Shown here piece by piece: positions 1-64,000 of a stretch of 64,000 nucleotides of DNA (position 1 is the first letter of the stretch; the number at the start of each line of letters is the position of its first letter). The notes under the pieces are model-generated. The model did no database searches and was not told where the DNA came from. It saw only the letters and a list, made by a program, of their open reading frames with translations. The position numbers were made by a program, and so were the translations under genes. This DNA is from an uncultured Clostridium sp. (GTDB lineage: Bacteria > Bacillota > Clostridia > TANB77 > CAG-508). The DNA lies in NCBI GenBank assembly GCA_947087745.1, contig CAMUDX010000002.1, positions 17,151-81,150 on the forward strand. The letters run 5' to 3'.

Positions 1-297
1 CTTTAATACATTAGGACATGTTAAATCTACTAATTCTATATTTTTCTTTTTGGCTTGTTCATATATTTCCTTTTTGACTCCATGTGCTCTGATTATTGTC
101 TTTCCATTACTTTCATTTATATCTTCTATAAATCTTAGCCCCTTTTCTTTCAATCTTCCTGTTACATTTTTGTTATGAACTAACTCTCCTAAGCAATATA
201 TCGTTTCACTGTTTTGGCTTATTTCTGTTTCAGCCTTTTCCACTGCATTTTTTACTCCATAACAAAATCCACTCGTTTTTCCTATTTTTATTTCCAT
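1..297 (-). CDS. ispH: 4-hydroxy-3-methylbut-2-enyl diphosphate reductase IspH, N-terminal part; the gene continues past the window edge
   Basis: Reverse-complement translation from the ATG at 295-297 gives MEIKIGKTSGFCYGVKNAVEKAE...AHGVKKE...LTCPNVLK. This matches the IspH N-terminus (GFCxGV, AHGV and TCP motifs). It is absent from the ORF track because it is truncated at the window edge. Confidence 0.65.
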   Translation of the reverse strand, partial: MEIKIGKTSGFCYGVKNAVEKAETEISQNSETIYCLGELVHNKNVTGRLKEKGLRFIEDINESNGKTIIRAHGVKKEIYEQAKKKNIELVDLTCPNVLK

Positions 298-317
298 AAT
301 ATTTTCTTTCCTTAATT

Positions 318-1514
318 CTATTTGTCTAATAAACATTCTATTCCTGGTAGTTTTTTTCCTTCTAAGAATTCTAGTGAAGCTCCACCTCCAGTTGATATAT
401 GTGTCATCTTGCTTGCTAATCCTGCTTTTTCTACTGCTGCCGCTGAGTCTCCTCCACCAATTATTGTTGTTGCTCCTTGTAGTTCTGATAATACTTTTGC
501 TACTGTATTTGTTCCTATGGCAAATTGTTCAAATTCAAATAATCCTACTGGTCCATTCCAAATTACTGTTTTTGCTCCTTTTAATTCTTCTTTGAACATT
601 TCTATTGTTTTCTCTCCAATGTCAAATCCTTCCCATCCATCAGGTATTTCTGTCCATGCTACTGTTTTGCTTTCTGTGTCTGGTTTGAATTCTTTTCCTA
701 CTTTTGTGTCTATTGGTAATATTAATTTTACTCCTTTTTCTTTTGCTTTTTTCATTGCTTCCAATGCTAAATCTATTTTATCTGGCTCACATAATGAATT
801 TCCTACACTATATCCTTGTGCTTTGAAGAATGTATATGCCATTCCTCCTCCTATCATTAATGTGTCTACTTTTTCTATTAAACTGTCTATTACTCCTATT
901 TTATCTGATACCTTTGCTCCTCCTAATATTGCTACAAATGGTCTTTCTGGGTTTGAAATAGTATTCCCTAAAAAGTTTAATTCTTTTTCTATTAAGAATC
1001 CTGATACTGATGGTAAGTATTCTGCTACTCCTGCTGTTGATGCATGTGCTCTGTGTGCTGCTCCAAACGCATCATTTACATATACTTCTGCCATTGATGC
1101 TAATTCTTTTGCAAACCCTGCGTCATTATCTGTTTCTTCTTTATGAAATCTTACATTTTCTAGTAACATTATTTCTCCTACTTTTAAATTTGCAGCTTTG
1201 CTTTTTGCATCTTGTCCTATTACATCTTTTGCTAATATTACTTCTTTTCCTAATAATCTTGATAGCTCTTTTGCTACTGGTGTTAATGAAAATTCTGGCT
1301 TTACTTCTCCTTTTGGTCTTCCTAAATGTGATGCTAATATTATTTTGCAGTCATTTTCTAGTAAATATTTTATTGTTGGTAATGCGGCTACTATTCTTCT
1401 GTTATCTGTGATTACTTTGTTTTCATCCATTGGAACATTGAAATCACATCTTACAAATACTTTCTTTCCTTTTAAATCTATATCTTTTACAGTTTTTTTG
1501 TTCATTTTTAACAT
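318..1514 (-). CDS. pgk: phosphoglycerate kinase
   Basis: 398-aa ORF aligning over its full length to PGK (hinge and nucleotide-binding motifs, GGGASLE at the C-terminus). Confidence 0.95.
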
Positions 1515-1613
1515 TTCCTTCCCTTTGTAATTAATAAGCAGACTTTAAGTTTCTAAAATATCTTAGTACCTTTTAGTCTGCTTTGGTTAATATTTTTCTT
1601 TATGAAATTTTTA

Positions 1614-2657
<1,044 letters not shown>

Positions 2658-2716
2658 TCACACAATTATCCTATCTTTAATATATATTTGCCATTTTTAG
2701 GCAACTTTATTCTATA

Positions 2717-2745
2717 CCAAAAAAAAACACTTTGCAAGTGTTCTT
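2717..2745 (-). terminator. rho-independent terminator (bidirectional hairpin) downstream of the GH15 gene and upstream of the gap promoter
   Basis: Stem aacactttgcaagtgtt (2726-2742). On the minus strand it is followed by a 9-10 nt T run; the plus strand also has a T-rich tail. Confidence 0.6.
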
Positions 2746-2898
2746 TTACTTTTTTGTAAATTATATTATAAGCATATATATATTTACATTTGTTTCTAAA
2801 TAATATGTATTTTCTAAAAAGTGTTTTTTTCCAAGTGTGCACATTTTTGCGCAATTTTGAAAATCATATATTCTTTTATAAAAAAGAACTTTTTCTCT

Positions 2899-2922
2899 AG
2901 TGAGCGGGAATTCCCGCTCACT
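2899..2922. promoter_or_regulatory. GC-rich perfect 24-bp palindrome (AGTGAGCGGGAA|TTCCCGCTCACT); candidate operator or protein-binding site
   Basis: Perfect dyad symmetry read directly from the sequence, centred on GAATTC. It stands out in an AT-rich intergenic region and has no adjacent T run, so it is not a typical terminator. Confidence 0.4.
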
Positions 2923-3031
2923 GGAAAATTAGCTACTTTTATAAATAATATATTATAATTCTTCACTAGCTACTTTTACAAATAATATATATTATAATTC
3001 TTCGAAATTAACTTTTTCTAAATGCTACTGA

Positions 3032-4951
3032 CTACTTCTTTGTAGAATTTAAAAGTTTTTCTAAAACTAGTATAAACATTGCATGTGACCAACCTAATCC
3101 AATAACCCAGTTTGGCTTTAGTGTAGAATTATCAATTTGCTCACTTAAAAGTCCATGTTTTGACGATGTTTTTATAACAAAATCTAATGTCTCTCTAGCT
3201 TTTTTCTTTTCTCCTTTTTCTAAATAATATAATGACATCCACAGATTAGAAATTACCCAAGGATTCCCATTCATATAATGGTCATTCTCAAATCTTTGAT
3301 ATCCCCCAGTATATGTTCTTATAGTTAAATTAATTCTTTCTATAGTATTTAAAACCTTTTTTTCCTTTGCTGTAAATACTTTAAATGGAACTACTGCTCC
3401 AACCAAGCTTATGTCCATTTTTTTATCTTCTAAATTTCTTATATATGAACACATTTCTTCATTGTACATCTTATCATTGATAAACTTTTTAATTTTCTCT
3501 TGAAGTGTTTCAATTTCTAATGATGATTTTGCAACTTTTTCATCTTTTAATCTATTTCCGCCTTCAAAATCAGAAACTCCTCTTCCTAGTATTTTATAAA
3601 TATTTAAAATTGCTGTGAATGCTGCATATATACTCGCTAGTGAATATAAATGTATCCCTTCATTCATTTCCCATAAATCATAACTTACATGATATTTTCG
3701 TTCATATCCCTCTTTTTCTTCAAATATATCTTTTATATATCTTTTTAAAAAGTCAACCGCTTTTTCGCACATCTGTAAATTTTCTTTTAAGAACTTTTCA
3801 TTTTTTGTTATCTCATAATGGCTATATACACCATACACTACACTTGCTGTTTCATCAATTTGATATCCCCAACATGGTGCTAATCTTCCATCTGTATAAA
3901 AGCGTTGTTCCCACATTCCATTTTTACTTTGTGTCATTTTACAAAAATTCTTATAAAACTTTTCTGTCTCTTTATTCATCCCTAAAATGTCTAGTGCTTT
4001 TGTTATAAATACCGCATCTCTTGGCCAGCAATAGCAATATCCTCCACTTTTGCTTCTTTCTTCATCGACTTCTGGTGCTGCTATCATTCCTCCTGTATTC
4101 TGATTTATTAGTAGAGGAAATAGTAAAATACTTCTTTTATAAATATCTTGCATTTTTTCTTCATATGTATTTTTAGTTTCTTCTAAATTTAATGTATTAT
4201 GCTCTTTAACATATTTTCTCCAATAAGCCTTAACATTTGTATATTCTTTTTGTATATCTATTTTTTTAATTCTTTCTATTTCACTTTCAACTTCACAAAA
4301 TGTCTTAGTATTGTCATTTATTAATATATATATTTCTAGTGTTTTCTTTTCACTTGGCTTAATAGTACCTAAATCAAAACTTATGCTAGAATCGTTTGAC
4401 ATACCTATATAGTCTTTATCCTTTATTATTCCAGATTGTATATTTGACTTTGTATCATTTATCTGATGACTTAATAATTTTGATTTTGAAAACGTTGATA
4501 TAGAAAAACTATGTGCATATTGCAACATACCTCCATCAACTACCTTTGCACTGACAGAATCATTCTCATTAGATAATAATTCAGAATGCACTAGGAAGTT
4601 TAGATTTAAGTCTATGTTACTTTCATTTATTAATAAATATTTTCTTACTATTACATCATCTTTTAGTATTGCAAAATCTGTTTGTAATATTTTTAAATTG
4701 AAATATTTATTTGTTATTTCTGTATTTAATATGTTAGTATCAGTATCATAATATTGTTTATATACATTATTTATATCATCATGTAAGTATATTATGCTTG
4801 AGTCGTTTATTTTTACTCCTGTATGAAAATAATTTAGATATTGTCTGTTATCCCTTGTTGGATAATATAATCGTAACATTTCTCCTTTTCCTGAGAATGT
4901 TGCTAATACATTTTTGTTTCCTATTATTGCTTCATTAAAATACTTTTCCAT
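3032..4951 (-). CDS. glycoside hydrolase family 15 (glucoamylase / glucodextranase-like)
   Basis: 639 aa with CWPRDA and SYDLWEM (GYDLWEE-like) motifs characteristic of the GH15 catalytic (alpha/alpha)6 barrel. Confidence 0.8.
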   Translation of the reverse strand: MEKYFNEAIIGNKNVLATFSGKGEMLRLYYPTRDNRQYLNYFHTGVKINDSSIIYLHDDINNVYKQYYDTDTNILNTEITNKYFNLKILQTDFAILKDDVIVRKYLLINESNIDLNLNFLVHSELLSNENDSVSAKVVDGGMLQYAHSFSISTFSKSKLLSHQINDTKSNIQSGIIKDKDYIGMSNDSSISFDLGTIKPSEKKTLEIYILINDNTKTFCEVESEIERIKKIDIQKEYTNVKAYWRKYVKEHNTLNLEETKNTYEEKMQDIYKRSILLFPLLINQNTGGMIAAPEVDEERSKSGGYCYCWPRDAVFITKALDILGMNKETEKFYKNFCKMTQSKNGMWEQRFYTDGRLAPCWGYQIDETASVVYGVYSHYEITKNEKFLKENLQMCEKAVDFLKRYIKDIFEEKEGYERKYHVSYDLWEMNEGIHLYSLASIYAAFTAILNIYKILGRGVSDFEGGNRLKDEKVAKSSLEIETLQEKIKKFINDKMYNEEMCSYIRNLEDKKMDISLVGAVVPFKVFTAKEKKVLNTIERINLTIRTYTGGYQRFENDHYMNGNPWVISNLWMSLYYLEKGEKKKARETLDFVIKTSSKHGLLSEQIDNSTLKPNWVIGLGWSHAMFILVLEKLLNSTKK

Positions 4952-4955
4952 TTTT

Positions 4956-6596
4956 TCACCCTTCTACTACATTCAAAATTTGTCTTTCTAAGTCTTTCAT
5001 TTTTTCGTTAATTCTAAACATATCTTGTTCTTTTAATCCCGTGTCTAAAATATCTTGCTTAACATATTCTTCCATCTCTTGTATTTCTTTTTTTATTAAG
5101 TTTAGTCTCTCCATTACTTCTCTTCTTAGAGTTCCTGATATTCTTCTTTCAATTTTATCTGTCATTGTTATTTGATTATTTAATTCATATGTCTCTCCAT
5201 ATTCTGGTATTGTTACATCTATTCCTATATCTTCTTGTATTTTTTCTTTTAATACTTCTTGTGATTCTTTCTCTCCATGTACTAAAAATATGTGTTTTGG
5301 TCTTTCTCTAAATGAATATATAAAATTCATTAGTCCTTCTTGATCTGCATGTCCTGAATATCCTTCGATGTATTCAATTCTTGCATTTACTGAAATTTCT
5401 TCTCCAAATATTTTAACAGTTTCTGCTCCATTTACTATATTATATCCTAATGTACCTACTCCTTGATATCCTACAAATAGTATTGTATTATTTGGATTCC
5501 ATATATTATGTTTTAAATGATGTTTTATTCTTCCTACTTCACACATTCCACTTGCTGATATTATTATTGCTGGACTTTGGTCTTGGTTTAAAGCCATTGA
5601 TTCTTCAGCTGTTTGTGTAAATTTAAGTCCTGGAAATTCCAGTGGATTATCTCCTCTTTCCATTCTTTCTTGTGTCTCTTCATCAAATAATTCCATATTC
5701 TGTTTAAAAACCTCTGTTGCTGATATTGCTAATGGACTATCTACATATACTGGTACTTTCATTAATGTTTCATATTCTCTTAAGAATTTTTCATCTGTTG
5801 TATTTTCTTTTATTTTATTTAGTTCATATAATATTTCTTGTGTTCTTCCTACCGCAAATGATGGTATTATTACCTTTCCTCCATTATCAATTGTTTCTGA
5901 TACTATATCCAGAAATACCTCTGCTTTTTGGTCATTTTTATTATGCAGTCTACTTCCATATGTCGATTCCATTATTAAGTAATCTGCATCTTCAATCATT
6001 GTTGGCTCTCCTAATAATGGTATATCATTGTTTCCTAAATCTCCTGTAAATACAGCTTTCGTTTCTTTCCCATCTTCTTTTGTCCATATTTCTACTACAC
6101 TTGAGCCTAACATGTGACCTGCATCATTAAACCTAATATGAATATTAGGGTCTACTTCTATAATTTCATCATAATTTACAGATTTAAATATTTCTAAGCT
6201 GTCTATTGCTTCTTGCGCTGTATATAATGGATTTAGTTCTTTTTCTCCTTTTCTTACTCTCTTTTTATTTTTCCATACTGATTCCATCTCTTGTATATGA
6301 CCACTATCTGGTAACATTAGCCCACATAAATCATATGTTGCTTTGTGTGCATATATTGGACCTTTAAATCCATCTTTATATAATTTTGGTATTCTTCCTG
6401 AATGGTCTATATGTGCATGTGTTAATATCATAAAATCTATTTCTGCTGGGTTGTATTCAAACCCTTGATAGTTTTGTTCCTCTATTGTTCCTTTCCCTTG
6501 ATACATTCCACAGTCTACTAGAAATTTTTTACCTGATGCTTCAACTAAAAAGTTTGAACCTGTTACGGTCTTTGTAGCTCCTAAAAATGTTATCTT
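4956..6596 (-). CDS. MBL-fold metallo-hydrolase of the beta-CASP family (RNase J / CPSF-like RNA-processing nuclease)
   Basis: HAHIDHSG (HxHxDH) motif with beta-CASP region and a C-terminal coiled coil. The likely true start is MKITFLGA at 6596, with a strong RBS GATAAGGAGGAAATTA-ATG; the ORF track extends to 6650. Confidence 0.8.
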   Translation of the reverse strand, partial: KITFLGATKTVTGSNFLVEASGKKFLVDCGMYQGKGTIEEQNYQGFEYNPAEIDFMILTHAHIDHSGRIPKLYKDGFKGPIYAHKATYDLCGLMLPDSGHIQEMESVWKNKKRVRKGEKELNPLYTAQEAIDSLEIFKSVNYDEIIEVDPNIHIRFNDAGHMLGSSVVEIWTKEDGKETKAVFTGDLGNNDIPLLGEPTMIEDADYLIMESTYGSRLHNKNDQKAEVFLDIVSETIDNGGKVIIPSFAVGRTQEILYELNKIKENTTDEKFLREYETLMKVPVYVDSPLAISATEVFKQNMELFDEETQERMERGDNPLEFPGLKFTQTAEESMALNQDQSPAIIISASGMCEVGRIKHHLKHNIWNPNNTILFVGYQGVGTLGYNIVNGAETVKIFGEEISVNARIEYIEGYSGHADQEGLMNFIYSFRERPKHIFLVHGEKESQEVLKEKIQEDIGIDVTIPEYGETYELNNQITMTDKIERRISGTLRREVMERLNLIKKEIQEMEEYVKQDILDTGLKEQDMFRINEKMKDLERQILNVVEG

Positions 6597-8097
6597 CATT
6601 AATTTCCTCCTTATCAATTTCAAATTTTTCATCATATTGTTCATTTCCATTTTCTGAAAACTCTATTATTATCTTATTATTATCTTCTTTTACTTGTATA
6701 TATATTTCCTCTAAATTTATTATTTTTGTTATGAATATATAATGGAAAATAGTGCTTTCTATAATTTCATTTATTACTTTATTTTTAGTCGCCTTCCCTA
6801 GAATCTTTTCTTCTACTTCTTTAATTCTATTTTTTAATTCTGTACTCTCATATATATTCATATTTTCATTAAATGGTAACATTTGATAATATCTAAAATC
6901 ATATATTAGATTTACCATTTCTTCTTTGGTTTCTGCTTTTTCTATTTTTATCAAAAATGCTTCTAAAAAAATTTCTTGAAATTGTACTAGAGTCTTTTCT
7001 ATATCTTTATTTTCTAACAATTCATATTTTTTCTCTTCTTCTTCTTTTTTTTCTATAAATTTGTTAGGTTTTAATAAATCTGTTTTTTCTTCATATTCTT
7101 TTTTTAAATATTCCTTTTCATCATTTAATATTTGAACTAAAGCTTTTATACTAAATATCCTTTGTTCTAATGGTAATATTTCATTTCTGATTTTAAACTC
7201 ATTTTCTATCTTTACTTTGTCTGCCAATATAGTGTCTAGTTCTCTCATTTTGCTTTTTATCCTTTTTGTTTCATTTGTTATATCTTCTACATATGTTCTT
7301 TTGTCTTCAATCTTTTCTAAATTTGTTTTTACTTCTTCAATTCTGTCTTTGATTTTTTGTCTCATTTCTGGATTAGTTTTTCTTTCAATAAGCACGCATA
7401 ACTCTTCTAATTTGTATATAAGCTTGTCTTTTATTTCTGTTGTATATTTTTCTTCTAATTCATTTTTTAAAAGTTCATAGTAATTTATAATATATTGTTT
7501 ATTTTCTATCCATTTTAATAGAAAGTCATTTCCTATTAAAATCCTTAGATTTTGATATATTAAATTATATGATAAATTCTCTATTTCTTTTTTTGTTATT
7601 AACCAAGACCATCCATTAAAATCTCGTAATGGCTCTACCATATTTATACTATTGCCTTCATTTATTGCATTTGTGATTATATCATTTATTAGTTGGTCTT
7701 TTTCTTTTACTATTTGATTTTGTTTACTAATTTTTGAAATTGCATACAATAATTCTCTTTCTATAGGTGAACATACTATTTTTTTGTTTTCTTTGTCTAT
7801 TATAAATATTGCCTTTTTAGTTTTTCCTTTCTCTCGTGAGCTTGGTGTTATTAATTCGATTTCTTCAATTTCTTTTTCTATTGTCTCTATTATTTTTGTT
7901 ATATATTCTTCTTTTGTTTCTGTATCTCTTTTTACTTTTTCATAGTCCTTGTATGATATTTCTATTTTATATAATATTTCTAGGAGAATATTTTTTACAT
8001 TTTCTTCAAATTTCTTAGTTTCTAATATTTCTTCTAACTCATTATCATAGTCTTTTTTTACTATTTTTTCTAAAAAATTTTCTTTTTTCTTTTGCAA
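6541..8097 (-). CDS. hypothetical coiled-coil protein (518 aa, K/E-rich)
   Basis: Long ORF starting at TTG with an AGGAGA RBS. No recognisable catalytic motif. Its 3' end overlaps the downstream MBL gene by ~56 nt. Confidence 0.55.
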   Translation of the reverse strand: MQKKKENFLEKIVKKDYDNELEEILETKKFEENVKNILLEILYKIEISYKDYEKVKRDTETKEEYITKIIETIEKEIEEIELITPSSREKGKTKKAIFIIDKENKKIVCSPIERELLYAISKISKQNQIVKEKDQLINDIITNAINEGNSINMVEPLRDFNGWSWLITKKEIENLSYNLIYQNLRILIGNDFLLKWIENKQYIINYYELLKNELEEKYTTEIKDKLIYKLEELCVLIERKTNPEMRQKIKDRIEEVKTNLEKIEDKRTYVEDITNETKRIKSKMRELDTILADKVKIENEFKIRNEILPLEQRIFSIKALVQILNDEKEYLKKEYEEKTDLLKPNKFIEKKEEEEKKYELLENKDIEKTLVQFQEIFLEAFLIKIEKAETKEEMVNLIYDFRYYQMLPFNENMNIYESTELKNRIKEVEEKILGKATKNKVINEIIESTIFHYIFITKIINLEEIYIQVKEDNNKIIIEFSENGNEQYDEKFEIDKEEINEDNIFRSYKDRNRFKLFS

Positions 8098-8111
8098 TGT
8101 TTTCTCCTTTC

Positions 8112-8180
8112 AAAAAAATGTGTCATGGGGACGTGCTTTTTGACACAAAAGTGTGTCAAAAAGCACGTCCCCGTGACACA
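8112..8180 (-). terminator. rho-independent terminator of ftsK, with an unusually long 29-bp stem
   Basis: Arms 8119-8147 and 8152-8180 are inverted repeats (29 bp, one G.U position, loop aaag). On the minus strand the stem is followed by TTTTTTT, then the RBS of the next gene. The stem abuts the ftsK stop codon. Confidence 0.75.
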
Positions 8181-10634
8181 CTATTCCTCTGGTACTTCTT
8201 CTGGTGCTGGTCCCATTCGTAGCTCTTGTAATCTTTCTAACGTCATTAATACTTGTCTTGGTTTGCTTCCTTGATATCCTGATATTACTCCTCTTTCTTC
8301 CATCTGGTCTATTATTCTTCCTGCTCTAGCATATCCCACTTTGAATTTTCTTTGTATGTATGATGTTGATGCTTGTCCTGATTGTACAACCTCGTCTATA
8401 GCTTCCATTAGTAATGGGTCTGTCTCATCATCATTATCTTTTTCTTCTGCCATTTCTTTATCTGTCTTATTACTATTTTCAATTGTCTCAATAATATCTT
8501 GACTATATGTAGCCTCTCCATTTGATTTTACAAAGTCTACAATTTTTTCTACCTCGCTATCTGATACAAATGCTCCCTGTACTCTTGTAGGTTTTGGTGT
8601 TCCTGATGGATAAAATAGCATATCTCCTTTTCCTAATAGCTTTTCTGCTCCTACTGTATCTAATATTGTTCTTGAGTCTATTTGTGATGATACTGCAAAT
8701 GCTATTCTTGATGGTACATTTGCTTTTATTATTCCTGTTATTACATCTACTGATGGTCTTTGTGTTGCTATTACTAAGTGCATTCCAGCAGCTCTTGCCT
8801 TTTGTGCTAATCTACATATTGCATCTTCTACATCTTTTGATGCTACCATCATTAAGTCTGCTAACTCATCTATTATTATTACTATTTGTGGTAATTTTCC
8901 TGCTTTTTGTTCTTCATCGCCATTGTCTTCTTTTTCTATTGCTTGATTATATCCCTTTAGGTCACGTACTCCTTTTGACGCAAATTCTGCATATCTGTTT
9001 TCCATTTCTTGTACAGCCCATGCCAATGCTCCTGCTGCTTTTTTAGGGTCTGTTACTACTGGTATTAATAAATGTGGTATTCCATTATATACTGATAATT
9101 CTACTATTTTAGGGTCTATCATTAATAGTTTTACTTCACTTGGTTTACTATTATATATTATACTTGTTATTATTGTATTTATACATACACTCTTTCCTGA
9201 TCCTGTTGAACCTGCTATCAATGCATGTGGCATCTTTGCTATGTCTGCTACTACTGCCTTTCCTCCTACATCTTTTCCTAATGCTACACTTAATTTTGAT
9301 TTATTATCTTGGAATTCATCACTTTCTAATACTTCTCTTAAATGTACTACTTCTTTTTCTGCATTTGGTACTTCTATTCCTACTGCTTGTTTTCCTGGTA
9401 TTGGTGCTTCAATCCTTATTGTTTCTGCTGCTAAATTTAATGCGATATCATCAGCTAAATTTGCTATTTTGTTTACTCTTACTCCCTCTGCTGGTTTTAA
9501 TTCATATCTTGTAATTGCTGGTCCGACAGATACATTTTCTACTTTTGCTGATACTCCAAAACTATATAATGTCTTTTGTAATTTTGTTGCTATATCTGCT
9601 AATGCTCTCGCTCCTCCTTTTAGTGTTCTCTTTTCTCCTATACTTAATATTTCCAATGGTGGATATTCATAATTCTCATCTTCTACAACTAAAGCATGCT
9701 CTAATTGTAATACTTGTTTTGTTTTATCTTCTTTTACTTGTTCTTCTTGTTTAAATAAATTATTTTCTATATAATCTGGTTGAACTGCTTCTATTTCTTT
9801 ATTAATACTTGATTTTTTATTTTCTTTTTCCATTGCAAGTGGTACAATGTCTTCTTTGTTATGTTGATATTTTCCAGCTTTTACAGGATTGTCTTCTATT
9901 AGTCTACCATTTAGATTGATTTGTATTTGTTCATCATCTATTATGTCCAAATCACTAGATATTACTGCTGTTCCTGCCTTTTTCTTCTTTCTATCTTTTG
10001 TTGGTGCTATTTGTATATATTCTTCTTTTGCATATTCTTCTCTTCTTTGTCTACGTCTTTCTGCTTCTTCTTGTTTTCTTTCTATTAATGTTTCAACTAA
10101 ATTGTTTATTATATTTGATATGTCTATTCCAAATGTAACTACAAATAGTATTATCGCAACTCCTATACTTAATATAACTGAGCCTACTTTTCCTAGCATT
10201 TTTACTAATGGTACTGCAGCTAGTGTTCCTATTGCTCCTCCTCCCATTGAGTTGACTGCTCCATTATTATATGCTATTTTCATTATTTCTGATATATCTT
10301 TATTTATATCTATTCTTCCATTTAAAATTTCAAATATACTTGCTACTACTGCTACAAAAAATACTAATATACTATATTGGAATAGTTTTGTTGATAAATA
10401 TTTATTTTTCTTACATGCCATATTTATCCCTAGTAATAATGTTCCTAATGGAAATATATATTTTAGACCTCCCATCATGCCACCTAAAAACTTGCTTAAT
10501 CCTAATCCAATATATCCTGATTCTGTATATACTAATACTACTAAAAGGACACTTAGTATAATCGTGCCCACAACTGTTATATTTAACATATTATTATTGC
10601 TTTTCTTTTTACTACTTTTCCTCTTTTTTGCCAT
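8181..10634 (-). CDS. ftsK: DNA translocase FtsK/SpoIIIE
   Basis: N-terminal TM segments, central linker, and a C-terminal motor with GSTGSGKS Walker A, DE Walker B and a gamma domain. The likely start is MAKKRK. Confidence 0.9.
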
Positions 10635-10646
10635 TTTTAACATCCC

Positions 10647-11150
10647 CTAATTTAATTCTTTTCTGCTGTTTTGTATCGTCTTAAGGGTATCTTCTAATGA
10701 TATTTGCATCATATTTAGTGCTTCTGTCATATTCTTTTGAAGATTTTCTAATGTTGTTGTTAATACTGCTTCTGTTGACGATAATAAATTATCAGCATAT
10801 TCTTTTGTTCCTTGTGATATTTCTCTTGACATTTCGTTTGCAGATTCTATTATCTCATTTTTTTGGTTGTATGCTTTTCTTGTTATTTCATGTTCATCAA
10901 TCATTGCTATTATTCTATTTTCTGCCTCTTTTACTATACCATCTGCTTCTTTTTGTGCCTCTACTAATATTCTTTGTCTTTCTTCTTTTATCCATTTTGC
11001 CTGCTTCAATTCATCTGGAAGCTGTATTCTTATTTCTTTGATTATATCGAGCAATTCATCTCTATCAACTAATCCCTTACTTGTGAAAGGAACACTTTTG
11101 CTCTTTTCTATTATCTCCTCTAAATTTTCTAATAAAGTAAATATTTCCAT
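10647..11150 (-). CDS. hypothetical coiled-coil protein (167 aa)
   Basis: ORF with E/K-rich helical sequence. No confident family assignment. Confidence 0.45.
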   Translation of the reverse strand: MEIFTLLENLEEIIEKSKSVPFTSKGLVDRDELLDIIKEIRIQLPDELKQAKWIKEERQRILVEAQKEADGIVKEAENRIIAMIDEHEITRKAYNQKNEIIESANEMSREISQGTKEYADNLLSSTEAVLTTTLENLQKNMTEALNMMQISLEDTLKTIQNSRKELN

Positions 11151-11252
11151 TTTTAGTTATGTTAGTATCTATTACTAACATATCCTCCTTTCTCTGCAAG
11201 CTATAACTTACACTTGCTACTGCTAAACCTTTGATTTGTATGAATTGCTGTT

Positions 11253-11804
11253 TTATTTCTGAATTTTTAAAAATATTATATTTGCTATTCCATATTTTCT
11301 TTTATCTATTATTTTAAATTTTAAATGTTCTATTTGTTTTAATATTCTTTCTTCATTATCTGTTTCTAATATTATCTTTGTTTCTTCTTTTATTATGTTA
11401 GATTTTTCTAAAATTTCTAATGTTTTTAATATATAATCTGTTTGATATGGTGGGTCTATGTATACAACATCTATTTTATCTTTTATGCTTTTTAGACATT
11501 TTTCAAAATCCGTATTTATTATTTCTGCCTTTTCTTTGAAGTGAGTTTTTTCTACATTCAATTTTATTATCTCTATTGCTTGTTTTGATTTGTCACATAG
11601 TATTGCCTTTTTTGCTCCTCTGCTTAGTGCTTCTAATCCTATTGCTCCACTTCCTGAAAACAAGTCTACAAATATTGTGTCCTCTATTTCATTTTGTATT
11701 ATATTAAATATTGATTCTTTTACTCTATCTAATGTTGGTCTTGTTTGTTCTCCTGGCAATGTGTTTAGCTTTGTCCCTCTTGCTTTTCCACTAATTATCC
11801 TCAT
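11253..11804 (-). CDS. rsmD: 16S rRNA (guanine966-N2)-methyltransferase RsmD
   Basis: MRIISGKARGTKL N-terminus, SAM-binding DLFSGSGAIGLEA motif and DPPY motif. Confidence 0.85.
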   Translation of the reverse strand: MRIISGKARGTKLNTLPGEQTRPTLDRVKESIFNIIQNEIEDTIFVDLFSGSGAIGLEALSRGAKKAILCDKSKQAIEIIKLNVEKTHFKEKAEIINTDFEKCLKSIKDKIDVVYIDPPYQTDYILKTLEILEKSNIIKEETKIILETDNEERILKQIEHLKFKIIDKRKYGIANIIFLKIQK

Positions 11805-11965
11805 TAACTTTCTTTCCCATTTTTGTTATTTTTTTACACTATAATTTTATTCTTTTTTCTAATATTGTCAATAGTATTAACAGAATTGTAATAAACATTT
11901 AATACTTTTGTAATATTGAAAAAATGTAATTGTTGTAGTAATAAGAAACTTAACCTTTTTGTATA

Positions 11966-12000
11966 TAAAAAAAGACTACTAAGTAGCCTTTTATTCTAGA
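11966..12000 (-). terminator. rho-independent terminator downstream of divIVA
   Basis: aaaggctact-t-agtagtcttt hairpin followed by a T run on the minus strand, just 3' of the divIVA stop. Confidence 0.5.
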
Positions 12001-12045
12001 TTTTGATGCAAACATGTCGCATTTTATCTTTTGTACTATTTATTT

Positions 12046-12495
12046 CTAGTCATCATTACAACTTTTTAATAATTCTAATTGTGATATTAGTAATGATTCC
12101 ATTTTTGCTTTATATATGTCAAATTGTTTTTTTACATCATCTAGAGCCATTTGTTTCATTCTTACTTCTTGAGTTAAATCACTAGTTGCTCTTTGTGCAG
12201 AACTTCTAGCTTCTAATAAAATTTGATCAGCTTGTTGCTTTGCCACATTTTTAACCTCTTCTGCTGTAGTTTGTGCCATAACTAGCGTATTTTGAAGTGT
12301 GCTTTCAATTGTTTTATAATGTTCTAAACTATTTGTTAATTCTTCTACTTTTTTAGATAATTCTGTTGCTAATTTATAATTTTTTTCATAATCTATTAAT
12401 ACTTCATCTAAAAACTCATCTACCTCATCTACATTGTATCCATGCATTACTTGCTTAGAAAATTTTTTATTTTCGATATCTAATGGTGTTATCAT
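12046..12495 (-). CDS. divIVA: DivIVA-domain cell-division protein
   Basis: The N-terminal [29 protein letters not shown] is the DivIVA lipid-binding/dimerisation domain; the rest is coiled coil. Confidence 0.85.
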
Positions 12496-12521
12496 TTTTA
12501 TCTTCCTTTCTTATGGATATT

Positions 12522-12998
12522 CTAGTTTATGCTGTTACCTTTTAACCAAGATACTGATAATTTATTTTTTATCTCTTCTCTTGCCATTTCGTTTGTGATT
12601 TCATAATTTGTTGGTGCTATTAAGAATATTGAATTAGATATTTTTTGTATATGTCCATTTAATGCATATACTCCTCCACTAATAAAGTCTACTATTCTTC
12701 TAGCTACATCTTTGTTTACATACTCTAAATTTACTATAACTGATTTCTTTTCTTTTAAGAATGAACAAATTTCTTCTGATTGTTCAAATGTTGTTGGTTG
12801 AGATATTACCATTTTGATTGCTTGGTTTTGTGGCATTGCAAATATCTTTTTCTTACCACCAAACAATTTTCTATCTTCTATCTCTTCATTTTCTTCTTCA
12901 TCGAACTCATATATGTTGTTCTCCTCTTCATCTTCTTCAGGTTCTGCGGAATCCATTCCAAATAGCCCCCAAACTTTATCCATTATTGCTCCTGACAT
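12522..12998 (-). CDS. sepF: cell division protein SepF
   Basis: Acidic N-terminal linker followed by a conserved SepF C-terminal domain (VIVNLEY...ARRIVDFISGGVYALNG). Confidence 0.85.
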   Translation of the reverse strand: MSGAIMDKVWGLFGMDSAEPEEDEEENNIYEFDEEENEEIEDRKLFGGKKKIFAMPQNQAIKMVISQPTTFEQSEEICSFLKEKKSVIVNLEYVNKDVARRIVDFISGGVYALNGHIQKISNSIFLIAPTNYEITNEMAREEIKNKLSVSWLKGNSIN

Positions 12999-13126
12999 AA
13001 AAAAACCTCCTAAAATTTCTTATCTTTTTGTCTTTTACGCATATAGTATCTCTTTTTTTTACATTTTTGTCAATACTTTTCATTGTTGTAATACAAACTT
13101 AATATTGGTGTAATATTTTTGTAATA

Positions 13127-14368
13127 TTATTCCACTAAATCCAACTTTGGATATAATAAAATTTCATCATATAGCTTTATTTTTTTGTATGTTGTTATTT
13201 GTTCTTTTGTGTATCCTAGTTCTGCTAATTCTATAGTTCTGTATGATGTTATTATTGAATAATTTTCACTTGTTGTCTCTATTTTTACTAATACCTTTTC
13301 TAAATATCCTAATCTTTGTCTTATCACATAATTCAAATTATTTTCATCTTGTATTATTGCTTGATTTGGCACTTTTAGCCCCTCATTGCTCCACCATATT
13401 ACTTCAACTGTTACCTTTCTATAATTTACTAAACTTTCTGTCTTTTTATTTATTTCAAATACTATTAATCTATTATTTTCTTCTTCTTTTATATTTGATA
13501 TTTTTGCATCTATTTCATCATTTGTTGATAGTCTTAATTTTACCTTTTGACCAACTTCAGCTCTTTGTGCTTCTTCTGAATCCATTGCGATAACTATATG
13601 ATATTTAAAGTTATCTATAACCTTTCCTTTTTTTGTACTTGTAGCGACAATTTGTCCAGTTTTTAAGTTGATTTCTTTTAATAATTGTAAATTTATATTT
13701 TCTATATTGTTAGAGCTTAAGGTTTCTTCTAAACCATCAACTCGATATGATACAATTCCACTTATTGGCGCATTTACAGATATGGCATTTTGGGCTAACT
13801 GATTTTCATACTTCTTTCTTTCTTTTATTAGTTCTTTAACATATGTACTTGTATTTGTTGAACTTTCTATAAAATTTATTTTTCTATCCAATAGCTTGTC
13901 TATATCTTTATTATATTCAGAAATCTCTTGAATATTACTTATTTTTTTTAAATCTTCAATTTTTTTATCAATTTGGTTTTCAATTAACTTAAGTTCTGAT
14001 GATGATATCATTTTTTCAGATTTTAGTGCTTCTTGTAGTTTTAAATCTATTTCGTTTATTTTAGCATTTATTTCTTGTTGATTCATATTATAATATTGAA
14101 AAATTGCGTTGTTTTTTGATACTTTTTCTCCTTCTGCCATTATTGGTACAATGTCCCCTGTCATTTCTTGATTTTCAATTACAACTTCATTTCTTAATAT
14201 ATATCCAATAACAGTCTCTTCTTTATATATAGTTCCTTGATTTACCAAATATATATCTGATTCATCTCCTATTAATAAATAAGCTATATATGATATATAA
14301 ATTATTGCTATTAAAATTATTATCCCAATAAATATTTTACGCTTATTTATCTTTTTGCCAATTTCCAA
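13127..14368 (-). CDS. membrane-anchored HlyD/membrane-fusion-like protein
   Basis: N-terminal TM helix, long coiled coil, then a beta-rich region typical of membrane-fusion/biotin-lipoyl-like adaptor proteins. Confidence 0.45.
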   Translation of the reverse strand: MEIGKKINKRKIFIGIIILIAIIYISYIAYLLIGDESDIYLVNQGTIYKEETVIGYILRNEVVIENQEMTGDIVPIMAEGEKVSKNNAIFQYYNMNQQEINAKINEIDLKLQEALKSEKMISSSELKLIENQIDKKIEDLKKISNIQEISEYNKDIDKLLDRKINFIESSTNTSTYVKELIKERKKYENQLAQNAISVNAPISGIVSYRVDGLEETLSSNNIENINLQLLKEINLKTGQIVATSTKKGKVIDNFKYHIVIAMDSEEAQRAEVGQKVKLRLSTNDEIDAKISNIKEEENNRLIVFEINKKTESLVNYRKVTVEVIWWSNEGLKVPNQAIIQDENNLNYVIRQRLGYLEKVLVKIETTSENYSIITSYRTIELAELGYTKEQITTYKKIKLYDEILLYPKLDLVE

Positions 14369-14447
14369 TTCTTTTCAGTGATGCAAGTTTCAAAACTTGC
14401 ATCTTCTCCTTTCTCTAAATTATAGATTTAAATTTATAATTTAAGAT

Positions 14448-15365
14448 TTATATATTATCTAAAATTTGTTGTATATTATGTTCTTTTGTCTCAAATGCAT
14501 CTAACCAAATATTTTCCTTATTTTTTCTAAACCATGTTAATTGCCTTTTTGCATATCTTCGAGATTCCATTTTTATTTTTTCTATCATTTCTTCCTGTGT
14601 ATATTCCCCTTGCAAATAATCTACTACTTCCTTATATCCTAATCCTTGCATTGCAGTTGGAAATTCATTATATTTTCTTTGTAAATTTTCAACTTCTTGT
14701 ATGAGTCCTTTTTGAATCATTATATCAACCCTTTTGTTTATTCTTTCATATAGCTTTTCTCTATCCATATTCAATACAAAAACTCTATAATCATATTTTA
14801 CTTCATTTTTTCTTGATTCTTCCTCTTGTTCTGTTTTTGTTTTCCCAGTTGCATGATAGATTTCTAATACTCTCATTATTCTTTTTTTGTCATTTGGACT
14901 AATCTTTTTCATTGCTTGACTGTCTATTTCATTTGCCCTACTATATAAAGCCTCTAGTCCTTGCATTTCTATTATTTTCTCTAACTCTTTTCTATACTCT
15001 TCATCGATTTCTATATTACTATATTCTATTCCATATATTAGGCTGTCTATATATAATCCTGTTCCACCAACTACAATTGGCATTTTTCCTTTTTTTATTA
15101 TTTCTTCTATTGCAATTGTTGCATCATTTTTAAATTGTGCTACACTATATCTTTGTTGTGGAGATACATAATCCATCAAATAATGCTTTATTCCTTGTTT
15201 TTCTTCCTTTTCTGGCTTTGCTGTTCCTATATCCATATCTGTATATATCTGCATTGAATCTGCTGATACTATTTCTCCATTTATTCTTTTTGCAAGTTCT
15301 ATCGATAGTGCTGTTTTTCCCGACGCTGTTGGTCCACAAATTACTATGACTTTTGGTTTTTGCAT
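14448..15365 (-). CDS. miaA: tRNA dimethylallyltransferase MiaA
   Basis: GPTASGKT P-loop at the N-terminus and full-length MiaA similarity; sits immediately downstream of mutL as in many bacteria. Confidence 0.9.
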   Translation of the reverse strand: MQKPKVIVICGPTASGKTALSIELAKRINGEIVSADSMQIYTDMDIGTAKPEKEEKQGIKHYLMDYVSPQQRYSVAQFKNDATIAIEEIIKKGKMPIVVGGTGLYIDSLIYGIEYSNIEIDEEYRKELEKIIEMQGLEALYSRANEIDSQAMKKISPNDKKRIMRVLEIYHATGKTKTEQEEESRKNEVKYDYRVFVLNMDREKLYERINKRVDIMIQKGLIQEVENLQRKYNEFPTAMQGLGYKEVVDYLQGEYTQEEMIEKIKMESRRYAKRQLTWFRKNKENIWLDAFETKEHNIQQILDNI

Positions 15366-15415
15366 GTTCTTAGCTTATGTTAGCTTTTACTAACATTCCT
15401 CCTTTTTACATTTTA

Positions 15416-17767
15416 TTACTTTCTTGCAAATTTTCTTTCAATCTCATATTTAGTCATTTTTATTGCTGTTGGTCTTCCATGTGGACATGTAAAAGGATTT
15501 GGTAATACTAATAACTTGTCCATAAGTTCCTTTACTTCTAACTCGGTTAATGCCATATTTGCTTTCACGGCTGCTTTGCATGCTACTGTTGCAATAAATC
15601 TTTCTTCTATTTCTTGTTTTGCTGTTCTTCCTAATGATGTAATTTCATCTAATGCTTCTAAAAACATTTCTTTTGTTTCTAAATCTATGCATATATCAGG
15701 TACTCCTGATAATTTGATTGTATTTTCTCCAAATTCTTCTAATACAAATCCTGCTCTTTCAAATATTTGCATATTCTCTCTTGCTATTTCCATTTCTTTA
15801 TGTGTTAATGTTATTATATCTGGTAATAACATCATTTGTGTTGCAGTTTGGTTGTTTGCATAATAGTTCTTTTTTACTTTTTCATATAGTACTCTTTCAT
15901 GTGCAGCATGTTGGTCTATTACATACATTTCTTCATTCATTTCTAATATAATATATGTATTAAATACTATTCCGATTATTTTATATACTGGTTTTTCTAA
16001 TTCTGGTATACTTTCAAAAACCGATATGTTTTGTATATTTATAGAACTTGGCATTTTTCCAAATGTCTTCATATACATTTCATTGAAATTATATTTTATT
16101 TCTTCATCTTCTATCTTTTGTACTTGTTTATTCTCTTCTTCATTGTATTCTTCTATTATATATGGTAATTCCATATCTTCTTGTTCTTCTTTTTGTTGTT
16201 CATTATCATAATTTTCCTGTTGTTTTTCTTTTAGTGATTGTTCTACTTCTTCTGGTTTTATATTTTTAATCACTAATTCATTTTCAATTACTGTTGGATT
16301 TTCAATTTCTTGTTGTTCTATCTTGCTTACTGGTTGTAATTGACTTTCTTGTTCTGTTTCATTTACTTCTTGCTTTGCATTTTCTTGTTGTTCTATATAT
16401 CCATTTTGTGTATCTTTTTCTTCAATTAAGTTTTCCTGTTGTTTTATACAATTCTCTTGATTGAATTCCTCTTGTTGCCTCATTTTAGCTTGTTGTGCTC
16501 TATATAAAGCTTCAACAATATTTGTTTCTTCATTTTGTTCTAAATCTGTTTTGTTATTTATACTTTGCATTGAATTTACTTCTGAATTTGGAATTTGTTC
16601 CGAAAACTCTGTTTCTTTCCTATTTTCTATTTTTTTGTTGAATGATGGTAAAATTGATAAGAAAGGATTTTTTTGTTTTGTTTGATTTGTTATATTTGTT
16701 TGTTGTATTTCTCGTTCTTCATTTATTAATTTCGTTGTTTTTTCTTGTACTTGATTATATATAGATATATTTTGTGAATTACCTTTTAATAATGTTTCTT
16801 TTATTGCATGATATAATGCTTTGAATATCTTATCTTCTTCTTCGAATCTTACTTCTAGTTTAGCTGGGTGTACATTTACATCTACTTTATTTGGTTTCAT
16901 GTCTATATTTAGACTTAAAAAGGGAAACTTTCCCAATGGTATCATTCCTTTAAATGCTTGTTCTGTTGCAGATTGTAATATTTTGTCTCTTACATATCTT
17001 TTATTTACAAAAAATATCTGTTGGCTTCTATTTGATCTTGCAATTTCAGGTCTTCCTATTATCCCTGTTATTTTTATATCTTCATATTGGTAGTCTACAT
17101 TTATTATTTTATCCGCAACATCTTTTCCATATATACTATATATTACAGTTTTTAAGTCTCCATTTCCATTCGTTTGGATAACTGTTTTTCTTGAATTTAT
17201 TAATTTTATTGCAATCTCTGGATAGCTTTGTGCAATTCTTGTTACTACATCTTCTATATATCCTGATTCTGTATAATCTTTTTTTAGAAATTTGTATCTT
17301 ACTGGTGTATTGTAAAATAAATTTCGTACAGTTATACTTGTTCCCTTTGGACACCCTGCTGTTTGTTTTTCTAGTATATATCCACCTTCTACCACTATTC
17401 TATATCCATTTTCTTGTTCTGCTGTTTTTGATACTAATTCTACATTTGCGATAGCTCCAATACTTGCTAATGCCTCACCTCTAAATCCCATTGATTTTAC
17501 TTCTGATAATTCACTAGCATTTCTTATTTTGCTTGTTGCATGTCTTTCAAATGCTAATTCTAAATCATCTTCTGATATTCCTTTTCCATTGTCTGTAACG
17601 CGTATATATGATATTCCACCATTTTCTATTTCTATAGTTATATTTGTTGCTCCTGCATCTATTGAATTTTCTATCATCTCTTTTATTACAGATGCAGGTC
17701 TTTCTATTACTTCTCCTGCTGCTATTTTGTTGATACTTAACTCATCTAATAGTACTATTTTTCCCAT
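15416..17767 (-). CDS. mutL: DNA mismatch repair protein MutL
   Basis: GHKL ATPase N-terminus (AAGEVIERPASVIKEMIENSIDAGA), low-complexity linker, and a C-terminal dimerisation domain with an FTCPHGRP motif. Confidence 0.9.
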   Translation of the reverse strand: MGKIVLLDELSINKIAAGEVIERPASVIKEMIENSIDAGATNITIEIENGGISYIRVTDNGKGISEDDLELAFERHATSKIRNASELSEVKSMGFRGEALASIGAIANVELVSKTAEQENGYRIVVEGGYILEKQTAGCPKGTSITVRNLFYNTPVRYKFLKKDYTESGYIEDVVTRIAQSYPEIAIKLINSRKTVIQTNGNGDLKTVIYSIYGKDVADKIINVDYQYEDIKITGIIGRPEIARSNRSQQIFFVNKRYVRDKILQSATEQAFKGMIPLGKFPFLSLNIDMKPNKVDVNVHPAKLEVRFEEEDKIFKALYHAIKETLLKGNSQNISIYNQVQEKTTKLINEEREIQQTNITNQTKQKNPFLSILPSFNKKIENRKETEFSEQIPNSEVNSMQSINNKTDLEQNEETNIVEALYRAQQAKMRQQEEFNQENCIKQQENLIEEKDTQNGYIEQQENAKQEVNETEQESQLQPVSKIEQQEIENPTVIENELVIKNIKPEEVEQSLKEKQQENYDNEQQKEEQEDMELPYIIEEYNEEENKQVQKIEDEEIKYNFNEMYMKTFGKMPSSINIQNISVFESIPELEKPVYKIIGIVFNTYIILEMNEEMYVIDQHAAHERVLYEKVKKNYYANNQTATQMMLLPDIITLTHKEMEIARENMQIFERAGFVLEEFGENTIKLSGVPDICIDLETKEMFLEALDEITSLGRTAKQEIEERFIATVACKAAVKANMALTELEVKELMDKLLVLPNPFTCPHGRPTAIKMTKYEIERKFARK

Positions 17768-19351
17768 TTAAAAGTGTTTTCCTTTCTTTTTATCTGTTTG
17801 TATTATATCTTCTATATTTTCTTGTACTCTTTCAATATTTTCTGTCTCTTCTATCTTTTGGATATTTTCAGTATTTGATATTTTTCCTGTGTTTGCTATA
17901 TTCTCTATATTTCGTATTTTCATCATAATATCTTCAAAATTTATATCACTTTCTAAATTATTCTCTGTTTTTATCACACTTTCAGTCTCTATACCTTTTT
18001 CTGTATCACTTTTAATTTCGTTTTCTAGTCTTGGCTCTTCTTCTATTTCATTATGTATATTGAATTCATTTTCTAAATTGTTTTCTATTTCCTCATCTTT
18101 ATTGTTAATTTCTTCTTTATTTGTTTTACTTTTGGCTTTCTTCATTTTTGCTTTTATTACAGCATATATGATTATTAAGATTACTATTACTATTAGTGCT
18201 AATATTATTGCTATTCTTTTTATCATTTCTTCTTTTTTTAGTTCACCAAATATATTATTTATTTCATTTTGATTTACTGTGTTTTTTATTACTGTTATTT
18301 GATATGTTGCAACTACAGTATTTTGTGAATCATATACTATTAATGTTATTAGGTTTTCTCCATTTTTTAAGTCTTCATTCCCTGCTACTACTACTCTGTA
18401 TTTGTCTGATGTTGTTTTTGCATCTATTTCTAATGTTTTTATATCTTCTTCTAATATTGCTTCGTATTCATATGTATCTGTATCAAATTCTGGTTTTAGT
18501 GTTATTCCTGCTATAGTTAACTTTTCTATTCCTTCTCCTGGCTCGGTTACCTCATTATTCGTTGGCTCTTCTGGTACTTCTGGTTGTTCATCTGTTGAAT
18601 CTTCTACTGGTGGCTCTACTGGCGCTCCTTCTTCTTTTCTTGTTACTGTTATTGTGTATTTTTTTGTGTTTCCTGCTTCTGCTGTTACTGTTATTGTTAT
18701 TTTGTTTGTTCCTACTTTTAGTCCACTTACTTTTCCATTGCTTACTTTTAGTCCTTTTTCTGCTGTTATGCTTACTGTTGATTTTGTGTCTGATTGTTTG
18801 TACCACACTTCTATTTCTTCTATATCATTTGGCACTGTTGCTACATAACTTGTTCTGCTAGATTTGAAGTTATTAAAGTCATAATCTTTTGGATTTATTC
18901 CTAAATTACTTAAGTTAGCATTATTTGATTTTGTTGGTACCACAGGGTCATTTTCTTCCGGTTTTGGGTCTGGTTGAACTGTTTTTTGATTTATATTAAC
19001 TGTTGTTGACTTATTTATTTTTATTGTATTTCCGTTCTGGTCTGTAATATCTCCTATTAAATATATTACATATGTTCCTACTTTTGATGTATCTAATTTA
19101 AGTGTATCAACAGTATTTCTTTCGCTTAAATCATCAGTTTGTGATGCATATCCTTTACTTGATATTCCTTCACCACTTACTTTTAAATTCCAAGCTGCTG
19201 CTGTAAAATTTACTGTTATTGATACATTATCTCCTACTTCTGCTGTTGCTTTTGTTGCTGTTATATCTGCACTTGCTGCTTCTACTTTAACTGTTCCTAT
19301 AAATATGGCTAATATTATTCCAAATACAATTATTGATATTCTTTTTTTCAT
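17768..19351 (-). CDS. cell-surface protein with two cadherin-like beta-sandwich domains, one TM helix and a cytoplasmic coiled-coil tail
   Basis: Signal peptide, then LSNLGINPKDYDFNNFKSSRTSYVATVPNDIEEIEV... and LTIAGITLKPEFDTDTYEYEA... (cadherin-like beta-sandwich signatures), and an internal hydrophobic segment. Confidence 0.6.
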   Translation of the reverse strand: MKKRISIIVFGIILAIFIGTVKVEAASADITATKATAEVGDNVSITVNFTAAAWNLKVSGEGISSKGYASQTDDLSERNTVDTLKLDTSKVGTYVIYLIGDITDQNGNTIKINKSTTVNINQKTVQPDPKPEENDPVVPTKSNNANLSNLGINPKDYDFNNFKSSRTSYVATVPNDIEEIEVWYKQSDTKSTVSITAEKGLKVSNGKVSGLKVGTNKITITVTAEAGNTKKYTITVTRKEEGAPVEPPVEDSTDEQPEVPEEPTNNEVTEPGEGIEKLTIAGITLKPEFDTDTYEYEAILEEDIKTLEIDAKTTSDKYRVVVAGNEDLKNGENLITLIVYDSQNTVVATYQITVIKNTVNQNEINNIFGELKKEEMIKRIAIILALIVIVILIIIYAVIKAKMKKAKSKTNKEEINNKDEEIENNLENEFNIHNEIEEEPRLENEIKSDTEKGIETESVIKTENNLESDINFEDIMMKIRNIENIANTGKISNTENIQKIEETENIERVQENIEDIIQTDKKKGKHF

Positions 19352-19382
19352 TTTTATTCCTTTCTTGTGTAAATATTTTAAA

Positions 19383-21075
19383 TTATTTTATAATAAAATT
19401 ACTATTTAATAATAAATGTCTTTGTATAATAAATAAATCTCCTGAATTTATTTCTCCGTCACCATTTGCATCCATCGCTTGTTTTACTTGATTACTTATG
19501 CTGTGTCCTGTTAATAAATATTTCTGTATACTAAATAAATCTCCTGAATTTACTTCTCCATCGCCATTTGCATCTCCTAAAACTGATATTATATATGTGT
19601 CATTTACAATATATCCTGTTGCTAATAGCATGCCTGAATTTATTATTACTCCATTAACGTTTTTTACTACGATATTTTGACCTATTAAGTTTGCAATATC
19701 TTGTGATGTTACTCCTGGTACAACTGTAATACTTTTATTTGTATAATCTACCTTAACTTTTTCATTCTTAACAATATTATTAGGTTGATCTGGCGTTTCT
19801 GGTGTTATAGGTACTAGATATAATTTATATTCTGGTAAATCATAATCATATGTTTCTCTTGCAACATATCCTTTTGTTCCATTTGCTTTCATTATATAGT
19901 CCCAATATGTTCCTCCAACTTTCTCTGTTGCCTTTTGTAATCTTGTAACTATTTCATCTTTATATAAAAGTACTCCACTTATCTTTGCACCATTAGGTGA
20001 TTCTCTAACACTAATTGTACTATTTACATTTACTCTTACTAAGTCTGATGTTATTGTACCTGGATTTGATGTTGTATTTGGCTTTCTGCATATTTCGGAT
20101 GGCATGTTTTCATATAATGGTATTATAAATGTATATGATGCTTCCATTTTTCCACTTTCTTGTAATGCCTGTCTGATTTTTACTCCCTCGTTTTGTGCTG
20201 CTAAGATATTTTGTTGATATTGATGCCAATATAGTCCATTTGTCTCTTCTACATCAAACTTCTTAAAATATATTGTATTTTGTCCTCTATTTATGTATCC
20301 ATCTACAATAGTTGTCATTCCGCCCTCAATTGATTTTTCTAAGCTGTTCCATCCGTTTACTTTTTGCATATTCTAAACCATTTCTTATTACTTCATCTTT
20401 GTTACTTCCAGTTGCTCTTATGTTAAATATATTATAATATCCTTCATATCCTGGGTATGTTCCTGATACTGTTGAGCCTCCATTTGGTCCTTGCTCTTGC
20501 AGAGCTAATGCTGCTAAGTAATATGCACTTACATTATATTGGCTAGATACTGCTAATATTTTATTTATATATATTGGGTTGTCTAAAAATGTTCCTGATA
20601 CCATTTGTTGTATTGAATTGTAGTCACATGGAATATATGTTAATTCCATAAATTGAAATACATCTGAAGTGTTTATTGAATTCCTTGGATCTATCATATA
20701 TTTTAACGCAATTTCTGATGCACAGCGCCAATTTCCATTATCATATCTTTCATCTCCACATATTGCACATTTCCATTCTCCTTGCAAACTTGCTGATACT
20801 AGACTTCTTGGTGATGCTCCATGCCCTACATATTCATTTGCTATTACTTCATCTAATGTTAATCCCGTGTACAATACTTTAAATTTCCATGTTGGATGTT
20901 CATGTTGTAATGATTGTATCATTTGTTTTACACCTGGATATCTATTACTATCTATCCCATTTATATCTTCACTTATTGGTTGTGTAGTTGCTTCTACATT
21001 GTTTCCTAGTATTATATTGATTATTATAAATATCATTATGAATATTACATATTTCAATATTTTTTTCACTTGCAT
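19383..21075 (-). pseudogene. secreted autolysin (GH73 glucosaminidase - SH3b - dockerin) split by a frameshift at a poly-A run near 20326-20369
   Basis: ORFs 20326..21135 (signal peptide plus the N-terminal half of a glucosaminidase) and 19383..20369 (GWNSLEKSIEGG...GQNTIYFKKF...HQY, the continuation of the same domain, then SH3b and two dockerin repeats DANGDGEVNSGD / DANGDGEINSGD) overlap by 44 nt in different frames. Removing one A from the AAAAA run restores ...EYAKVNGWNSLEKS.... Confidence 0.6.
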
Positions 21076-21257
21076 CTTATTTTCTCCTTTTTTCTTTTTG
21101 TATTTTTTGTCATTTTTACGAGTACAGTATATCATTTATGTTTTTTTTTATCAATAATTTATGCATATTTTTTATAGTAAATATGTAAATTTCTTGTGAA
21201 TCTTTTATGAATATTAAAATAGTTATAAGTTGTCTAATCTCTTATAACTATTTATGC

Positions 21258-23303
21258 TTAAATTTCTATTCTATTACCAAATTTATTTTTTACTTTATTA
21301 TTTAATAGACTATTTTCTACTGTTCCCAGTTTTGGGTCTTTTTCTAAAATACTTATAGATAAATCTTGTACTTGTTTTAGTATTGGTAAATCTTCAAACA
21401 AATTTGCTACCTTAAATTCAGGTATTCCATGCTGTTCTGTTCCAAAAAAGTCTCCTGTTCCTCTTAATTGTAAGTCTTTTTCTGCAATTAAAAATCCATC
21501 ATTTGTTTGTGCCATTATTTTCATTCTTTCTATTGTATTTTGTCCTTTTCCTTCATATTTTAATATACAATATGATTTATATTCTCCTCTTCCTACTCTT
21601 CCTCTTAATTGATGTAATTGTGCTAGACCAAATCTTTCTGCATTTTCTACTACCATTATACTTGCATTTGGCACATTTACTCCTACTTCTATTACTGTAG
21701 TTGATATTAGAATGTCTATGTTTCCATCTTTAAATTCTTGCATTATTGCATCTTTTTCTTTTGCTTTCATTTTTCCATATACACATTCTACTCTATATTC
21801 ACTAAATACTTCATTTTTATATTTTTCTACTAATGTTTTTACTGCCTTTAAATCACTTTCTTCGCTTTCTTCTACTAATGGGCATACTATGTATGCCTGC
21901 CTTCCTTCTTCTATTTGCTTTTTTATAAATCCATTTACTCTTTCTTCCGTATTTTTTCTTACTGCAAATGTGTCTATCTTCTTTCTGTTTGGAGGCAGTT
22001 CATCTATTATTGATATGTCTAAGTCTCCATATAATATTAAACCTAGAGTTCTTGGTATTGGCGTTGCTGACATTACTAGTACATCAGGATTTTGTCCTTT
22101 TTCTACGATTTTTGTTCTTTGTTTTACACCAAATCTATGTTGTTCATCTGTTATTACTAATCCTAAGTTCTTAAACACTACATTGTCTTCTATCATTGCG
22201 TGTGTTCCTATTAATATATCGATTTTTCCTGCCTCTAATTCTTCTAGAACTTCTCTTTTCCTTTTTGCTGTCAAACTTGATATTAATAATCCACATTTTA
22301 TTCCTTTCTGTTCAAACATTTCTGTAAAACTTTCTAAATGTTGTGTTGCTAGTATTGCAGTTGGTGCTAATAATGCAACTTGATATCCTGATTTTACTGC
22401 TTTATATGCTGATATTATTGCTACTGCTGTTTTTCCAGACCCTACATCTCCTTGTAATAGCCTATTCATATTCTTTTTGCTTTCCATGTCTCTGTCTATT
22501 TCTTCTAATACTCTTAACTGTGCTTTTGTTAACTTAAATGGCAATAAATTTATCATTTCTGACATTTTTGCTTCTTCTTTAAATTGTATTCCGTTTCTAT
22601 CATTTTTGTATTCGTTTTTTAGATATAATAAGGCTAGTTGCATTATTAATAATTCTTCAAATGCTAACCTTCTTCTTGCTTGTTCAAATTCACTTAGTTC
22701 GTTTGGAAAATGTATTTTTTTTATTGCTTCATTATATTTTAATAATTTGTATTGTTCTAAAATCCTATTTGGTAATGTTTCTTCTAGTTTCCCATATATT
22801 TCATTCATCCCTATTTCTATTATTTTTCTTAATGTATTTTGTGATAAATTTTTTGTTAATGGATATATTGGTATTATTTTTCCTGTATTTTTTGTTTCCC
22901 CTTCAATGTCATATGTTGGACTTGCTATTTCTATCCTTCCATTTTTGTTTGATATTTTTCCATAGAATTTATATTTTTTTCCTGGTGTGAATATGTTTTT
23001 TAAATATGTTTGATTGTACCATATTGCTGTGCATGTTCCTGTTTCATCTCTTAACATTAACCTACATATTGTCATTCTTCTTGTTCTTATTTCTGTCATT
23101 CTTGATACTACTACCGCTTCTATTAGTGTTTCTTCTCCATCTATGCATTCACATATTTTCTTTGTTTTACTTCTGTCTTCATATTCTCTTGGAAAATATG
23201 TTATTAAGTCTCCTAATGTATTTATATTTAATTTATTTAATAATTTTGCTCTGTTTGGTCCTACTGTTTTTATATATTGTACTTCTTTTTCTAAATTTAT
23301 CAT
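21258..23303 (-). CDS. recG: ATP-dependent DNA helicase RecG
   Basis: Wedge domain, GDVGSGKT Walker A, DEQH box and a TRG motif region; 681 aa. Confidence 0.9.
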   Translation of the reverse strand: MINLEKEVQYIKTVGPNRAKLLNKLNINTLGDLITYFPREYEDRSKTKKICECIDGEETLIEAVVVSRMTEIRTRRMTICRLMLRDETGTCTAIWYNQTYLKNIFTPGKKYKFYGKISNKNGRIEIASPTYDIEGETKNTGKIIPIYPLTKNLSQNTLRKIIEIGMNEIYGKLEETLPNRILEQYKLLKYNEAIKKIHFPNELSEFEQARRRLAFEELLIMQLALLYLKNEYKNDRNGIQFKEEAKMSEMINLLPFKLTKAQLRVLEEIDRDMESKKNMNRLLQGDVGSGKTAVAIISAYKAVKSGYQVALLAPTAILATQHLESFTEMFEQKGIKCGLLISSLTAKRKREVLEELEAGKIDILIGTHAMIEDNVVFKNLGLVITDEQHRFGVKQRTKIVEKGQNPDVLVMSATPIPRTLGLILYGDLDISIIDELPPNRKKIDTFAVRKNTEERVNGFIKKQIEEGRQAYIVCPLVEESEESDLKAVKTLVEKYKNEVFSEYRVECVYGKMKAKEKDAIMQEFKDGNIDILISTTVIEVGVNVPNASIMVVENAERFGLAQLHQLRGRVGRGEYKSYCILKYEGKGQNTIERMKIMAQTNDGFLIAEKDLQLRGTGDFFGTEQHGIPEFKVANLFEDLPILKQVQDLSISILEKDPKLGTVENSLLNNKVKNKFGNRIEI

Positions 23304-23333
23304 TCTTTGTTTTCTCCGTTTTTGTTTATTGTA

Positions 23334-24038
23334 TCATACGATATACAATTCAAAATTCAATCCATCGGCACTTACTAATTTATACTCTATACCATCAATA
23401 AGACCTTCTATGGCTTCTTTAATAGAATCACTATGTAAATGCCCATATAAGCACTTTTTAACATTATACTTTTTCATAATATTCACAAAATTTAATTCTT
23501 CATCTTTAATAATTTTAAAATTATTAATTGGAGGATAATGCATACACACAATAATTTCTTTTTCAGTTCCGTATTTATTAATACCATCTTTTATAGATAA
23601 TTCTAACCTTGCAAGTTCTCTATTCAATATTTTTTCATCCTCTTCTTCATCAATTGTACTCCACCCTCTTGTTCCTGCAATTATATAATTATCATATTCA
23701 TATGCATTATTATATATAAAATCAATTGTTTCGAAACTATTTTCTTTTAAAAATCTCCTCATACTTGTTAATGTTGTCCACCAATAATCATGGTTACCTT
23801 TTAATAGAAGTTTTTTTCCTGGTAGGGAATTTAAGTATTCAAAATCTTTTTTTGTTTCTTGCAAATATGTAGCCCATGAAAAATCTCCTGGCAATAATAC
23901 TATGTCATCACTTTTTACTTTTTCTATCCAATTTTTCTTTATCTTTTCTTCATGACCTATCCAATTTTCTCCAAATATATCCATTGGTTTATTCTGCTCA
24001 AATGATAAATGTAGGTCTGCTATTGCATATATTGCCAT
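23334..24038 (-). CDS. calcineurin-like metallophosphoesterase
   Basis: DLHLS, GDF and GNHD metal-binding motifs. Confidence 0.7.
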   Translation of the reverse strand: MAIYAIADLHLSFEQNKPMDIFGENWIGHEEKIKKNWIEKVKSDDIVLLPGDFSWATYLQETKKDFEYLNSLPGKKLLLKGNHDYWWTTLTSMRRFLKENSFETIDFIYNNAYEYDNYIIAGTRGWSTIDEEEDEKILNRELARLELSIKDGINKYGTEKEIIVCMHYPPINNFKIIKDEELNFVNIMKKYNVKKCLYGHLHSDSIKEAIEGLIDGIEYKLVSADGLNFELYIV

Positions 24039-24041
24039 ATT

Positions 24042-25037
24042 TTATCTTTCTCCTATTTTTAAGTTTGGTACTGCATTTAACTTTAAATCAGAAATATCTC
24101 CATTTATATATCTATAATATCCTGCTGCACCTATCATCGCTCCATTATCTGTACACAATTTTAAATCAGGCATATATATTTGTATACCTTGTTCTTGTAA
24201 TTTCATAAATTCTTTTCTTATATATGAATTTGCCGATACTCCTCCTGCTAATGCTACAGCTTTTACTCCTGTTTGTTCAATTGCTTTTTTTGTATTTTCT
24301 ATTAGTATTTCTGTTACTGTCTTTTGAAAACTAGCACATAAATCAGCCTTATTTATATCTGGCTGTTTATGATGTAAATTTATTATTGCTGTTTTTATTC
24401 CACTAAAACTAAAATCTAAATTGTCTATATGTGTTTTTGGTAGTTCTATATTTGCTGTTCCTGTTTGTGCTAATTTATCTATTTTAGGTCCTCCTGGATA
24501 TCCTAGTCCTATTACTCTTGCTACTTTATCAAATGCCTCTCCTATTGCGTCATCTCGTGTTTTTCCTAATACCTCAAACCCACAATATTCTTTTACATGA
24601 ACTATTTGTGTGTTTCCTCCTGATGTCATCATGCATAAGAATGGAGGTTTTAAATCTTTATGTGTTATGTAGTTTGCAGCTATATGTCCTTCTATATGGT
24701 TTACTCCTACTAATGGCTTATTTATTGCATAACTTAGTCCTTTAGCATATGATAATCCTACTAATACTGCTCCTACTAGTCCAGGTCCATATGTTGGTGT
24801 TATAACATCTATATCTCTAAATGTTATTTTTGCTTCTTGTAATGCTTCTTTTACTACTCTTGTTATTGCTTCTATATGGTTTCTTGATGCTATTTCTGGT
24901 ACTACTCCTCCATATTTTTCATGTATTTTTATTTGTGTATCTATTATGTTTGATAGTATTTCTCTTCCATTTTTTATTACTGCTACCGCTGTTTCATCAC
25001 AGCTTGATTCTATTCCTAATGTTATTATATCTTTCAT
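24042..25037 (-). CDS. tsaD: tRNA N6-adenosine threonylcarbamoyltransferase TsaD
   Basis: [14 protein letters not shown]-terminus and Kae1/Gcp family signatures. The likely start is the internal MKDIITLG. Confidence 0.9.
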
Positions 25038-25109
25038 TTTATCTTTTCTTCCTTTTATGTTTTTTCTAAGACTTCTTCTATTTTGATACATTAATAAATT
25101 ATAATAGAT

Positions 25110-25847
25110 TTATCCTATTCTAAATATAAATACTCCTAGATTTACAATTTGTTCTGTTATATTAGATATTATAGGTGATATTAACTTACCTGCTATTCCT
25201 GTTATCCATATGAATAAAAATATCATATAAAAGATTTGCTCATTGTCTTGAAACCAATACTTTGCTTTTGTAGGAAGTATTGGCAAAAATATTTTTGAGC
25301 CATCTAGTGGTGGTAATGGTATTAGATTGAATACTCCTAAGCCTATATTCATTATTATTGTTGAAGATATTAATGACATTATTACTGTTCCTACAGTTGA
25401 AACTATAAATGTCGCACTTGCAAATTTAACTATTGCACAATATATTAGTGTAAATACAATTGCTAATACAAAGTTCATTAATGGTCCAGCAAGTGATACT
25501 ATCGCATCTGCTTTTTCCATTGACATTCTTCTGTCATAGTTTCTTGGATTTACTTGTACTGGCTTTCCCCATCCTATATGTGCAAATATTAGCATTGCTA
25601 ACCCTAATGGGTCTACATGGTCCATTGGATTTAAACTTAGTCTTCCTTGTCTTCTTGGTGTATCATCTCCTAATTTGTCTGCTGCATATGCGTGTGCAAA
25701 TTCATGGAATGTTATTGCTAATAACACTCCTGGTATTGATAGTAATAAACCTAATAGTGCTCCTTCTGTTGTTGCATAAGTAGATATTGTCCATAACACC
25801 ATTATTCCTATTAGTATATATATTATTCTTTTGTCAAAACTAAACAT
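25110..25847 (-). CDS. site-2 protease family (peptidase M50) membrane metalloprotease
   Basis: HEFAHAYAA (HExxH) in a TM helix, a second LDGS motif, and multiple TM segments. Confidence 0.7.
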   Translation of the reverse strand: MFSFDKRIIYILIGIMVLWTISTYATTEGALLGLLLSIPGVLLAITFHEFAHAYAADKLGDDTPRRQGRLSLNPMDHVDPLGLAMLIFAHIGWGKPVQVNPRNYDRRMSMEKADAIVSLAGPLMNFVLAIVFTLIYCAIVKFASATFIVSTVGTVIMSLISSTIIMNIGLGVFNLIPLPPLDGSKIFLPILPTKAKYWFQDNEQIFYMIFLFIWITGIAGKLISPIISNITEQIVNLGVFIFRIG

Positions 25848-25902
25848 TTATCTTTTTCCTTTCTCCTATTATATTTTATAATAAACTTATTCTGAAACTT
25901 GT

Positions 25903-26319
25903 TTATGGTCCTTCTTGCATTGCTTCCCATTGTATATTCGTTGGTTTGTTTTTTGTTGTACAAAATTCTATTGCAGCATTTATTGCAGATTCTATAGTAA
26001 CAAAGTAAGTATTACTAAAAGAAACGGGATTGTATGGAATAATGATAGTTTCACCATTTGGATTCAAGTCATTATTATCATTAAGTGACTGCCATTGCTC
26101 ATCTTTATTTATGTAATAAAGATAAGCATATTCCTCATTTGCTTCAATCCATAATTGTACTTCATCATCTTTGCTACCATGCTCACTAAAATAGAAATAA
26201 TTGTAGTTGGAACAACCATTTCCTAAATCAAAACGCAATTTCATAATATTTCTTATTTTTTCAAAACTTTCACATTCCTCGTTTTGACTTTTTTGGCCAT
26301 TGTAATATTCAACTTTCAA
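25903..26319 (-). CDS. hypothetical small acidic protein; first gene of the accessory region
   Basis: 138-aa ORF with no recognisable motif; it sits where conserved core synteny ends. Confidence 0.35.
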   Translation of the reverse strand: MKVEYYNGQKSQNEECESFEKIRNIMKLRFDLGNGCSNYNYFYFSEHGSKDDEVQLWIEANEEYAYLYYINKDEQWQSLNDNNDLNPNGETIIIPYNPVSFSNTYFVTIESAINAAIEFCTTKNKPTNIQWEAMQEGP

Positions 26320-26436
26320 AATAGCACTCTCCTGTTCCTAAACTAGTTGTTTTCTAGTTCATAATTATATATTCCACATATTAATGATAGACGCAAGTAG
26401 TGTCTTTTCCTCTTTTGTCAGCTGATTCTTTTGTCA

Positions 26437-26516
26437 CATTAATAGTATTTAATAATGTACCATCAAAATCAAAAAAGACAAATTTATATTCTTTCATTTT
26501 AATCTGCTCTCTAAAT
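26437..26516 (-). repeat. orphan 80-bp copy of the 5' end (RBS plus first ~20 codons) of the HAD-hydrolase gene at 31383..31462
   Basis: Exact 80-bp duplicate read directly in both places. Identity ends precisely at the boundary where the att-like repeat R1 begins in the other copy. Confidence 0.8.
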
Positions 26517-26618
26517 GAATAAGAAATTAAGCGATGTAAGTTTAAGAAAAAACTCCACTAGAAGCTCTTGGCAGATAAAACTTACATCGTTTAGTTTAAT
26601 TGCACAAACTGCGGAAAT

Positions 26619-27083
26619 TTAATCAAATATCTTTTGATGTGAAAAATCTCCATCATCATAAATAATTCCTTTTTTCATATTTTTAATTACATTTCTAATA
26701 CGTATAATGGTGTTTTCTGGTAATTCATTTATATTAAACCATTTTAAATCATCACATTTATTTGGCTCCATTATTTTTGGAGTTCCTGTATATTTATTGG
26801 TTGTAAAAAATACATTGATATAATCTTCTTGGTATGGATGAATAATAGAAACTAATTCTAAATTTTTTTCTTGTATGTCTAAATTAATTTCTTCCTTAGC
26901 CTCTCTACATAGTGCCATTGATAGTGATTCTCCTTTTTCAAGATGACCACTACAAGCTGTATCATATTTTCCATCCATATATCCTGTATTACATCTTTCT
27001 TGAAGTAAAATCTGTGTTTGTCCTTCTATTTCCCTTGTTAATATTAAAAATACTGCTACTTTACTTTGATATCTTTCTTTCAA
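26619..27083 (-). CDS. NUDIX hydrolase
   Basis: Nudix box GHLEKGESLSMALCREAKEEINL (Gx5Ex7REUxEExGU). Confidence 0.8.
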   Translation of the reverse strand: MKERYQSKVAVFLILTREIEGQTQILLQERCNTGYMDGKYDTACSGHLEKGESLSMALCREAKEEINLDIQEKNLELVSIIHPYQEDYINVFFTTNKYTGTPKIMEPNKCDDLKWFNINELPENTIIRIRNVIKNMKKGIIYDDGDFSHQKIFD

Positions 27084-27283
27084 ACTTATTTGCCTCCTTA
27101 CATTAAAACTTTTCTATGGAGTTTTTAAACTTTATCTCTTATTCTTTTTTTCTTATTTTACTATATTTTCCTGAATATATCAATTTTTAAGTTGAAATTT
27201 CTATAAAATTTTAGTAAAATATATATAGAGACCCCCTCCCCAATAAAGAGGCAATTTTTAAGAGGGTATGAAATTGTGAATTA

Positions 27284-28408
27284 TTATGCTGGACTAGGTC
27301 TTATTAAATGTCCAATTTCACAAACTGGACATAAATTAAAGTCTTTTCCAGACACTTTCTTTAGTATTTTGAGAGGGGAAATATTTTCTTTAGTTAACAC
27401 TTTTGTATTTGTGAGAGATTTACAAAGTGTTAATTTTTTCGTTTTATTTCTATTTCCCAATAATCCAAAATGTCGTATCTTCATAAATCTAGGTGGCAGT
27501 ATATGTAATATGAATCTTCTAATAAATTCATCTGCATCTAATACCATTGTTTTCATTTTATTTTTATCTCTATAATCACGCCATTTAAAAGTTACTTTTC
27601 CATTATCTATATTTAATATTCTACTATTAGAAATTGCTACTCTATGAGTATATCTTCCTAAATATTCTATTACACTATTTGCATTTTTAAATGGTGGCTT
27701 ACAATATACAACCCAATCCTTAACATACAATGAAGATATGAATTTATCAAATTCTTGTGGTATTTTTAGTTCTTCAAGTTCTTTGTAAAAATCAAGCTTT
27801 TCTTGTTTCATGTAGTATATCAATTTTCCTCTAAATACTTTAGACAATACCTTTACTGGTATGAAGAATTTCTTTTTACTATTTCTCCATTTTCCCAAGC
27901 TATCAAGTCCCCCAGCTAGTACTATACAATGTATATGTGGGTGGTCTTTTAAATTTTGACCCCATGTATGCAGAATGGTTGTAAATCCTATTTGTGCTCC
28001 TAAATATTTTTTATCGTTTGCTAGTTCTTGCAATGTTTCTGATACTGTTTTAAACATTATATTATACATTTTTGTTTGATTGTAATATACAACTTTATTT
28101 AATATATCTGGTACTGTAAATACCACATGAAAGTATTGCACATTTAATACATTAAACTTTTGATTATATATCCATTTTTCTTTTGCTGATGTTTGACATT
28201 TCGGACAATGCCTATTTCTACAAGAATTGTAACTAATTTTTTTATGACCACAATGGTCACATATATCTTCATGTGCTCCTAATTGTGCTGTCCTACATTT
28301 TTCTATTGCATTTAATGTTTTCTTTACATATATTGGCAAATTATGTTTTTCTTTATATTGTTTTCCATATTGACTTAATATATCTTGTAATTCAGGCATT
28401 TTCATCAC
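27284..28408 (-). CDS. IS91-family transposase (rolling-circle HUH/Y2)
   Basis: N-terminal zinc-binding cluster CDHCGHKK...CRNRHCPKC, HTWGQNL...HPHIHCIV (HUH) and C-terminal conserved tyrosines. Confidence 0.8.
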   Translation of the reverse strand: MMKMPELQDILSQYGKQYKEKHNLPIYVKKTLNAIEKCRTAQLGAHEDICDHCGHKKISYNSCRNRHCPKCQTSAKEKWIYNQKFNVLNVQYFHVVFTVPDILNKVVYYNQTKMYNIMFKTVSETLQELANDKKYLGAQIGFTTILHTWGQNLKDHPHIHCIVLAGGLDSLGKWRNSKKKFFIPVKVLSKVFRGKLIYYMKQEKLDFYKELEELKIPQEFDKFISSLYVKDWVVYCKPPFKNANSVIEYLGRYTHRVAISNSRILNIDNGKVTFKWRDYRDKNKMKTMVLDADEFIRRFILHILPPRFMKIRHFGLLGNRNKTKKLTLCKSLTNTKVLTKENISPLKILKKVSGKDFNLCPVCEIGHLIRPSPA

Positions 28409-29274
28409 CTGACCTATACAATCTATCTAATGGATTTACAATGTCTTTTTCTACATTTGCAAGATGTAAATATTCCATTGTTGACCTTATTCCTGAATGT
28501 CCAAGTAATTTTTGTAAATGCAATATGTCTAATCCATTTTCTATTAAATCTGTTGCAAAATTATGTCTTAATCCATGTACTGTTACTTTTCTTGTTATTC
28601 CTGCTTTTTTTCTTATTTCTCTAAATGCAATTTCTGGACCTGATGGAGTATATTTGTCGTTTGTTTGTTGAGAAATGAATAGATAATTTTCCTTGTGCTT
28701 CGGTCTATATGCTTTAAAATATTCTCTTAATATTTCTAAATTAATTTGTGATAGCAAAGTATATCTATACTTGCTTTCTTTTCCTTCTCGGACTAATATT
28801 CTCATATTTTTACTATCAATATCTTGTATTCTTAAATTACACAGTTCTGATACTCTAAGTCCTCCACCATATACTGTCATAAACATAGCTTTATATTTTA
28901 AACCGCAATCTTTTATTCTCACAAGCCTTAAAAAATCTTTTCAGTTCTTCCTTTGTAAACATTTCTGGCTTATTCTTTTGTATTTTAAATAGAGGTATCC
29001 TCTTTAAATTTAATACTTTATTTAGTGTTGTTCCATACATAAATCGTACTGCACTGTTATATGTATTTACATCTCGTCTTTTGTTTTTACGTTCTTCTAC
29101 TAGATATTTTAGAAAATCTCTAATATCATCTTCTGTTAATTTTTCAATATCTTTTCCTTTGTGAAATTCCATATATCTACTAACTCGCCAGATATATGAT
29201 TTTTTTGTTTTTTCTGCTAAACCTCTAAATGTCATGTCTTCTTCCATGTGTTTTATTATTTCTTCATTACACAT
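28392..29274 (-). pseudogene. IS91-associated tyrosine recombinase (phage-integrase-like), frameshifted
   Basis: ORF 28891..29274 encodes a SAM-like N domain (ends ...FKACENKRLRFKI*). ORF 28392..28922 encodes the catalytic domain (RVSE...HGLRHNFATDL...LGHSGIRSTMEYLH). The two overlap out of frame at an AAAA run; removing one A gives a continuous integrase. Confidence 0.65.
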
Positions 29275-29447
29275 AAAAAACTCCTTTCAATAGATATTTG
29301 TAGACATAATCTACTTAATATCTATTTTAAAGAGTTTTTCTTGATATTTCAATACTTACAGCTTTTTAGATTTTAACTAGTAGCAATTTGTTATTTTTAG
29401 TGCTATACTAACTTAAACGACCACTGCGACAGCAGTTTAGTGCAATT

Positions 29448-29519
29448 ACTATTTTTATTATAATGCAATTTTAATGCTACCCGATTAAATTTATTAAAAT
29501 CCATTAAACTTTATTAATC
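29448..29519. repeat. att-like repeat family, compact copy (R1-R2-R3')
   Basis: tactatttttattataatgcaattttaatgctac + ccgattaaatttattaaaa + tccattaaactttattaatc. Related copies lie at 31463.., 34607.. and 34846... Confidence 0.75.
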
Positions 29520-30410
29520 TTATTGTTTATTTAATTTTTTATAAGCTACTGTTAATATCTCCTTATACTTTCCTTTAATAACTTCTTTATAAAATTCTTT
29601 TCTTATATTTGAAATTATATTAATTTCATCTATCAACTTAAAAATTTCATTCATATTAATTCTATCATACATTCTAATTAAAGCATTATTACAATCTTCA
29701 TTTTTCAAACTTGTAATAAATTCAAAGTATTTTATTTTTGCACCATCATCTCTAATTGCAGATGATGTATTTTTTATACAATCTTGCATTTTTGAGTTAT
29801 TTTCTAAACATTCTTGCATTTTTTCATCTGTGTATACTGAAAATAAGCAAGAGCCACAATCATAAATTGGTGCAAATGTTAATTTTTCATCTTTAATATT
29901 CTTTAAAAATCCCCAATTCCCATTGTGCCTATCTTCATTTCCTATTAAGCAATCAATTATAAACATATTCCAAAATTTTTCTTTTAATTTATCTAAATCT
30001 ATATTGTAGATTCCTGTTTGTACTATATGAAATATGTCTTTTAATTCTCTTTTGAAAGGATTTGGCTCTATACTAGCATTTTCAAATTTTTCAAATTCAA
30101 CTAATTTAGTATCACAATCTGTAAAATCTTCACATCCACAAACAATTCTTTCTTTTCCATCTTTATTGTAAATACCAAGTTCTACTTTTTGTGTTTCAAA
30201 TCCACATAATTCAAATACTTTAGTACCTATATATTCAGAATATACATTATTTATATATGATATTTCTATCTTTGTTGATCTATTAGGATCTGGAAATTTA
30301 ACTAAATATTTTTTGTTATTTAATATCATTGTCTTTTTCTTTTCACTACCAGTATATTCTGGTGCTATTTCTAAAGCTTTTGAAAAATCTAATAATTGCA
30401 TGTTTCCCAC
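29520..30410 (-). CDS. HipA-like kinase-domain protein (toxin-like)
   Basis: IGNEDRHNGNWGFL matches the HipA/CtkA catalytic-loop motif (D-x-H-x-x-N). 296 aa, shorter than canonical HipA. Confidence 0.55.
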   Translation of the reverse strand: MGNMQLLDFSKALEIAPEYTGSEKKKTMILNNKKYLVKFPDPNRSTKIEISYINNVYSEYIGTKVFELCGFETQKVELGIYNKDGKERIVCGCEDFTDCDTKLVEFEKFENASIEPNPFKRELKDIFHIVQTGIYNIDLDKLKEKFWNMFIIDCLIGNEDRHNGNWGFLKNIKDEKLTFAPIYDCGSCLFSVYTDEKMQECLENNSKMQDCIKNTSSAIRDDGAKIKYFEFITSLKNEDCNNALIRMYDRINMNEIFKLIDEINIISNIRKEFYKEVIKGKYKEILTVAYKKLNKQ

Positions 30411-30425
30411 TCCTTTTTTATTTTC

Positions 30426-30656
30426 CTATTTATTTGCTAATTCATTATCTACATACTCTCGTGCTTCTTCAATATTATCTGTTTCTACAAAGATATTTTC
30501 ATTTTCGTCTTCAACAGAATATCTCGTATATTCTCCTCTTATATAACTATATATTATATAACCTTTATATCTTTCCACCAAATCATTATATCTTCTTCTC
30601 ATTGGACCTTTACAAGTTATATCTTGAATTTCATATTCTTTAAAATTAAATTTCAT
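30426..30656 (-). CDS. small hypothetical protein upstream of the HipA-like gene
   Basis: 76-aa ORF from MKFNFKEY, just upstream of the HipA-like gene. It has no HTH motif. Confidence 0.3.
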   Translation of the reverse strand: MKFNFKEYEIQDITCKGPMRRRYNDLVERYKGYIIYSYIRGEYTRYSVEDENENIFVETDNIEEAREYVDNELANK

Positions 30657-30984
30657 AACTACTATTCTTTCTTTAAAATTTATTATTATAAAAAACAAAA
30701 TAGGATATATTATTTATACCCTACTTGTAATGTAAATCTCCCTACTTAAGTGGCAAGGGTTTTCCAATTATCATTTTTTATATTATAGGATACTTTTATA
30801 TTAATGTCAATTATATTTAACATTAATTTTATATATTATAATTCTAATTTCTCATTTTTGTCTCATCTTTTAGTACTCTCTGCTGAAATAAAATCAAATT
30901 TTTTTTAATTTTCCTTTATAGTGTTTACATCTCTATCTTATAAAAGCATAGTTTTCATTTTGTTAAATCTATATTCTCAATATT

Positions 30985-31443
30985 ATTAATTGCATGTTTC
31001 ATAATCTCTTTTTTTGTTATTCGAGAACTGTCTGTCGTCGCTCCAACTACCATATCAAAATATTTAAATATATCAAAATATTTTTATATTTTAATAGCAG
31101 TTTGTTCTAATTTAGCAGTTACTATAATTAATTTTTTTCCCTTTTTCTTTAATGTGCTTAACATTTCTTCAATTCCATTATACAACTCATTACATTCAAC
31201 GGTATTTTCACTTTGGTATTTTCTATATAATTTTATAGCTTCTTCTATATCTTCATCATTCACATTATATTTCTTAAAAGATTCTCTCAATGGTGGACCG
31301 CAAAAAATATTTCCTATATTTTCAGCATCCGATACTAATATATTAAAATGTTTTAAAGCATATAGAGCTGATTCTTTTGTCCCATTAATAGTATTTAATA
31401 ATGTACCATCAAAATCAAAAAAGACAAATTTATATTCTTTCAT
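30985..31443 (-). pseudogene. HAD-family hydrolase, disrupted by frameshift/stop
   Basis: N-terminal FFDFDGTLLNT (HAD motif I). The ORF stops after 119 aa, and the C-terminal motif (...VVGATTDSSRITKKEIM...) continues in another frame, next to an ~18-bp tandem duplication atatcaaaatattt. Confidence 0.6.
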
Positions 31444-31462
31444 TTTAATCTGCTCTCTAAAT

Positions 31463-31617
31463 TACTATTTTTATTATAATGCAATTTTAATGCTACCAAC
31501 TTAAAAATTAGTAAAAACATAATAATTTTTTCATTTTAATTATTTTTATAAATTTTTCTATATAGTACAGTTTCAATACTTTTAAGTTCTTATTAAACTT
31601 TATTAAAACTCATTAAC
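31463..31617. repeat. att-like repeat family, expanded copy (R1 ... ~95 bp ... R3)
   Basis: R1 tactatttttattataatgcaattttaatgctac at 31463-31496; R3 cttattaaactttattaaaactcattaac at 31589-31617. Homologous over its length to copy 34607-34762. Confidence 0.75.
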
Positions 31618-31627
31618 TTTTAATAAA

Positions 31628-32358
31628 TTAATCAACTTCTTCTGACACTTGTTCTATTGTTAGTATATAACTTTGCAATTTTTCACTAAGTCTTTCTTGG
31701 CATTTTTTTAATACTTGAGTTAATTGTTCTAAACTTCCTGTCCTTTGAGCCTTATATAAAGCCTCTCTATATTCTTTATTATATTCATCATCAATAGCAA
31801 TTAAATCAACATTATTCTCTAAACATTGTCTAAGTATAATAAATCTTCCTATTCTTCCATTGCCATCTTGAAAAGGGTGTATATGTTCAAATTTTTGATG
31901 AAAATCAGCTATAGCATGAATATCTTTTTTACTTTCTTTCCAATCTTCAAGTAAATTATAAATACTATTCTTAACTAAATGTGGTTCACACAATTTTAAG
32001 TCTGTCTTAGAAAGTCGATTCTCATATTTTTTCCATCTCCCTATATTATCTATTTCATCATCTACAGTTCCTTTTTTTAATAATCTATGCCACTGCCATA
32101 ATAAATATTTATCAAGTGGTTCTTTTAATGTATTGACTACATTATCAAATAATTCTAATGAGTTCTTTGTTTCTATTACATCATCTAAAAAATGTTCACC
32201 GATTAACTTGTTTTTGCTCTAAAAGATCTATTAAATTTTCTTTGCTAAACGTACTTCCCTCAAGTTTATTTGAATGGTATAGATATTCTATTTTGATTGC
32301 TCATATACTGAATTTTTTATTTTTGATAATTTTTGCATAGTATTAATAGATATTTTCA
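31628..32358 (-). pseudogene. Fic/Doc family protein, N-terminal half fragmented by multiple frameshifts
   Basis: The intact C-terminal ORF carries HPFQDGNGRIGR (Fic motif HxFx[DE]GNGR). The upstream ~350 bp encodes recognisable Fic N-terminal pieces (YHSNKLEGSTFSKE...) in three different frames. Confidence 0.6.
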
Positions 32359-32512
32359 TATACTTTTCCTCCCTTCGTATTTTTACTTTTTGAAATTTTT
32401 ATTATAAATTCAACAGTATATATAATATTATAATTCTTCTCTTTTAACTAACCTTTTGTATAGAATCTAGCCATTTCAAATTCACTATGAAATTGTAATT
32501 TTGCAGTTACTT

Positions 32513-33040
32513 TTAAATTTCTTTAATGATACTTTCTAAACTAGAAAAATCAACAAAATTAACTTTTTGATTATAAGTATCTATCATTGCTTTAACTTCT
32601 GCTGTTTTCTTTTCTTCTGGTAGTCCTTTTGCTTTTTTATAAAGTAAACTCATCATTGTTTTATGAGCAAAATTTAATTTTGAATAATCTATTCCACCTC
32701 TTAAATGATAAATAGATGCTTTTTCATATATTTCATTTGAAAGTTGTCTTTTCATACCATTTTCTATATTACTTGTATTTTCTATATCCATAGGGTCTGC
32801 TAATCCAACTGTTGCAATTATTATTTTCTTATTTCCATAATTAGATATTTTTTTGAAAGTTTTAGCCATTCCTAAAACTCCACCTGCATAAAGTCCACCT
32901 AGATAAATAATTTTATCATACTTATTTATATCTTTTATTTCTTCAAACGATATTGCTTGTATTTTAGTTATTTTTGATAATTCCTCTGCATACATTCTTG
33001 TTGTTCCATATTGAGAACCATATATTATAATTTCACTCAT
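32513..33040 (-). CDS. flavodoxin-like fold protein
   Basis: IIIYGSQYGTTRMYAEEL N-terminus typical of flavodoxin-like FMN-binding proteins. Confidence 0.65.
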   Translation of the reverse strand: MSEIIIYGSQYGTTRMYAEELSKITKIQAISFEEIKDINKYDKIIYLGGLYAGGVLGMAKTFKKISNYGNKKIIIATVGLADPMDIENTSNIENGMKRQLSNEIYEKASIYHLRGGIDYSKLNFAHKTMMSLLYKKAKGLPEEKKTAEVKAMIDTYNQKVNFVDFSSLESIIKEI

Positions 33041-33065
33041 ATAAATCTCCTCTATTTATTGTAAT

Positions 33066-33782
33066 TTAGCGAATACTTTTATAATCAATATTGGCTAATT
33101 TTGCTTGCTTACACAAATCCTTTGTTTGTATTTTATATTGTTTTCCATCTTTTATTGTATAAGTTCCACATTGTCTAAATTCAAAACTAACCTCTTTTCT
33201 TATACATTGCTCTCTAATATCTAAAGCCCACGAATAATCAAATATTCTAGCATTTATATCAGATTCTCCACCAACTACTACAAGTTCTATATTATCAAGA
33301 TATTTTTCTATATATATTTTCTCTAATAATGGCTGTGCTGTTATACATTTATGTTTTATTGGTAAATCTTTAAAAATTGATAACTTATAATCAGCATTTT
33401 TTTGATTTTCAATAGTACAACATACAACTACATTATCATATCCATCATTCCAGTCATTTGGAATACATTTCATAAATCTATCAATTCTTTTTGTTAGAAA
33501 CAGAAAAGTACAGTCCTGCCTTTCTTTAATCATTTTCCAACAGTCATTTCTCCACTCGTCTGCTTCTTCAATAAGAAAATCTGTAGAAAAACATAAATAA
33601 ACAATTCCAGATTTCATTTTATAATTGCCATTTTTTAATTTCTCTATTGGCTTTTCAAAGTCTTTTGTTTTTATAATTTCATTTGTATCTACTTTTCTTT
33701 TAAAATCTCCTTTATGAATATAGCAATGTAAACAACCATCACTACATTTCTTACATCCTCGCCAAGCGTTCCACATTGCCAT
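33066..33782 (-). CDS. DUF5131 / phage Gp37-Gp68 family protein
   Basis: N-terminal WNAWRGCKKCSDGCLHCY matches the WNP..GC...S.GC..CYA signature of this family. Confidence 0.55.
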   Translation of the reverse strand: MAMWNAWRGCKKCSDGCLHCYIHKGDFKRKVDTNEIIKTKDFEKPIEKLKNGNYKMKSGIVYLCFSTDFLIEEADEWRNDCWKMIKERQDCTFLFLTKRIDRFMKCIPNDWNDGYDNVVVCCTIENQKNADYKLSIFKDLPIKHKCITAQPLLEKIYIEKYLDNIELVVVGGESDINARIFDYSWALDIREQCIRKEVSFEFRQCGTYTIKDGKQYKIQTKDLCKQAKLANIDYKSIR

Positions 33783-33794
33783 ATTTATACCACC

Positions 33795-34247
33795 TTAAAA
33801 TTTTGATTTTTCATAATTATAAGGAATACTTGTTCCTACAACTACATCTTCTATTTTTTCAATAATTAACCAATCATCCATATTTCCTTGATGGTCAAAA
33901 TCTAATGCTGTAATTTCTCCTACATCTTTAAATTCAACTAAACACAAACATTTTTTGTGCCATCTTTCTTTTTGCTTATCAGTTAGTTGTAATTTACTAT
34001 TATTATCTTCAATAGTTTTTGTTATTTCTTCATCACTTAGCTTTACATAGTTTTGAACATCTGTTACAACTGCTTTTGCTGTAATCTTTTTTGTTCCTTT
34101 TTCCATAAAATAAAGTGTTTCGTCTTTAAATACTCTACTATGTGGTATTTTTCTTCCTGCTGCACCTCTTATAATCATTGTTTTACTACCATCTATAATC
34201 TTATTTAATTCTTTTGATTTATCATCACAATATACTAAATGCACCAT
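33795..34247 (-). CDS. ASCH/PUA-like domain protein (tentative)
   Basis: 150 aa; GSKTMIIRG...PHSRVFKDETLYFMEKG resembles the ASCH beta-barrel. Weak call. Confidence 0.35.
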   Translation of the reverse strand: MVHLVYCDDKSKELNKIIDGSKTMIIRGAAGRKIPHSRVFKDETLYFMEKGTKKITAKAVVTDVQNYVKLSDEEITKTIEDNNSKLQLTDKQKERWHKKCLCLVEFKDVGEITALDFDHQGNMDDWLIIEKIEDVVVGTSIPYNYEKSKF

Positions 34248-34283
34248 AATTTTACCTCATCTTTCTAATTTTAAGTTGTATAT

Positions 34284-34583
34284 CTAATACTTTTTTATTA
34301 ATTTTGAAATTAAAGCTCTACAAGTATTCATTTGAATACAAGCATAAAAATTATTCGTTACTTCTTTACCTTTCCCAATTGTTGTTGCATTATTTGCATC
34401 TTCTTCCGTTTCCCAAAGAACAAAATCAGTCCAGATATTACCTTGTAAGTAATGCTCCCAAGAGATAAATCCCTTTGCTTTAGAAATAATTTCATCATGT
34501 AATTTTTGCGTTAATTTTACAAATTCCTCTTCACTTACACCTTTTTTAAGTTTATATGAAAATATCCATGCTGTTTTATTCAT
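34284..34583 (-). CDS. small ABM/Dabb-like (ferredoxin-like fold) protein (tentative)
   Basis: 99 aa; length and hydrophobic pattern (WEHY...WTDFVLWETEEDA) are compatible with antibiotic-biosynthesis-monooxygenase-like proteins. Confidence 0.35.
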   Translation of the reverse strand: MNKTAWIFSYKLKKGVSEEEFVKLTQKLHDEIISKAKGFISWEHYLQGNIWTDFVLWETEEDANNATTIGKGKEVTNNFYACIQMNTCRALISKLIKKY

Positions 34584-34606
34584 ATATAAATTCCTCCCTA
34601 CAAATT

Positions 34607-34762
34607 ACTATTTTTTATTATAATTCAATTTTAATGCTACATCACCAAAAATATAGTAATCTTTTGTCTTTACCATTTTGATAATATTTTGTATATTAGT
34701 ACATTTTTCAATGCTTTTAAGTTTTTATTAAACTTTATTAAAACTCATTAAGCATTATTAAG
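34607..34762. repeat. att-like repeat family, expanded copy (R1 ... R3)
   Basis: R1 variant at 34607-34640 and R3 at 34733-34762. The central region is homologous to 31497-31588. Confidence 0.75.
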
Positions 34763-34845
34763 AGGTTTCATTGAACTTTTTATCAAGTTCTTTGTAACCT
34801 GCTTGATTGTTATTGTTTCGGGCATTTTTTAATGTTCAAAAACTG

Positions 34846-34901
34846 CTATTTTAATGCTACCCGATTAAATTTATTAAAACTTATTAAACTTTATTAGTAA
34901 T
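34846..34901. repeat. att-like repeat family, compact copy (partial R1-R2-R3') immediately 3' of the ICE integrase gene; candidate attL
   Basis: ctattttaatgctac + ccgattaaatttattaaaa + cttattaaactttattagtaat, lying 87 bp downstream of the integrase stop. Confidence 0.6.
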
Positions 34902-34987
34902 TTCTTTCTTTAAATTTACAGTACATACTATATCATATTTTAATTGAAAATTCAATTAAATATCAGTATTTTTTCAAAAACTGTATT

Positions 34988-36202
34988 TTAAAAAATAGAG
35001 TTAATTTTTTCAATTTCTTTTTCCTTAAATTCATGAAATACACTTGTATATGTATTTAGTGTAACTTGTATATCTTTATGTCCTAATATTCTTTGTAAAA
35101 CAACTGGACTTACTCCGTTTTCAATACATCTCGTTGCAAATGTATGTCTTAACATGTGCGTATTTACTTTACTTTTTGTTATATTACATTGATATATTGT
35201 TTTAGTCTTTCTTCCACCTTTTATTCCTACCTTTTTCTTATAAACCCTAATATCTGCATTTTTGCATAATTTTTGAAATCTCGAATTGAAACTCGTAGCG
35301 TGTATAAAGTTTCCATTTTTTAAAAATAGAAAACCTCTCTTTTTATCAATTTGATATTCTACTAATTTATCGTATAAAGTATTTAGTATAGGTACATCTC
35401 TCATTCCTGCATAAGTTTTCGTTGTATTTTCTAATAAAATTCTTCCTTTATCAACATGGCTTAATGTTTTTCTTACATATATTTTTTTGTTTTCAAAATC
35501 TATATCTTCTCTTTTTAGTGCTAATATTTCACTTATTCTCATTCCTGTATATATAGCTATATAAAATACTATTGTATAATCATCATACCCTTTGTCTAAT
35601 TCTTTTATAAACCTTTCTTCCTCTTCTACTGTTAGTGCATCTATTTCTTTTGTTGGTTTACTAGATTTAGGTTTCATTATATATCCCTTTAAATCAAAAG
35701 GATTCTTATCTACTATATCTCTAATCCTTGCTTCATTAAAAGCACCTTGTAATTGTTGCCATACTTTTGTGATTACTGATTGTGAATACGAAGTAAGAGT
35801 TTGACTTTGCATATTTATTATACTTCTAGTAACATTTTGAATTGGAATATTTGCAAAAGGTAATATTTTCTTCATTATATCTATCGATTCTCCAATTCGT
35901 ATGTATGATGCTCTTTTTATAGAATTAGTATTATATTTTAGTTCTCTTATTTCTTCAGCAATATCTACTATTGATAACTTATTTGTTACATCTGTCCCAT
36001 CTTGCATTTCTCTCTGGATTTGCTCCATTTTATCTTTTACTTCTTTTCTTGTATCTCCATAAAGGCTTTTTCTTATTTGTTTTCCATTTCCATCTCTTCC
36101 TAATGTAACTTGTCCTACCCATTTCTTTGTTGCTTCTGAATAATAAATAGTTCCTTCTCCATTACCTCTTTTTCTCATTGTTCTTGCCATAATTTCCTCC
36201 AT
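34988..36202 (-). CDS. int: tyrosine site-specific integrase (Tn916/phage type, with N-terminal arm-binding domain)
   Basis: N-terminal RKRGNGEGTIYY...GRDGNGKQIRK (AP2-like arm-binding domain). Catalytic region with R...HMLRHTFATRCIENGVSPVVLQRILGHKDIQVTLNTYTSV. Confidence 0.9.
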   Translation of the reverse strand: MEEIMARTMRKRGNGEGTIYYSEATKKWVGQVTLGRDGNGKQIRKSLYGDTRKEVKDKMEQIQREMQDGTDVTNKLSIVDIAEEIRELKYNTNSIKRASYIRIGESIDIMKKILPFANIPIQNVTRSIINMQSQTLTSYSQSVITKVWQQLQGAFNEARIRDIVDKNPFDLKGYIMKPKSSKPTKEIDALTVEEEERFIKELDKGYDDYTIVFYIAIYTGMRISEILALKREDIDFENKKIYVRKTLSHVDKGRILLENTTKTYAGMRDVPILNTLYDKLVEYQIDKKRGFLFLKNGNFIHATSFNSRFQKLCKNADIRVYKKKVGIKGGRKTKTIYQCNITKSKVNTHMLRHTFATRCIENGVSPVVLQRILGHKDIQVTLNTYTSVFHEFKEKEIEKINSIF

Positions 36203-36216
36203 TTCAAAAAAGAAGA

Positions 36217-36474
36217 TTACTCAAACATTCTTGCAGCAATTTTTTCTAACATCATTTTTTTAGTTTCTTCATCTACACAAAATTCATATATGAATACTGC
36301 TCTTTTATCTGCGATTAAATTTGCTCCGCAGTTTTTTATTAGTGGAAAACCATAACTATGAAATCTCTCTCTTGCTTTCACAACTCCTATTCCTCTCCAA
36401 TCAGAGTATATTTCTGGAGTTATTGTGTCTGGTAAATCTTCAAATTTTATATTTGATTTTTTTACTTTCATCAA
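36217..36474 (-). CDS. small excisionase-like / recombination directionality factor candidate
   Basis: 85-aa ORF immediately upstream of int; the xis-int arrangement is typical of ICEs. The sequence is only weakly HTH-like. Confidence 0.4.
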   Translation of the reverse strand: MMKVKKSNIKFEDLPDTITPEIYSDWRGIGVVKARERFHSYGFPLIKNCGANLIADKRAVFIYEFCVDEETKKMMLEKIAARMFE

Positions 36475-36590
36475 ATCCTCCTAACTTTCAAAAGTTAGTC
36501 TTTGATGTAATCAAAGACTAACCCATTTTTTTTATTATGTGAAATGTGCAAATTCAAAAATCTCAATGATTTCATACATTTGACAATTCT

Positions 36591-37346
36591 CTATTTTCTA
36601 TCTTTAACATTTTCTGCTTGTTTTTCAACTTCATCTGGAGAATATAAATCAATAAGTGTTAAGATATATTTTCCAAATTCCTCGTTTGAAATTTCCAAGT
36701 TCCCTGTATGTTTTAGATATTCTCTTGCTACCATTCCATAAGATGCAATTTGATTTCTCGTAACAAATTCTGTTTTTTCTTCTATTCCCTCTCTATGTGG
36801 CACTTCTTTTTTGATTTTCTCTAAATCTATTCCTAATGAAATAATAAGAGCTTTATCTACTTTTCTCAATTCTCCAATATCTAAAGCACCTATATAATAT
36901 TTTAATCTTGATTTGTCTATTGCTCTGATTTGTTCTGTCAAAACAAGTGAATTTTGTTTTAGTCTATCTTTATACCCTTTTATATACACATGAGTTGGTA
37001 TAATCGATTTTGAATTTACTTTACTTGTTATTGGTGCAATTATAACAGTTGGACTATGCTCATTTCCTATATTGTTTTGCAATATTACTACTGGTCTTAC
37101 TCCTGTTTGTTCACTTCCTACATAAGTTTCGTCTAAAGCTGCATAATATAAATCTCCTCTTTTAATTTCCATTTTATTTCTATTCTCCTTTTTTTCTTTA
37201 TAATTTTTCAAATATTCCATTTGTTCTTGATCTTCCATTATTTTTTCTTCTTCTGTTTTACTCATACTCGCATATAGAATCATTAAATATGTAAATATTG
37301 TGATAAGTATAAGTAGTATTAAAAATATAATTAGTAAAATATTCAT
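36591..37346 (-). CDS. PemK/MazF-domain protein with N-terminal TM helix and C-terminal extension
   Basis: The core IKRGDLYYAALDETYVGSEQTGVRPVVILQNNIGNEHSPTVIIAPITS...LVLTEQIRAIDKSRL is a classical MazF/PemK fold. It is embedded in a 251-aa protein with a hydrophobic N-terminus. No obvious MazE partner ORF is present. Confidence 0.6.
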   Translation of the reverse strand: MNILLIIFLILLILITIFTYLMILYASMSKTEEEKIMEDQEQMEYLKNYKEKKENRNKMEIKRGDLYYAALDETYVGSEQTGVRPVVILQNNIGNEHSPTVIIAPITSKVNSKSIIPTHVYIKGYKDRLKQNSLVLTEQIRAIDKSRLKYYIGALDIGELRKVDKALIISLGIDLEKIKKEVPHREGIEEKTEFVTRNQIASYGMVAREYLKHTGNLEISNEEFGKYILTLIDLYSPDEVEKQAENVKDRK

Positions 37347-37696
37347 TGTTTTATTTCTCCTTTTTTATTCAAAAAGGCTACCTTATAGATTAGATAGCCT
37401 TTTACAATTACTTTCTATCTTCTCCTAAAATTCATTAAACGGCAATTAGCTAAATTGCTCCACAGGACTTCCACCTACCTGCTTTCAACAGATTTGTTCT
37501 CAATGCGTGGGACGGTTTTATCTCGCTCGTGCTATGACTAAACAAGTGTATCATTATACCTACTACTTGTCCTCGCCTTATAAGTGGCTATCTTATATTT
37601 AAGTAAAGTAATTTGTGAGATTACTTTTTAACTAGCTCGAATAGTAGGAATGTATTTAATGAATTGTTATTTAATTTTCAAAGTTCATGTGGAATA

Positions 37697-37740
37697 AAAA
37701 TTCCTCTCATTTCTCCTGTGAAAAAATGAGAGGTTTGTAG
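37697..37740 (-). terminator. rho-independent terminator of the sigma-like gene
   Basis: 10-bp stem cctctcattt/aaatgagagg, followed on the minus strand by a T-rich run. Confidence 0.55.
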
Positions 37741-37750
37741 GATTAAATTT

Positions 37751-38275
37751 TTAAATTTTTATAAATTTTTTTAATTTTTCTAAAATTCTATCTCGTTTAT
37801 CTTGAATTGTAGTGTAATGTTTGCCTACTATTGCAGCATATTCTCGCAATGTTTTATTTTCAAAAAATAATGCTTTTATTAGTTTGTATTCTTCTTCACT
37901 TAATTGTAATAAAGCTAATCTTAATTTTTCTATTTCATTTTTTCTTTCAAAATTAGCTTCTACATTATCTATTGGATTTGAAATTATATTTTTTAATGTA
38001 GCTCCATTTTCAGTTTCATTATCATAAGAAACTAAATTCATCTTTCTTGATACTCTATCTAAATACTTCTGTCTTTGTTCCTCATACTCTATAATTTCAT
38101 AATCTTTTTTTGACACTTCTAGCAAAACATCATCCAATTTAATAAATTTTTTTTTCTTATATGTACTGTATTTTTTTCGTTTTTCTTTAAGTTCTTTATA
38201 TGTAATTTCTTCATAAATTCCTTTTTTTAATTTTATAAAACATTTTGCATTATCTTGCATTTCTCTTTCCTCCAA
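37751..38275 (-). CDS. sigma-70 region-4-containing sigma-factor-like protein (Tn916 Orf7-like)
   Basis: C-terminal LSEEEYKLIKALFFENKTLREYAAIVGKHYTTIQDKRDRILEKLKK is a sigma-70 region 4 HTH. Confidence 0.65.
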   Translation of the reverse strand: MEEREMQDNAKCFIKLKKGIYEEITYKELKEKRKKYSTYKKKKFIKLDDVLLEVSKKDYEIIEYEEQRQKYLDRVSRKMNLVSYDNETENGATLKNIISNPIDNVEANFERKNEIEKLRLALLQLSEEEYKLIKALFFENKTLREYAAIVGKHYTTIQDKRDRILEKLKKFIKI

Positions 38276-38747
38276 TCAATTCGTTTTTGTGAATTGATTG
38301 GTAGGTGGGCTACGGCAATGTTTTTCTTTTAGAGCATAAAAAAAATCAAATATACAACGCATAATTGCACATTTGATTTGAAATAGGCACAAATATCTAA
38401 TATTTACATTTTTTAATGTAAATACTTGTGAAATTACTTTTACATTTTTACTTGTACCCCTCCCCATATAAAAAACTCCTTTACAGAATAGTGCCTAAAC
38501 AAAATTCTTAAAGGAGTTTTGAATAATTAAAAAATAAATCAATACTATAATCAAAGTCTAAAATATGTACTTGTAATTATCTTGTGTTTTCTCTATATCT
38601 TTTGAATCGCCTCCCTTTTAAGACTTTGATTAAGTTGCTTGCATTATATAGAATTTTACTTTTCTAATGTCAAAAAAGGGGGAATATGGCGAAAAAGGGC
38701 GAAAAAAGGCTAAATTTTCTTTTACTATTTTTTCCATTTTGTATTGT

Positions 38748-38770
38748 GTTTACATAATTTTTATGGTATA
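38748..38770 (+). promoter_or_regulatory. candidate sigma-A promoter with extended -10 (TGGTATAAT) for the Spo0A-like gene
   Basis: TTTACA ... TGGTATAAT, about 45 bp upstream of the ATG at 38816, with an AGGAGGG RBS. Confidence 0.4.
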
Positions 38771-38815
38771 ATGTTATCGAATTTATAATATAGACATTTG
38801 TAGGAGGGTTTCCAG

Positions 38816-39535
38816 ATGCAGAAAGTCCTTATTGCTAATCCTAATGTTGAGCAAAGAATAAGGCTTTGTCAACAGCTTGCAAATGATAAAAGGTTAGAAG
38901 TAATAGAAACAGCTGATGGAAAAACTGCTTTAGAAAAATATCTTGATATTAAACCTAATGTATTAGTTTTAGATTCTTGCCTAAAAGATATAAATTGTAT
39001 TGAAATAATTGATAGATTATCTACAAATATTGCAGATAAGAAAAATAACAACATTATATTAACAGCTCAAAAAGAAGAAAATTTGAACTTGTCTAATGCT
39101 GCTAGAATATACAAGGTAATATATGATGATGAAAATTTTAATGACTTTTATAGTACAATTAACGAAATGTATCTTTTTGGAGAATATGAAGAATTAACTA
39201 ACGAGGAACTCGATTTATTATTTTTGACATTAAAAATTCCTTTAAATTCAAATGGAACTAATTACATAAGAGAAGCTATTTTTGAATGCTACTACTACCC
39301 TGACTTACAGAAAAAATTGAAAGATATTTTTACTATAATTGGACAAAGACATAACAAGCCTAATTCGGCAATACGATCAAGTTTTAGAACTGCATTAGAA
39401 CGATTAAATATGTATAGAGATACTATCAACTGCCCTATTATGCAATATTTTGATATTGAAGAAAATATAACCCCAAAAGATTTTTTAGAAATTGCAGTAA
39501 TGTATTTACATCTACAAAAAGGAAAGAAGAAATAA
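38816..39535 (+). CDS. Spo0A-like regulator (degenerate receiver domain plus Spo0A C-terminal DNA-binding domain)
   Basis: C-terminal NYIREAIFECYYYPDLQKKLKDIFTIIGQRHNKPNSAIRSSFRTALERLNMYRD...KDFLEIAV parallels the Spo0A_C signature (YLREAI...LYP.IA...T...VERAIRHAIE...PTNSEFIA). The N-terminal REC-like fold lacks the canonical acidic pocket (ANPN). Confidence 0.55.
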   Translation: MQKVLIANPNVEQRIRLCQQLANDKRLEVIETADGKTALEKYLDIKPNVLVLDSCLKDINCIEIIDRLSTNIADKKNNNIILTAQKEENLNLSNAARIYKVIYDDENFNDFYSTINEMYLFGEYEELTNEELDLLFLTLKIPLNSNGTNYIREAIFECYYYPDLQKKLKDIFTIIGQRHNKPNSAIRSSFRTALERLNMYRDTINCPIMQYFDIEENITPKDFLEIAVMYLHLQKGKKK

Positions 39536-39567
39536 GTTTTGTAAAAACCTATTCCTTCTTTTTTAGT

Positions 39568-40758
39568 TTATGCGTTCTCTTTTAATTCTTTATACCCTTG
39601 CATTATATTGTCTATTTCCATATTGTTTATTGGCTCTGATACAAATGTATTCAAATTTCTTCCCATTAGATTATATGCTGTTTTCATATATTCATCACTA
39701 ACATTATCACTTGTAATTATATTGAATATTGGCACATTATCTTTTAAACTTTTTTTTGATTTCCTCATTATTTCCATACTGTCCATATTGTCTAAATTCA
39801 TTTTTGCAAAAACCATTTCTGGCTTTGATTCTATAATTTTGTTATATGTTTCTTTTCCGTCTGCTGCTGTGTCTACTAATTCAACATAGTCTAAACCTTT
39901 TATTGTATCTGCTATTTTATTTCTTATTTCTTCGTTATTATGGGCAATTAGAATCTTTATCTTTTTCATTCTATTCTCCTCTAATTCATACATAAATTCT
40001 ACTGGATTTTGGTATAGTGCATTTCCCTTTTTTACATCTACACCATGTTCCGTTTTTATTATATCTCCATTTGCTATTAGCAAAGTATATTTATCTTCCA
40101 TGTCCTTTTCTTGTCTAAAGTCTGTTTCTCCTATATTTCCAAAATTTCTAAATACATTTTTAGTTTGCTCAAATTCTGTGTCTGTTATTGCAAATTCGTC
40201 TTTATTTTTCTCTGCTGTTTCTCGAAGTGGCATAAATTTAAAGAACTTCCACTTGCTAATATTATAATTGTTTAGGAACTCTCCTAGCTGCTCCATTTCA
40301 TTTATATTTTTCTTGCTAACTACTGTATTTATATTTACTTTAAGATTTTTGTCTTTAACATAGTCTAGTATAACTTTAACCTCTTCAAAATGATTTCTAC
40401 CTCTTCCTAGTTCTTCATTTGTATCATCATTTATTGTATCTAATGACAATGTCAAAGAATCTAAATAATCTAAAATCTCTCGCATATTTTCATTTTGTGC
40501 TAGTACCATTCCGTTTGTTATCAATTTATTCTTTATTCCATTTTCTTTTGATATTTTTAATAGTTCTTTTAAGTTTGGATATAGTAGTGCTTCTCCCCCT
40601 GTCCAAGTAATGTTGTTTACTCCATCTTTAATCAAATTATTTAATATCTCTTTATTTTCTTCATAAGTAAGATCGTTAATACCTAAAAATCTGTGGCAAT
40701 ATTTACAATTTTGATTACATTTTGTTGTAATATTCCAACAAACTCTCTTTTTTTGCAT
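39568..40758 (-). CDS. radical SAM enzyme fused to a C-terminal (pseudo-)receiver domain
   Basis: N-terminal CNQNCKYC (CxxxCxxC) with GGEALL. The C-terminal ~120 aa show a REC-like pattern (KIKILIAHNNEEI...MVFAKMNL...IITSDN) in which the phospho-acceptor Asp appears replaced. Confidence 0.65.
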   Translation of the reverse strand: MQKKRVCWNITTKCNQNCKYCHRFLGINDLTYEENKEILNNLIKDGVNNITWTGGEALLYPNLKELLKISKENGIKNKLITNGMVLAQNENMREILDYLDSLTLSLDTINDDTNEELGRGRNHFEEVKVILDYVKDKNLKVNINTVVSKKNINEMEQLGEFLNNYNISKWKFFKFMPLRETAEKNKDEFAITDTEFEQTKNVFRNFGNIGETDFRQEKDMEDKYTLLIANGDIIKTEHGVDVKKGNALYQNPVEFMYELEENRMKKIKILIAHNNEEIRNKIADTIKGLDYVELVDTAADGKETYNKIIESKPEMVFAKMNLDNMDSMEIMRKSKKSLKDNVPIFNIITSDNVSDEYMKTAYNLMGRNLNTFVSEPINNMEIDNIMQGYKELKENA

Positions 40759-40867
40759 TTTTAACCTCTCTCTTTCTTTGAAATTGATACATGAATATTA
40801 TATCTTGTAAGATTTTTCCTGTCTATTCTCAAATTTTTAATCGCTATTAAATATTTTTTAACGCAAA

Positions 40868-40905
40868 AAAAGAATACCCCTTGTTTTAAGGATATTCTAC
40901 CTATC
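40868..40905 (-). terminator. rho-independent terminator of the LysR gene
   Basis: agaata..tattct hairpin followed by TTTTTTT on the minus strand. Confidence 0.5.
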
Positions 40906-40921
40906 TTTTCATATTCGTTTA

Positions 40922-41815
40922 TTACTTATTTTTTAAGTATTTCTTTATAAATTTTTTATCTACTTGTGTTAGCATATCTTTTATATATACTAAATTTATA
41001 CTCAACTCTGGCAATTCTATTGGCAATTCAACTTCGTATAATTCTCCATTTTCTAATTGCTTCTTGACAGCTTCTTTCATTACATAAGCTATTCCTAATC
41101 CATTCATTACAGCTTCTACTCTTATTTCTGTTGTATCACATTTCATATTTGGTTTTATTTTTATTTTGTGTTCTTTTAGAACTTTAAATAAATTTTTAGT
41201 AGAATTTGTATTGTCAAAATTTAATATATATCGTAAATCTTCTAGTTCTTTTACATCTTCAATTTTTAGTGGCTCTTTCGCAACAAATATATTGCTTACT
41301 TTCTTTAATTCTTCTATTACAATTCCATCTGTTTCTGTTGGTATAACATCTGTTATTACAAAATCCAATTTATGATTCTTTAACATCTCAAACATTTCAT
41401 TTGGAACTGCACCACAAGTTAACTCTACATTTAAGTTTGGATAATCATTTTTAGCTGCTTTTATATATTCCATTAAGTAATAGTTCGTTAAGTGTGATTG
41501 ACACCCTATATTTACTGTGCCATTAGCTAAATCATTTTTTTCTTTTATTACTTTTTCTGCAAAATCAAATGAAGAAATACTTTTATTTACAATTTCAAAT
41601 AATTGCTTTCCCTCTTCTGTTAATTTTACTCCATCATTTTCTCTATTAAATAGTTTTACATCTAGTTGTTTTTCTAAATTTTTTATCTGTGTACTAATAT
41701 TAGCTGAAGTAAAACCTAGTTTTTCGCCTGCTTCTGCATAACTTTTAGAATTTGCTACTGCACAAAATATTCTATACAGATTATAATTTATGTTAGACAT
41801 AATAGCACCTCTCAA
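40922..41815 (-). CDS. LysR-family transcriptional regulator
   Basis: N-terminal HTH (YAEAGEKLGFTSANISTQIKNLEKQLDVKLF) and a C-terminal substrate-binding domain. Confidence 0.85.
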   Translation of the reverse strand: MRGAIMSNINYNLYRIFCAVANSKSYAEAGEKLGFTSANISTQIKNLEKQLDVKLFNRENDGVKLTEEGKQLFEIVNKSISSFDFAEKVIKEKNDLANGTVNIGCQSHLTNYYLMEYIKAAKNDYPNLNVELTCGAVPNEMFEMLKNHKLDFVITDVIPTETDGIVIEELKKVSNIFVAKEPLKIEDVKELEDLRYILNFDNTNSTKNLFKVLKEHKIKIKPNMKCDTTEIRVEAVMNGLGIAYVMKEAVKKQLENGELYEVELPIELPELSINLVYIKDMLTQVDKKFIKKYLKNK

Positions 41816-41887
41816 TCGCTATTATTGTATCATATTATGTAAATAAAGTAAAGAGTTTTGCCCTATTTCTAGGCAAAACTCCATGTA

Positions 41888-42946
41888 TTATTTGTTATTT
41901 TGTTTTGAATATAATAAATCTGCTTTTCTAATATCAAACTTTGTTCCAATTTTTAGGTTAAGTGTTTTTACAAATTCTATTAGCTGTTCTATATTTTGTT
42001 CTGCATTTTCTACTTTCTTTACTTCTAGCTCTATAAATATTCCTAAATCTTTAACATCTTGAATATATGCTATAAACTCATCATTCTCATACATATAATT
42101 TTTATCAATCATATTTAAAAATCTTGTATAACCTAATATATTCAAATGCTTTTCTGCTTCTTCTATGCTCATAACTTTTAATACAGACTTTTCTGTACTT
42201 ATCTCAAACCCATTGCTATTATGATTTCTTCTTTTACAAACTATCTTTTTGTCATCTTCATTAACATATCTAATAATTAGTGTATCTGTAATTCTTCCAT
42301 TTTTAGGTGCAAATTCATTAGTTCTATCATTTTTCATATATATATCATCTAATGTAAATTCTTCTATATATTTGAATCCTTTTTCTTCTAAAACTTTAAC
42401 AATAGTTGATATTTCTTCAAAGACTTCACAAGTTATTTCTATATCTTTTATAAACTTTGTTTCTTTTTTATCACTATCATATATTCCTACTTTTTCTTCT
42501 AATAGTTTAAAATTACAACTTATATCCACAAAAAATTTCTTTTTATCTACTGTTACCATTTTATATAATTTCTTTGCCACATTTCTTATTTTTTCTGTAT
42601 TTTGTTGTATAAAATTGTTTTGTGCCATTAACAAGTTTTTATATTTAATATCTTTAATTAAATTAAAATCTATTGGTGTTAGTACATCTCCTACAACTGG
42701 AATCATATTATTGAATCTAATAATTCCATAGTCTTGTCCTATTTTTATGTATGTTGGATTATCACTATATTTTTTGTGTGTACTTTTAGGCGAGAATAAA
42801 GGTGCAAAATATTTGATATTATCTATCTCAATAATAACACCTATATATGGTCTTTTTTGATTTTTATTGTATGGAACTTTATCATCAAATTGATATAAAT
42901 AATCAATATATTTATCATCTATGTTATAAAATTTTAATCTATCCAT
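41888..42946 (-). CDS. type III toxin-antitoxin ToxN/AbiQ-family endoribonuclease fused to a C-terminal CYTH-like domain
   Basis: Residues 1-~160 align with AbiQ/ToxN (KFYNIDDKYIDYLYQFDDKVP...YIGVIIEIDNIKYFAPLFSPK...CNFKLLEEK vs AbiQ KFYTISSKYIEYLKEFDDKVP...FIGIVLEIQGHKYLAPLTSPK...CDFSLLEEK). The following ~190 aa have a CYTH/CyaB-like pattern (LIIRYV...KRR...E...LGYTRF...DLGIFIELEV). Start at MDRLKFYN, with an AAGGAGAG RBS. Confidence 0.7.
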   Translation of the reverse strand: MDRLKFYNIDDKYIDYLYQFDDKVPYNKNQKRPYIGVIIEIDNIKYFAPLFSPKSTHKKYSDNPTYIKIGQDYGIIRFNNMIPVVGDVLTPIDFNLIKDIKYKNLLMAQNNFIQQNTEKIRNVAKKLYKMVTVDKKKFFVDISCNFKLLEEKVGIYDSDKKETKFIKDIEITCEVFEEISTIVKVLEEKGFKYIEEFTLDDIYMKNDRTNEFAPKNGRITDTLIIRYVNEDDKKIVCKRRNHNSNGFEISTEKSVLKVMSIEEAEKHLNILGYTRFLNMIDKNYMYENDEFIAYIQDVKDLGIFIELEVKKVENAEQNIEQLIEFVKTLNLKIGTKFDIRKADLLYSKQNNK

Positions 42947-42965
42947 ATTCTCTCCTTTAACAAAA

Positions 42966-43000
42966 ATTGTGGGATGCTTATATAAAAACACCCCACATAG
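42966..43000 (-). terminator. hairpin between the ToxI-like repeats and the toxin gene (attenuator/terminator typical of type III TA loci)
   Basis: tgtggg(a)tg...ca(c)cccaca imperfect inverted repeat, placed exactly where ToxIN and AbiQ loci carry a terminator. Confidence 0.5.
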
Positions 43001-43007
43001 TTTTTAT

Positions 43008-43116
43008 CGCTTACTTAGGGCTAAGCTACTCCCATTTTTTATCTTCACTTAGGGCTTGAATACTCCCATTTTTTATTGTCAACTTTTGGCTTGACTACTC
43101 CCATTTGAAAATATTT
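43008..43116 (-). ncRNA. ToxI-like antitoxin RNA: three tandem ~36-nt repeats upstream of the ToxN-family gene
   Basis: Direct repeats ttacttagggctaagctactcccattttttatc / ttcacttagggcttgaatactcccattttttattgtc / aacttttggcttgactactcccatttgaaaatattt, with no interspersed spacers. Confidence 0.65.
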
Positions 43117-43141
43117 GCATATTTTCTTTGTTAGTATATTC

Positions 43142-43170
43142 ATTATACACTATTTTTATGCTATTGTCAA
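43142..43170 (-). promoter_or_regulatory. consensus sigma-70 promoter (TTGACA-17-TATAAT) driving the ToxI-like repeats and the toxin
   Basis: The minus strand reads TTGACAatagcataaaaatagtgTATAAT, about 25 nt upstream of the first repeat. Confidence 0.7.
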
Positions 43171-43227
43171 ACACAAAAATTACAAATTTTCTACATTTTT
43201 TATAAAAACAAGTCTGTTTCTAACTCT

Positions 43228-44742
43228 TTATCTGTCTATATCATCCATAGAACTACTTTTATCAATTTGATGTAATTGTTCTAATTGTTTTTCTGTAATA
43301 TTTATTACTTTACCACAACAAGGTTTAAAATCTTTATTTCCATAAACGAGCCAAATAATATTTTCTCTTTTTAGATCTTCCTTTGGCATAGTTCCAGGAC
43401 AAGGATAACCATCAGTAAAAACAATTTTGTTTATTTCTCTTTTTTTAGTAAATGATCTAACTGCTAAATCCCAATCTTCTGTCCATGCTGAATGTCCTCT
43501 AGCTCCTCTAGGTATAGTAAAATTATCTATGTCTTTTACATTTTTTATATCTACAAGTCCCCAAAATTGCTCATTAAAGCATCCTACTCTTAGTTTTGAT
43601 TGTTCTAATAATGGTTTTAGTTGCCTTAGAAATGATTTTACTAATTCTAAATCTACTGAGCCAGAAACATCAATCATAACTTCTGTTTCAGCTTCATCTT
43701 CAATATCATTTTCTTCTAATCTATATGCATAATTATTTTCTGCAATAGAACGCCTTTGACTCCAAATTGTTTCTGTTTTTTCTACTTCTCTTCGTAATAA
43801 AAGTTTCCAATCAATTTCTTCTTTACTTTTTCCTATATCCCCTAATTCTATTGTTCCTTTATCGGTACTTCGTATATCTTTTTCAGTCTTTTCGCGTCTA
43901 GATTTGAATTTTTCTCGTTTTTCTTTTCTATTATCTTCAAATTCTCCTTTTTCATCAAAATCTATATCTGTATGTTCTTCTCCAGTTTGCTCTTGTTCTT
44001 GTCCCTGTTCTTGTTTTTGCGAATTTTCATCTTGCCTTTGTCCTTTCTTTTGAGAATTTTGCTGCTCTTTAAATGCTTCTTCCCATAAACTATGGTCATC
44101 TCCTTGACTTTTACTTTTATCTGAATTTTGATTTTCAGTTTGCTCCGCATTTTCATTATTACTATCTTGTTCTTGATTTTGCTCATTGCCTTGTTTATTA
44201 TCTTGTTCATCGCTCTGTCCACTTCCTTGCTGATTATCTTGCTCTTGTTCTTGTCCATCTCCTTGTTCTTGGTCTTGGTTTTGATTTTGATTATTCTTTT
44301 GCTCTTGTTCTTTCTTTTCTTTTTCTTGCAATAATTTTTGATAAAATTCTTCTGCTGAATAATCTAGTGCTTCTGGCATGTTTACATATCCTTCTTTAAT
44401 TGTAAATCCATCTCTTTCTAAATTTGCATTTATAATAGCATCAGTTGCTATATTCCAAAGTTCTGGATCTCTTTTTACTCCACTTTTATCCTTTAATCTA
44501 TACATGTGCATAAATTTTATATGCATTATTTCATGTGCTATTGTAAATAATCTATCATTCTCACTTAAACTTGCAAAATAGTTAGGATCAACATATATAT
44601 TTTTTCCATCAGTTGCTGCTGTATGATATTTCAAGTTGTCTTTAAATTCAATATTAGCTACTGCTATTTCACTACCAAATCTAGGATATTTTGCTAGCAT
44701 TTTCCTTTTTGCATCATAAATCAAATCTGTATTAGCACTCAT
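43228..44742 (-). CDS. DUF2201-type protein: N-terminal putative metallopeptidase (HExxH) domain, acidic Q/E/K-rich linker, C-terminal VWA-like domain
   Basis: TIAHEIMHIKFMH (HExxH) in the N domain; a long low-complexity QEQEQ/KEKREK linker; a C-terminal VWA-like region (MIDVSGSVD). This is the usual partner of MoxR/AAA_5 ATPases. Confidence 0.7.
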   Translation of the reverse strand: MSANTDLIYDAKRKMLAKYPRFGSEIAVANIEFKDNLKYHTAATDGKNIYVDPNYFASLSENDRLFTIAHEIMHIKFMHMYRLKDKSGVKRDPELWNIATDAIINANLERDGFTIKEGYVNMPEALDYSAEEFYQKLLQEKEKKEQEQKNNQNQNQDQEQGDGQEQEQDNQQGSGQSDEQDNKQGNEQNQEQDSNNENAEQTENQNSDKSKSQGDDHSLWEEAFKEQQNSQKKGQRQDENSQKQEQGQEQEQTGEEHTDIDFDEKGEFEDNRKEKREKFKSRREKTEKDIRSTDKGTIELGDIGKSKEEIDWKLLLRREVEKTETIWSQRRSIAENNYAYRLEENDIEDEAETEVMIDVSGSVDLELVKSFLRQLKPLLEQSKLRVGCFNEQFWGLVDIKNVKDIDNFTIPRGARGHSAWTEDWDLAVRSFTKKREINKIVFTDGYPCPGTMPKEDLKRENIIWLVYGNKDFKPCCGKVINITEKQLEQLHQIDKSSSMDDIDR

Positions 44743-44792
44743 TTATATGCTTCTCCTCTCTAAAAATTAACTACCATAATTTTTATGGCTAA

Positions 44793-47018
44793 TTATTCTC
44801 TTTCATGTTCTTCATTCATAACTTCTTTAGAAACTCTTGTTAAATACGAACTATACATTTGTCCTATATCTGTATATGCTGCTATTCCATCTTTTGCATA
44901 TTCTTCTGTTTCTTTTCCTGTATGTAATGCTAAAGACATTTCTTGCAGTTCACTTATTTTCTCCATCTTTCTTTCATCATTTCCAGCCCAATATATATCA
45001 TATATTGATAAATATTCTGGATCACAATGTTTTCTTATGAATTCTCTACAACTTTCTACTTGTGTTTCATCTGCTGTTATCAATGCTGTCATATATGCAA
45101 ATCTTTCGCTTATATCTCTTGGTAAGTCTGCTTGTGTATATCCTTCTCCCATTCCTTTTGTTACTTCTTCTGGAGTCAATGTTGGAAGGTTATAAAAATC
45201 AAAAAATTCTGCTGACCATTCTTCTCTAAGTTTTGAGCTTATTGACCTTTGGATTATATCTTCTACATCTTTTCCTTCATATTTTCCTTGTTCCAAATTT
45301 CTTTCAAAATTATATAAGGTATTTGAAATTGATGTCCAACCACGAGGATCGTTTGTTCTTCCTTTACATCCATTTCTATCTAAATGTTCTTCTCCTACAT
45401 CTGGCTCTTCGTAGAAATATCCTATGTCTTGTATATCTTCGCTTTTTCCAGAATTGTTGTATTTTGATAACATATATCCTATTACTGATGGGTGTATTTT
45501 TTGTGGAATTGCATATTCTGTTATCCATTCTCCTACTTTTGGCTCCATATCTAGGATATGGTCAAATCTTTTTTCTAGTGGCTCTGCTAAATCTTCTGCT
45601 ACACTTGAATATTTCTTTTGGTTTCCTGTTGCTACAACTACTACATTGTCTGGTAATTTTAGTCCTTTTCCTATCTCTACCATTCTATTTAATACTAATG
45701 TATATACTAAACTTTGAACTGCTGGTTTTACATTTAAAAGCTCATCTAACATTATTACAACTTTTTTATCGCTTTCTTTTGACCTTTCATATACTGTATC
45801 TGCTACATCATATATATTTTGTATATTTTCTTCAACTAATTTTCTTTCTTCTTCTGTTGCTTCTTGCATAATAGCTGTTTTTGCAAAGTCTGGTGGTATG
45901 CTTTGTCCTGTTTGTAAATTTACTGATCCTACCACTTTTTCTGGGAACATGTTATTTGTTAATTTCATATAAATTAAGTCTGGATATAATGTTTTTATTC
46001 TTTCTGTTTTTCCTATTCCAGATGGTCCTCTTAATAATACTGACTCTCCTGCTTCAATCCAATTTTGTATTATTTCTGTATCTGTCATTCTGCTTCTATC
46101 AGCAGTTTTTGTTTTGTCTGGATTTAATTTTTGTAATCTAGATTTTCTTGGCTTAAATTCTTCTGTTTCTTCTGTTTGCTCTCCTAATGTTATTGTACCT
46201 CTTGATTGTTCTAAATCTCTTGCCAAATATCTATCCATAAATGTTTTTATATCTGTTTTATCAAAATCTCTTGTATGATAATTACTCTCTTTATTAAATT
46301 GAACTCCTGCAAATATTAGTTTTTCAGTTATCATCATACGAGATTTTTCATCTACAATCCATTTAACTGGAGAAACTTCTATCCATACATTATCTCCATC
46401 TTTATATTGTTCTCCATTTGAAAGTGTAAAGTTACTTCCATCATAATATGAATTAGCTTCAACTCTTACATATCTTTTTCCATTATATTCATATTCTTGA
46501 TGAGTTTGTGGCTCAAATGTTGTATCATATTCAGTGTATCGTGTTGAATCTGTTGTATAACTATTTCTTGTTTTTGAAAGTCTGCCACTTTTATATTCTC
46601 TTTCTAATTTTTCTTGCATCTCTTTTGATACTGCTTTTTGTGGATAATATCCATACTCTACTTCAAGAATACCATCTCTTGCTCTTTTCCCACTCTCTCC
46701 GTTCGTGGGGATATTAGAGATTGATGAGAACGGCAAAGCTGGGCGAGCCCCACCATTGCGAGTGTTAACATTGTAGTAATCGCTATCACCACTATCGTAA
46801 ACCACGCGCGCGTCATTATCTCCGTCATCTGACTTTGTCCAATACCAACCTGTTCTCCCCTCTAAAGAACTATCATTATCTACATGATAATCAGAAACCC
46901 ATCCACCAAGCAATACAGAAAAATCTGTTATGGCTGCCTGTGTTCCTCTTTTTTCTAATATATCTAATTTATCATTACCAAAGCATTGTTCTTCGGTTAA
47001 AAAAGTAAAATTACTCAT
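44793..47018 (-). CDS. DGR target protein 1: N-terminal C-type-lectin/DUF1566-like variable domain (contains VR1) fused to a MoxR/AAA_5-type AAA+ ATPase
   Basis: VR1 (46739-46816) encodes residues ~68-93. The upstream segment (LTEEQ...GRTGWYWTKSDD...ARVV...RNGGARPAL) resembles short CLec/DUF1566 folds. Walker A VLLRGPSGIGKTERI, Walker B VVIMLDELLN and an AAA_5-like sensor region. No signal peptide. Confidence 0.8.
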   Translation of the reverse strand: MSNFTFLTEEQCFGNDKLDILEKRGTQAAITDFSVLLGGWVSDYHVDNDSSLEGRTGWYWTKSDDGDNDARVVYDSGDSDYYNVNTRNGGARPALPFSSISNIPTNGESGKRARDGILEVEYGYYPQKAVSKEMQEKLEREYKSGRLSKTRNSYTTDSTRYTEYDTTFEPQTHQEYEYNGKRYVRVEANSYYDGSNFTLSNGEQYKDGDNVWIEVSPVKWIVDEKSRMMITEKLIFAGVQFNKESNYHTRDFDKTDIKTFMDRYLARDLEQSRGTITLGEQTEETEEFKPRKSRLQKLNPDKTKTADRSRMTDTEIIQNWIEAGESVLLRGPSGIGKTERIKTLYPDLIYMKLTNNMFPEKVVGSVNLQTGQSIPPDFAKTAIMQEATEEERKLVEENIQNIYDVADTVYERSKESDKKVVIMLDELLNVKPAVQSLVYTLVLNRMVEIGKGLKLPDNVVVVATGNQKKYSSVAEDLAEPLEKRFDHILDMEPKVGEWITEYAIPQKIHPSVIGYMLSKYNNSGKSEDIQDIGYFYEEPDVGEEHLDRNGCKGRTNDPRGWTSISNTLYNFERNLEQGKYEGKDVEDIIQRSISSKLREEWSAEFFDFYNLPTLTPEEVTKGMGEGYTQADLPRDISERFAYMTALITADETQVESCREFIRKHCDPEYLSIYDIYWAGNDERKMEKISELQEMSLALHTGKETEEYAKDGIAAYTDIGQMYSSYLTRVSKEVMNEEHERE
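46739..46816 (-). other. DGR variable repeat VR1
   Basis: 78 bp; 70/78 identical to the TR. All 8 mismatches fall at TR positions that are A on the coding (minus) strand. Flanked by GC-rich clamps (gacgcgcgcgtgg ... ggtggggctcgcccag). Confidence 0.9.
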
Positions 47019-47057
47019 ATACTACTCCCTTATATTTCTTATGCTAATTACTGTAGC

Positions 47058-47423
47058 TTAAAATGCAATAACACAGAAATTATATAGCTCCTTTGAAATG
47101 TTTTTTAATCCTTCTCTATCTTTAACAGTTAAAACTACAATCATATCTTTTGGTAATTTATATCCATAAAATTCTCTATCTTTAACTATTTGATAATATT
47201 TATTTTGTGTACTTTCATTCAATTTGTCTATTTCAGATATAATAAAATAATCAAGTTCTTCTTTATTAGAGATTTTCTCTTTAAAAATTGTAAGCAATTC
47301 ACTATCATTAGAATCAGCATTCACAATAATTTTTGAATCTAATTCTTTACAATCTTCATTTTGTATTACAACACAGGTAGCAAGGCATCCTTTTTGTAAT
47401 TCTATCAATTCTTTATTAATCAT
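47058..47423 (-). CDS. hypothetical protein (121 aa) between the two DGR target genes
   Basis: ORF only; no motif recognised. Confidence 0.35.
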   Translation of the reverse strand: MINKELIELQKGCLATCVVIQNEDCKELDSKIIVNADSNDSELLTIFKEKISNKEELDYFIISEIDKLNESTQNKYYQIVKDREFYGYKLPKDMIVVLTVKDREGLKNISKELYNFCVIAF

Positions 47424-47424
47424 A

Positions 47425-47901
47425 TTAAATTTTATCCCCTTTCGTAATACTAAAAAAACTCAATATTTTATTAAGAAACTTTTTTAATATATTTTCTTTT
47501 TTATATTCTACTATATTTTTTTCTATCACATTTTCATTTTGAATTATTTTATTTTCTTTTTTGTTTTTAAAAATATCATTTACATTATATGTTTCTTTTA
47601 TTTTTTCTTTTTTCATATTGTTTTCATGTATTATATTTTTATATTTTTCATGTTCTTCTTTATTACACCACCATGTAATATATATAAAGCCTAAAAGTTC
47701 TTTAGTTTGTTTTCTTAAATTAAAGCCATTGATTGGCTGTTCATGATTAAATTTAGATTTATAGCTTTTACTTGAAATATCAGTTAAAAACTTTATAAAA
47801 CTTTGTGGTATTCTTGCAACATCTTCTTTATTTGTATGATTTAGTATGTCTAATACTTCAACTGCTGCTTCACTATATTCAGCTTCTCTCATTTTCTTCA
47901 C
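47425..47901 (-). CDS. hypothetical protein (158 aa) between the two DGR target genes
   Basis: ORF only; its start overlaps the end of target gene 2 by 23 nt. Confidence 0.35.
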   Translation of the reverse strand: MKKMREAEYSEAAVEVLDILNHTNKEDVARIPQSFIKFLTDISSKSYKSKFNHEQPINGFNLRKQTKELLGFIYITWWCNKEEHEKYKNIIHENNMKKEKIKETYNVNDIFKNKKENKIIQNENVIEKNIVEYKKENILKKFLNKILSFFSITKGDKI

Positions 47902-50110
47902 TCCTAACTTCTTCTTTAGAATCTCTTGTTAAATACGAACTATACATTTGTCCTATATCTGTATATGCTGCTATTCCATCTTTTGCATATTCTTCTGTTT
48001 CTTTTCCTGTATGTAATGCTAAAGACATTTCTTGCAGTTCACTTATTTTCTCCATCTTTCTTTCATCATTTCCAGCCCAATATATATCATATATTGATAA
48101 ATATTCTGGATCACAATGTTTTCTTATGAATTCTCTACAACTTTCTACTTGTGTTTCATCTGCTGTTATCAATGCTGTCATATATGCAAATCTTTCGCTT
48201 ATATCTCTTGGTAAGTCTGCTTGTGTATATCCTTCTCCCATTCCTTTTGTTACTTCTTCTGGAGTCAATGTTGGAAGGTTATAAAAATCAAAAAATTCTG
48301 CTGACCATTCTTCTCTAAGTTTTGAGCTTATTGACCTTTGGATTATATCTTCTACATCTTTTCCTTCATATTTTCCTTGTTCCAAATTTCTTTCAAAATT
48401 ATATAAGGTATTTGAAATTGATGTCCAACCACGAGGATCGTTTGTTCTTCCTTTACATCCATTTCTATCTAAATGTTCTTCTCCTACATCTGGCTCTTCG
48501 TAGAAATATCCTATGTCTTGTATATCTTCGCTTTTTCCAGAATTGTTGTATTTTGATAACATATATCCTATTACTGATGGGTGTATTTTTTGTGGAATTG
48601 CATATTCTGTTATCCATTCTCCTACTTTTGGCTCCATATCTAGGATATGGTCAAATCTTTTTTCTAGTGGCTCTGCTAAATCTTCTGCTACACTTGAATA
48701 TTTCTTTTGGTTTCCTGTTGCTACAACTACTACATTGTCTGGTAATTTTAGTCCTTTTCCTATCTCTACCATTCTATTTAATACTAATGTATATACTAAA
48801 CTTTGAACTGCTGGTTTTACATTTAAAAGCTCATCTAACATTATTACAACTTTTTTATCGCTTTCTTTTGACCTTTCATATACTGTATCTGCTACATCAT
48901 ATATATTTTGTATATTTTCTTCAACTAATTTTCTTTCTTCTTCTGTTGCTTCTTGCATAATAGCTGTTTTTGCAAAGTCTGGTGGTATGCTTTGTCCTGT
49001 TTGTAAATTTACTGATCCTACCACTTTTTCTGGGAACATGTTATTTGTTAATTTCATATAAATTAAGTCTGGATATAATGTTTTTATTCTTTCTGTTTTT
49101 CCTATTCCAGATGGTCCTCTTAATAATACTGACTCTCCTGCTTCAATCCAATTTTGTATTATTTCTGTATCTGTCATTCTGCTTCTATCAGCAGTTTTTG
49201 TTTTGTCTGGATTTAATTTTTGTAATCTAGATTTTCTTGGCTTAAATTCTTCTGTTTCTTCTGTTTGTTCTCCTAAAGTTATTGTACCTCTTGACTGTTC
49301 TAAATCTCTTGACAAGTATCTATCCATAAATGTTTTTATATCTGTTTTATCAAAGTCTTTGGTATGGTAATCTCTAGTATGATTAAATTGTACTCCAGAG
49401 AATATCAATTTATCTGTTAGCATGACTTTTTCTCTTTCATCAACTAACCATTTTACAGGAGAAACTTCTACCCATACATTATCTCCATCTCTGTATTGTT
49501 CTCCATTTGAAAGTGTAAATCTATTTCCTCCAAAATCTGAATTAGCTTCAACTCTTACATATCTTTTACCATTATATTCATATTCTTCATGTTGTTTTGC
49601 TAAAAATTTTTCGCCATAAGCATCATATTTTCTTGAATCTGTTGTATAACTATTTCTTGTTTTGGATATACTACCACTTCTATATGCTCTTTCTAGTCTT
49701 TCTTGCATGTCTTTTGATGCTGCTTTTTGTGGGTAATATCCATACTCTACTTCAAGAATACCATCTCTTGCTCTTTTCCCACTCTCTCCGTTCGTGGGGA
49801 TATTAGAGATTGATGAGAACGGCAAAGCTGGGCGAGCCCCACCATCGCGAGTGAGAACATGGGAGCAATGCCTATGACCATTATCGTTAACCACGCGCGC
49901 GTCATTATCTCCATCATCTGATTTTGTCCAATAATATCCTGTTCTTCCCTCCAAAGAACTATCATTATCTATATGATTGTTGTCAGAAACATAAGCACCT
50001 AAAAGAATAGAGAAATCTGTTATTGCTGCTTTTGTTCCTCTCTTCTCTAATATATCTAATTTATCACTTCCAAAATATTGTTCTTCGGTTAAAAAAGTAA
50101 AATTACTCAT
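47879..50110 (-). CDS. DGR target protein 2 (paralog of 44793..47018; contains VR2)
   Basis: Same architecture as target 1. VR2 encodes ...DARVVNDNGHRHCSHVLTRDGGARP..., versus TR-encoded DARVVNDNGNRNYNNVNKRNGGARP. Confidence 0.8.
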   Translation of the reverse strand: MSNFTFLTEEQYFGSDKLDILEKRGTKAAITDFSILLGAYVSDNNHIDNDSSLEGRTGYYWTKSDDGDNDARVVNDNGHRHCSHVLTRDGGARPALPFSSISNIPTNGESGKRARDGILEVEYGYYPQKAASKDMQERLERAYRSGSISKTRNSYTTDSRKYDAYGEKFLAKQHEEYEYNGKRYVRVEANSDFGGNRFTLSNGEQYRDGDNVWVEVSPVKWLVDEREKVMLTDKLIFSGVQFNHTRDYHTKDFDKTDIKTFMDRYLSRDLEQSRGTITLGEQTEETEEFKPRKSRLQKLNPDKTKTADRSRMTDTEIIQNWIEAGESVLLRGPSGIGKTERIKTLYPDLIYMKLTNNMFPEKVVGSVNLQTGQSIPPDFAKTAIMQEATEEERKLVEENIQNIYDVADTVYERSKESDKKVVIMLDELLNVKPAVQSLVYTLVLNRMVEIGKGLKLPDNVVVVATGNQKKYSSVAEDLAEPLEKRFDHILDMEPKVGEWITEYAIPQKIHPSVIGYMLSKYNNSGKSEDIQDIGYFYEEPDVGEEHLDRNGCKGRTNDPRGWTSISNTLYNFERNLEQGKYEGKDVEDIIQRSISSKLREEWSAEFFDFYNLPTLTPEEVTKGMGEGYTQADLPRDISERFAYMTALITADETQVESCREFIRKHCDPEYLSIYDIYWAGNDERKMEKISELQEMSLALHTGKETEEYAKDGIAAYTDIGQMYSSYLTRDSKEEVRSEENERS
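47905..49320. repeat. ~1.4-kb segment 100% identical to 44819-46230 (tandem duplication / gene conversion between the two DGR target genes); approximate extent
   Basis: Identical antisense ORF pairs (44837..45040 = 47926..48129; 45233..45871 = 48322..48960; 45881..46141 = 48970..49230) and identical C-terminal ~480 aa of the two target proteins. The N-terminal ~260 aa are only ~75% identical. Confidence 0.85.
49828..49905 (-). other. DGR variable repeat VR2
   Basis: 78 bp; 12 mismatches to the TR, all at TR coding-strand adenines; same GC-rich flanks as VR1. Confidence 0.9.
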
Positions 50111-50230
50111 CTATACTACTCCTATATTTTTGTATATCCATAGAATTTTTATAAAAATTTCATAGATACATTATCTCTTTTTTTATTCTACCATAACAAC
50201 TTTTTTTTGGGAATAGTTTTACATATTTTT

Positions 50231-51349
50231 TTACAGTTTTTGTGGAAAAGTTTCATTTTTTAATTTTTTACTTTCTTTTGTGTCTTTGATATGGTTATAA
50301 AATGCATTTTTTCTAATATAAACATATTCCTCATCAACAATATTTTTTTCTCTTAATTTATGCAATGTTTTTAAATGTTTTTTTAATCTTTGTTTAGATG
50401 AAACTCGTAATTTTCTTGTTATACTGCCATCTTCATTTAAGATATGCCTATATCCTAAAAAATCTATTCCATTTTTTACAATTCCTATTTGTGTTTTTTG
50501 ATTTAGTGATAGCTTTAACTCATGTTCACATTTCTCCTTTATTTTTGAAAGTGAATATTGTAAATAACTTTTATCTCTATGAACCAAAATCATGTCGTCC
50601 ATATAACGAATATACCCTTTTACTCTTAAATCTTCTTTAACATATCTGTCGATTACATTTAAATATAATAGTGCAAACCATTGACTAGATTGATTTCCAA
50701 GTGGTAAGCCAACATCTGCATTATTAGGCTGTTCTTTTACTAATTTTTCTATCATCCACATCTCATCACTTGAAAAATTAATCTTTTTTAGTAAATTTAA
50801 TAGCACTTCGTGATCTATGCTTTGAAAATACTTTCTTATATCACATTTTAGAAAAAATATTTTATTGTTTTGTTCTTTTCTATATTCATTTCTTAAAAAA
50901 TTTTCTAATCGTTTTATAGCAAATGTTGTTCCTTTTTCTTTTCTGCATGCTGCATTATCATATATTAGTTTTCTATCAATTTTATCTCTTAGTGCCACAT
51001 CACAAAAACACTTTATAACAACTCTATCTCTAAAAGGTAATGCTTCTATAACTCTTTCTTTTGGCTCATATATTAAAAATTCTTTATACTTTCCTAATTT
51101 ATATTTCTTTGACATTATATCGTTCATAAGATTACTTATATTACTTGATAAATTAGCTTCAAATCGTATCACTTCTCCTTTATGTTGTTTAGATTTTCTA
51201 CAACCTTTATATGCATCATATAAATTTTCAAATGTAAAAATTTCTTTTAATTCCATATTGTATTTCCTCCTAAAAAAAGAACGCTCCTTAAAACTTGCAA
51301 AAAATAGATTATCTATTCGTTGCTCGTGTAAGCGTTCATATTCTTCCAC
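50231..51349 (-). CDS. DGR reverse transcriptase
   Basis: RT motifs: LKCDIRKYFQSIDH (motif 2), GLPLGNQSSQWFALLYLNVIDRYV (the DGR-specific [LI]GxxxSQ motif 4), RYMDDMILV (YxDD). 372 aa with no maturase or endonuclease domains. Confidence 0.85.
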   Translation of the reverse strand: MEEYERLHEQRIDNLFFASFKERSFFRRKYNMELKEIFTFENLYDAYKGCRKSKQHKGEVIRFEANLSSNISNLMNDIMSKKYKLGKYKEFLIYEPKERVIEALPFRDRVVIKCFCDVALRDKIDRKLIYDNAACRKEKGTTFAIKRLENFLRNEYRKEQNNKIFFLKCDIRKYFQSIDHEVLLNLLKKINFSSDEMWMIEKLVKEQPNNADVGLPLGNQSSQWFALLYLNVIDRYVKEDLRVKGYIRYMDDMILVHRDKSYLQYSLSKIKEKCEHELKLSLNQKTQIGIVKNGIDFLGYRHILNEDGSITRKLRVSSKQRLKKHLKTLHKLREKNIVDEEYVYIRKNAFYNHIKDTKESKKLKNETFPQKL

Positions 51350-51480
51350 CGCACTATTTCTTTAGCGGTTAGAAAAGAGAAAAATTCCTTCACTTTAAAA
51401 TACTGATATATTTTCCTTAAAATATATTTCTCTGATTCTTTATTTTAAATCCACTTTTATAGGATTTATCAAAAGTGAAT

Positions 51481-51558
51481 CTGGGCGAGCCCCACCATTG
51501 CGTTTGTTAACATTGTTGTAATTTCTATTACCATTATCGTTAACCACGCGCGCGTCAT
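51481..51558 (-). other. DGR template repeat (TR)
   Basis: 78-bp non-coding segment between avd and the RT, homologous to VR1 and VR2. On the minus strand it is rich in AAY codons (aac gat aat ggt aat aga aat tac aac aat gtt aac aaa cgc aat). Confidence 0.9.
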
Positions 51559-51629
51559 AGAGAATGGGGCTACAAAGAAAAACCCGAAATAAATTTTTCT
51601 CTTAATTAAAAGCCTTTCAGCCTAAAATC

Positions 51630-52211
51630 CTAACTTCGTTTTTTCCATCTTTCATCATCACTCTTTTTCCATGCTACTGTTAAATTAATTGCTTCTGATA
51701 ATTGAATAGAAATTTGTTTGTATTGTTTCTTTAATATGCATCCAGAATTTTCTGCCACCATAGAAACATATCCTAGTAATTTTAATTTTACTATTGCCTC
51801 TTTTTGTAATTCTTCTCTTTTTGTTTTCTTTTCTACTGCATCCATTCTAATAAAATTAGCTTCTAATAAGCACTCTAATGTATCAAGACAATAGTTCTGC
51901 ATTCTATTTACAAATACTCCTCTAAATTTTTTTGGAGATTTTTCTGTAACTGCAATTATATAAGTTGCTAGTTTCTTTACTACTGTTATAACCATTAAAT
52001 CATTTGCATTAAATGGCAACTTATTCACTTGTTCTAATTCATTGTCATTTTCTACGCTTTCTTCAATTTCTTTTTTATTAAATCTTTTATTCTCAGCAGT
52101 AGCAATAGCTTGCTTCACTGCTACTTTATCCTCAATACTGTTTTCAGCTCCGTTAAAATCTTCTAATTTTTTAGGTATTTTCAAATTACTATCTCTACTA
52201 ACTTGTAACAT
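51630..52211 (-). CDS. Avd-like accessory variability determinant (four-helix-bundle, IVS-protein family), with possible N-terminal extension
   Basis: The C-terminal ~120 aa (from MVITVVKKLATYIIAVTEKSPKKFRGVFVNRMQ...LLGYVSMVAENSG...LSEAINLTVAWKK) fit the basic four-helix Avd/23S-rRNA-IVS pattern (..kfPK.er..l...a.....K...L...W.K). It sits immediately upstream of the TR. The first ~70 aa of the ORF may not be translated. Confidence 0.55.
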   Translation of the reverse strand: MLQVSRDSNLKIPKKLEDFNGAENSIEDKVAVKQAIATAENKRFNKKEIEESVENDNELEQVNKLPFNANDLMVITVVKKLATYIIAVTEKSPKKFRGVFVNRMQNYCLDTLECLLEANFIRMDAVEKKTKREELQKEAIVKLKLLGYVSMVAENSGCILKKQYKQISIQLSEAINLTVAWKKSDDERWKKRS

Positions 52212-52279
52212 TTTTATCCTCCTTACACATTTCTGTATTTTAACATGAATTCCCTAAAAAATCCATTAAGTTCAATGTT

Positions 52280-53260
52280 TTAAAGTTCTCCTTTGATTTT
52301 TGTTATCTTATTTAAAAGCTTATTGTACTCCTCTCTACTAACACCTGTTCCTTCTAAAGACTTCTGATACTTTTTTTCTTCTTTAGATAGATATTCTTCT
52401 GGATCATCATAATATAATAATAATTCTAACATCAAACACTCTATTTCACATTCTGTATGCTTTTTATTTTTTATTGTAATACCTAATTTTTTTAATATCC
52501 TTTTCTCCTTAAAACTTAACATTTTTCTTATATTTAAAATCTCTAAATTATGATATTTTTCATCCCATTCTAAATATTTTTTATTTTCTAATTCTCTTTT
52601 TATTCTTTTTAATTCTGTATATATTTCTTCATAATCATTAACTGGTTTCTTTATATATCCTGCTACTTCTAGTCCACCATTTATAACATCACTTTTGTTA
52701 TCTGCAGATATAACTAAAAATGCAATATCTTTATTTTTGGCAAAATAACTCTTTATAATATCTAAACCTGTATATCTATGATTACGCATAAGGTCTGTTA
52801 TTACAATTTCTGGCTTTAATTCTTCGATCATTTTTATTTCATCTTCATCACTATTAGCAATTCCTAATATTTCTATATCTTCATATTTTTCTAAAAATTC
52901 TTTTATAAATTTGCATATATGAATATTGTCATCTGCAATTATGATTTTAATTTTTCTACTCAATTTAATCTTTCCTTCCATTATTTCATTATTTATTTTC
53001 ACTATTGTTTCTTTAGCAGCAATAGTAAATATCTCCTTTAAATTTGTCTTTAAATAATTATTGGTATCCTCTACATATCCAAATATTTCTTCATATAATT
53101 TCTTTTTTGTTTCAGTATCAAAGTTATTATTTTCTTCAATATTCTGTAATATTTGATTTATTCTCTTTTGTTTATTACAGTTTAAAATTTTTAATAATAA
53201 TTCATCAAAATCTTGTTCTTCACAAATCTCATCTATTAAATCAAATTTTATCTCTTTCAT
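52280..53260 (-). CDS. receiver (REC) domain protein with uncharacterised N- and C-terminal regions
   Basis: Central KIIIADDNIHICKFIKEF...EIVITDLMRNHRYTGLDIIKSY...AFLVISADNKSD...GYIKKP has the CheY-like acidic pocket, phospho-acceptor Asp, T/S and K. Confidence 0.6.
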   Translation of the reverse strand: MKEIKFDLIDEICEEQDFDELLLKILNCNKQKRINQILQNIEENNNFDTETKKKLYEEIFGYVEDTNNYLKTNLKEIFTIAAKETIVKINNEIMEGKIKLSRKIKIIIADDNIHICKFIKEFLEKYEDIEILGIANSDEDEIKMIEELKPEIVITDLMRNHRYTGLDIIKSYFAKNKDIAFLVISADNKSDVINGGLEVAGYIKKPVNDYEEIYTELKRIKRELENKKYLEWDEKYHNLEILNIRKMLSFKEKRILKKLGITIKNKKHTECEIECLMLELLLYYDDPEEYLSKEEKKYQKSLEGTGVSREEYNKLLNKITKIKGEL

Positions 53261-53374
53261 TTTTCCCTACTTTATAAAATTTTCTTTTCTTGATAGAAAT
53301 AGTCTACCAAGATTGGTAAATAAATATTGTAAAATATACAATAATAATTAATGTTGGAAAGGAAACTACTATAT

Positions 53375-53632
53375 ATGCAAGTTAAAAAGTTAAATGGTAA
53401 ATCTAATGTTATTGGTAGAAATATTAAAAAGTATAGAGAATTGCGTGGCTTAACTCAAAGAGAACTGTCTAATAAAATAGCTTTACTTGGTATAGATATT
53501 TATCATTCAGACATTTCTCAAATTGAAAATCAAAAATTATTGTTAAAAGACTTTGAAATTATTGCATTTTGCAAAGTTCTAAATGTATCTTATGAACAAT
53601 TATTTGAAAATACCGATAACTTATTTGATTAA
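53375..53632 (+). CDS. XRE-family HTH transcriptional regulator
   Basis: IGRNIKKYRELRGLTQRELSNKIAL...SQIENQK is a Cro/C1-type HTH. Start taken at the internal MQVKKLNG. Confidence 0.7.
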   Translation: MQVKKLNGKSNVIGRNIKKYRELRGLTQRELSNKIALLGIDIYHSDISQIENQKLLLKDFEIIAFCKVLNVSYEQLFENTDNLFD

Positions 53633-53867
53633 TTATTATTATTTTACAATGACATCTAAAATTATACTGTTTCGTATTTTTTAGTTAAATAAATGTTAAA
53701 GAATATGGTTTCATATTCTTTTATTTTTATCCATTACTATATTAACATATCTTATATTATAAATCAATATTTTATTTTACTTTTGCTTTTTTTCTAATAT
53801 ATGTTTGTTTTATTTCTGCCATAATTCTTATATTATTTTTATATAAGAAAGGGGGATTACTTATTCT

Positions 53868-54218
53868 ATGAAAAATGCAAAATCTTTAAAAAATATAGGA
53901 AACAATATTCAAATAGCTAGATTGAAAAAAGGATTAACACAAGAAGCTCTTTCTGAAAAATGTAATGTTTCAACTAAATATATAAGTGCAATAGAACGTG
54001 GAATATCCTCTGGAAGTATTTCACTTATAATTGATATTTGTAATGCTTTAGATGTAACACCTAATTATATTTTTAATAATACCATTAAAAATTCTAATGA
54101 TAATGTTGATATATTTCCTGTTGAAACTTCTTCAATTTACTTGAAATTAAAATCTGAGAATAAAAAATTTGTCGAAACTACAATACAACATTTATATTCT
54201 ATGCAAAATAAAAGATAA
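53868..54218 (+). CDS. XRE-family HTH transcriptional regulator
   Basis: IGNNIQIARLKKGLTQEALSEKCNVSTKYISAIERG is a Cro/C1 HTH. RBS AAGGGGGA upstream. Confidence 0.7.
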   Translation: MKNAKSLKNIGNNIQIARLKKGLTQEALSEKCNVSTKYISAIERGISSGSISLIIDICNALDVTPNYIFNNTIKNSNDNVDIFPVETSSIYLKLKSENKKFVETTIQHLYSMQNKR

Positions 54219-54242
54219 ATTTTTTGTATATATAATTAAGAA

Positions 54243-54285
54243 AAATCCGTATACTAAGCTTCATACGGATTTTTTATTATATATT
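54243..54285. terminator. bidirectional rho-independent terminator
   Basis: 12-bp stem aaaaatccgtat/atacggattttt with A/T runs on both sides, between the convergent HTH gene and the 54288..54515 gene. Confidence 0.65.
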
Positions 54286-54287
54286 TC

Positions 54288-54515
54288 TTACTTATTTCCT
54301 TTTACTAAAGTATTTAAAATACTACTATACTGATTACTTAATTTGGCAATATCTCCATTTTTAGTACTATGCGACATAATAAATTCTTCTATTTCTAATT
54401 CGCACTTTTTCAATTCTTCTTTGTTGTAATCTATATCTTCTACATTTATTCCTGCATTACTTAATAATTTTATATCTTCTTTTGAAAACTGCTTCATTAA
54501 ATTCATTTTCTTCAT
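54288..54515 (-). CDS. hypothetical small protein
   Basis: 75-aa ORF; overlaps the upstream ORF by 59 nt. Confidence 0.3.
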   Translation of the reverse strand: MKKMNLMKQFSKEDIKLLSNAGINVEDIDYNKEELKKCELEIEEFIMSHSTKNGDIAKLSNQYSSILNTLVKGNK

Positions 54516-54783
54516 TCTCCTTTTCCTTTATTGCTACCATAAGTTCATTGTCCTGTACTGTTCTATTTGCATTTTTATATGTAAATTTTGCACCTGTGAA
54601 ATAAACTTTATAATATAAGCCCTCTAATCTTGTTTTGCATAATGCTAAAAATTTGTCAACTTGTTCTTCTGATAAGTTGTGCTTAACTCTTAATTCATAG
54701 AAAGTAAAGACAATTTCATTTTCGTTTATTATCATTTTTTCATTGATAAGATTTTCTACAAATTGTGTTGTCATTGTTTCCAC
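54457..54783 (-). CDS. hypothetical protein
   Basis: 108-aa ORF downstream of the CHAP gene. Confidence 0.35.
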   Translation of the reverse strand: METMTTQFVENLINEKMIINENEIVFTFYELRVKHNLSEEQVDKFLALCKTRLEGLYYKVYFTGAKFTYKNANRTVQDNELMVAIKEKENEENEFNEAVFKRRYKIIK

Positions 54784-54892
54784 TCCATTCTGTATTGCAT
54801 TATATCATTTATTTTTCATTTTGTCTTTAAAAAACAAAAAAATCGCAGAAGAAATACTTATTTTTTATAAGTACCTCTTCTGCTTATTTTTA

Positions 54893-56497
54893 TTAGTACA
54901 TTGGTGTTCCATACCCTAAAATATCTAAACTATTTATGTTATAATCTCTCCTGCAACAACTATCACTTGAATTTCCTTCTATTGTATAAACTCTTCCATT
55001 TTCTGTTTTTTCTACTATGCCTACATGATCTGCTTGTCCACTTCTTACTCCTGTGTCCTTATCTGCCCAGTCAAAGAAAATTATATCCCCTGGTTTTGGA
55101 GTGAAACCTTTTTCTTTCCAAAGTCCACAAGTTCTAAACCAGTCAACACCCTCGCTCTGACATCCTGCAAATTTTGGAATTAGTCCTGCTTCAATGTAGC
55201 CACATTCATTGGCACACCACGAAACAAAACAAGCACACCATTCTACACGAGAATCAAAACCATACCAACTCCAATAAGGTTGTCCTCCAACATTTCCTAT
55301 TTGTGAAGCTGCAACTAGCACAATGTCATTGCTCCCAACAGATGAGCCATATATTACTGATGCCCACATATTAGCATATTTATTGTCTGTCAATTCTTGT
55401 AATTGTTTTCTTTGTTCTTGACTAAAATTGTATTTGTCTGCCATCTCATTTGCTGTTTTGCCTGTTATCGTAATATGCAACTTAACTTTTGTTACTGTTA
55501 CTCTATCAGTAGATGTTAAGCCTATTCTTATTTCTTCATGACTTTCTTCATCTTTTGTAAATGATATTTCATTCATTTCCCAAAAAATCTCTTTTAGAAG
55601 ATTAACCTTTTCATCATTTAAGGTTATAACATCTGCTTCATTATTACCATTGCTTAATTTAACTGTATATATTGCTAAAACATCTTTCCATTCGGCTCTA
55701 TGAGAATTTATATCGTACTCATCATAAGGATTATCTTTCTGTATTTGTGTTATCTTATTCATAAACTCTGTATTTAAGTCTGCTATTACTTGATTCATTG
55801 TTACTACTTGTTGTTGCCCATTTATAGTTATTGTGCTACCTGTATCTTCGCTTGAAAAGAAGATACCAAAAATTGAACTAACTAGCATTGCTATTAAGCA
55901 AACTACAATTATAATTAAAACAACGATCCAGCCACCTGCTACTAAAAATGCAATTAGTGCTTTTGTTGCAACTATAATAGCTTTTATTGCTGCTATTGTT
56001 GCTTTTATTCCTACTTTTATCGCCTTTACTGTTGCTTTAGCTGTTGCCTTTGCCATTTGTATTGCTCTTTTAGTGGCTTTGGCTGTTGTTTTTGCTACTT
56101 GTTTTGTTGTTTTAACTGTTCTGTCTGCTGTTTTTATTCCTTTTTTTGTAGTCTTTGTTGCATTTTTCATTTGTTTTACTACTTTTTTGGCATGATTTTT
56201 CTTTTTTATCGTTTTCATTTTTTGATTTACATTTTGTATATTTTGTACTGTTTTGTCAAAATTCTTCTTGCCATATTTATTAAGTCTGTAAACATTATTA
56301 GGAAGATTACTTGCTGTTTTTGATATTTTATTTATTGCGTATTCTGTTCCATTATTACTTGTTTCTTCTTGGTATGTTTCTTTTGTTTTGTCTTTTGCTT
56401 GTACTAATCTGTCTTTCATTTTTTCTGTTCCAACTACTGCTTTGTTAATTGTTTTTATTGTTCCTTTTTTACTCTGTTTAACTTTAATATCTGCCAA
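54893..56497 (-). CDS. conjugative-element cell-wall hydrolase with C-terminal CHAP (NlpC/P60-like) domain (Tn916 Orf14-like)
   Basis: K/T/A-rich N-terminal region and a TM helix. The C-terminus has SWYGFDSRVEWCACFVSWC...HVGIV, a CHAP-type Cys/His pair. Confidence 0.7.
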   Translation of the reverse strand: MADIKVKQSKKGTIKTINKAVVGTEKMKDRLVQAKDKTKETYQEETSNNGTEYAINKISKTASNLPNNVYRLNKYGKKNFDKTVQNIQNVNQKMKTIKKKNHAKKVVKQMKNATKTTKKGIKTADRTVKTTKQVAKTTAKATKRAIQMAKATAKATVKAIKVGIKATIAAIKAIIVATKALIAFLVAGGWIVVLIIIVVCLIAMLVSSIFGIFFSSEDTGSTITINGQQQVVTMNQVIADLNTEFMNKITQIQKDNPYDEYDINSHRAEWKDVLAIYTVKLSNGNNEADVITLNDEKVNLLKEIFWEMNEISFTKDEESHEEIRIGLTSTDRVTVTKVKLHITITGKTANEMADKYNFSQEQRKQLQELTDNKYANMWASVIYGSSVGSNDIVLVAASQIGNVGGQPYWSWYGFDSRVEWCACFVSWCANECGYIEAGLIPKFAGCQSEGVDWFRTCGLWKEKGFTPKPGDIIFFDWADKDTGVRSGQADHVGIVEKTENGRVYTIEGNSSDSCCRRDYNINSLDILGYGTPMY

Positions 56498-56508
56498 ACA
56501 AACACCTC

Positions 56509-59500
56509 CTAATTGTTTATTTCTCTTGCAATAACTACTAATCTTCCGTTTTTATTGCTATATTCACAAGTAGAAAGTGTAATAAATTTATCATGATATT
56601 TTGGTTTTATATTTGTTTCATAAAATGATAATTCTTTACACTTATTTACAAATGTATTGAACTCATCTTCATTACTAAAATTCACAAAATTATAATATTT
56701 AAAAGTATTTTTGCTATATACCACTGTTTTGAATACTGCAAAAATTTCGTATTTTTTCATTTCTTCCAATGTTGTAAAGTCTATAATCTTATGATTTTCG
56801 TAAAATTCTTTTGATTTATAATTTTCTAATGCACCAAATACTTTTTTATGATTCATGTGATGCCCATATATTACAAGATTATCACTTGTGTTTATATTGC
56901 ATTCTTCTGACATATAAGGTGTTCCATAAGATGAATACTTTTTATAAAAATCTCTATGCAAGTAATAGTTAGGATTACTTTTTGTCTGCATTATTGGATA
57001 GTTTATTGTTGTATCATTTATTTTTAACCAACCTACAATATCACTATTGATAGCATATAAGTTATCTATATTTATTACTGTTTCTTCTTGTTTTTTATCT
57101 TCTGGATTTGTTTGTTCTACTATTTCAATTAGTTCTTCAAAATTGTTTTCTTGTTCTTTATTTTGTTTCAATTCTTTATAAATACAATAACTGCTAATAA
57201 GAATTGAACTTATTAGCAGCATAATACAAAATACATATAATATTTTTTTCACTATGCGACACCCTCTCCGTGGTTTGGTTGTCATTAGTTTGTATAACTC
57301 TGTATTTCGTGGGAATCTATTTACAAATGGTATTAGTGAACTTCCTATTTTTATTAGCCCTTCTCCTGCATTTACATTTGTAATATAGCTCATTTGTAAG
57401 TCTGATATATTTAATAATTTTGCAAGCTCTACTCTATCTGTACTAGCTTGATTTAACATGATAATAAGCTCACTATTTGCTAGCATTGTTCTTGCTGTAT
57501 GACTTTGTAACATATCTTCCACATTTTGCGTTATTCCCGTACAATATGCTCCATATTTACGAACTCTTTTCCATAAAGTGAATAAGAAGTTTGCTGAATA
57601 TTCATATTGGAATAACAAGTAAATTTCATCAATAAAAATAAAGGTATTTCTACCTTTTGACCTATTCATTGTTATTCTATTCAAAATCGAATCTAGCACT
57701 ACTAACATTCCAATAGGTAGTAGTTGCTTTCCTAAATCTAAAATGTCATAACACACTAAACGATTATGTGTATCAACATTTGTAGGTTTTGCAAAAGTGT
57801 TCAAACTACCATTTACAAACAATTCAATAGCAAGTGCTATTTCTTTTGCTTCTGGCTCTTGCTGTTTTAATAGTTCTTCATAGAAATCTTGTAGTGTAGG
57901 TGGTGTTCCTTGATAATTTCCTTGTTGGTAATATCTATATACACTTGCTGTGCATCTGTCTATTATAGATTTTTGTTTTGCACCTAAATTATTACTGCCT
58001 ACTAGTTGTTCGCATAGTGAAAGTATGAACTCTGATTTTAATATGATAGGATTTGCTCCATCTCCATAATCTTTGTTCATGTCCATAGCATTGATATGAT
58101 TTCCACTTGTTGCTGATATTTTTATTACTTCTCCACCTAACGATTTTACAAGTGAACTTGCTTCCCTTTCTGGATCTACAATTATCACATCTGCGTTAGG
58201 ATCTTTTAACATTATAGAAACTATTTCTTCTTTTGCTATGAAACTCTTTCCACTACCACTAACACCTAGAATAAAGCTATTTCCGTTCAATAATTGCTTT
58301 CTATCTGCAATAATCATATTTTTGCTAATAACATTTTGCCCATAGTATATTCCGTTTTCGTGTCGTATCTCTTGTACTCGAAATGGCATAAATACTGCAA
58401 GCGATTCTGTTGTAAGTGTTCTTAAAGTATCAATTTTTCTTACTCCAAAAGGCATAGCTGTATTTAAGCCATCAAGTTGCTGAAATTTTAGCACACCGAA
58501 CTGACATAAATGCTTTCTTGCTATTGTTAGCAATGCCTCTGTGTCATTGTCTAGTTCTTCTTTGCTTTCTGCTGTATGCACCATTGTAAGAACTGATATA
58601 AACATTCTTTGATCACGAGTTATTAAGTCATCTAAAAACTCTTTGCTTTGTTCTCTTTGTTGCTCCATGTCATAAGGAATAATGGCTGAAAAGTTATTAT
58701 TGGCATTTTGTCGCCTTTGCCAATTAGTTATGTTTGTTTCTATTCCTAATCTTCTATTCTCTGCTTCTCTAACTGCCTCATCCATAGGTATTGGTATAAC
58801 ATCTATACTCATCATCATATTTTTATTTATATCTGTTAATTCTGCTACCATACTGTCCTTAATATAGCTTGCATACTCTTTCAAGAATATAACTCTGCCA
58901 TATCTATTTCCAATTTTGAAATAATCGCTTTCAAATTCCATAGAATCTGGACAAATAAAATCCTTAAAGCTATGTCCTTTTCTCATATTAGTTATCATAT
59001 CAAAATTGAATGATGTTTCTTCTCCTACTCTATAAAAGTCATGGAATATTCTTAATCTTTCTACTGCATCTAATTCAATACATATAGAGCCTAATTCTTT
59101 AAAGTGGTTTATTAAGTCCGTTCCTACTCTTGCAAAATAATTCTTTGCTTCTTCTATACTTTTTTTATCAACTGATATTGTTATAAACTTCTCTTGTATT
59201 ATACCATTTGAGGCTGTTGCCTTATCTAACAACATTTTATTATATTCTTTTCTAAATTTATCTAACTCATCATTTTCCATAGGTAATAGCATAGTTTCTT
59301 CAAAGTCAATTTTATTTAATCTTCTATTGATTATAGTTATTTTAGTAGTAGCACCTGTATCAAATGAATTTAATAACTCTGAATATTCTAAAAACATTGC
59401 TTCTTTATCATCTCTACTTGCTACTGCATAATTTATATCACTAAATTTATAACATTTTGAATACTTATTTTTTCCAATAAAAAAGATGCCATCTTCCCAT

Positions 59501-59589
59501 ATTGCCTTAATAGGAATGGCATCTTGCACACTTCGTGGTATGACAAACTTTTCTTTGTCTTGTTTGAATAATTTATTTAATGTTTTCAA
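56509..59589 (-). CDS. VirB4-family conjugative transfer ATPase (Tn916 Orf16/TcpF-like), in-frame with a C-terminal TM segment and a sortase B-like domain
   Basis: Walker A GVSGSGKS, Walker B FIFIDEIY. After ~780 aa comes a TM stretch, then a sortase signature (YPIMQ...VIYGHHM...TLSTCEY...R). An internal GTG with a GGAGAGGG RBS at ~57237 could start a separate srtB-like gene. Confidence 0.7.
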   Translation of the reverse strand: MKTLNKLFKQDKEKFVIPRSVQDAIPIKAIWEDGIFFIGKNKYSKCYKFSDINYAVASRDDKEAMFLEYSELLNSFDTGATTKITIINRRLNKIDFEETMLLPMENDELDKFRKEYNKMLLDKATASNGIIQEKFITISVDKKSIEEAKNYFARVGTDLINHFKELGSICIELDAVERLRIFHDFYRVGEETSFNFDMITNMRKGHSFKDFICPDSMEFESDYFKIGNRYGRVIFLKEYASYIKDSMVAELTDINKNMMMSIDVIPIPMDEAVREAENRRLGIETNITNWQRRQNANNNFSAIIPYDMEQQREQSKEFLDDLITRDQRMFISVLTMVHTAESKEELDNDTEALLTIARKHLCQFGVLKFQQLDGLNTAMPFGVRKIDTLRTLTTESLAVFMPFRVQEIRHENGIYYGQNVISKNMIIADRKQLLNGNSFILGVSGSGKSFIAKEEIVSIMLKDPNADVIIVDPEREASSLVKSLGGEVIKISATSGNHINAMDMNKDYGDGANPIILKSEFILSLCEQLVGSNNLGAKQKSIIDRCTASVYRYYQQGNYQGTPPTLQDFYEELLKQQEPEAKEIALAIELFVNGSLNTFAKPTNVDTHNRLVCYDILDLGKQLLPIGMLVVLDSILNRITMNRSKGRNTFIFIDEIYLLFQYEYSANFLFTLWKRVRKYGAYCTGITQNVEDMLQSHTARTMLANSELIIMLNQASTDRVELAKLLNISDLQMSYITNVNAGEGLIKIGSSLIPFVNRFPRNTELYKLMTTKPRRGCRIVKKILYVFCIMLLISSILISSYCIYKELKQNKEQENNFEELIEIVEQTNPEDKKQEETVINIDNLYAINSDIVGWLKINDTTINYPIMQTKSNPNYYLHRDFYKKYSSYGTPYMSEECNINTSDNLVIYGHHMNHKKVFGALENYKSKEFYENHKIIDFTTLEEMKKYEIFAVFKTVVYSKNTFKYYNFVNFSNEDEFNTFVNKCKELSFYETNIKPKYHDKFITLSTCEYSNKNGRLVVIAREINN

Positions 59590-59971
59590 TACTTTGCGAA
59601 TCCTCCTTGTTTTTAATTTTTCTCTCTTTTTTTACTTTTCTATTTTCTATATTTTTCAAATCTTCGTAGTATAAGTTTATTGGCTTGAAAGTTAATCTTT
59701 TAGGCGTAAGTATCATTGATTTAATCCAAGCTGCAACGAACTTTTCTGCTGTCATTCCATTATATTTAATAAAACCTAGTGCTGCGAATGGTGCTGCACC
59801 TAATATGCAAACCCATGACAGTGTTTCAATTCCACAATAAGGTTTCAATAAAAAATATAGAATAACAGCTACTACACAAGCACATATAGAAAAAATGAAC
59901 TGCCTTAATGACAGTCCAAAAAATATGCTTTCCGTATATTCTCTTATTTCTCTATTGATTTTTACTTCCAA
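59573..59971 (-). CDS. PrgI/VirB3-like small membrane protein (Tn916 Orf17-like)
   Basis: Two TM helices; position immediately upstream of VirB4, overlapping it. Confidence 0.5.
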   Translation of the reverse strand: MEVKINREIREYTESIFFGLSLRQFIFSICACVVAVILYFLLKPYCGIETLSWVCILGAAPFAALGFIKYNGMTAEKFVAAWIKSMILTPKRLTFKPINLYYEDLKNIENRKVKKERKIKNKEDSQSIENIK

Positions 59972-60790
59972 TTATCGTGCCTCTCTTCCTTTTTTATTTC
60001 TATTAAAACTTTCTACTATTTCAATTTTAGTATTTTCTTTTATAGACATATCTGGCTCTCCATAAAAGTTATTATTACTAGAAGTATGCAAGTCCATTTC
60101 TCCTATTCCCAAATTAGTATCTTTGTATATTGTTCCCTTTTCATCTTTATAAACAGGTCTGTCCCAGTTATCAATTCCAATAAATTTTATCTTTAATATT
60201 TTTTCTTTTAATTCTGGCTTTCTTATGCTTACTTTTATATCTTTTACATTACATTTGTTTTCTTCTGCTAATTGCTTAATAGTTGATTCTCGTTCTCCTG
60301 CAAATTCATTAAGGAAATCATAAGATAAAACTTCTTTTCCATTTATAGAAAAAACTACTTCTTTCGTTACTTCTTGATAAATTTGTTCTGGAGTCATATT
60401 TACATCTACAACTCCATCAAAAATGTGCTTCCCATTTTTCGTTATTTCACACCAAGTTCCCTCTTTATGAATTGAATAGCCATTTATTACTTTATGGCTA
60501 TTTTCATTTACTTTTTCTTTTGGATTATCTTGTAATTGCTCTATTGTATATACTTCTGTATTTCTAGCTGAAAATTCCTCAAAATCTATAAAATTATTGT
60601 AGTATTTATTGCCAAATTTTAATTCCTTATCTGTAATAATAGAGCCTATTCTATTTACTAAAACACTTTTCTCAATAGTTGCAATTTCTCCACCCTCATC
60701 ACTATGTCTTAAATCATAGCAATATAAGCCTTTACTTTCTATTTCCTGTTTTTCTGCATTATCTTTGTAACTTGTAACTAAATATTTCAT
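59972..60790 (-). CDS. hypothetical protein in the conjugation module
   Basis: 272-aa ORF, tightly packed with its neighbours. Confidence 0.4.
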   Translation of the reverse strand: MKYLVTSYKDNAEKQEIESKGLYCYDLRHSDEGGEIATIEKSVLVNRIGSIITDKELKFGNKYYNNFIDFEEFSARNTEVYTIEQLQDNPKEKVNENSHKVINGYSIHKEGTWCEITKNGKHIFDGVVDVNMTPEQIYQEVTKEVVFSINGKEVLSYDFLNEFAGERESTIKQLAEENKCNVKDIKVSIRKPELKEKILKIKFIGIDNWDRPVYKDEKGTIYKDTNLGIGEMDLHTSSNNNFYGEPDMSIKENTKIEIVESFNRNKKGREAR

Positions 60791-60793
60791 ATT

Positions 60794-61384
60794 TTATCTA
60801 GCCTCCATTGCTCTTTTTACTTTCTTTTCTTCTCTTTTTTGCAGTTCTTTCGCAGTATCTAAATAATATGATGCTAGCTTTAAAAATCGACCATATTGAA
60901 AATCGCCTTTCATTTCGTTCATAATATTATTTATTATTTCAGTTATTTGTTTTGCTTTTAATGGCTTTTTCCAAACTCTTTCTAATTCTTTTTGTTGTTT
61001 TTCTGTACCGAATTTTAGATTCAAAGGAGTATCACTAATATATTTTAGTTCTACTAAACTTTTTGCTAATGCTTCTCTATATTCTGTGTCTAAATCACGA
61101 TCACAAATAGACATTTCAATATCTTCTATTGTAACTGCACCATAATCTACATATATGTTCTCAATTTTATATTTTTCTTTAAATTCCTTTTGACTATATA
61201 CTCTATCTTCGCTTCCATCATCTTTTCCCTCAAATACTGCTACTTTTTTGTCTTTTGTTATAATAGCACATCCTTCTTGTTCTGTTTCTTTGTTTGTAAC
61301 TATCATATAATAATCTGTTCTTTCGCCTACAAAGTTTTTTATAAACTGTTTTGCTTTTTCTAAATTCCAACTATTACCTGTCAT
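60794..61384 (-). CDS. hypothetical protein in the conjugation module
   Basis: 196-aa ORF. Confidence 0.4.
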   Translation of the reverse strand: MTGNSWNLEKAKQFIKNFVGERTDYYMIVTNKETEQEGCAIITKDKKVAVFEGKDDGSEDRVYSQKEFKEKYKIENIYVDYGAVTIEDIEMSICDRDLDTEYREALAKSLVELKYISDTPLNLKFGTEKQQKELERVWKKPLKAKQITEIINNIMNEMKGDFQYGRFLKLASYYLDTAKELQKREEKKVKRAMEAR

Positions 61385-61391
61385 AAAATTC

Positions 61392-62267
61392 CTACCTTTC
61401 CATGCTTTTTTCTGGTATAAGTTTCATTTTCCTTTTTAAACTCTCTTTATATTCTTCTTGTATCTTTTGATAAATTTGCTCTAAATAAATCCCCATTTTT
61501 GTGCTACATCTCTTATTTTCATCTGTTATTTTATAAAAGCAATCCCTTGTTTTGAAGTTATAACTTTTTAATCTATTGTTTATAAAGCCTTGTGTTGCTA
61601 GTGGTATTTTTATTCCATATAGTTTTGCTAAATATAGAATATTATTTTGTATCGTTCTACCACTATATTTATCATCTTTATAAAACTCAAAATCCTCAAC
61701 TGAAACCATTTCTCCAATAAAGATTTTATATTTCATTTCTTTTAATGCTTTTTTGAATCTATCATTTACAGCTTTTATCTTTTCTTGTTCTTTTCGTTCC
61801 TGTTCTTGACTTTCTTGTTCTTGTTTTCTATTTCTATTTTCTTCAAATGTTCTTCTACTTTCTTTTGCTTGTTCATAAATCTCTGGAAAGTGCCTATGGA
61901 TATATTCTAATTCACATTTATTAAAGTATTTATTTTGTTCTATTTTCTTTTGCCAGAATCCTTTTAAATCAATATTTTTATAAGCATTTGTTATATCTTT
62001 TTTATATTCTTCAATTCTAGTTTGTTCTTCATTTTCTATAACTTCATTGTTTACAAATAGCTGAAATTTAATAGGTGCTATTCCTAATTTCCAATATTCA
62101 TCGTTCTTGTCCTTAATTAGAAAATCTTGAGCATAAAAGTCTTTTTCTTCTTTTAATATTGAGATTTCTATATCATTAAAATTGATTGATACTACTTTTT
62201 TATTTTTACAAGTCAATTCATTATTCTCAATGTGCCATACTCTCGCTATTTTTGTTTGTTCTTGCAA
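61392..62267 (-). CDS. hypothetical protein in the conjugation module
   Basis: 291-aa ORF. Confidence 0.4.
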   Translation of the reverse strand: MQEQTKIARVWHIENNELTCKNKKVVSINFNDIEISILKEEKDFYAQDFLIKDKNDEYWKLGIAPIKFQLFVNNEVIENEEQTRIEEYKKDITNAYKNIDLKGFWQKKIEQNKYFNKCELEYIHRHFPEIYEQAKESRRTFEENRNRKQEQESQEQERKEQEKIKAVNDRFKKALKEMKYKIFIGEMVSVEDFEFYKDDKYSGRTIQNNILYLAKLYGIKIPLATQGFINNRLKSYNFKTRDCFYKITDENKRCSTKMGIYLEQIYQKIQEEYKESLKRKMKLIPEKSMER

Positions 62268-62269
62268 TT

Positions 62270-62830
62270 TTATCTCTCCCTATCTCTATTTTTTCTTTTA
62301 TTCTTTTTATCTGGCTGATAATATTTCATAATGTTATCTGTCATTTTCGTACCACAGGCTTTATCTATTCTCTCTTTAGTGATATTGTTAGCTTTACAAT
62401 ATTTTAAATATTTTTGCATTCCTTCTTTATATCTAATATCGTATGGATACCATGCTTCAACTTGACTCCATATCGCATAATGTGCCTGCATACTTACTTT
62501 TCCTATTTCATGTCCATTTTGCACAAATTTAAAGAAATAGTCATCAAAATTAAAATTGTAATAATCTATATGTTGAAATTTGAGTGATTTGGTCTTTATA
62601 TAGGGTTTTACTAAGAGTGCATCTTCTTGCCTTTCATCTGCACATATTGCAAAAGACTCTTGTGGTCGATTTGTGTTAATTAAATAACATACTGGATAAG
62701 CATTATTAAAATGGAAATTTTCACTCAACATCTTTTTAATAGTGCTATCTTTCAAAATTTTCTTTACATCTTTTTCTATACTATTTCTTACTCCATCAAC
62801 TGTATTTGCTTTGTTTTCTTCAATTTTCAT
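62270..62830 (-). CDS. hypothetical protein in the conjugation module
   Basis: 186-aa ORF. Confidence 0.4.
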   Translation of the reverse strand: MKIEENKANTVDGVRNSIEKDVKKILKDSTIKKMLSENFHFNNAYPVCYLINTNRPQESFAICADERQEDALLVKPYIKTKSLKFQHIDYYNFNFDDYFFKFVQNGHEIGKVSMQAHYAIWSQVEAWYPYDIRYKEGMQKYLKYCKANNITKERIDKACGTKMTDNIMKYYQPDKKNKRKNRDRER

Positions 62831-62879
62831 ATTTTTCCTTTCTTTTTTATAATCCTAGCATTTCTCTTACTAATCTATC

Positions 62880-64000: not shown

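Follow-up and report, generated by a model that had tools for sequence, protein, structure and literature searches.

Genes and repeats at the locus

The window, by which we mean the whole 64-kb stretch of DNA analysed, carries a family of repeated intergenic motifs (R1, R2 and R3) between conserved chromosomal genes and an ICE. All R1/R2/R3 motif copies are on the plus strand, and the genes here are on the minus strand. Arms are described in lysS sense, which is the minus strand of the window; LE denotes the lysS-proximal arm and RE the int-proximal arm. The features are as follows.

23334..25847, minus strand: chromosomal flank with Peptidase_M50, TsaD and Metallophos genes, which directly follow lysS in empty-site genomes
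26420..26516, minus strand: 5' fragment of a second HAD gene, the pre-insertion continuation of copy A and remnant of a third islet (97% identical to 31366-31462; contiguous with copy A in L038)
26517..29446, minus strand: unrelated insertion of 2.93 kb that interrupts the R1 tail of copy A (Pfam; absent from L038)
26619-27083, minus strand: NUDIX gene in this insertion
27284-28408, minus strand: IS91-family Y2 transposase gene in this insertion
28392-29274, minus strand: frameshifted tyrosine recombinase gene in this insertion
29447..29520, minus strand: copy A, an RE/LE hybrid of the order R3'-R2-core-R1 (left half aligns with RE, right half with LE)
29520..31443, minus strand: islet 2 cargo, comprising a HAD hydrolase with an internal deletion (intact in L038), a 90-aa protein and a HipA_C-like kinase (Pfam; comparison with L038)
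31463..31616, minus strand: copy B, an RE/LE hybrid of Fic stop, R3, spacer, core and R1, lacking the RE core, inner arm and O' (compared with the full RE after the same Fic gene in L001, L116 and L024)
31628..34583, minus strand: islet 1 cargo, comprising 99-aa and 150-aa proteins, DUF5131, flavodoxin and a frameshifted Fic, without an integrase (Pfam)
34606..34751, minus strand: copy C, the LE of islet 1, with R3, a ~85-nt spacer, core and TGAATTATAATAAAAAATAGTA (same LE directly after the lysS stop in L001, L003, L010, L012 and L013)
34747..34771, minus strand: O', a lysS-3'-end segment ATGAAACCTCTTAATAATGCTTAAT (MKPLNNA*) at the junction of ICE and islet 1, holding the predicted crossover CTTAAT (tblastn to the LysS C-terminus; L117/L116 attB/attL/attR triad)
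34772..34847, minus strand: inner RE, AGCAGTTTTT...AAAAAGTTCA, ~75 nt from core to junction (conserved in window copy D, L024, L001, L012, L025 and L031)
34848..34901, minus strand: copy D, the outer RE and right end of the ICE, with R3' iterons, R2 (TTTTAATAAATTTAATCGG) and core GTAGCATTAAAAT (conserved in all RE copies aligned)
34988..36202, minus strand: ICE tyrosine integrase, a 404-aa ORF (called 400 aa elsewhere; Pfam Phage_integrase, 4e-26)
36217..64000, minus strand: ICE body, running beyond the window, with MazF-like, ToxN with repeats, DGR, CHAP hydrolase, VirB4/TraG-like ATPase with sortase, and PrgI (Pfam; int-proximal gene order the same in L024-L028)

The 13-nt core ATTTTAATGCTAC occurs four times in 64 kb, against 0.52 matches expected; all four cores fall inside one 5.4-kb stretch, and none was found elsewhere in the window beyond the four repeat copies. 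A 34-nt motif has exact copies at 29447-29480 and 31463-31496; allowing up to 3 mismatches, the search gave 2 matches where 0 were expected. Its third copy (34606-34640) has one additional T and one G>T change, and the fourth (34848-34860) has only the final 13 nt in common. Exact matches were also obtained for CCGATTAAATTTATTAAAA (at 29481 and 34861) and TTATTAAACTTTATTAAAACTCATTAA (at 31590 and 34725). These matches bear out the motifs that a prior sequence-only reading had placed here, except that the first begins at 29447 and not at 29448. The same reading counted four copies of the 34-nt motif, which holds for the 13-nt core and fails for the full 34-mer, and its division into two compact (A and D) and two expanded (B and C) versions is correct. 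Copy D, moreover, reaches ~100 nt further left (34748-34847), into a stretch conserved in other genomes that terminates in a copy of the last 7 lysS codons. Alignment of the four copies, proposed in that reading as a search for a conserved core and inverted sub-repeats, yielded the core but only direct sub-repeats: the core/R1 motif holds two ~10-nt units, GCATTAAAAT and TGCATTATAAT, and no attC-like inverted repeats were found in the window copies.

The best solved relative of the ICE integrase is the Int protein of 6EMY/6EMZ (E 2e-21), and Pfam detected no arm-binding domain in its N-terminus. Integrases 100% and 90% identical to it are found on 14 contigs, and RE is then present in 14/14, lying ~110 nt past the integrase stop in the window and in L024-L037. 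The window part of the ICE contains conjugation genes (VirB4/TraG P-loop ATPase, PrgI and CHAP hydrolase); no relaxase or coupling protein was seen in this part of the element, which continues past the window end. The attR (RE plus lysS end) lies in the window, and the left end/attL of the ICE and the lysS of this genome lie beyond it.

Occupied and empty lysS sites in related genomes

We compared the locus with ~100 related contigs (labelled L001 etc.). The element family targets the end of lysS (lysine-tRNA ligase), namely its last codons and its stop codon. At empty sites, lysS is followed by M50-TsaD or MGMT-Tag after 116-183 nt (L046-51, L106-115, L119-124 and L117), none of these sites contains R1/R2/R3 motifs, and the synteny is the same as that of the window from 25847 to 21258. 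At occupied sites, the functional LysS ends in the element-supplied LNNA*, and the native lysS ends displaced behind RE vary by genome (MKPLN*, MKPLA*, MKPLG*...). A single species, as judged by identical LysS, displays three states: empty (L117), carrying an islet (L116/L001), and carrying an ICE plus an islet with RE-O'-LE between them (L024).

These comparisons indicate, with a probability that we put at about 85%, that R1/R2/R3 are attachment-site arms belonging to one family of integrative elements, whose insertion site is the extreme 3' end of lysS in uncultured low-GC gut Clostridia, and that the elements at this locus are stacked. The sequence-only reading had suggested serial integration, or tandem accretion, at one attB and a search for the empty site in relatives; that site is the lysS 3' end, outside the window. 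Support for accretion comes from the empty, islet-only and ICE-plus-islet states within one species and from the repeat lying beside the integrase at 14/14 loci. The presence/absence polymorphism, with a clean attB in L117 as against L116, suggests that the ICE and islets may be currently mobile; no circular (attP) junction or excision product was seen.

Arm architecture and the predicted crossover

Read in lysS sense, LE consists of the new lysS end (..MKPLNNA*), R3 iterons, a ~90-nt spacer, the core GGTAGCATTAAAAT and TGCATTATAAT, whereas RE consists of R3' iterons, R2, the core, ~70 nt and CAATGAAACCTCTTAAT. The inner RE is element-borne, given that it is absent from empty sites. Some LE copies, such as that of L116, have decayed. 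Copies D and C together are an intact RE-O'-LE junction from ICE to islet 1, and the same arrangement (window 34606-34901) gives a predicted attP of ~300 bp with the crossover near its middle.

Sequence beyond CAATGAAACC varies from genome to genome, and the attB/attL/attR boundaries of L117, L116/L001 and L024 overlap within CTTAAT. We propose that the element's tyrosine integrase would exchange strands within a segment of at most 20 nt common to RE and lysS, most likely in CTTAAT, overlapping the lysS stop codon. The exchange appears to map to CAATGAAACCTCTTAAT at that stop, with exact cleavage positions that are predicted. Its position is ambiguous because the attB of L117 holds CTTAAT twice; for the ICE of L024, crossover must have taken place at the upstream CTTAAT or within ATGAAACCT.

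The 34-nt motif and the 13-nt core sit 85-125 nt inside the element arms and are arm motifs, not the crossover. A 17-mer of the 34-nt motif, GCATTAAAATTGCATTA, is also found across the stop codons of two distinct prophage integrases (~50% identical) that are integrated beside tRNA genes. Since this 17-mer recurs at the stop of such integrases, the 34-nt motif is probably an Int arm-binding site. The integrase probably binds the core/R1 motif as a pair of arm-type sites.

Islets and hybrid junctions

Islet 1 is bounded by LE (copy C) and hybrid B, islet 2 by B and hybrid A. The Fic gene of islet 1 is 94% identical to the Fic gene adjoining RE in L001, and the 90-aa and HipA genes of islet 2 (95% and 90% identity) lie between LE and RE in L012. 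The islets of L001, L116 and L012 have the full order LE-cargo-RE, with both arms. A Pfam survey of all islet ORFs found no integrase or transfer genes, and no ICE-backbone remnant was found between the islet arms, whose boundaries are sharp. In our reading, the ICE sits upstream of at least two small integrase-less (CIME-like) islets that were in place at the site before it.

Copy B and the full-RE form after Fic have TTAATGAGTTTTAATAAA in common and diverge beyond it; we read copy B as a junction shortened via recombination between directly repeated R3 motifs. Copy A likewise appears to have been shortened via recombination between cores; to judge from its two halves, it has the structure expected if a D-C type junction lost the DNA from one of its two cores to the other. 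Site-specific recombination at the core, instead of simple deletion, could also have produced it.

The latter origin would fit a different view of the locus, in which recombination takes place at the 13-nt core GTAGCATTAAAAT and the locus is an integron-like cassette array, with gene blocks inserted and excised there by the integrase. The flanks of the four window copies are indeed shuffled around the core, copy A matches the expected core x core product exactly, and in L002 and L011 a different arm comes after lysS-...-core. However, the core lies ~85 nt inside the element in 14/14 integrase loci, with the host junction at CAATGAAACC, empty sites lack the core, and the ICE of L024 lies upstream of a complete LE and not within it. 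The integrase scores 59.6 bits against an integron-integrase cutoff of 265 (TIGR02249) and 38.6 against a PRK15417 cutoff of 435. Attachment through terminal arms remains our preferred reading, and we consider recombination at the core improbable. Integron membership was rejected on three grounds: scores below the IntI cutoffs, copies without attC-like inverted repeats, and an integrase that is co-oriented with the array, whereas an integron integrase is divergent. The cassette-array alternative of the sequence-only reading is thus not upheld, though the islets do behave as integrase-less modules.

Cargo would be expressed by read-through from lysS or from the TATAAT of LE. It is conceivable, if rather doubtful, that the islets form a dedicated miniature cassette-like class, consisting of a LE of ~165 nt, 1-5 accessory or toxin/defence genes and a RE of ~140 nt, which borrows in trans an integrase from ICEs that target lysS, or from related prophages, and is transcribed as an array from lysS or the LE TATAAT. 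If true, the islet array would be a functional integron analogue built on lambda-type att arms.

Dispersed repeats and the adjoining IS91-family insertion

Could the repeats instead be ordinary dispersed intergenic repeats, or promoter/terminator modules, unrelated to element ends? R1 holds a perfect TATAAT, and a gene always starts 20-40 nt after R1 on the coding strand. A promoter scan is uninformative in such AT-rich DNA, however (48 sites against 48.5 expected), there were no Rfam matches, and 4/4 copies lie within 5.4 kb of the 64 kb. A scan of species-representative genomes returned 9 real matches, a single locus per MAG, each beside lysS or in such an array. R1/R2/R3 motifs were absent from other chromosomal loci of related genomes (>300 kb of related loci) and from the empty lysS-M50 spacer. 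Genome-wide REP-like repeats, the finding that the sequence-only reading had named as fatal to its proposal, are thus not what we observe, and a role unconnected with element ends is very improbable. The REP-like class was rejected because there is a single locus per MAG in the genomes scanned, evidence that comes from MAGs.

That reading also placed the repeats next to two tyrosine-recombinase genes. The one at 34988-36202 belongs to the system; the other belongs to the separate 2.93-kb IS91-family insertion, which is missing from the L038 strain (99.7-99.8% identical on both sides of it). Least credible of all is an origin of the repeats as terIS/oriIS-like ends from rolling-circle one-ended transposition of this element: although its Y2 transposase gene, with the recombinase gene upstream, directly adjoins copy A and the array occupies the side that read-through mobilisation would affect, L038 has copies A and B (all that its contig covers) with A uninterrupted and without the IS segment, RE and LE accompany the ICE integrase in many contigs without any IS91 transposase, and the IS ends (an ATTGCAC.AAACTGC inverted repeat) are unrelated to R1-R3.

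Discussion

Tandem accretion is clear at this locus but ordinary: it belongs to a known kind (ICE/CIME accretion) and reveals no new mechanism. The patchwork of toxin-like and pseudogenised cargo beside the ICE is explained by accretion at lysS, as the sequence-only reading had suggested. From the analysis come a fully delimited attB/attL/attR set, the prediction of a ~300-bp attP and, for an integrase clade of little-studied gut Clostridia, a candidate arm-site motif. It also extends the lysS 3' end as an accretion hot spot beyond streptococci, and the arms should be useful for annotating island boundaries in metagenome-assembled genomes.

As in the attP of lambda and Tn916-Tn1549, where a core is flanked by arms carrying arm-type Int sites, the predicted crossover lies near the middle, and both arms have kept short direct repeats; binding of Int or excisionase to the arm sites here is predicted from sequence. 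In staphylococci, SCC composite islands build up one after another at the 3' end of a housekeeping gene, rlmH (orfX). There, as here, a repeated integration-site sequence bounds each unit and some units lack a recombinase, but SCC elements use serine (Ccr) recombinases, and their repeats are short and lack long arms.

In Streptococcus, ICEs are already known to target the lysS 3' end, with 13-17-bp direct repeats (PMC4701971), and streptococcal ICEs inserted there include ICE_SsuGZ1_lysS and the vanG family (PMC4701971, PMC7168690). These conjugative elements share with ours the target and position (last 13-17 bp, direct repeats) and a tyrosine integrase; the hosts here are Clostridia. We found no report of long conserved arms with GCATTAAAAT repeats for streptococcal lysS ICEs.

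CIMEs and accretion have been defined and reviewed (PMC5704250). The fda system of Streptococcus thermophilus, with ICESt1/ICESt3 and CIMEs, differs from the present one in host (here uncultured gut Clostridia), target (here lysS) and att sequences. The islets here, at ~2-3 kb, carry accessory or toxin-like genes (Fic, HipA-like, NUDIX, HAD and flavodoxin) and no visible ICE-backbone remnants, and their excision and cis-mobilisation are putative. In both systems, a site-specific tyrosine integrase is encoded at one element end, integration at a conserved gene's 3' end replaces that end with the element's own, and integrase-less units with attL and attR lie in tandem with an ICE, giving rise to internal hybrid att sites.

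Repeat copies and gene order

A sequence-only reading had reported a family of intergenic repeats beside two tyrosine-recombinase genes, and we confirmed the repeats at its positions in the window, which is AT-rich (~27% GC) and holds nearly all of its genes on the minus strand. Exact copies of the 34-mer start at 29447 and 31463, a third copy (34606-34640) carries one inserted T and one substitution, and a fourth has in common with it only a 13-nt core, ATTTTAATGCTAC. Four matches to this core occur in the 64 kb, where 0.52 would be expected, and none lies outside 29.4-34.9 kb. Two further motifs, R2 and R3, are also repeated exactly. When the four copies were aligned, their flanks proved to be shuffled around the core. 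Neither an Rfam nor a tRNA match was found in the window, and a promoter/terminator scan found no terminator-like sites within the repeats.

Features of the region along the minus strand
36202->34988, minus: tyrosine integrase, followed by copies D and C
34848-34901: copy D, compact
34606-34751: copy C, expanded
Between copies C and B, minus: 99 aa, 150 aa, DUF5131, flavodoxin, frameshifted Fic
31463-31616: copy B, expanded
Between copies B and A, minus: HAD (truncated), 90 aa, HipA_C-like
29447-29520: copy A, compact
Beyond copy A, minus: split tyrosine recombinase, IS91-family Y2 transposase, NUDIX
26420-26516, minus, after NUDIX: 97-nt duplicate of the HAD 5' end
After the HAD duplicate, minus: Imm1, Peptidase_M50, TsaD, Metallophos, RecG
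Right of the integrase: MazF-like, ToxN, diversity-generating retroelement (DGR), CHAP hydrolase, VirB4/TraG-like ATPase fused to sortase, PrgI

The region right of the integrase is a probable integrative conjugative element (ICE) that continues past the window end. Its integrase is a 404-aa ORF here and is annotated 4 codons shorter in other genomes. Elsewhere in the window, a hairpin at 8114-8185 (34-nt arms, 91% complementary, 4-nt loop) between two minus-strand genes is probably a terminator.

Two element ends

Species-representative genomes were scanned once with a 20-mer from the motif R1, which returned nine true homologues, all in uncultured Clostridium/Clostridia metagenome-assembled genomes (MAGs) and at one locus per MAG. 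An expanded element lies directly 3' of the stop codon of lysS (identified by TIGR00499, 4.6e-208) in the related contigs L001, L003, L010, L012 and L013. Compact copies follow Fic in L001 and HipA in L012, and are succeeded there by ~70 nt of conserved sequence and another copy of the lysS end. The window contains no lysS gene; positions 34748-34771 encode the LysS C-terminus MKPLNNA*. Together, the expanded copies beside lysS and the compact copies with a second lysS end led us to a two-end model. In it, the lysS-proximal arm (LE) reads lysS end, R3, spacer, core, R1; the integrase-proximal arm (RE) reads R3', R2, core, ~70 nt, CAATGAAACCT.... In a metagenome scan with AATCGGGTAGCATTAAAAT as query, 52 of 54 matches were unrelated ABC-transporter coding sequence, and real RE copies were found only in L077 and L104.

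Homologues of the integrase, 100% and 90% identical, occur on many gut-metagenome contigs. If crossover took place at the 13-nt core, the joints of excised circles would fall at GTAGCATTAAAAT. RE begins ~110 nt past the integrase stop in all 14 loci retrieved, and beyond RE the sequence is genome-specific (M50-TsaD-Metallophos directly in L032-L037, short variable cargo elsewhere). Thus, the junction is not at the core, which is situated ~85 nt into the element, and crossover at the core is rejected.

Two side observations concern the left arm. A second LE variant follows lysS in L002 (770-1100) and L011 (500-860), in the order R3-like, different spacer, R2-like, core, TGCATTAGAAAAT and another R3-like block; in L002 it runs into ParA/ParB-like genes and may mark an ICE left end. 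The 99-aa gene that opens islet 1, one of at least two small integrase-less gene blocks, is very widespread (1387 index blocks). Elsewhere (L015-L017 9884-10001; contexts L015-L019) it follows SecA-VanZ without LE, and homology of L015-L017 to the window begins at AAAAATAGTAAT, the tail of R1.

Empty sites and position of the exchange

The expanded copies might be read as the native intergenic region downstream of lysS, a possibility ruled out by empty sites without any motif. These sites, on contigs found via LysS homologues and returned again by a second LysS query (P0191), read lysS, 116-160 nt, M50-TsaD-Metallophos-RecG, in synteny with the window; their lysS-M50 spacer contains no R motifs.

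Three states were found in one species with identical LysS. In L117 the site is unoccupied (lysS, 183 nt, MGMT-Tag); L116 and L001 read lysS-LE-[small ORFs + Fic]-RE-MGMT-Tag; and L024 reads ICE-int-RE-O'-LE-[NUDIX...Fic]-RE-MGMT-Tag, where O' is the lysS-3'-end segment between RE and LE.

Attachment-site sequences
attB: ...CAATGAAACCTCTTAATAATGCTTAAT|AATTTTTTTG...
attL: ...GCTTAAT|GAGTTTTAATGAAG...
attR: ...GTTCAATGAAACCTCTTAAT|AATTTTTTTG...

CTTAAT, at the lysS stop codon, is where both identity boundaries overlap, and in L012 the displaced lysS end reads MKPLA*, the working gene ending in the element-supplied MKPLNNA*. These observations place the exchange in the last lysS codons. Since CTTAAT occurs twice in attB of L117, the exact point of exchange is ambiguous within ~20 nt. 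The circular junction would read RE-CAATGAAACCTCTTAAT-GAGTTTTAATAAAG-LE. By the two-end model, the ICE should also end, on its far side, in lysS-O'-LE(ICE), and LE/RE copies should occur nowhere else.

The second recombinase

Window 15110-34195 matches L038 at 99.7-99.8% identity, but L038 lacks 26517-29446, such that copy A there runs directly into the HAD fragment. Hence the split recombinase, Y2 transposase and NUDIX entered the R1 tail as an insertion of their own, with no relation to the repeats, and the same comparison rules out the repeats as copies of IS91 ends. The 2.93-kb mobile insertion has a frameshifted tyrosine recombinase, NUDIX as passenger gene, ATTGCAC(T)AAACTGC in inverted orientation close to each end and a hairpin region of ~80 nt (26528-26597). 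It lies between ATAGTA and ATTTAGAG, with 2-3-nt ambiguity. The HAD hydrolase gene, intact in L038 (216 aa), has in the window lost an internal 189 bp bounded by 19-nt repeats (30957-30975 vs L038 3240-3428).

Possible roles of the core and R1

Core and R1 form a pair of ~10-nt direct repeats, GCATTAAAAT and TGCATTATAAT; RE carries GCATTAAAAT, then AGCAGTTTTT. The 17-mer GCATTAAAATTGCATTA, spanning the core and the first part of R1, recurs exactly at L125 5176-5192 and L129 4185-4201, where it overlaps the stop codons of two different prophage integrases integrated beside tRNA genes. Both integrases are ~50% identical to the ICE integrase, indicating that the motif accompanies this integrase clade regardless of target. 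Its position, 60-125 nt from the crossover, fits putative arm-type Int sites. The closest solved protein to the integrase is the 6EMY/6EMZ Int; in the N-terminus of the integrase itself Pfam recognised no arm-binding domain. Every LE also has a perfect TATAAT in R1, located 20-40 nt before its first cargo gene, a candidate promoter that may drive cargo expression. In DNA this AT-rich the promoter scan of the window was uninformative, with 48 promoter-like sites where 48.5 were expected.

Other systems inside the ICE

The DGR (44793-52211) comprises a reverse transcriptase (50231-51349), a bAvd-like gene (51630-52211), a template repeat (51478-51558) and two variable repeats (46736-46816, 49825-49905), each at the 3' end of one of a pair of AAA_5 paralogues (741/743 aa); 9/9 and 13/13 template/variable differences fall on adenines of the template. 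A candidate type III toxin-antitoxin system (41888-43106) includes a ToxN-domain protein (41888-42991; PF13958, 2e-44) whose extra C-terminal half shows a weak resemblance to CYTH. Ahead of the gene lie three tandem repeats of 34-35 nt (43001-43106) that look like a candidate ToxI-type RNA antitoxin.

Tandem accretion at lysS

In terms of the two ends, D + O' + C (34606-34901) is an intact junction between the ICE right end and the islet 1 left end, and a circular attP would have the same sequence. The Fic gene at copy B also precedes the full RE in L001, L116 and L024. Copy B and the full RE have TTAATGAGTTTTAATAAA in common and then diverge, as expected if a deletion joined R3' of RE to R3 of the following LE. 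Copy A is RE in its left half and LE in its right, as expected for a core-to-core deletion; in D-C the two cores are separated by 220 nt.

Taken together, the comparisons support the tandem accretion by serial integration proposed from sequence alone, with corrections, among them that the core lies inside the element and that the second recombinase is separate. CIMEs in tandem accretion with an ICE have been defined (PMC5704250), and the islets match that definition, since they contain no integrase or transfer genes. What is new is that the islets are unusually small, with sharply bounded arms and only accessory genes as cargo; instead of ICEs in decay, they may be cassette-like elements dedicated to hitchhiking. 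In streptococci, ICE integration at the 3' end of lysS has already been documented (PMC4701971, PMC7168690), and the system described here belongs to a known kind, ICE/CIME accretion.

Follow-up and report, generated by a model that had tools for sequence, protein, structure and literature searches.

Prokaryotic viperins (pVips) are reportedly radical-SAM nucleotide dehydratases (Bernheim et al. 2021). To our knowledge, they have usually been treated as single-gene enzymes, sometimes together with a kinase, and without dedicated regulation. Adjacency to a kinase is a known hallmark of prokaryotic viperins, and eukaryotic viperins reportedly also occur fused to a "triphosphatase or cyclase domain". 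There are also atypical response regulators that do not depend on phosphorylation, and heterodimers of receivers, e.g., BldM–WhiI in Streptomyces. The regulatory and cargo region of Tn916 comprises the sigma-like orf7, the small HTH gene orf8, xis/int and a cargo slot, which holds, e.g., tet(M).

The window, i.e., the whole stretch of 64,000 nucleotides from an uncultured Clostridium sp. that was analyzed, contains a cargo block on an ICE (Table 1). Positions 1-34 kb are occupied by chromosomal genes (FtsK, MutL, RecG). The first-pass annotation had described three ORFs in this layout, with these domains, on an ICE. This was borne out: beyond the integrase, the element encodes a sortase fusion of a VirB4/TraG-type ATPase and, likewise farther along, a CHAP hydrolase. 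The element belongs to a Tn916-like ICE family of gut Clostridia (the hosts are Clostridia MAGs), and the enzyme block is accessory cargo. The cargo-block genes are real: the dN/dS of the enzyme gene is 0.065-0.07 versus relatives that are 96-98% identical, and the exact 239-aa sequence of the Spo0A-like protein occurs on 974 public contigs. Further neighbors in the window are a MazF toxin and an AbiQ-type type III toxin-antitoxin system, and in sister ICEs the slot beside the Spo0A-like gene holds BREX, HinfI restriction-modification, a DNA methylase or AbiQ. In the loci compared, the radical-SAM–REC module was always at the recombinase end of the element.

Table 1. Features of the cargo block and its surroundings (positions refer to the window).
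Feature	Position	Strand	Basis or remark
Tyrosine integrase	34988..36202	-	Marks the ICE end adjoining the cargo block
Sigma-70 region-4-like ICE backbone regulator	37751..38275	-	Divergent from the Spo0A-like gene
Spo0A-like regulator gene, 239 aa	38816..39535	+	Convergent with the enzyme gene
18-pair hairpin between the convergent stop codons	39523..39561	.	
Viperin-like radical SAM + pseudo-receiver gene, 396 aa	39568..40758	-	
Pseudo-receiver (REC-like), aa 264-396	39571..39969	-	Pfam, AlphaFold, profile, alignment
Viperin-like radical-SAM domain, aa 5-257	39988..40746	-	NF038283, PADLOC pVip, Foldseek, motifs
Enzyme promoter region	40797..40898	-	Hairpin, promoter, dyad
LysR-type regulator gene, 297 aa	40922..41815	-	Directly upstream of the enzyme gene, same strand
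ToxN/AbiQ toxin::CYTH-like fusion gene	41888..42991	-	
CYTH-like triphosphate-tunnel part, aa ~185-363	41903..42439	-	cyaB, profile
ToxN/AbiQ endoribonuclease toxin part, aa 19-172	42476..42937	-	Pfam, PADLOC
Consensus promoter + repeat array	43001..43170	-	Looks like a ToxI/antiQ-type antitoxin RNA array

Pfam Radical_SAM matched residues 9-162 of the 396-aa enzyme (E 7e-25), and the best-scoring HMMs were NCBIfam NF038283 "viperin_w_prok" (136.5 bits, E 1e-39, under the 180-bit cutoff) and PADLOC pVip (150 bits, E 2e-44, whole model covered; a curated cutoff is not shown for that model). Eight intact relatives of the clade scored 118-148 bits on NF038283, all under 180, and two Cys-less relatives had no match at 1e-20. 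Viperin-like enzymes also led the matches of the PDB sequence search. The AlphaFold model (pLDDT 85) contains the viperin-type partial barrel with its closing C-terminal extension, and its best fold match was mouse viperin with CTP (TM 0.70). The top Foldseek match was 6q2p (E 5e-15), viperin and viperin-like enzymes made up the whole top 18 (TMt 0.68-0.73), and the viperin-like enzyme of T. virens was also among the best folds.

The cluster motif CxxxCxxC (C14-x3-C18-x2-C21) and the GGE at 54-56 are near-invariant across the clade. An N-(aromatic)-H before the cluster is a viperin signature. The enzyme has C-W-N at this place: its "VCWNIT", a signature of the clade, aligns to "VNYHFT" of the viperin-like enzyme 9dfu, in which the H is the engineered F40H change, and C7 and W8 are conserved in at least 90% of the clade. 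Because C-W-N replaces N-x-H, the substrate and product of the enzyme may differ from ddhNTP. G245-N246 is invariant in the clade and located at the distance from the C-terminus expected for the viperin beta-8-loop Asn, which is conserved in prokaryotic viperins and stabilises the base (Shomar et al., bioRxiv 10.1101/2023.09.13.557418). Judged by profiles and predicted fold, the radical-SAM domain is viperin-like and the clade is a sub-threshold sister to the prokaryotic viperins.

The C-terminal domain of the enzyme matched Pfam Response_reg at aa 269-382 with 27.2 bits, slightly under the GA of 30.2. A profile built from 10 diverse copies matched 70 PDB receiver structures, with SLN1 (4e-8), VraR (2e-7), CheY and Spo0A among them, and aa 267-395 were modeled as a (beta-alpha)5 fold with a pLDDT of about 90. 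The catalytic quintet D-D-D-T-K is degenerate at all five positions: H273/N274 replace the DD pair, K319 the acceptor Asp and E375 the Lys, while the Thr position, T349, is not conserved. At the acceptor position K/R was found in nine of ten homologues, E in one and D in none. The REC-like domain with a substituted acceptor that had been proposed is present. The fusion had also been called rare, and among 1.8 billion representatives only a few clusters at 50% identity carry it. The domain has a dN/dS of 0.07-0.18. It is 27% identical to the other receiver-like domain in the window (E 9e-7), and in the corresponding convergent position one sister ICE has a canonical receiver that stands alone (31% identical, E 3e-8).

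The convergent neighbor consists of a receiver (aa 1-122; Response_reg 29.6 bits, GA 30.2) and a Spo0A_C DNA-binding domain (aa ~130-228; 25.2 bits, GA 25). The family profile matched the Spo0A DNA-binding structures 1lq1 (1.5e-5) and 1fc3 (4e-5) as well as Spo0A receivers, and the AlphaFold N-terminal half fitted isolated receivers with a TM of 0.83-0.85 (Foldseek). This receiver is degenerate, as the first-pass annotation had stated: in "IANPNV" N8/P9 stand at the acidic pair, D105 is at the conserved Lys position, and only the acceptor D53 and T83 are retained. D53 is Asn in two of seven relatives. Both receivers are phospho-degenerate in the window lineage and canonical elsewhere, including the Spo0A-like receivers of sister ICEs. 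On the genuine-Spo0A model TIGR02875 the protein reached 32.1 bits (cutoff 200), and its phospho-acceptor pocket is not intact. We take its putative recognition helix, "IRSSFRTAL", to be unlike that of Spo0A, and the DNA specificity probably differs.

Within the ICE family, the Spo0A-like regulator belongs to the backbone. In all sister ICEs its gene is divergent from sigma-like / HTH_16 / recombinase genes. Every radical-SAM–REC gene found adjoins a Spo0A-like gene, the arrangement being convergent in the window, L001-L016, L089 and L094, and divergent in L090 and L102-103. The converse is not true, and many elements of the family carry the Spo0A-like gene without the enzyme; the protein is not a target dedicated to the enzyme. 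The earlier proposal that the two receiver-like proteins act together gains support from the adjacency, in two arrangements, of every radical-SAM–REC gene found.

The LysR protein is complete (HTH_1 63.8 bits, LysR_substrate 86.7 bits, both over GA in Pfam), and all radical-SAM–REC genes that are catalytically intact have a lysR gene upstream. This link to LysR goes beyond what had been supposed, because relatives of the enzyme are radical-SAM::LysR fusions; the window LysR is 35% identical to the LysR half of one of them, P0174 (E 2e-43). In the window, lysR and the enzyme gene are separate transcription units. A terminator-like hairpin follows lysR (40871-40898), the enzyme gene has its own predicted promoter, TAGACA-17-TATAAT (40797-40825), and an AT-rich dyad, TTAAA-N5-TTTAA, is located upstream of it. 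The TATAAT and AATAG elements are invariant in nine loci though the proteins are only 46-56% identical, and the terminator is kept across nine loci together with this -10 element. The hairpin between the convergent stop codons is likely a bidirectional terminator.

A CYTH-like partner, which the first-pass annotation had missed, is fused in the window to the neighboring ToxN/AbiQ toxin. The toxin part matched Pfam ToxN (E 2e-44) and PADLOC AbiQ (E 1.5e-46). The CYTH-like part scored 33.7 bits with cyaB, and its profile matched the CYTH structures 2een (1.7e-5), 1yem, 7ns8, 3n0y and 2fjt. E138/E140 are invariant, and the N-terminal motif is E-I-T-x-(E/K), with Thr for the second Glu of ExExK. 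Pfam CYTH did not match the window copy, and it did match the partners in L017, L018, L020 and L091. In L010 the CYTH-like domain has a gene of its own; in other places it is a partner of the viperin-like enzyme. Upstream of the toxin, a 12/12 consensus promoter (43142-43170) is followed by a 35-nt repeat, 3.1 times in tandem (43001-43106), and by an attenuator-like hairpin (42968-42997). A ToxN-family toxin after tandem repeats is the arrangement of a type III toxin-antitoxin system, and the repeats resemble a ToxI/antiQ-type antitoxin RNA array.

The viperin-like clade travels repeatedly with a CYTH protein and a LysR. The order CYTH – LysR – radical-SAM–REC was found in seven diverged Clostridia loci, and CYTH next to radical-SAM::LysR, with a 2-nt gap, is another arrangement. 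A third is nucleotide kinase – GreA-like – U32 – methyltransferase – radical SAM – methyltransferase – CYTH, for which L017 and L018 have a LysR 5-6 kb upstream. LysR and CYTH accompany catalytically intact enzymes and are absent with Cys-less ones.

The explanation that we tentatively prefer, with a chance a little short of even, is that the module is a regulated viperin-like nucleotide-modifying ICE cargo, probably defensive, which is docked to the ICE regulator via receiver–receiver contact. Most likely, the enzyme would dehydrate a nucleoside triphosphate to an analogue of the ddhNTP type, and the CYTH triphosphate-tunnel partner, here fused to AbiQ/ToxN, would cleave or otherwise process the triphosphate. 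LysR, which probably responds to an effector resembling a nucleotide, would gate the promoter that the enzyme gene has for itself. The phosphorylation-dead receiver of the enzyme would pair with the receiver of the Spo0A-like master regulator and thereby link the state of the enzyme to the transcriptional state of the ICE by protein–protein contact, not by phosphotransfer. As its most likely role, the module would protect the cell that bears the ICE from phage or from competing elements. Several observations stand against this reading: a purely enzymatic defence does not explain selected Cys-less versions, all clade members are under the NCBI 180-bit viperin cutoff, the radical-SAM::LysR relatives are outside defence islands, and L012 and L015 lack CYTH. 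In addition, the adjacency to the Spo0A-like gene could partly be due to a cargo hotspot rather than to a physical partnership. It is also conceivable, albeit unlikely, that the viperin fold now serves in signalling: a modified nucleotide is sensed or made, and the dead receiver passes this on to the Spo0A-like master regulator. The viperin-like domain would do so as a catalyst in the window and, in sister ICEs, as a pseudoenzyme under selection, and the conjugative element would read phage infection or nucleotide stress and respond with defence or escape. In parallel, viperin-like enzyme, CYTH and LysR might form an unrecognised nucleotide-derived signal pathway, with the LysR effector domain reading the product.

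An accessory role in the ICE life cycle instead of defence is somewhat unlikely. The viperin-like domain would then mainly sense a ligand (NTP, SAM or a modified nucleotide) for the receiver-like adaptor to which it is joined. The adaptor would modulate the Spo0A-like regulator and thereby also the sigma-like and recombinase genes divergent from it, timing excision or transfer. The backbone position of the Spo0A-like gene, the constant location of the module at the recombinase end and the loss of phospho-chemistry from both receivers in the window lineage speak for this, as do the Cys-less variants, which retain both domains under purifying selection (dN/dS 0.18 in each) and one of which is located within the regulatory region, flanked by the sigma-like gene and the Spo0A-like gene. 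However, the enzyme gene is dispensable for the ICE cycle, because ICEs with 88%-identical Spo0A-like proteins have none; moreover, the window enzyme retains all radical-SAM motifs at a dN/dS of 0.05-0.07, and the CYTH and LysR companions point to real chemistry. The module might also be a small metabolic or biosynthetic unit: a modified nucleoside or nucleotide, as a natural product or a cofactor-like compound, could be made or salvaged under LysR control, the REC domain and the Spo0A-like adjacency being incidental to the place in the ICE where the unit landed. The operons of stand-alone relatives, 52% identical, contain a nucleotide kinase, a U32-family protein, two methyltransferases, CYTH, a HAD phosphatase and a PLP decarboxylase; radical-SAM::LysR fusions sit among chromosomal metabolic genes (ABC transporter, dehydrogenases), and a radical-SAM::PfkB-kinase fusion is nested within the REC-fused clade. 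This is nevertheless decidedly improbable for the window, where the module includes neither a kinase nor tailoring enzymes. Moreover, the REC-like domain is under conservation and always beside a Spo0A-like gene in two arrangements, and the ICE slot otherwise holds defence genes. The role that had been suggested at first, a peptide- or small-molecule-modifying radical SAM controlling a Spo0A-like factor and reprogramming host sporulation or stationary-phase genes, would be in line with the homology to Spo0A_C, with Clostridia as hosts and with the phospho-competent Spo0A-like receivers in sister ICEs, which host kinases could address in principle. It is highly improbable, as the enzyme is viperin-like and has no SPASM/twitch extension or peptide-recognition domain, a precursor-peptide gene has no room because the gaps at the cargo block are only 32, 163 and 72 bp, the TIGR02875 score and the putative recognition helix speak against a genuine Spo0A, and the module has no linked sporulation gene of the host; the analysis yielded no evidence that the module acts in host sporulation.

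The clade departs from the view of viperins as stand-alone enzymes: it has its own regulators, with LysR adjacent or fused, CYTH is a recurrent partner, and selected catalytically dead versions exist. In the ICEs of gut Clostridia, a receiver-like adaptor is fused to the enzyme, next to the master regulator of the element. The clade is abundant, and about 1,000 public contigs carry the exact sequence of the partner regulator. Should the coupling prove real, this would be the first viperin-type enzyme built into the transcriptional circuit of a mobile element, and a route to new nucleotide analogues (viperin-like with CYTH; viperin-like with U32 and methyltransferases). The natural series from canonical to degenerate receivers is material on how two-component parts turn phosphorylation-independent.

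Like pVips and eukaryotic viperin/RSAD2, the enzyme combines a partial-barrel radical-SAM fold and C-terminal extension with CxxxCxxC and GGE; "RWK"-type and "NTVV" motifs align to viperin-like enzymes, N246 is a candidate for the beta-8-loop Asn, relatives adjoin nucleotide kinases, and defence genes are nearby. In contrast to pVips, it is under the curated threshold, has "CWN" for "NYH" and an extra near-invariant Cys7, and bears a pseudo-receiver fusion with dedicated LysR and CYTH partners; the clade has Cys-less members, and no product or antiviral activity is known for it. BldM–WhiI-type receivers have likewise lost the Asp/Lys chemistry and probably work by receiver pairing or ligand binding. 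Here, however, one of the two receivers is attached to the C-terminus of an enzyme, its presumed partner is part of a Spo0A_C-type DNA binder of a mobile element, and their pairing is inferred.

The neighbor shares with Spo0A the two-domain architecture and profile matches to structures of both domains, and differs in reaching 32 bits (cutoff 200), in the loss of the acidic pair and Lys, and in being an ICE-encoded backbone regulator. As in AbiQ/antiQ and ToxIN, a strong promoter, about three copies of a 35-nt repeat and a hairpin precede a ToxN-family toxin, which in the window bears a C-terminal CYTH-like domain. The sigma-region-4-like gene, small HTH gene and recombinase at one end, with a variable cargo slot adjoining, correspond to the Tn916-type region. 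In contrast to that region, the divergent-regulator position is held by a Spo0A-like response regulator, and the cargo is of the defence type (BREX, restriction-modification, AbiQ, viperin-like).

The three ORFs of the block lie exactly where the first-pass annotation had placed them, and its LysR regulator was also confirmed. The radical-SAM core of the enzyme (Pfam E 7e-25) carries the motifs C14-x3-C18-x2-C21 and GGE (54-56). Its best family matches were the NCBIfam family NF038283, "viperin family antiviral radical SAM protein" (aa 5-254, E 1e-39), and the PADLOC models for prokaryotic viperins (pVip), the latter over their entire length (E 2e-44); the best sequence matches in the PDB were viperin-like enzymes and viperin. 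The enzyme was modelled with AlphaFold (7-sequence alignment, pLDDT 85), and each of the top 18 Foldseek matches of the model was either a viperin or a viperin-like enzyme (for 6q2p, E 5e-15 and TM 0.70). The enzyme is not of the SPASM/twitch or peptide-modifying type. SPASM-family matches spanned only the radical-SAM core (to aa ~230), a receiver fold makes up the C-terminus, and the spaces between the genes are too short for a precursor-peptide gene, which also rules out a RiPP maturase.

The NF038283 score was 136.5 bits and, thus, under the NCBI cutoff of 180 bits. The same was true for all eight catalytically intact relatives tested (118-148 bits), and neither of two relatives without the three cluster cysteines (Cys-less) matched the family at 1e-20. 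The residues preceding the cluster are V-C-W-N-I-T, versus V-N-Y-H-F-T in the viperin-like enzyme crystallised as 9dfu, in which the H is an engineered change (F40H); C7 and W8 are near-invariant across the enzyme clade. G245-N246 is invariant and lies roughly where prokaryotic viperins carry the base-stabilising beta-8-loop Asn (Shomar et al.). The enzyme is therefore assigned to a viperin-like sister clade, and its membership among the viperins is not clean. The predicted substrates are probably nucleoside triphosphates.

The C-terminus of the enzyme had been described as a receiver (REC)-like domain with a substituted acceptor, and this description was upheld. The Response_reg match reached 27.2 bits, versus a Pfam gathering score of 30.2. 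Among PDB structures, a profile built from ten diverse copies of the domain matched 70 receivers (SLN1 4e-8, VraR 2e-7, CheY, Spo0A). AlphaFold modelled aa 267-395 as a five-strand, five-helix fold (pLDDT about 90), preceded by a disordered linker (aa 258-263). In the alignment, the acidic pair of the receiver quintet is replaced by H273/N274, the phospho-acceptor by K319, and the conserved Lys by E375. The acceptor position is occupied by Lys or Arg in nine of ten homologues, by Glu in one, and by Asp in none. Because of the profile matches, the fold and these residues, the domain is a genuine pseudo-receiver. The stand-alone pseudo-receiver homologues P0165 and P0266 were considered as candidate evolutionary intermediates and then set aside as evidence; they are encoded on low-coverage contigs of 1.2-2.9 kb, and their genes appear to be split or incomplete.

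The convergent neighbour indeed combines a degenerate receiver with a Spo0A-type C-terminal domain (Pfam scores 29.6 and 25.2 bits, respectively). As a single-sequence query, the Spo0A_C-like half had no significant PDB match; only the family profile matched Spo0A DNA-binding domain structures (1lq1, 1.5e-5; 1fc3, 4e-5), and it also matched Spo0A receivers. The modelled N-terminal half reached TM values of 0.83-0.85 against isolated receivers. In the motif IANPNV, N8/P9 take the place of the acidic pair. Residues D53 and T83 are kept, and D105 occupies the Lys position in an alignment including canonical sister sequences.

A search starting from the most distant Spo0A-like partner and the reading of gene contexts showed that the gene of the Spo0A-like response regulator belongs to the backbone of an ICE family. 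A recombinase gene, small ORFs, an HTH_16 gene and a sigma-region-4-like gene are followed divergently by the Spo0A-like gene and then by a variable slot, a layout that resembles the regulatory/cargo region of Tn916. The slots of sister ICEs are listed in the table by locus (L numbers). Receiver residues are canonical in the sister Spo0A-like proteins and degenerate in the window lineage and in L089. The stand-alone receiver of L099-101 retains all of DD, D, T and K, occupies the same convergent position as the enzyme gene of the window, and is 31% identical to the REC-like domain of the latter (E 3e-8). A 144-aa ORF after the Spo0A-like gene in L095-98 was not receiver-like. The reverse-transcriptase locus of L099-L101 (~7200-9400) encodes a reverse transcriptase (RVT_1) and a bAvd-like accessory protein, together with two small ORFs that have a MutS_I domain. 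This locus may represent either a diversity-generating retroelement or a reverse transcriptase that serves in defence.

The location of the block on an ICE was verified. Chromosomal FtsK, MutL and RecG genes occupy the first 34 kb, and beyond the tyrosine integrase gene conjugation-type genes follow, i.e., a CHAP hydrolase and a VirB4/TraG-like ATPase fused to a C-terminal sortase domain in one ORF of 1026 aa (56509-59589). Four phased copies (~10 bp) of AAAAAGGGCG are present at 38673-38714, about 100 bp 5' of the Spo0A-like start codon and within the divergent promoter region common to the Spo0A-like and sigma-like genes, and an extended -10 element (TGGTATAAT) is found at 38765-38773. The array may be a binding array for a regulator.

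A Spo0A-like gene directly adjoins every radical-SAM–REC gene found. The latter is convergent downstream of it in the window, L001-L016, L019, L089 and L094, and divergent upstream, within the regulatory region, in L090 and L102-103. The converse fails, as ICEs with 88% identical Spo0A-like proteins differ in having the radical-SAM–REC gene or not. Adjacency holds one way only, the dependency is therefore asymmetric, and the enzyme–REC protein resembles an accessory added onto a Spo0A-like regulator that was already in place. A phage or plasmid origin of the block was rejected; there was no megablast match in phage or plasmid collections, and the trio was present on only one IMG/VR contig.

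Features of the block, of related loci (L) and of homologous proteins of the enzyme (P)
Feature	Position	Strand	Description
Tyrosine integrase	window 34988-36202		ICE
Spo0A-like gene	window 38816-39535	+	239 aa, receiver and Spo0A_C; convergent with enzyme gene
Radical-SAM–REC enzyme gene	window 39568-40758	-	396 aa
LysR gene	window 40922-41815	-	third ORF of block; ordinary, full-length
toxN::CYTH with upstream elements	window 41888-43170		ToxN/AbiQ and CYTH-like; promoter, repeats, hairpin
Predicted terminators			after toxN::CYTH and after lysR
Predicted promoter			TAGACA-17-TATAAT, 5' of enzyme gene
Hairpin			18 pairs, between convergent enzyme and Spo0A-like genes
Cys-less radical-SAM–REC gene	L089 4217-5395		
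Cys-less radical-SAM–REC gene	L090 4095-5312		
Cys-less radical-SAM–REC gene	L102 2568-3785		
Stand-alone operon	L017 3982-10793		tight, stops/starts overlap
Stand-alone operon	L018 2565-10280		tight, stops/starts overlap
Stand-alone operon	L020 4819-10722		tight, stops/starts overlap
Slot of sister ICEs	L105-107		BREX: PglZ and MmeI-type methylase
Slot of sister ICEs	L102-104		HinfI restriction-modification system
Slot of sister ICEs	L095-98		DNA methylase
Slot of sister ICEs	L099-101		canonical stand-alone receiver, then reverse-transcriptase locus
Radical-SAM–REC fusions	P0121, P0122		
Radical-SAM–REC fusions	P0137, P0168		without the three cluster cysteines
Radical-SAM::LysR fusions	P0174, P0181, P0210, P0239 (L091-L093)		561-564 aa
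Other fusion-set protein	P0123		radical-SAM::PfkB-type kinase
Other fusion-set protein	P0240		HxGH nucleotidyltransferase::radical SAM
Other fusion-set protein	P0190		651 aa, long membrane-like N-terminus

Strong purifying selection acts on both domains of the enzyme gene in the window (dN/dS against 96-98% relatives 0.065-0.07 overall, 0.05-0.18 by domain). The versions in L089, L090 and L102 are full-length, have lost all three cluster cysteines and GGE, and lie beside a Spo0A-like gene as well as MmeI-type and HinfI restriction-modification systems. Both halves of the Cys-less version are also under purifying selection (dN/dS 0.18 and 0.17, dS about 0.45), and the dead viperin-like fold is therefore kept for some purpose. 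These proteins look like a selected viperin-fold pseudoenzyme. The Cys-less version is carried by the L090/L102-type ICE, and its Spo0A-like partner is found on more than 130 contigs. In gut metagenomes the module is common (more than 120 near-identical protein clusters), and the exact sequence of the Spo0A-like partner is present on 974 contigs.

Pattern scans for promoters and terminators suggest that the genes of the block are separate transcription units. The lysR terminator, AATAG at -35 and TATAAT are invariant in nine loci, the proteins of which are only 46-56% identical, making these elements a decent candidate for the footprint of a regulated promoter. An upstream AT-rich dyad fits T-N11-A, a match that arises easily by chance in DNA of 26% GC. 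No riboswitch or known RNA was found in the block at Rfam gathering thresholds, and the only weak match was the terminator hairpin between the convergent genes.

Relatives of the enzyme were sought among 1.8 billion representatives. Most are stand-alone enzymes of 250-290 aa, and a few are fusions. A rough NJ tree places the PfkB-type kinase fusion inside the clade of REC-fused enzymes. The LysR half of the LysR fusion is 35% identical to the LysR of the window (E 2e-43), and the CYTH gene in these loci stops 2 nt before the enzyme gene. In the Clostridia REC-fusion loci the gene order is (ToxN-)CYTH-like, LysR, enzyme–REC, Spo0A-like. LysR and CYTH are present beside catalytically intact enzymes and absent beside Cys-less ones; L012 and L015 also have no CYTH. 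The ORFs that precede LysR in L012 and the enzyme gene in L089 are not CYTH-like (hhalign probability <1%). The LysR–enzyme gap of L013 (6387-7848) contains a MazF-like ORF along with two fragments that share homology with the C-terminus of LysR, which look like signs of rearrangement.

Stand-alone relatives occur in Bacilli (52% identical) and in an alphaproteobacterial MAG (41%). Their operon has the order nucleotide kinase, GreA-like, U32-family protein (627-693 aa in L017, L018 and L020), methyltransferase, enzyme, (methyltransferase), CYTH. Adjacency to a kinase is the known hallmark of prokaryotic viperins. A LysR homologue is encoded 5-6 kb upstream in both Bacilli loci (L017, L018), and none was detected near the L020 operon, which adjoins an integrase gene. 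Additional genes encode an MBL-fold hydrolase (L020), a PLP decarboxylase (L017) and a HAD phosphatase (L018; a 143-aa partial ORF in L017). The operons may encode the synthesis of a nucleotide analogue that bears more modifications, and, speculatively, the Gre-like factor could serve to rescue the RNA polymerase of the host when a chain terminator blocks it.

In the window, the CYTH-like domain forms the C-terminal half of the adjoining ToxN/AbiQ protein, and in L010 both are encoded by separate genes. A profile of this domain type matched CYTH/triphosphate-tunnel structures (2een 1.7e-5, 7ns8, class IV cyclases). Upstream of toxN::CYTH are a perfect sigma-70 promoter (12/12), a ToxI/antiQ-like array in which a 35-nt repeat occurs 3.1 times, and a hairpin overlapping the start codon. 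The fusion of a type III toxin to a triphosphate-tunnel domain seems to be undescribed.

Further neighbours were also characterised. In the protein encoded at 36591-37346, a transmembrane helix at the N-terminus and a charged linker accompany a MazF/PemK toxin domain (aa 62-171), which is followed by a C-terminal extension of ~80 aa; the protein is kept in L011, L012 and L015 (57-60% identity). No obvious antitoxin gene adjoins it, and the upstream 400 bp (37347-37750) contain neither an ORF nor an Rfam match. Tandem paralogues of 741 and 743 aa (44793-47018, 47879-50110; AAA_5/MoxR-like ATPase) adjoin a DUF2201 metallopeptidase/VWA gene (43228-44742). They are 100% identical at aa ~260-720 and diverged in the N-terminal ~260 aa, which looks like a recent duplication with a diversifying N-terminal module.

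The block can be read as having two layers and most likely a role in defence, a reading that is held tentatively, at slightly under an even chance. In the chemical layer, the viperin-like enzyme would modify an NTP, CYTH would act on the triphosphate (product maturation, detoxification or cyclisation), and LysR would turn on the enzyme's promoter upon a related small molecule, which would also explain the LysR–enzyme fusion elsewhere. In the coupling layer, the dead receiver of the enzyme would pair with that of the Spo0A-like regulator of the ICE, replacing phosphotransfer. Defence is favoured because the slot otherwise holds BREX, restriction-modification and AbiQ, and because AbiQ and MazF toxins flank the block.

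The main rival, distinctly less probable, is that the protein acts mainly in the regulation of the ICE itself and uses its viperin fold to sense a ligand. The selection acting on Cys-less versions and the placement of the L102 gene within the regulatory region speak for it, but the gene is absent from some ICEs, and the catalytic motifs are intact in the window enzyme. A biosynthetic or metabolic module would fit the stand-alone operons and the LysR fusions on the chromosome, and is regarded as unlikely. Least probable is the role in host sporulation proposed by the first-pass annotation, as the Spo0A-like protein reaches only 32 of 200 bits with TIGR02875 and the module has no link to any sporulation gene of the host.

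Full-text literature searches for viperin or pVip together with a receiver domain, LysR, CYTH or a pseudo-receiver found nothing relevant; the only related statement concerned the reported eukaryotic viperin–triphosphatase/cyclase fusions. Taken together, the parts of the block are individually all of known kinds, and it is their combination that appears to be undescribed, i.e., a viperin-like enzyme with LysR and CYTH, its fusion to a pseudo-receiver, the proposed tether to an ICE master regulator, and the selected pseudoenzyme variants.

Follow-up and report, generated by a model that had tools for sequence, protein, structure and literature searches.

The locus at positions 41888-43170 of the analysed window, a 64,000-nucleotide stretch of DNA from an uncultured Clostridium, lies wholly on the minus strand and is probably a working ToxIN-family type III toxin-antitoxin or abortive-infection module, in which the toxin ToxN is fused in frame to a divergent CYTH domain. 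The signals read in the sequence support its assignment as a complete type III module, made of an RNA antitoxin and an RNase toxin. Comparison with homologous loci showed that the toxI array and ToxN are swapped together, in frame and like a cassette, ahead of a near-constant CYTH domain. This ToxN-CYTH fusion is common in gut metagenomes and apparently undescribed.

In the published criteria (Blower et al. 2012, PMC3401426), a type III locus is recognized by a homologue of ToxN with a terminator, tandem repeats and a promoter ahead of its gene. All these elements were found here: a ToxN-family gene, a terminator upstream of it, a repeat array and a promoter at the repeat start. A previous sequence-only reading had proposed this full canonical architecture, and each element that it listed was located; the strand has to be corrected, as the gene sits on the minus strand, like every feature described below. 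The putative sigma-70-type promoter (43142-43170) combines a -35 box TTGACA (43170-43165), a 17-nt spacer and a -10 box TATAAT (43147-43142). It is perfect, as had been claimed, with 12 of 12 consensus positions, and no other 12/12 match occurs within 41700-43400. The promoter block is 83-93% conserved, even among loci whose toxI and ToxN are merely about 60% identical. A small 5' leader hairpin (43107-43126), predicted in the MFE as well as in the centroid fold, separates the transcription start from the first repeat; it occupies the same place in each cassette class with a different sequence. The hairpin noticed earlier between the repeats and the toxin ORF resembles an intrinsic terminator or attenuator (42958-42997; hairpin proper at 42997-42968), with a 12-bp stem followed by a T run, and an equivalent is found at a conserved position in all cassette classes. 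A second intrinsic terminator, with a hairpin at 41882-41852, follows the stop codon of the fusion ORF, which indicates that the locus is its own transcription unit. Two intrinsic terminators were thus found, versus 0.3 expected.

The fusion ORF (41888-42946, stop codon included) encodes 352 residues and is preceded by a ribosome-binding site, GGAGAG (42950-42955), that ends 3 nt before the ATG. We place the start at this ATG (42946) rather than at the GTG (42991) of the mechanical ORF list, since the latter is inside the hairpin and the homologues begin with MDRLKF or MERLKF. The reading frame runs without stop or frameshift between the two halves, in agreement with the initial reading. The features of the locus exceed chance, because the same arrangement of promoter, three repeats, terminator and fusion ORF was found again in 20 species-representative genomes and because the repeat hairpin carries compensatory base changes.

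The toxI-like antitoxin array (43003-43106) consists of three tandem units (43106-43072, 43071-43038 and 43037-43003). Tandem Repeats Finder delimited it at 43001-43106, with a period of 35, 3.1 copies, 81% matches and a score of 103. Of the three tandem repeats of about 36 nt announced previously, the number stands while the unit length is 34-35 nt; all intact homologous loci likewise have three repeats. Each unit contains a 4-5 bp hairpin with the loop GCCnnAAG, plus an A-rich spacer. Over 19 distinct units, the hairpin stem (columns 12-15/26-29) is 96.1% paired and shows compensatory changes on both sides in 4/4 pairs; none of 500 shuffles reached this level and slid controls did not exceed 62%. 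The second candidate stem, GG...CC, which could form a pseudoknot, has invariant positions and hence offers no covariation signal to read. The predicted fold of the array is more stable than those of shuffled sequences (z -4.45), and the repeat type co-varies with the ToxN class. With the Rfam ToxI model (RF02519), the window repeats scored 19.3 bits, under the gathering threshold of 50; class C repeats scored 23.8 and 20.9 bits, also below 50, and class B repeats were unmatched. The window match spans the full model in register with the repeats and yet stays sub-threshold, so that we consider it as a resemblance only. Contigs frequently break within these repeats.

Residues 4-154 (42485-42937) form a predicted ToxN/AbiQ endoribonuclease domain (Pfam PF13958, ToxN_toxin, E 1.8e-44), which PADLOC assigns to AbiQ (E 1.2e-46). 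Sequence and Foldseek searches of the PDB gave 4ato, 2xd0, 7d8o and 4glk as hits. The membership of the ToxN family is thus as first proposed; the close alignment with AbiQ needs a nuance, the ToxN of Bacillus thuringiensis (4ato, E 2e-22) being somewhat closer than AbiQ (4glk, E 3e-17). The active site of E. coli ToxN comprises Lys33, Thr52, Ser53 and Lys55 (PMC8860590), and alignment places R32, F51, S52 and K54 at the equivalent positions of the fusion protein. Ser53 and Lys55 are therefore kept as Ser52 and Lys54, and Lys33 is replaced by Arg32, a variant also encountered in natural ToxN clusters (PMC8860590). The equivalent of the catalytic Thr52 is Phe51 in the window protein and a Tyr in class B, while a Thr52Val substitution kills E. 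coli ToxN (PMC8860590). The domain is followed by a flexible linker (residues ~155-167, 42446-42484), where the pLDDT dips to 67-74 and whose length and sequence vary among cassette classes. In the AF2 model both domains exceed a pLDDT of 90, with a pTM of 0.55 and no confident interdomain packing, which leaves physical coupling of the two domains unsupported.

The C-terminal ~185 residues (residues ~168-352, 41891-42445) form a divergent CYTH, or triphosphate-tunnel, domain. Pfam did not detect it: CYTH (PF01928) gave no match on the window protein, and the C-terminal half alone returned only a spurious Cdc37_C hit (E 0.21). Taken by itself, this sequence search would be a wrong refutation, as structure and the NCBIfam and PDB profiles decided the assignment. 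Matches were obtained with NCBIfam cyaB (E 5.6e-9), with a SaTTM profile (E 9.5e-7) and, by Foldseek, with 7ns9 (E 1.8e-12, TM 0.82). The CYTH pattern recognized from the sequence alone is thereby borne out: structure prediction gave a CYTH fold, with the eight-stranded tunnel that defines the CYTH/TTM superfamily. The score of 36 bits for TIGR00318 (cyaB) stays under the cutoff of 58, and relatives grade into Pfam CYTH (21.5 bits for P0049, 28.9 for P0084 and 52.8 for P0226).

The motifs of this domain are partly altered and partly kept. The ExExK hallmark is incomplete, reading D168-I-E170-I-T172 (DxExT), with an invariant Thr at the Lys position and a first acidic position that varies across the subfamily, and one Arg of the RxR motif is lost. 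E306 and E308 (FIELE) and D201-I-Y203 are invariant and align to the EIE and DIY motifs of SaTTM, and the basic tunnel residues R226, K238, R240 and K253 are likewise invariant in the subfamily. We considered that the domain might be a catalytically dead scaffold, for example a dimerization module altering the quaternary assembly of ToxN and toxI. The incomplete ExExK and the missing RxR Arg would fit this (PMC8233210), as would the typically dimeric state of CYTH proteins (PMC8233210) and the variable quaternary organization of type III systems (PMC4627078). We nevertheless judge a dead scaffold very unlikely, since ExE, DxY and the four basic tunnel residues do not vary across the subfamily and the substituting residues (Thr, Cys, Gln, Asn-Tyr) are invariant too, which suggests a redefined active or binding site and not decay.

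Class IV adenylate cyclases (CyaB) are distinguished by an HFxxxxExExK extension and by ExA in place of ExE (PMC8233210). Neither signature is present: no His-Phe occurs at -6/-5 (sequence KETKFIKDIEIT), and ExE retains its second Glu. An adenylate-cyclase or second-messenger reading was set aside on these motifs with the rules of PMC8233210, and the second-messenger coupling imagined at first is not favoured for a domain devoid of cyclase signatures. The domain is tentatively regarded as something other than an adenylate cyclase.

The intact fusion occurs in 20 species-level Clostridia MAGs and on hundreds of contigs. Public collections contain the exact 352-aa window protein, within a 137-member cluster, and other fusion clusters count 128 and 31 member sequences. 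The fusion had been presented as an unusual elaboration; it is a real one, but it belongs to a widespread, unannotated family and is not unique to the window. The 2012 survey of type III systems (PMC3401426) does not mention fusions, and literature searches on ToxN with CYTH, CYTH with viperin, CYTH in anti-phage defence and prokaryotic viperin with a receiver domain returned nothing relevant. The locus had no match in phage and plasmid DNA collections, and relatives of the CYTH domain were absent from IMG/VR viral contigs; these searches thus give no evidence that the locus came from a phage or plasmid. Both halves of the protein are maintained by purifying selection, with dN/dS values of 0.04-0.20 for ToxN within a class and of 0.09-0.22 for the CYTH domain in fusions, the latter being the same in stand-alone copies. 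The decayed variants that exist elsewhere (an internal deletion in L030; rearrangements in P0059, P0056 and P0038) and the contig ends inside the repeats could suggest that the locus is a pseudogene in decay or an artefact of assembly or sequencing. This explanation is effectively refuted: the identical 352-aa ORF is carried by many independent contigs and MAGs, dN/dS is 0.04-0.22 over the two domains, and promoter, repeats and terminator are intact. The same evidence led us to reject two ORFs joined by a sequencing error, the eventuality that the first reading had reserved.

The toxI and ToxN part of the homologous loci falls into three discrete allele classes (A, B and C), with co-varying repeats. 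ToxN identities are 100, 63 and 46.5% according to the class, whereas the CYTH domain and the downstream genes are 95-100% identical. Between the window and the homologous locus L006, DNA identity is about 50-70% over 43130-42471 and then 93-98% from 42470 onward, placing the recombination breakpoint at the 3' end of the linker. The ToxN classes are moreover interleaved on the CYTH tree. These data show that cassettes are exchanged through recombination events located between promoter and linker. They also show that the CYTH half began as a resident gene of its own, to the 5' end of which a promoter-toxI-ToxN cassette was fused. Stand-alone CYTH genes with their own promoters are indeed found in the same neighbourhood (L031, L035, L034 and L047), and class-B ToxN also occurs unfused, as toxins of 163-165 aa with 70-88% identity and the same promoter type. 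ToxN is sometimes deleted secondarily: it was lost repeatedly with CYTH kept (L003, L030), and the ToxN-deleted derivatives retain CYTH under the toxI leader.

Such an origin raises the possibility, which we hold to be real but rather doubtful, that the fusion is a passive by-product. A mobile toxIN cassette would have landed upstream of a resident gene, lost its stop codon and read through; CYTH would do its own ToxN-independent job, maybe with the LysR/viperin-like cluster, staying in frame as its sole route of expression, and ToxIN would be a conventional abortive-infection or addiction module of the island. The free CYTH genes, the persistence of CYTH under the toxI leader after ToxN deletion, the equal dN/dS of fused and free copies and the lack of a predicted interdomain interface all agree with this explanation, as does the fact that canonical ToxN terminates just 3 aa past the start of the linker. 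Fusions of ToxN to downstream genes of unrelated kinds were found as well (CN-hydrolase, ATP-grasp, DUF1653 and His-phosphatase); toxI repeats precede each of these fusions, and in one of them (P0063) the resident gene has kept its own Met after a 5-aa linker. Such diversity is better accounted for by opportunistic read-through fusion than by a dedicated partnership. However, three ToxN classes with linkers of differing length all keep the CYTH fusion, which far exceeds the other ToxN fusions in abundance and is longer-lived, and among homologous loci we found none in which adjacent ToxN and CYTH are split by a stop and a restart.

Read as a working ToxIN module, the locus would operate by the established mechanism of the family. 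The strong promoter would transcribe the three-repeat toxI array, and the terminator would pass only a fraction of transcripts to the toxin ORF, leaving the RNA antitoxin in excess. By analogy, ToxN would cut the precursor in the A-rich spacers into hairpin/pseudoknot units of ~35 nt, which would bind ToxN and keep it inactive. Upon transcription shut-off, for instance by a phage, the labile RNA would decay and ToxN would degrade cellular and phage RNA. With DxY and ExE kept, the tethered CYTH domain may still bind a metal and a triphosphate-type ligand, with a specificity perhaps altered by the Thr in place of the ExExK Lys and by the lost tunnel Arg. It could then be a ligand-dependent modulator of the toxin, or a second, co-delivered activity.

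Two conserved neighbours of the CYTH subfamily lie downstream: a LysR-family regulator (40922-41815; Pfam HTH_1 and LysR_substrate, and synteny) and a viperin-like radical SAM enzyme fused to a receiver domain (39568-40758; Pfam Radical_SAM and Response_reg). PADLOC labels the latter pVip (E 1.9e-44); NCBIfam viperin_w_prok gives 136.5 bits, below its cutoff of 180, yet by far the best radical SAM match. The C-terminal receiver domain is atypical for pVip. Close CYTH relatives usually adjoin both genes, but neither LysR nor pVip lies next to the distant ones (22-30% identity) or next to some of the close ones (L001, L033, L036 and L041). A general functional link between CYTH and viperin was therefore not retained, and we treat this association as lineage-restricted synteny, of use as a hypothesis only. 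One may speculate that the tethered CYTH domain senses or processes a nucleotide or triphosphate, gates the release or activity of ToxN and links it to the adjacent viperin-like enzyme, whose modified NTP product the domain might, for example, bind or hydrolyse; we consider this unlikely. If CYTH did gate ToxN, the island would be a two-layer defence, with an RNA-antitoxin system placed under a small-molecule signal. A broader version would be that resident enzymes of gut Clostridia are equipped with interchangeable toxIN cassettes as plug-in toxic heads under RNA control.

Type III toxins have so far been treated as single-domain RNases of ~170 aa governed solely by RNA, and the fusion family shows that the toxin can be elaborated. 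It gives a handle on what, besides RNA decay, could modulate ToxN activation. Cassette exchange, in which three ToxN/toxI classes and a null allele precede a nearly identical CYTH domain, is a natural experiment on cognate RNA-protein co-evolution and on diversifying selection acting on a defence module. The CYTH subfamily, with its redefined DxExT tunnel and mostly sub-Pfam detection, is an uncharacterized branch of a triphosphate-acting superfamily.

The locus shares with the ToxIN systems of B. thuringiensis (4ATO), Pectobacterium atrosepticum (2XD0) and E. coli (7D8O) the succession of promoter, tandem 34-36-nt repeats, terminator and ToxN gene, the ToxN fold (Foldseek TM 0.80, 32-36% identity over the aligned region) and the APLxSxK active-site strand. 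It has about three repeats, like the B. thuringiensis system, and its units match the Rfam ToxI model over the full length, although with a sub-threshold score. It differs from ToxIN by the length of its toxin (352 aa versus 163-194 aa) with the C-terminal CYTH domain, by the Phe at the Thr52 position, and by the in-frame exchange of its toxI-ToxN module against a fixed C-terminal domain. Firmicute origin, few repeats and a presumed abortive-infection role are common to AbiQ/antiQ of Lactococcus lactis (4GLK), whereas AbiQ is single-domain and a weaker sequence match than ToxN of B. thuringiensis. The CYTH half has the size (~185 aa) and the DxY and ExE motifs of the stand-alone CYTH/TTM proteins SaTTM (7NS8), PH1012 (2DC4), PH1819 (2EEN) and CyaB (2FJT, 3N0Z). 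Unlike them, it has DxExT, a single RxR Arg and sub-threshold Pfam and NCBIfam scores, and is covalently tied to an RNase toxin; unlike CyaB in particular, it is without the HF motif and has ExE instead of ExA (PMC8233210). Lastly, the unfused class-B ToxIN of gut Clostridia (P0271, GCA_949744505.1) has the same promoter type, leader hairpin, repeat type and terminator, and toxins of this type are 85% identical to the class-B fusions; in contrast to the fusions, they stop at 165 aa and are followed by unrelated genes (rnpA-yidC-jag).

The region from 43230 to 41850, read on the minus strand, contains a transcription unit in which the coordinates and every element listed by the sequence-only reading were recovered. 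The promoter (-35 TTGACA, 43170-43165; 17-nt spacer; -10 TATAAT, 43147-43142), described there as perfect, matches at 12 of 12 positions, the only such match in the region. Downstream lie a small leader hairpin identified by RNA folding (43126-43107) and three tandem toxI-like units (43106-43072, 43071-43038 and 43037-43003), toxI being the tandem-repeat RNA antitoxin. The three repeats had also been claimed, and Tandem Repeats Finder indeed reported an array over 43106-43001 (period 35, 3.1 copies, score 103). Between repeats and ORF stands the expected hairpin (42997-42968), which resembles an intrinsic terminator and is followed by a T run. The ribosome-binding site GGAGAG precedes the ATG at 42946 of the 352-aa fusion ORF, which ends at 41888, and a second terminator is found 3' of its stop (41882-41852). 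A mechanical ORF list gave a GTG start 15 codons upstream of this ATG, inside the terminator-like hairpin; homologues begin with MDRLKF or MERLKF.

The third repeat aligned over the full length of Rfam ToxI, but at 19.3 bits, far under the threshold of 50. Among the ToxN/toxI allele types of related loci (classes A, B and C), class C relatives scored 23.8 and 20.9 bits, while class B repeats gave no match to this model. Nineteen distinct 36-nt units, collected in the window and in loci related to it, have a 4-bp stem around an invariant GCCnnAAG loop; this stem was 96% paired, against at most 62% for slid controls. Compensatory changes occurred at all four stem pairs, and the observed value was reached in none of 500 shuffles. 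This covariation supports the toxI hairpin independently of the Rfam score. The leader RNA folds more stably than shuffled sequence (z -4.45).

The C-terminal half of the fusion did not match any family in a Pfam search. The CYTH pattern proposed for it is supported by NCBIfam TIGR00318 cyaB (E 5.6e-9, under the curated cutoff) and by the Sulfolobus triphosphatase SaTTM, matched at E 9.5e-7 by a profile built from 18 homologous C-domains. AlphaFold2 gave confident models, which reached a pLDDT of 93.8 and a pTM of 0.87 for the C-domain alone, and 90.2 and 0.55 for the full-length fusion, with a low-confidence linker at about residues 155-170. Motifs were called from the SaTTM alignment, the subfamily's invariant columns and the rules that Vogt et al. 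set out (PMC8233210). The ExExK hallmark reads D168-x-E170-x-T172, its Lys position being taken by an invariant Thr, with an equally invariant Cys after it. A single Arg is left on the RxR strand; DxY, here DIY, and the ExE that binds metal (E306, E308) show no variation. According to the same rules, the domain lacks the HF extension specific to cyclases and has ExE instead of ExA, and so does not bear an adenylate-cyclase signature. It is thus a divergent triphosphate-tunnel domain, whose tunnel, judged from its motifs, is redefined rather than decayed. A full-database search with the CYTH profile retrieved 605 cluster representatives at E ≤1e-3, most of them stand-alone proteins of about 190 aa that share the E-I-T motif, and these relatives grade into Pfam CYTH. 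Purifying selection acts on both halves of the fusion: CYTH has a dN/dS of 0.09-0.22, fused or free alike, and ToxN one of 0.04-0.20 in within-class comparisons. We give little credence to the CYTH being a catalytically dead scaffold. Tentatively, we picture a domain under selection, probably still binding metal and ligand and flexibly tethered; candidate roles are regulating ToxN, providing a second activity or simply riding along.

The exact window protein is already public, in a 90% cluster that counts 137 sequences and has two sister clusters, of 128 and 31; 'ToxN/AbiQ family toxin' is the only name given. Thirty-one loci came out of a scan of species-representative genomes, every one of them in uncultured Clostridia or Clostridium MAGs of gut origin (mouse, rabbit and human). 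Twenty encode an intact fusion of 352-364 aa, six a stand-alone CYTH gene and one an internal deletion, and four are cut by contig ends. Searches of phage, plasmid and viral-contig collections gave no matches. The fusion is common in gut Clostridia, annotated no further than 'ToxN', and there is little chance that the locus is an artefact.

Our main new finding is the exchange of cassettes in frame. Many MAGs carry CYTH, LysR, radical SAM-REC, Spo0A-like and MazF genes 95-100% identical to those of the window, with a ToxN domain falling into three discrete classes (~100%, ~63% and ~46.5% identity to the window's), each paired with a repeat type of its own that is present in three copies throughout. 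Compared with the related locus L006, the window DNA is 83-93% identical in the promoter, about 50-70% over repeats, ToxN and linker (43130-42471) and 93-98% from 42470 onward. A CYTH-domain tree intermingles the three ToxN classes and the stand-alone forms. Unfused class-B toxins also exist (163-165 aa, 70-88% identity); one of them (P0271, locus L044) has a promoter and leader of the class-B fusion type and ends 3 aa past the point where the fusion linker starts. Some stand-alone CYTH genes (L003, L030) retain a decaying toxI leader, indicating that ToxN was deleted there; others, in L031-L036, are served by a promoter of their own and lack the repeats. Together, these data identify CYTH as the resident gene and promoter-toxI-ToxN as a mobile, exchangeable head joined onto it.

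The L044 toxIN, a canonical locus, lies upstream of rnpA-yidC-jag and shows a single toxI repeat in the assembly (2850-3000), perhaps because its antitoxin truly has one repeat, or else because the array was collapsed. Rearranged or decayed versions were also seen (L030 5881-6480; proteins P0059, P0056, P0038 and P0061). L030 has lost, in frame, the stretch between ToxN residue ~18 and CYTH residue ~35; in other versions ToxN is joined to a LysR substrate domain with CYTH deleted, is followed by 15 aa of CYTH and an unrelated 150-aa tail, or, being of window type, is truncated by a phage-integrase gene at residue ~137.

Other ToxN proteins from this clade, P0062, P0063, P0065 and P0070 among them, are fused in frame to C-terminal domains unrelated to CYTH: a CN-hydrolase, an ATP-grasp fragment, a DUF1653 and a histidine phosphatase. 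Three of their loci were covered, L037, L038 and L039 (of P0063, P0065 and P0070), and all three have toxI repeats upstream. P0063 keeps the Met of the resident enzyme itself behind a 5-aa linker. These fusions argue that reading through onto a downstream gene is a general habit of toxIN cassettes. They are the main support for a passive fusion, in which the cassette reads through into a resident gene and CYTH rides along, an explanation that we regard as possible but rather unlikely.

Past the fusion's own terminator lie three genes, for a LysR regulator, a radical SAM enzyme with a C-terminal receiver (REC) domain (39568-40758, minus) and, divergent from the latter, an orphan Spo0A-like regulator with a weak REC and Spo0A_C (38816-39535, plus). 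The radical SAM-REC protein best matches prokaryotic viperins (PADLOC pVip, 1.9e-44; NCBIfam viperin_w_prok, 136.5 bits, under cutoff); a literature search pairing 'prokaryotic viperin' with 'receiver domain' found no paper. In related MAGs, the Spo0A-like regulator and a nearby sigma-70/ECF-like factor (37751-38275, minus) are kept with the LysR/pVip-REC block. The gene order after the fusion is retained at LysR identities down to 43-47% (L029, L031, L035, L047); it reappears, differently arranged, in L034, which has CYTH, an unknown gene, then a pVip without REC. The LysR/viperin-like neighbourhood is absent from L001, L033, L036 and L041, and also from distant CYTH relatives. A functional link between CYTH and viperin is at most a hypothesis here. 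In L033 (4899-7246), a stand-alone CYTH gene of this subfamily has a P-loop protein resembling cytidylate kinases on one side and, on the other, a radical SAM gene without a PADLOC pVip call, an arrangement reminiscent of kinase-viperin pairs. The window also encodes a MazF/PemK-family toxin of 251 aa (36591-37346, minus), which is extended by ~60 aa at its N-terminus, carries additional sequence at its C-terminus and is 100% conserved among sister MAGs. Directly upstream of the toxIN promoter is a putative metallopeptidase (DUF2201_N; 43228-44742, minus) whose long linker is of low complexity and rich in Q/E/N/D, followed by two paralogous AAA_5 (MoxR/dynein-like) ATPases of 741 and 743 aa (44793-47018 and 47879-50110, minus). 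Among sister MAGs, this block (43228-50110) is present in L014, L016, L017, L020 and L025 and replaced by other DNA in L006 and L021, so that the toxIN promoter marks the edge of a variable region.

Sequence comparison establishes the locus grammar, the RNA hairpin and the co-variation of cognate RNA and toxin. The sequence-only interpretation of a type III toxin-antitoxin locus with a CYTH-fused toxin is supported. From family biology (PMC3401426, PMC4627078, PMC8860590), the terminator would set an excess of RNA over toxin, the toxI repeats would be self-processed, and the processed units would inhibit the toxin, which would be freed once the labile RNA is no longer replenished. That the locus is a type III ToxIN module with a toxin fused to a divergent CYTH, operating in this way, we hold with moderate confidence.

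Fusion residues 4-154 match Pfam ToxN_toxin (E 1.8e-44) and the PADLOC AbiQ model (1.2e-46). The proposed ToxN-family N-domain therefore stands, but its nearest solved structure by sequence is B. thuringiensis ToxN 4ato (2e-22) and not AbiQ 4glk (3e-17); P. atrosepticum ToxN 2xd0 and E. coli ToxN 7d8o also match. The E. coli ToxN active site (Lys33, Thr52, Ser53, Lys55; PMC8860590) aligns with Arg32, Phe51, Ser52 and Lys54 of the window protein. Arg32 is a natural variant of Lys33, whereas Thr52 is not kept, which qualifies the predicted active site. Our literature search found no paper linking ToxN with CYTH in a relevant sense; as far as the searchable literature goes, type III toxins had no multi-domain family before this one, whose cassettes are exchanged in frame.

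Follow-up and report, generated by a model that had tools for sequence, protein, structure and literature searches.

A DGR cassette that diversifies the lectin-like N-terminal module of MoxR-like AAA+ ATPases paired with a zincin/VWA protein in gut Clostridia and Bacilli

INTRODUCTION

The gut microbiome is very rich in DGRs (PMC11601372). Phage tail proteins and the pili of Bacteroides aside, however, little is understood of their cellular targets, and the targeting of soluble machines has so far been reported chiefly from multicellular cyanobacteria and sulfur bacteria. DGR-diversified cytoplasmic conflict systems of the MoxR-vWA and STAND types have been published (PMC7159879, PMC10907252). 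Among the closest are the VMAP ternary MoxR-vWA systems described from cyanobacteria and gammaproteobacteria (Kaur et al. 2020, PMC7159879; Dore et al. 2024, PMC10907252), in which the targets are often duplicated and are proposed to act as a hypervariable antigen sensor. In these systems, the variable FGS/C-lectin domain is C-terminal on the vWA (or STAND) protein and a trypsin or caspase is carried by the separate VMAP protein.

Three further sets of proteins resemble parts of the locus described here. N-terminal DUF6273 C-lectin domains that contain the variable repeat (VR) are known as tentaclins (PMC10743442), and a DUF6273 C-lectin DGR target also appears in bioRxiv 10.1101/2024.10.15.618418. 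In these gut-phage targets (Baykov et al. 2023, PMC10743442; bioRxiv 10.1101/2024.10.15.618418; PMC11792537), the VR forms a beta-hairpin, two targets per cassette are common and the targets outlast loss of the DGR. The lectin domain is followed by Ig/Fn3 domains (1–4 Ig-like, C-terminal consensus), and the proteins are virion-associated receptor binders. Secondly, phages including the jumbo phages encode a MoxR-like ATPase (PHROG 1297) and a metallopeptidase-vWA protein (PHROG 1314; N4 gp25-like), the latter running from an HExxH domain at the N-terminus to a VWA domain at the C-terminus (Iyer et al. 2021, PMC7824862). This pair is proposed to function in virion assembly and processing, not in defence (PMC7824862). 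Thirdly, DGR targets of the AAA/Midasin type occur in CPR bacteria (PMC5758913), where they are listed without further characterisation, together with three DGRs that have an N-terminal VR (Wu et al. 2018, PMC5758913).

The present locus has two target genes like many VMAP systems and tentaclin cassettes, an N-terminal module that seems to resemble the DUF6273 C-lectin domain of the tentaclins, with its VR likewise on a predicted beta-hairpin, and an AAA_5-type ATPase with an HExxH/VWA partner like the phage pair. Compared by description only, it has an AAA-type ATPase motif in a DGR target, as in the CPR bacteria, and an N-terminal VR, as in the three DGRs, a position that calls for an IMH within coding sequence. 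The arrangement nevertheless differs from that of the VMAP systems. The recognition module, which is N-terminal and apparently of the DUF6273 type, sits directly on the ATPase, the zincin peptidase is fused to the vWA protein, no VMAP was detected and the third component is instead a 121-aa AAA-fragment-like protein; the hosts are gut Clostridia and Bacilli rather than multicellular bacteria. Whereas Ig/Fn3 domains come next in tentaclins, here an AAA+ ATPase does, and no copy was found on a viral contig. The lectin N-module is missing from the phage ATPases, none of which is targeted by a DGR, and identities to the phage proteins are 22–26% for the ATPase and 32–42% for the peptidase. The fusion of a lectin module to an AAA_5 ATPase with a DUF2201 partner was not found in the literature searched.

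RESULTS

A DGR with two ATPase targets

The window is a stretch of 64,000 nucleotides from an uncultured Clostridium sp. (GCA_947087745.1, contig CAMUDX010000002.1). An earlier note on this DNA had described a DGR here, and all of the elements that it listed are present on the minus strand. In order along that strand, the features are:

52280..53260, minus strand: receiver-domain protein, 326 aa, directly upstream of avd (Pfam Response_reg 3.3e-9)
51630..52211, minus strand: bAvd, the DGR accessory variability determinant (Pfam bAvd 9e-5 and NCBIfam DivGenRetAVD 1.2e-6, both below their curated cut-offs; PHROG 3206 'Avd protein of DGR' 8.6e-18)
51478..51558, minus strand: template repeat (TR), 81 nt, intergenic between avd and the reverse transcriptase (RT) gene; member of a three-copy repeat family
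50231..51349, minus strand: DGR RT, 372 aa (Pfam RVT_1 2.8e-16; PHROG 1423 2.9e-95; PADLOC RT (generic) 1.4e-34)
47879..50110, minus strand: target T2, 743 aa, with a DUF6273-like lectin module, linker, AAA_5 ATPase and helical C-terminal region (Pfam AAA_5 27.6 bits)
49825..49905, minus strand: variable repeat VR2, T2 residues ~69–95 (13/13 TR mismatches at TR adenines)
47425..47901, minus strand: small ORF s158, 158 aa, no known domain, kept in closer relatives
47058..47423, minus strand: small ORF s121, 121 aa, conserved third component, possibly a degenerate AAA fragment
44793..47018, minus strand: target T1, 741 aa, with lectin module 1–275, linker 276–310, AAA_5 core ~310–500 and helical C-terminal region (Pfam AAA_5 27.8 bits)
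46736..46816, minus strand: variable repeat VR1, T1 residues 68–94 (9/9 TR mismatches at TR adenines)
43228..44742, minus strand: zincin/VWA partner (DUF2201), 504 aa (DUF2201_N 3.1e-27)

The RT gene starts 129 nt downstream of the TR. The two small ORFs between the targets, s158 and s121, are part of the system.

Adenine-confined variation is ongoing in natural populations

When the TR was compared with the two VRs, all 22 mismatches fell at TR adenines. The repeats share a 16-nt GC-rich 3′ end, GGTGGGGCTCGCCCAG, which is present in exactly three copies in the window (the TR and both VRs; none expected by chance) and which we take from its sequence to be IMH-like. There was no third VR in the window. 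Read in the frame of the targets, the TR is AAY-rich and has 12 codons with adenines at variable positions, most of them AAY. In an alignment of 122 close homologs, exactly these 12 positions had entropies of 1.9–3.4 bits, with peaks at T1 residues 74–76, 78–83, 85, 86 and 88. Near-isogenic protein pairs had no differences outside the VR and 2–7 inside it. The DGR is therefore active and diversification is ongoing in natural populations. An RT adjoining the TR, an adenine-confined TR/VR pair, an Avd, a GC-rich 3′ end and diversification, by which a DGR is recognized, were all found. The 12 randomized codons, which map to a predicted beta-hairpin and the loop after it, allow ~10^14 possible peptides.

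A decaying or inactive DGR was also considered. It was rejected for the lineage of the window on the evidence of the entropy peaks and the near-isogenic pairs; it does apply to the L001 lineage, where RT, Avd and TR have been lost and the VR is frozen, and to locus L164, where the RT is interrupted by three tyrosine recombinases.

The VR lies in a predicted lectin-like module at the N-terminus

As the earlier note had proposed, the VR encodes part of an N-terminal module (residues 68–94 of T1) that appears lectin-like. This module had been put at ~130 aa; it is in fact ~275 aa long, comprising a lectin-like part, a beta-rich part and a closing helix, which places the start of the AAA core near residue 310. 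An AF2 model of T1 residues 1–290, made with a more diverse alignment, had a pLDDT of 91.1 and a pTM of 0.89. In this model, VR1 forms a beta-hairpin (strands 69–73 and 79–83) and the loop that follows it. The structural matches of the module are C-type-lectin-like domains; Foldseek searches of PDB and BFVD gave no match with an E-value of 0.001 or better. The model suggests a lectin-like fold with the VR on a beta-hairpin.

The family relationship of the module appears to be to Pfam DUF6273 and not, as first assigned, to DUF1566. Matches to DUF6273 were obtained with 9 of 67 family members (best 5e-5), and also with P0149 (26.3 bits, above the cut-off) and P0125; T1 itself had no match to this profile even at an E-value of 10. 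The matches are confined to the profile's C-terminal half and are arranged as if the Pfam model had been circularly permuted. Pfam searches detected no Ig or Fn3 domain after the module, the AAA_5 ATPase coming next. Proteins of ~280 aa were considered as possible free-standing lectin modules. This was rejected for the one case examined, P0325, which is a split gene with an overlapping 466-aa AAA_5 ORF downstream of it.

The expectation that the targets lack a signal peptide held: the four proteins have no signal peptide, membrane segment or sortase motif, and the maximum 19-residue hydropathy was 1.27. The machine is presumably cytoplasmic. The surprise first attached to cytoplasmic and N-terminally diversified DGR targets was overstated, given the published precedents (PMC7159879, PMC10907252, PMC10743442, PMC5758913).

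The two targets share one MoxR-like motor

The assignment of both targets to the AAA_5 ATPases was confirmed, with scores of 27.8 bits (T1) and 27.6 bits (T2) against a cut-off of 22. Residues 304–648 of T1 also matched the PHROG 1297 ATPase (1.1e-32). GPSGIGKT (Walker A), the Walker B residues DE425-426, sensor-1 N466 and the arginine finger R484 are near-invariant across the family alignment, with one substitution each at T338, D425 and N466. Walker A and B, sensor 1, the arginine finger, an AAA_5 score above the gathering threshold and a linked VWA co-factor together support a classification of these proteins as MoxR-like AAA+ ATPases, a clade that is also characterized by a helix-2 insert, a pre-sensor-1 hairpin and a hexameric ring. 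A profile search against PDB sequences gave P-loop-level matches only, with no closer solved relative, and an AF2 prediction of full-length T1 with 62 close homologs was poor (pLDDT 41.5).

T1 and T2 are 100% identical over gene nt 780–2190, whereas their N-modules are only 77–92% identical. The likeness to NLR sensors drawn in the earlier note is an analogy only, as no STAND domain (NACHT, NB-ARC) reached its Pfam threshold: AAA_16 (18.9 bits) and ATPase_2 (19.5 bits) fell short of cut-offs near 33, and AAA_5 was the best Pfam match.

A zincin/VWA partner and two small proteins complete the machine

The partner had been read as a zincin-VWA protein, and this was borne out (DUF2201_N 3.1e-27; PHROG 1314 2.4e-44). 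It consists of a zincin-type HExxH domain (DUF2201_N), a ~160-aa low-complexity linker rich in Q, E, N and D, and a VWA-like domain with a MIDAS motif. In a profile search against PDB sequences, DUF2201_N showed marginal similarity to the minimal zincin MJ1213. The VWA part scores weakly in the window copy (15.7 bits); relatives score up to 35.7 bits, passing the Pfam threshold. Among 74 homologs, the glutamate and second histidine of HEIMH (residue 70) were never substituted and the first histidine was replaced once, by threonine; the MIDAS motif DVSGS (residue 358) showed no substitution, leaving DxSxS intact. Strict conservation is thus seen in these alignments for the motifs of the ATPase, for HExxH and for MIDAS.

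A homolog of s121 lies between the ATPase and DUF2201 genes in 48 of 57 assessable loci. Comparison of s121 with T1 residues 422–477 by hhalign (E 1.2e-4, probability 55%) and a weak match to PHROG 1297 suggest that it is possibly a degenerate AAA fragment, running from Walker B to sensor 1 without the P-loop. Homologs of s158 were found by tblastn in 27 of 78 loci, always directly after the target gene; s158 had no match in Pfam, NCBIfam, PHROG or PADLOC. Neither protein showed a relationship to VMAP, s121 having a sub-threshold DUF7201 match only and s158 none to any Pfam family.

The core recurs across gut Clostridia and Bacilli

The family has more than 1,300 close homologs, and 196 genomic stretches were confirmed in a one-genome-per-species collection. 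Across gut Clostridia and Bacilli, the core of ATPase, small ORF and DUF2201 recurs in 76 genomes, each representing a species. A DUF2201 homolog is downstream of the ATPase in 53 of 57 assessable loci, and a DGR/RT is directly upstream in 28 of 60, the other 32 having no adjacent DGR. Adenine-biased TR/VR pairs were found in 20 species loci, down to 50% identity, with the VR always ~200 nt into the ATPase gene. The earlier note had staked its reading on these ATPases being associated with DGRs elsewhere; the combination recurs with DGRs in many genomes, and the reading therefore survives on this point.

Its placing of the cassette on a mobile element holds for the window, where the cassette lies between an integrase (35 kb) and the conjugation genes (CHAP, VirB4 and PrgI at 54–60 kb), 2.7 kb from the T4SS genes, and for one close relative with a relaxase upstream of the cassette. 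All 76 other species loci were free of conjugation genes within 10 kb, and an ICE context was rejected as a general feature on this ground. Some copies adjoin serine recombinases and others are found among housekeeping genes (MraZ, RsmH, RNase HII). Neighbours of the conflict type include an adjoining type III toxin-antitoxin system (AbiQ/ToxN), as well as MazF, HipA, recombinases, ParE and PemK. No candidate client gene was conserved beside the cassette in the species loci.

PADLOC 2.0 matched the RT (generic) and the neighbouring AbiQ in the locus. It had no model matching DUF2201, s121 or s158, and T1 gave a weak DolB match (2.5e-5) at the AAA level only. A near-identity DNA search of phage and plasmid collections with the 9.3-kb locus returned nothing. 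Homologs of the ATPase and metallopeptidase-VWA pair occur in lytic phages (N4-like and jumbo). The fusion of N-module to ATPase was absent from 2.9 million viral contigs, which contained only ATPase cores at 40% identity or less.

DISCUSSION

The results partly support the earlier interpretation of this locus. Gut Clostridia and Bacilli, too, direct DGR hypermutation at a soluble, signal-less, ATP-driven machine. We propose that the DGR targets are the substrate- or ligand-recognition modules of a four-gene machine directed against a changeable intracellular protein, a proposal that we think could equally prove right or wrong. [quoted passage not shown] A ring of the ATPase might display several variable modules, in the way that the N-domains of other AAA+ proteins recruit substrates, and each module would bind a variable intracellular protein, for which a phage, a plasmid or a rival element is the likeliest source. 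Remodelling powered by ATP and passed on through the VWA domain would then make the captured protein, or an endogenous substrate, accessible to the metallopeptidase, so that the invader is neutralized or a suicide or alarm response is set off. Since the motors of T1 and T2 are identical and their recognition modules differ, the paralogs would provide two specificities. About half of the loci have no adjacent DGR, and hypervariation is therefore not essential to the core machine.

Several observations speak against this proposal: PADLOC has no model for the system, the lytic phages have homologs with a proposed virion role, 32 of the 60 loci are without an adjacent DGR, and the model of the full-length target is poor.

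In a bolder reading, which we consider unlikely, the cassette would be a self-reprogramming targeted protease or unfoldase, with the DGR rewriting the substrate-recruiting N-domain of the AAA+ ring and the tethered VWA-zincin cleaving or dismantling the bound cytoplasmic protein. If this were true, sensor and effector would be joined in a single machine, with a mechanism unlike that of the VMAP and STAND systems, which are of the signalling type, and intracellular degraders could be engineered with the cassette as a template.

It is similarly doubtful that the machine serves the mobile element, in counter-defence or host takeover. On entry into a new cell, the module would then bind proteins of the host, whether for defence or for housekeeping, to be inactivated by the ATPase and metallopeptidase, and the DGR would allow the element to adapt to new hosts. 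The ATPase and DUF2201 homologs in lytic phages, to which abortive infection is of no use, are consistent with this, as are the integrase and conjugation genes that flank the cassette in the window, the relaxase upstream of the cassette in one close relative and the copies beside serine recombinases. However, the 76 other loci have no conjugation genes within 10 kb, some copies sit amid housekeeping genes and none of the 2.9 million viral contigs contains the N-module fusion; moreover, the toxin-antitoxin and Abi genes in the neighbourhood are typical of defence islands.

The classical role of MoxR-VWA pairs, which are known as assembly chaperones, suggests a chaperone or maturation machine that assembles or processes a cellular or element-encoded complex, the lectin module recruiting a variable client such as a polymorphic surface or secretion-system component. 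The proposal that the phage metallopeptidase-vWA fusion processes virion proteins (PMC7824862) points the same way, and so does retention of the core in the 32 DGR-less loci. We nonetheless regard this as improbable: 12 randomized contact residues, with their ~10^14 variants, are hard to square with a fixed client, and no candidate client gene is conserved beside the cassette.

T4SS substrates do not carry Sec signals, which counts in favour of export of the targets without one, as T4SS substrates of the ICE or by lysis; outside, they would serve, as canonical DGR targets do, as variable adhesins or effectors. Although the DUF6273 VR domains of gut phages are read as receptor-binding (PMC10743442) and the window cassette is 2.7 kb from T4SS genes, such export is very hard to credit, because there would be little point in exporting an ATPase of 460 aa whose catalytic motifs are intact and whose partner is ATP-dependent, none of the other loci has T4SS genes near the cassette and the proteins have no signal peptide, membrane segment or sortase motif.

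To return to the proposed recognition machine, the system is compact (four genes and a DGR) and abundant, and the RT-less lineages with a frozen VR provide natural controls. The idea of a hypervariable intracellular sensor is therefore directly testable in a tractable context. If the function that we infer is correct, the cassette adds a new architecture and a new bacterial group to the hypervariable intracellular sensor systems already described.

The receiver-domain gene directly upstream of avd is co-conserved only in loci L006, L007 and L164; its product is a possible regulator and only perhaps a member of the system.

An active DGR diversifies two ATPase genes

The window has a G+C content of ∼27%, with the minus strand carrying most of its genes. 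Between 52.2 and 43.2 kb, this strand reads in the order bAvd, TR, RT, T2, s158, s121, T1 and DUF2201_N/VWA, where T1 and T2 are the two DGR targets and s158 and s121 are small ORFs between them. The RT, Avd and TR assignments are based on Pfam, NCBIfam and PHROG matches, and the variable repeats (VR1 in T1 and VR2 in T2) on their match to the template repeat (TR).

Features of the DGR locus
51630–52211, minus: bAvd
51478–51558, minus: TR, 81 nt
50231–51349, minus: reverse transcriptase (RT)
47879–50110, minus: target T2, 743 aa
49825–49905, minus: VR2, in T2
47425–47901, minus: s158
47058–47423, minus: s121
44793–47018, minus: target T1, 741 aa
46736–46816, minus: VR1, in T1
43228–44742, minus: DUF2201_N/VWA protein, 504 aa
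41888–43106, minus: AbiQ/ToxN-type toxin gene (Pfam ToxN, 2e-44; PADLOC AbiQ, 1.5e-46) with the tandem repeat that precedes it

The DGR of the window is real and active. All mismatches to TR (9 of 9 in VR1, 13 of 13 in VR2) fall at TR adenines, and the GC-rich 3′ end GGTGGGGCTCGCCCAG is confined within the window to TR, VR1 and VR2. In the target frame, the adenine-containing TR codons (mostly AAY) correspond to residues 74–76, 78–83, 85, 86 and 88, and permit a computed ∼2.6 × 10^14 peptides. When T1 and T2 were aligned with 120 homologs at 85–95% identity, the entropy was 1.9–3.4 bits at exactly these 12 positions, with the rest of the 741 residues mostly near-invariant.

Some members of a single 90%-identity cluster show 0 differences outside the VR and differ at 2–7 VR positions. 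In the lineage of the relative L001, from which RT, Avd and TR have been deleted, one VR is common to six of nine proteins despite differences elsewhere. These data are direct evidence, at the population level, for the DGR as the driver of VR variation and for freezing of the VR once the RT is lost.

The L001 locus itself (9826–19155 of a 230-kb contig) is a T2/s158/s121/T1/DUF2201/ToxN/LysR block without Avd, TR and nearly all of the RT. In this lineage (proteins P0024 and P0387–P0393) most cluster members carry the same VR, which therefore appears frozen. At L164 5405–9880, a close relative, three consecutive tyrosine recombinase genes interrupt the RT in an insertion resembling a recombinase-in-trio; the upstream neighbours are a relaxase and a DNA methylase.

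The variable repeat lies in an apparently portable N-terminal module

The VR encodes residues 68–94 of the target, where the earlier note had placed it. The recognition module is likewise N-terminal and VR-bearing, and larger than the ∼130 residues then proposed: residues 1–275 are common as a unit to 2640 clusters in a representative search (617 at E < 1e-30), alone, joined to the same ATPase or joined to other domains. A model of residues 1–290 from a diverse alignment (pLDDT 91.1, pTM 0.89) shows the VR as a β-hairpin (strands 69–73 and 79–83) and the loop that follows it.

The N-terminal 149 residues of T1 gave no Pfam match; DUF6273 was matched by 9 of 67 family members. The literature describes DUF6273 as a C-lectin target domain of DGRs, including the N-terminal VR versions termed 'tentaclins' (PMC10743442, bioRxiv 10.1101/2024.10.15.618418, PMC11792537). 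In the protein P0149, the DUF6273 profile extends from the end of one module into the lectin part of the module after it; the order of the N-module thus resembles a circular permutation of DUF6273, as judged from profile alignment.

P0149 carries two lectin-like modules in tandem, fused to DUF4116 repeats. Fusions to TelA were found in the set P0149, P0356, P0128 and P0151, and P0151 has the module together with two AAA domains. Given these fusions, the module appears to be portable for recognition. P0128, a relative in the ATPase family, has N-terminal WG β-repeats; the lectin-like module was not matched there. In P0325 (139 blocks of the collection), an N-module of 283 aa and an ATPase of 466 aa are separate ORFs with a 17-nt overlap, split exactly at the linker; this variant sits at L080 8001–10236 and L082 6386–11199, and may reflect either a stably split gene or programmed frameshifting.

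A presumably intracellular motor and its partners

The module is followed in the target by a charged linker (∼276–310), the AAA_5 domain (27.8 bits against a Pfam cut-off of 22) and a helical C-terminal region. Walker A, Walker B, the sensor-1 Asn and Arg484 are invariant in the family alignment bar single substitutions at T338, D425 and N466, and the ATPase is predicted to be catalytically intact. The full-length target model was poor, and no solved structural relative of the ATPase was found. The four proteins have neither a hydrophobic N-terminus nor a membrane segment. Hypermutation is aimed at a hairpin and loop in the lectin-like module of an AAA+ ATPase that has no signal peptide or membrane segment.

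The T1 and T2 genes are 100% identical over nt 780–2190 and 77–92% identical in the N-terminal module, where divergence extends outside the VR. We therefore read T1 and T2 as two putative recognition heads on one motor. The pattern suggests either that gene conversion has homogenised the motor or that diversifying selection acts on the whole recognition module.

The DUF2201 protein matches DUF2201_N (3e-27) with a conserved HEIMH motif, and the DxSxS MIDAS motif of its VWA-like domain is without substitution in 67 aligned homologs; for the VWA domain, the window's protein scores below the Pfam threshold, and a relative reaches 35.7 bits. Peptidase and VWA domain are separated by a Q/E/N/D-rich linker of ∼160 aa, encoded by 36-nt and 6-nt periodic repeats (43900–44330), whose length probably differs among relatives. 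The s121 protein has no P-loop. Its weak alignment (hhalign E 1e-4, probability 55%) is to the ATPase segment from Walker B to sensor 1, and a role as a pseudo-subunit that caps or regulates the ring is possible. For s158, no relatives were detectable outside this system.

Recurrence and genomic context

One genome per species was scanned, which gave 196 confirmed stretches; counts refer to the best 76 loci. Their sources are uncultured Clostridia, Bacilli and 'Tenericutes' from the gut of humans, rabbits, mice, sheep, goats and chickens. The hypermutated ATPase is genetically locked to the zincin-VWA protein and the small AAA-like protein: a DUF2201 homolog lies downstream in 53 of 57 assessable loci, and s121 is present in 48 of 57, in most loci between ATPase and DUF2201. 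More than one target paralog occurs in 15 of 76. A DGR RT is directly upstream in 28 of 60, and 20 loci have adenine-biased TR/VR pairs, some in relatives only 50–60% identical and always with the VR ∼200 nt into the ATPase gene. The possibility raised in the earlier note, that these ATPases are never DGR-associated elsewhere, is thus clearly contradicted. In half of the loci, no local DGR accompanies the ATPase/s121/DUF2201 core.

In the window, the cassette is flanked by a tyrosine integrase (35 kb) and the conjugation genes CHAP, VirB4-sortase and PrgI (54–60 kb). It adjoins the AbiQ/ToxN gene, with MazF and HipA genes near; a 35-nt × 3.1 tandem repeat (43001–43106) preceding the toxin gene resembles an array of type III antitoxin RNA. 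At other loci the neighbours are serine recombinases, ParE or PemK, or else housekeeping genes. The conjugation genes are missing within 10 kb at all of the other 76 species loci. The cassette is therefore self-contained in its behaviour, and integrative elements often, but not always, carry it as cargo.

Proposed working and biological role

By analogy with the substrate-recruiting N-domains of other AAA+ proteins, the N-module would recruit a variable intracellular ligand, and ATP hydrolysis and the VWA domain would couple ligand binding to zincin proteolysis or remodelling. Biologically, conflict between genomes is the likeliest setting, because randomising 12 contact residues is only sensible against a changing target, toxin–antitoxin and Abi genes are neighbours, and the closest published analogues, DGR-linked MoxR-vWA and STAND systems, have been proposed as antigen sensors (PMC7159879, PMC10907252).

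Within that setting, the beneficiary may be either the host (defence) or the carrying element (counter-defence). The latter option is kept alive by phage homologs: the ATPase belongs to PHROG 1297 and the DUF2201 protein to PHROG 1314, both phage protein families, the two homologs are adjacent in a jumbo phage, and each occurs also in N4-like and other jumbo phages. In such phages, a MoxR-vWA pair that includes a metallopeptidase at the N-terminus was proposed to act in virion assembly (Iyer et al., PMC7824862). Only distant ATPase cores, and no N-module/ATPase fusion, were recovered among 2.9 million viral contigs. A chaperone role is also possible.

The general idea is already on record, in the cytoplasmic DGR targets of MoxR-vWA systems (PMC7159879, PMC10907252), in N-terminal DUF6273 VRs and in AAA-type targets of CPR bacteria (PMC5758913). 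According to large surveys, a signal peptide or membrane anchor is present in most cellular DGR targets (PMC8144416). No description of the combination of a lectin module/ATPase fusion, DUF2201 zincin-VWA protein and s121 in gut Firmicutes turned up in literature searches that covered the full text of articles.

Other features of the window

The AbiQ/ToxN-type toxin is unusually long (367 aa), with a CYTH/CyaB-like C-terminal half (TIGR00318, 2.9e-8). A 1026-aa conjugation ATPase (56509–59589, minus; TraG P-loop/AAA_10/VirB4-like) has a C-terminal sortase domain, an unusual fusion, and at 39568–40758 (minus) a radical SAM domain is joined to a response-regulator receiver domain. Another receiver-domain protein (52280–53260) is encoded immediately upstream of avd, a position conserved in the relatives L006, L007 and L164. 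An IS91-family transposase (Y2_Tnp) and a HipA_C kinase-like gene (27284–30410) separate a housekeeping block (TsaD, RecG, MutL, FtsK) from the integrase, and this stretch is a possible boundary of the integrated element.
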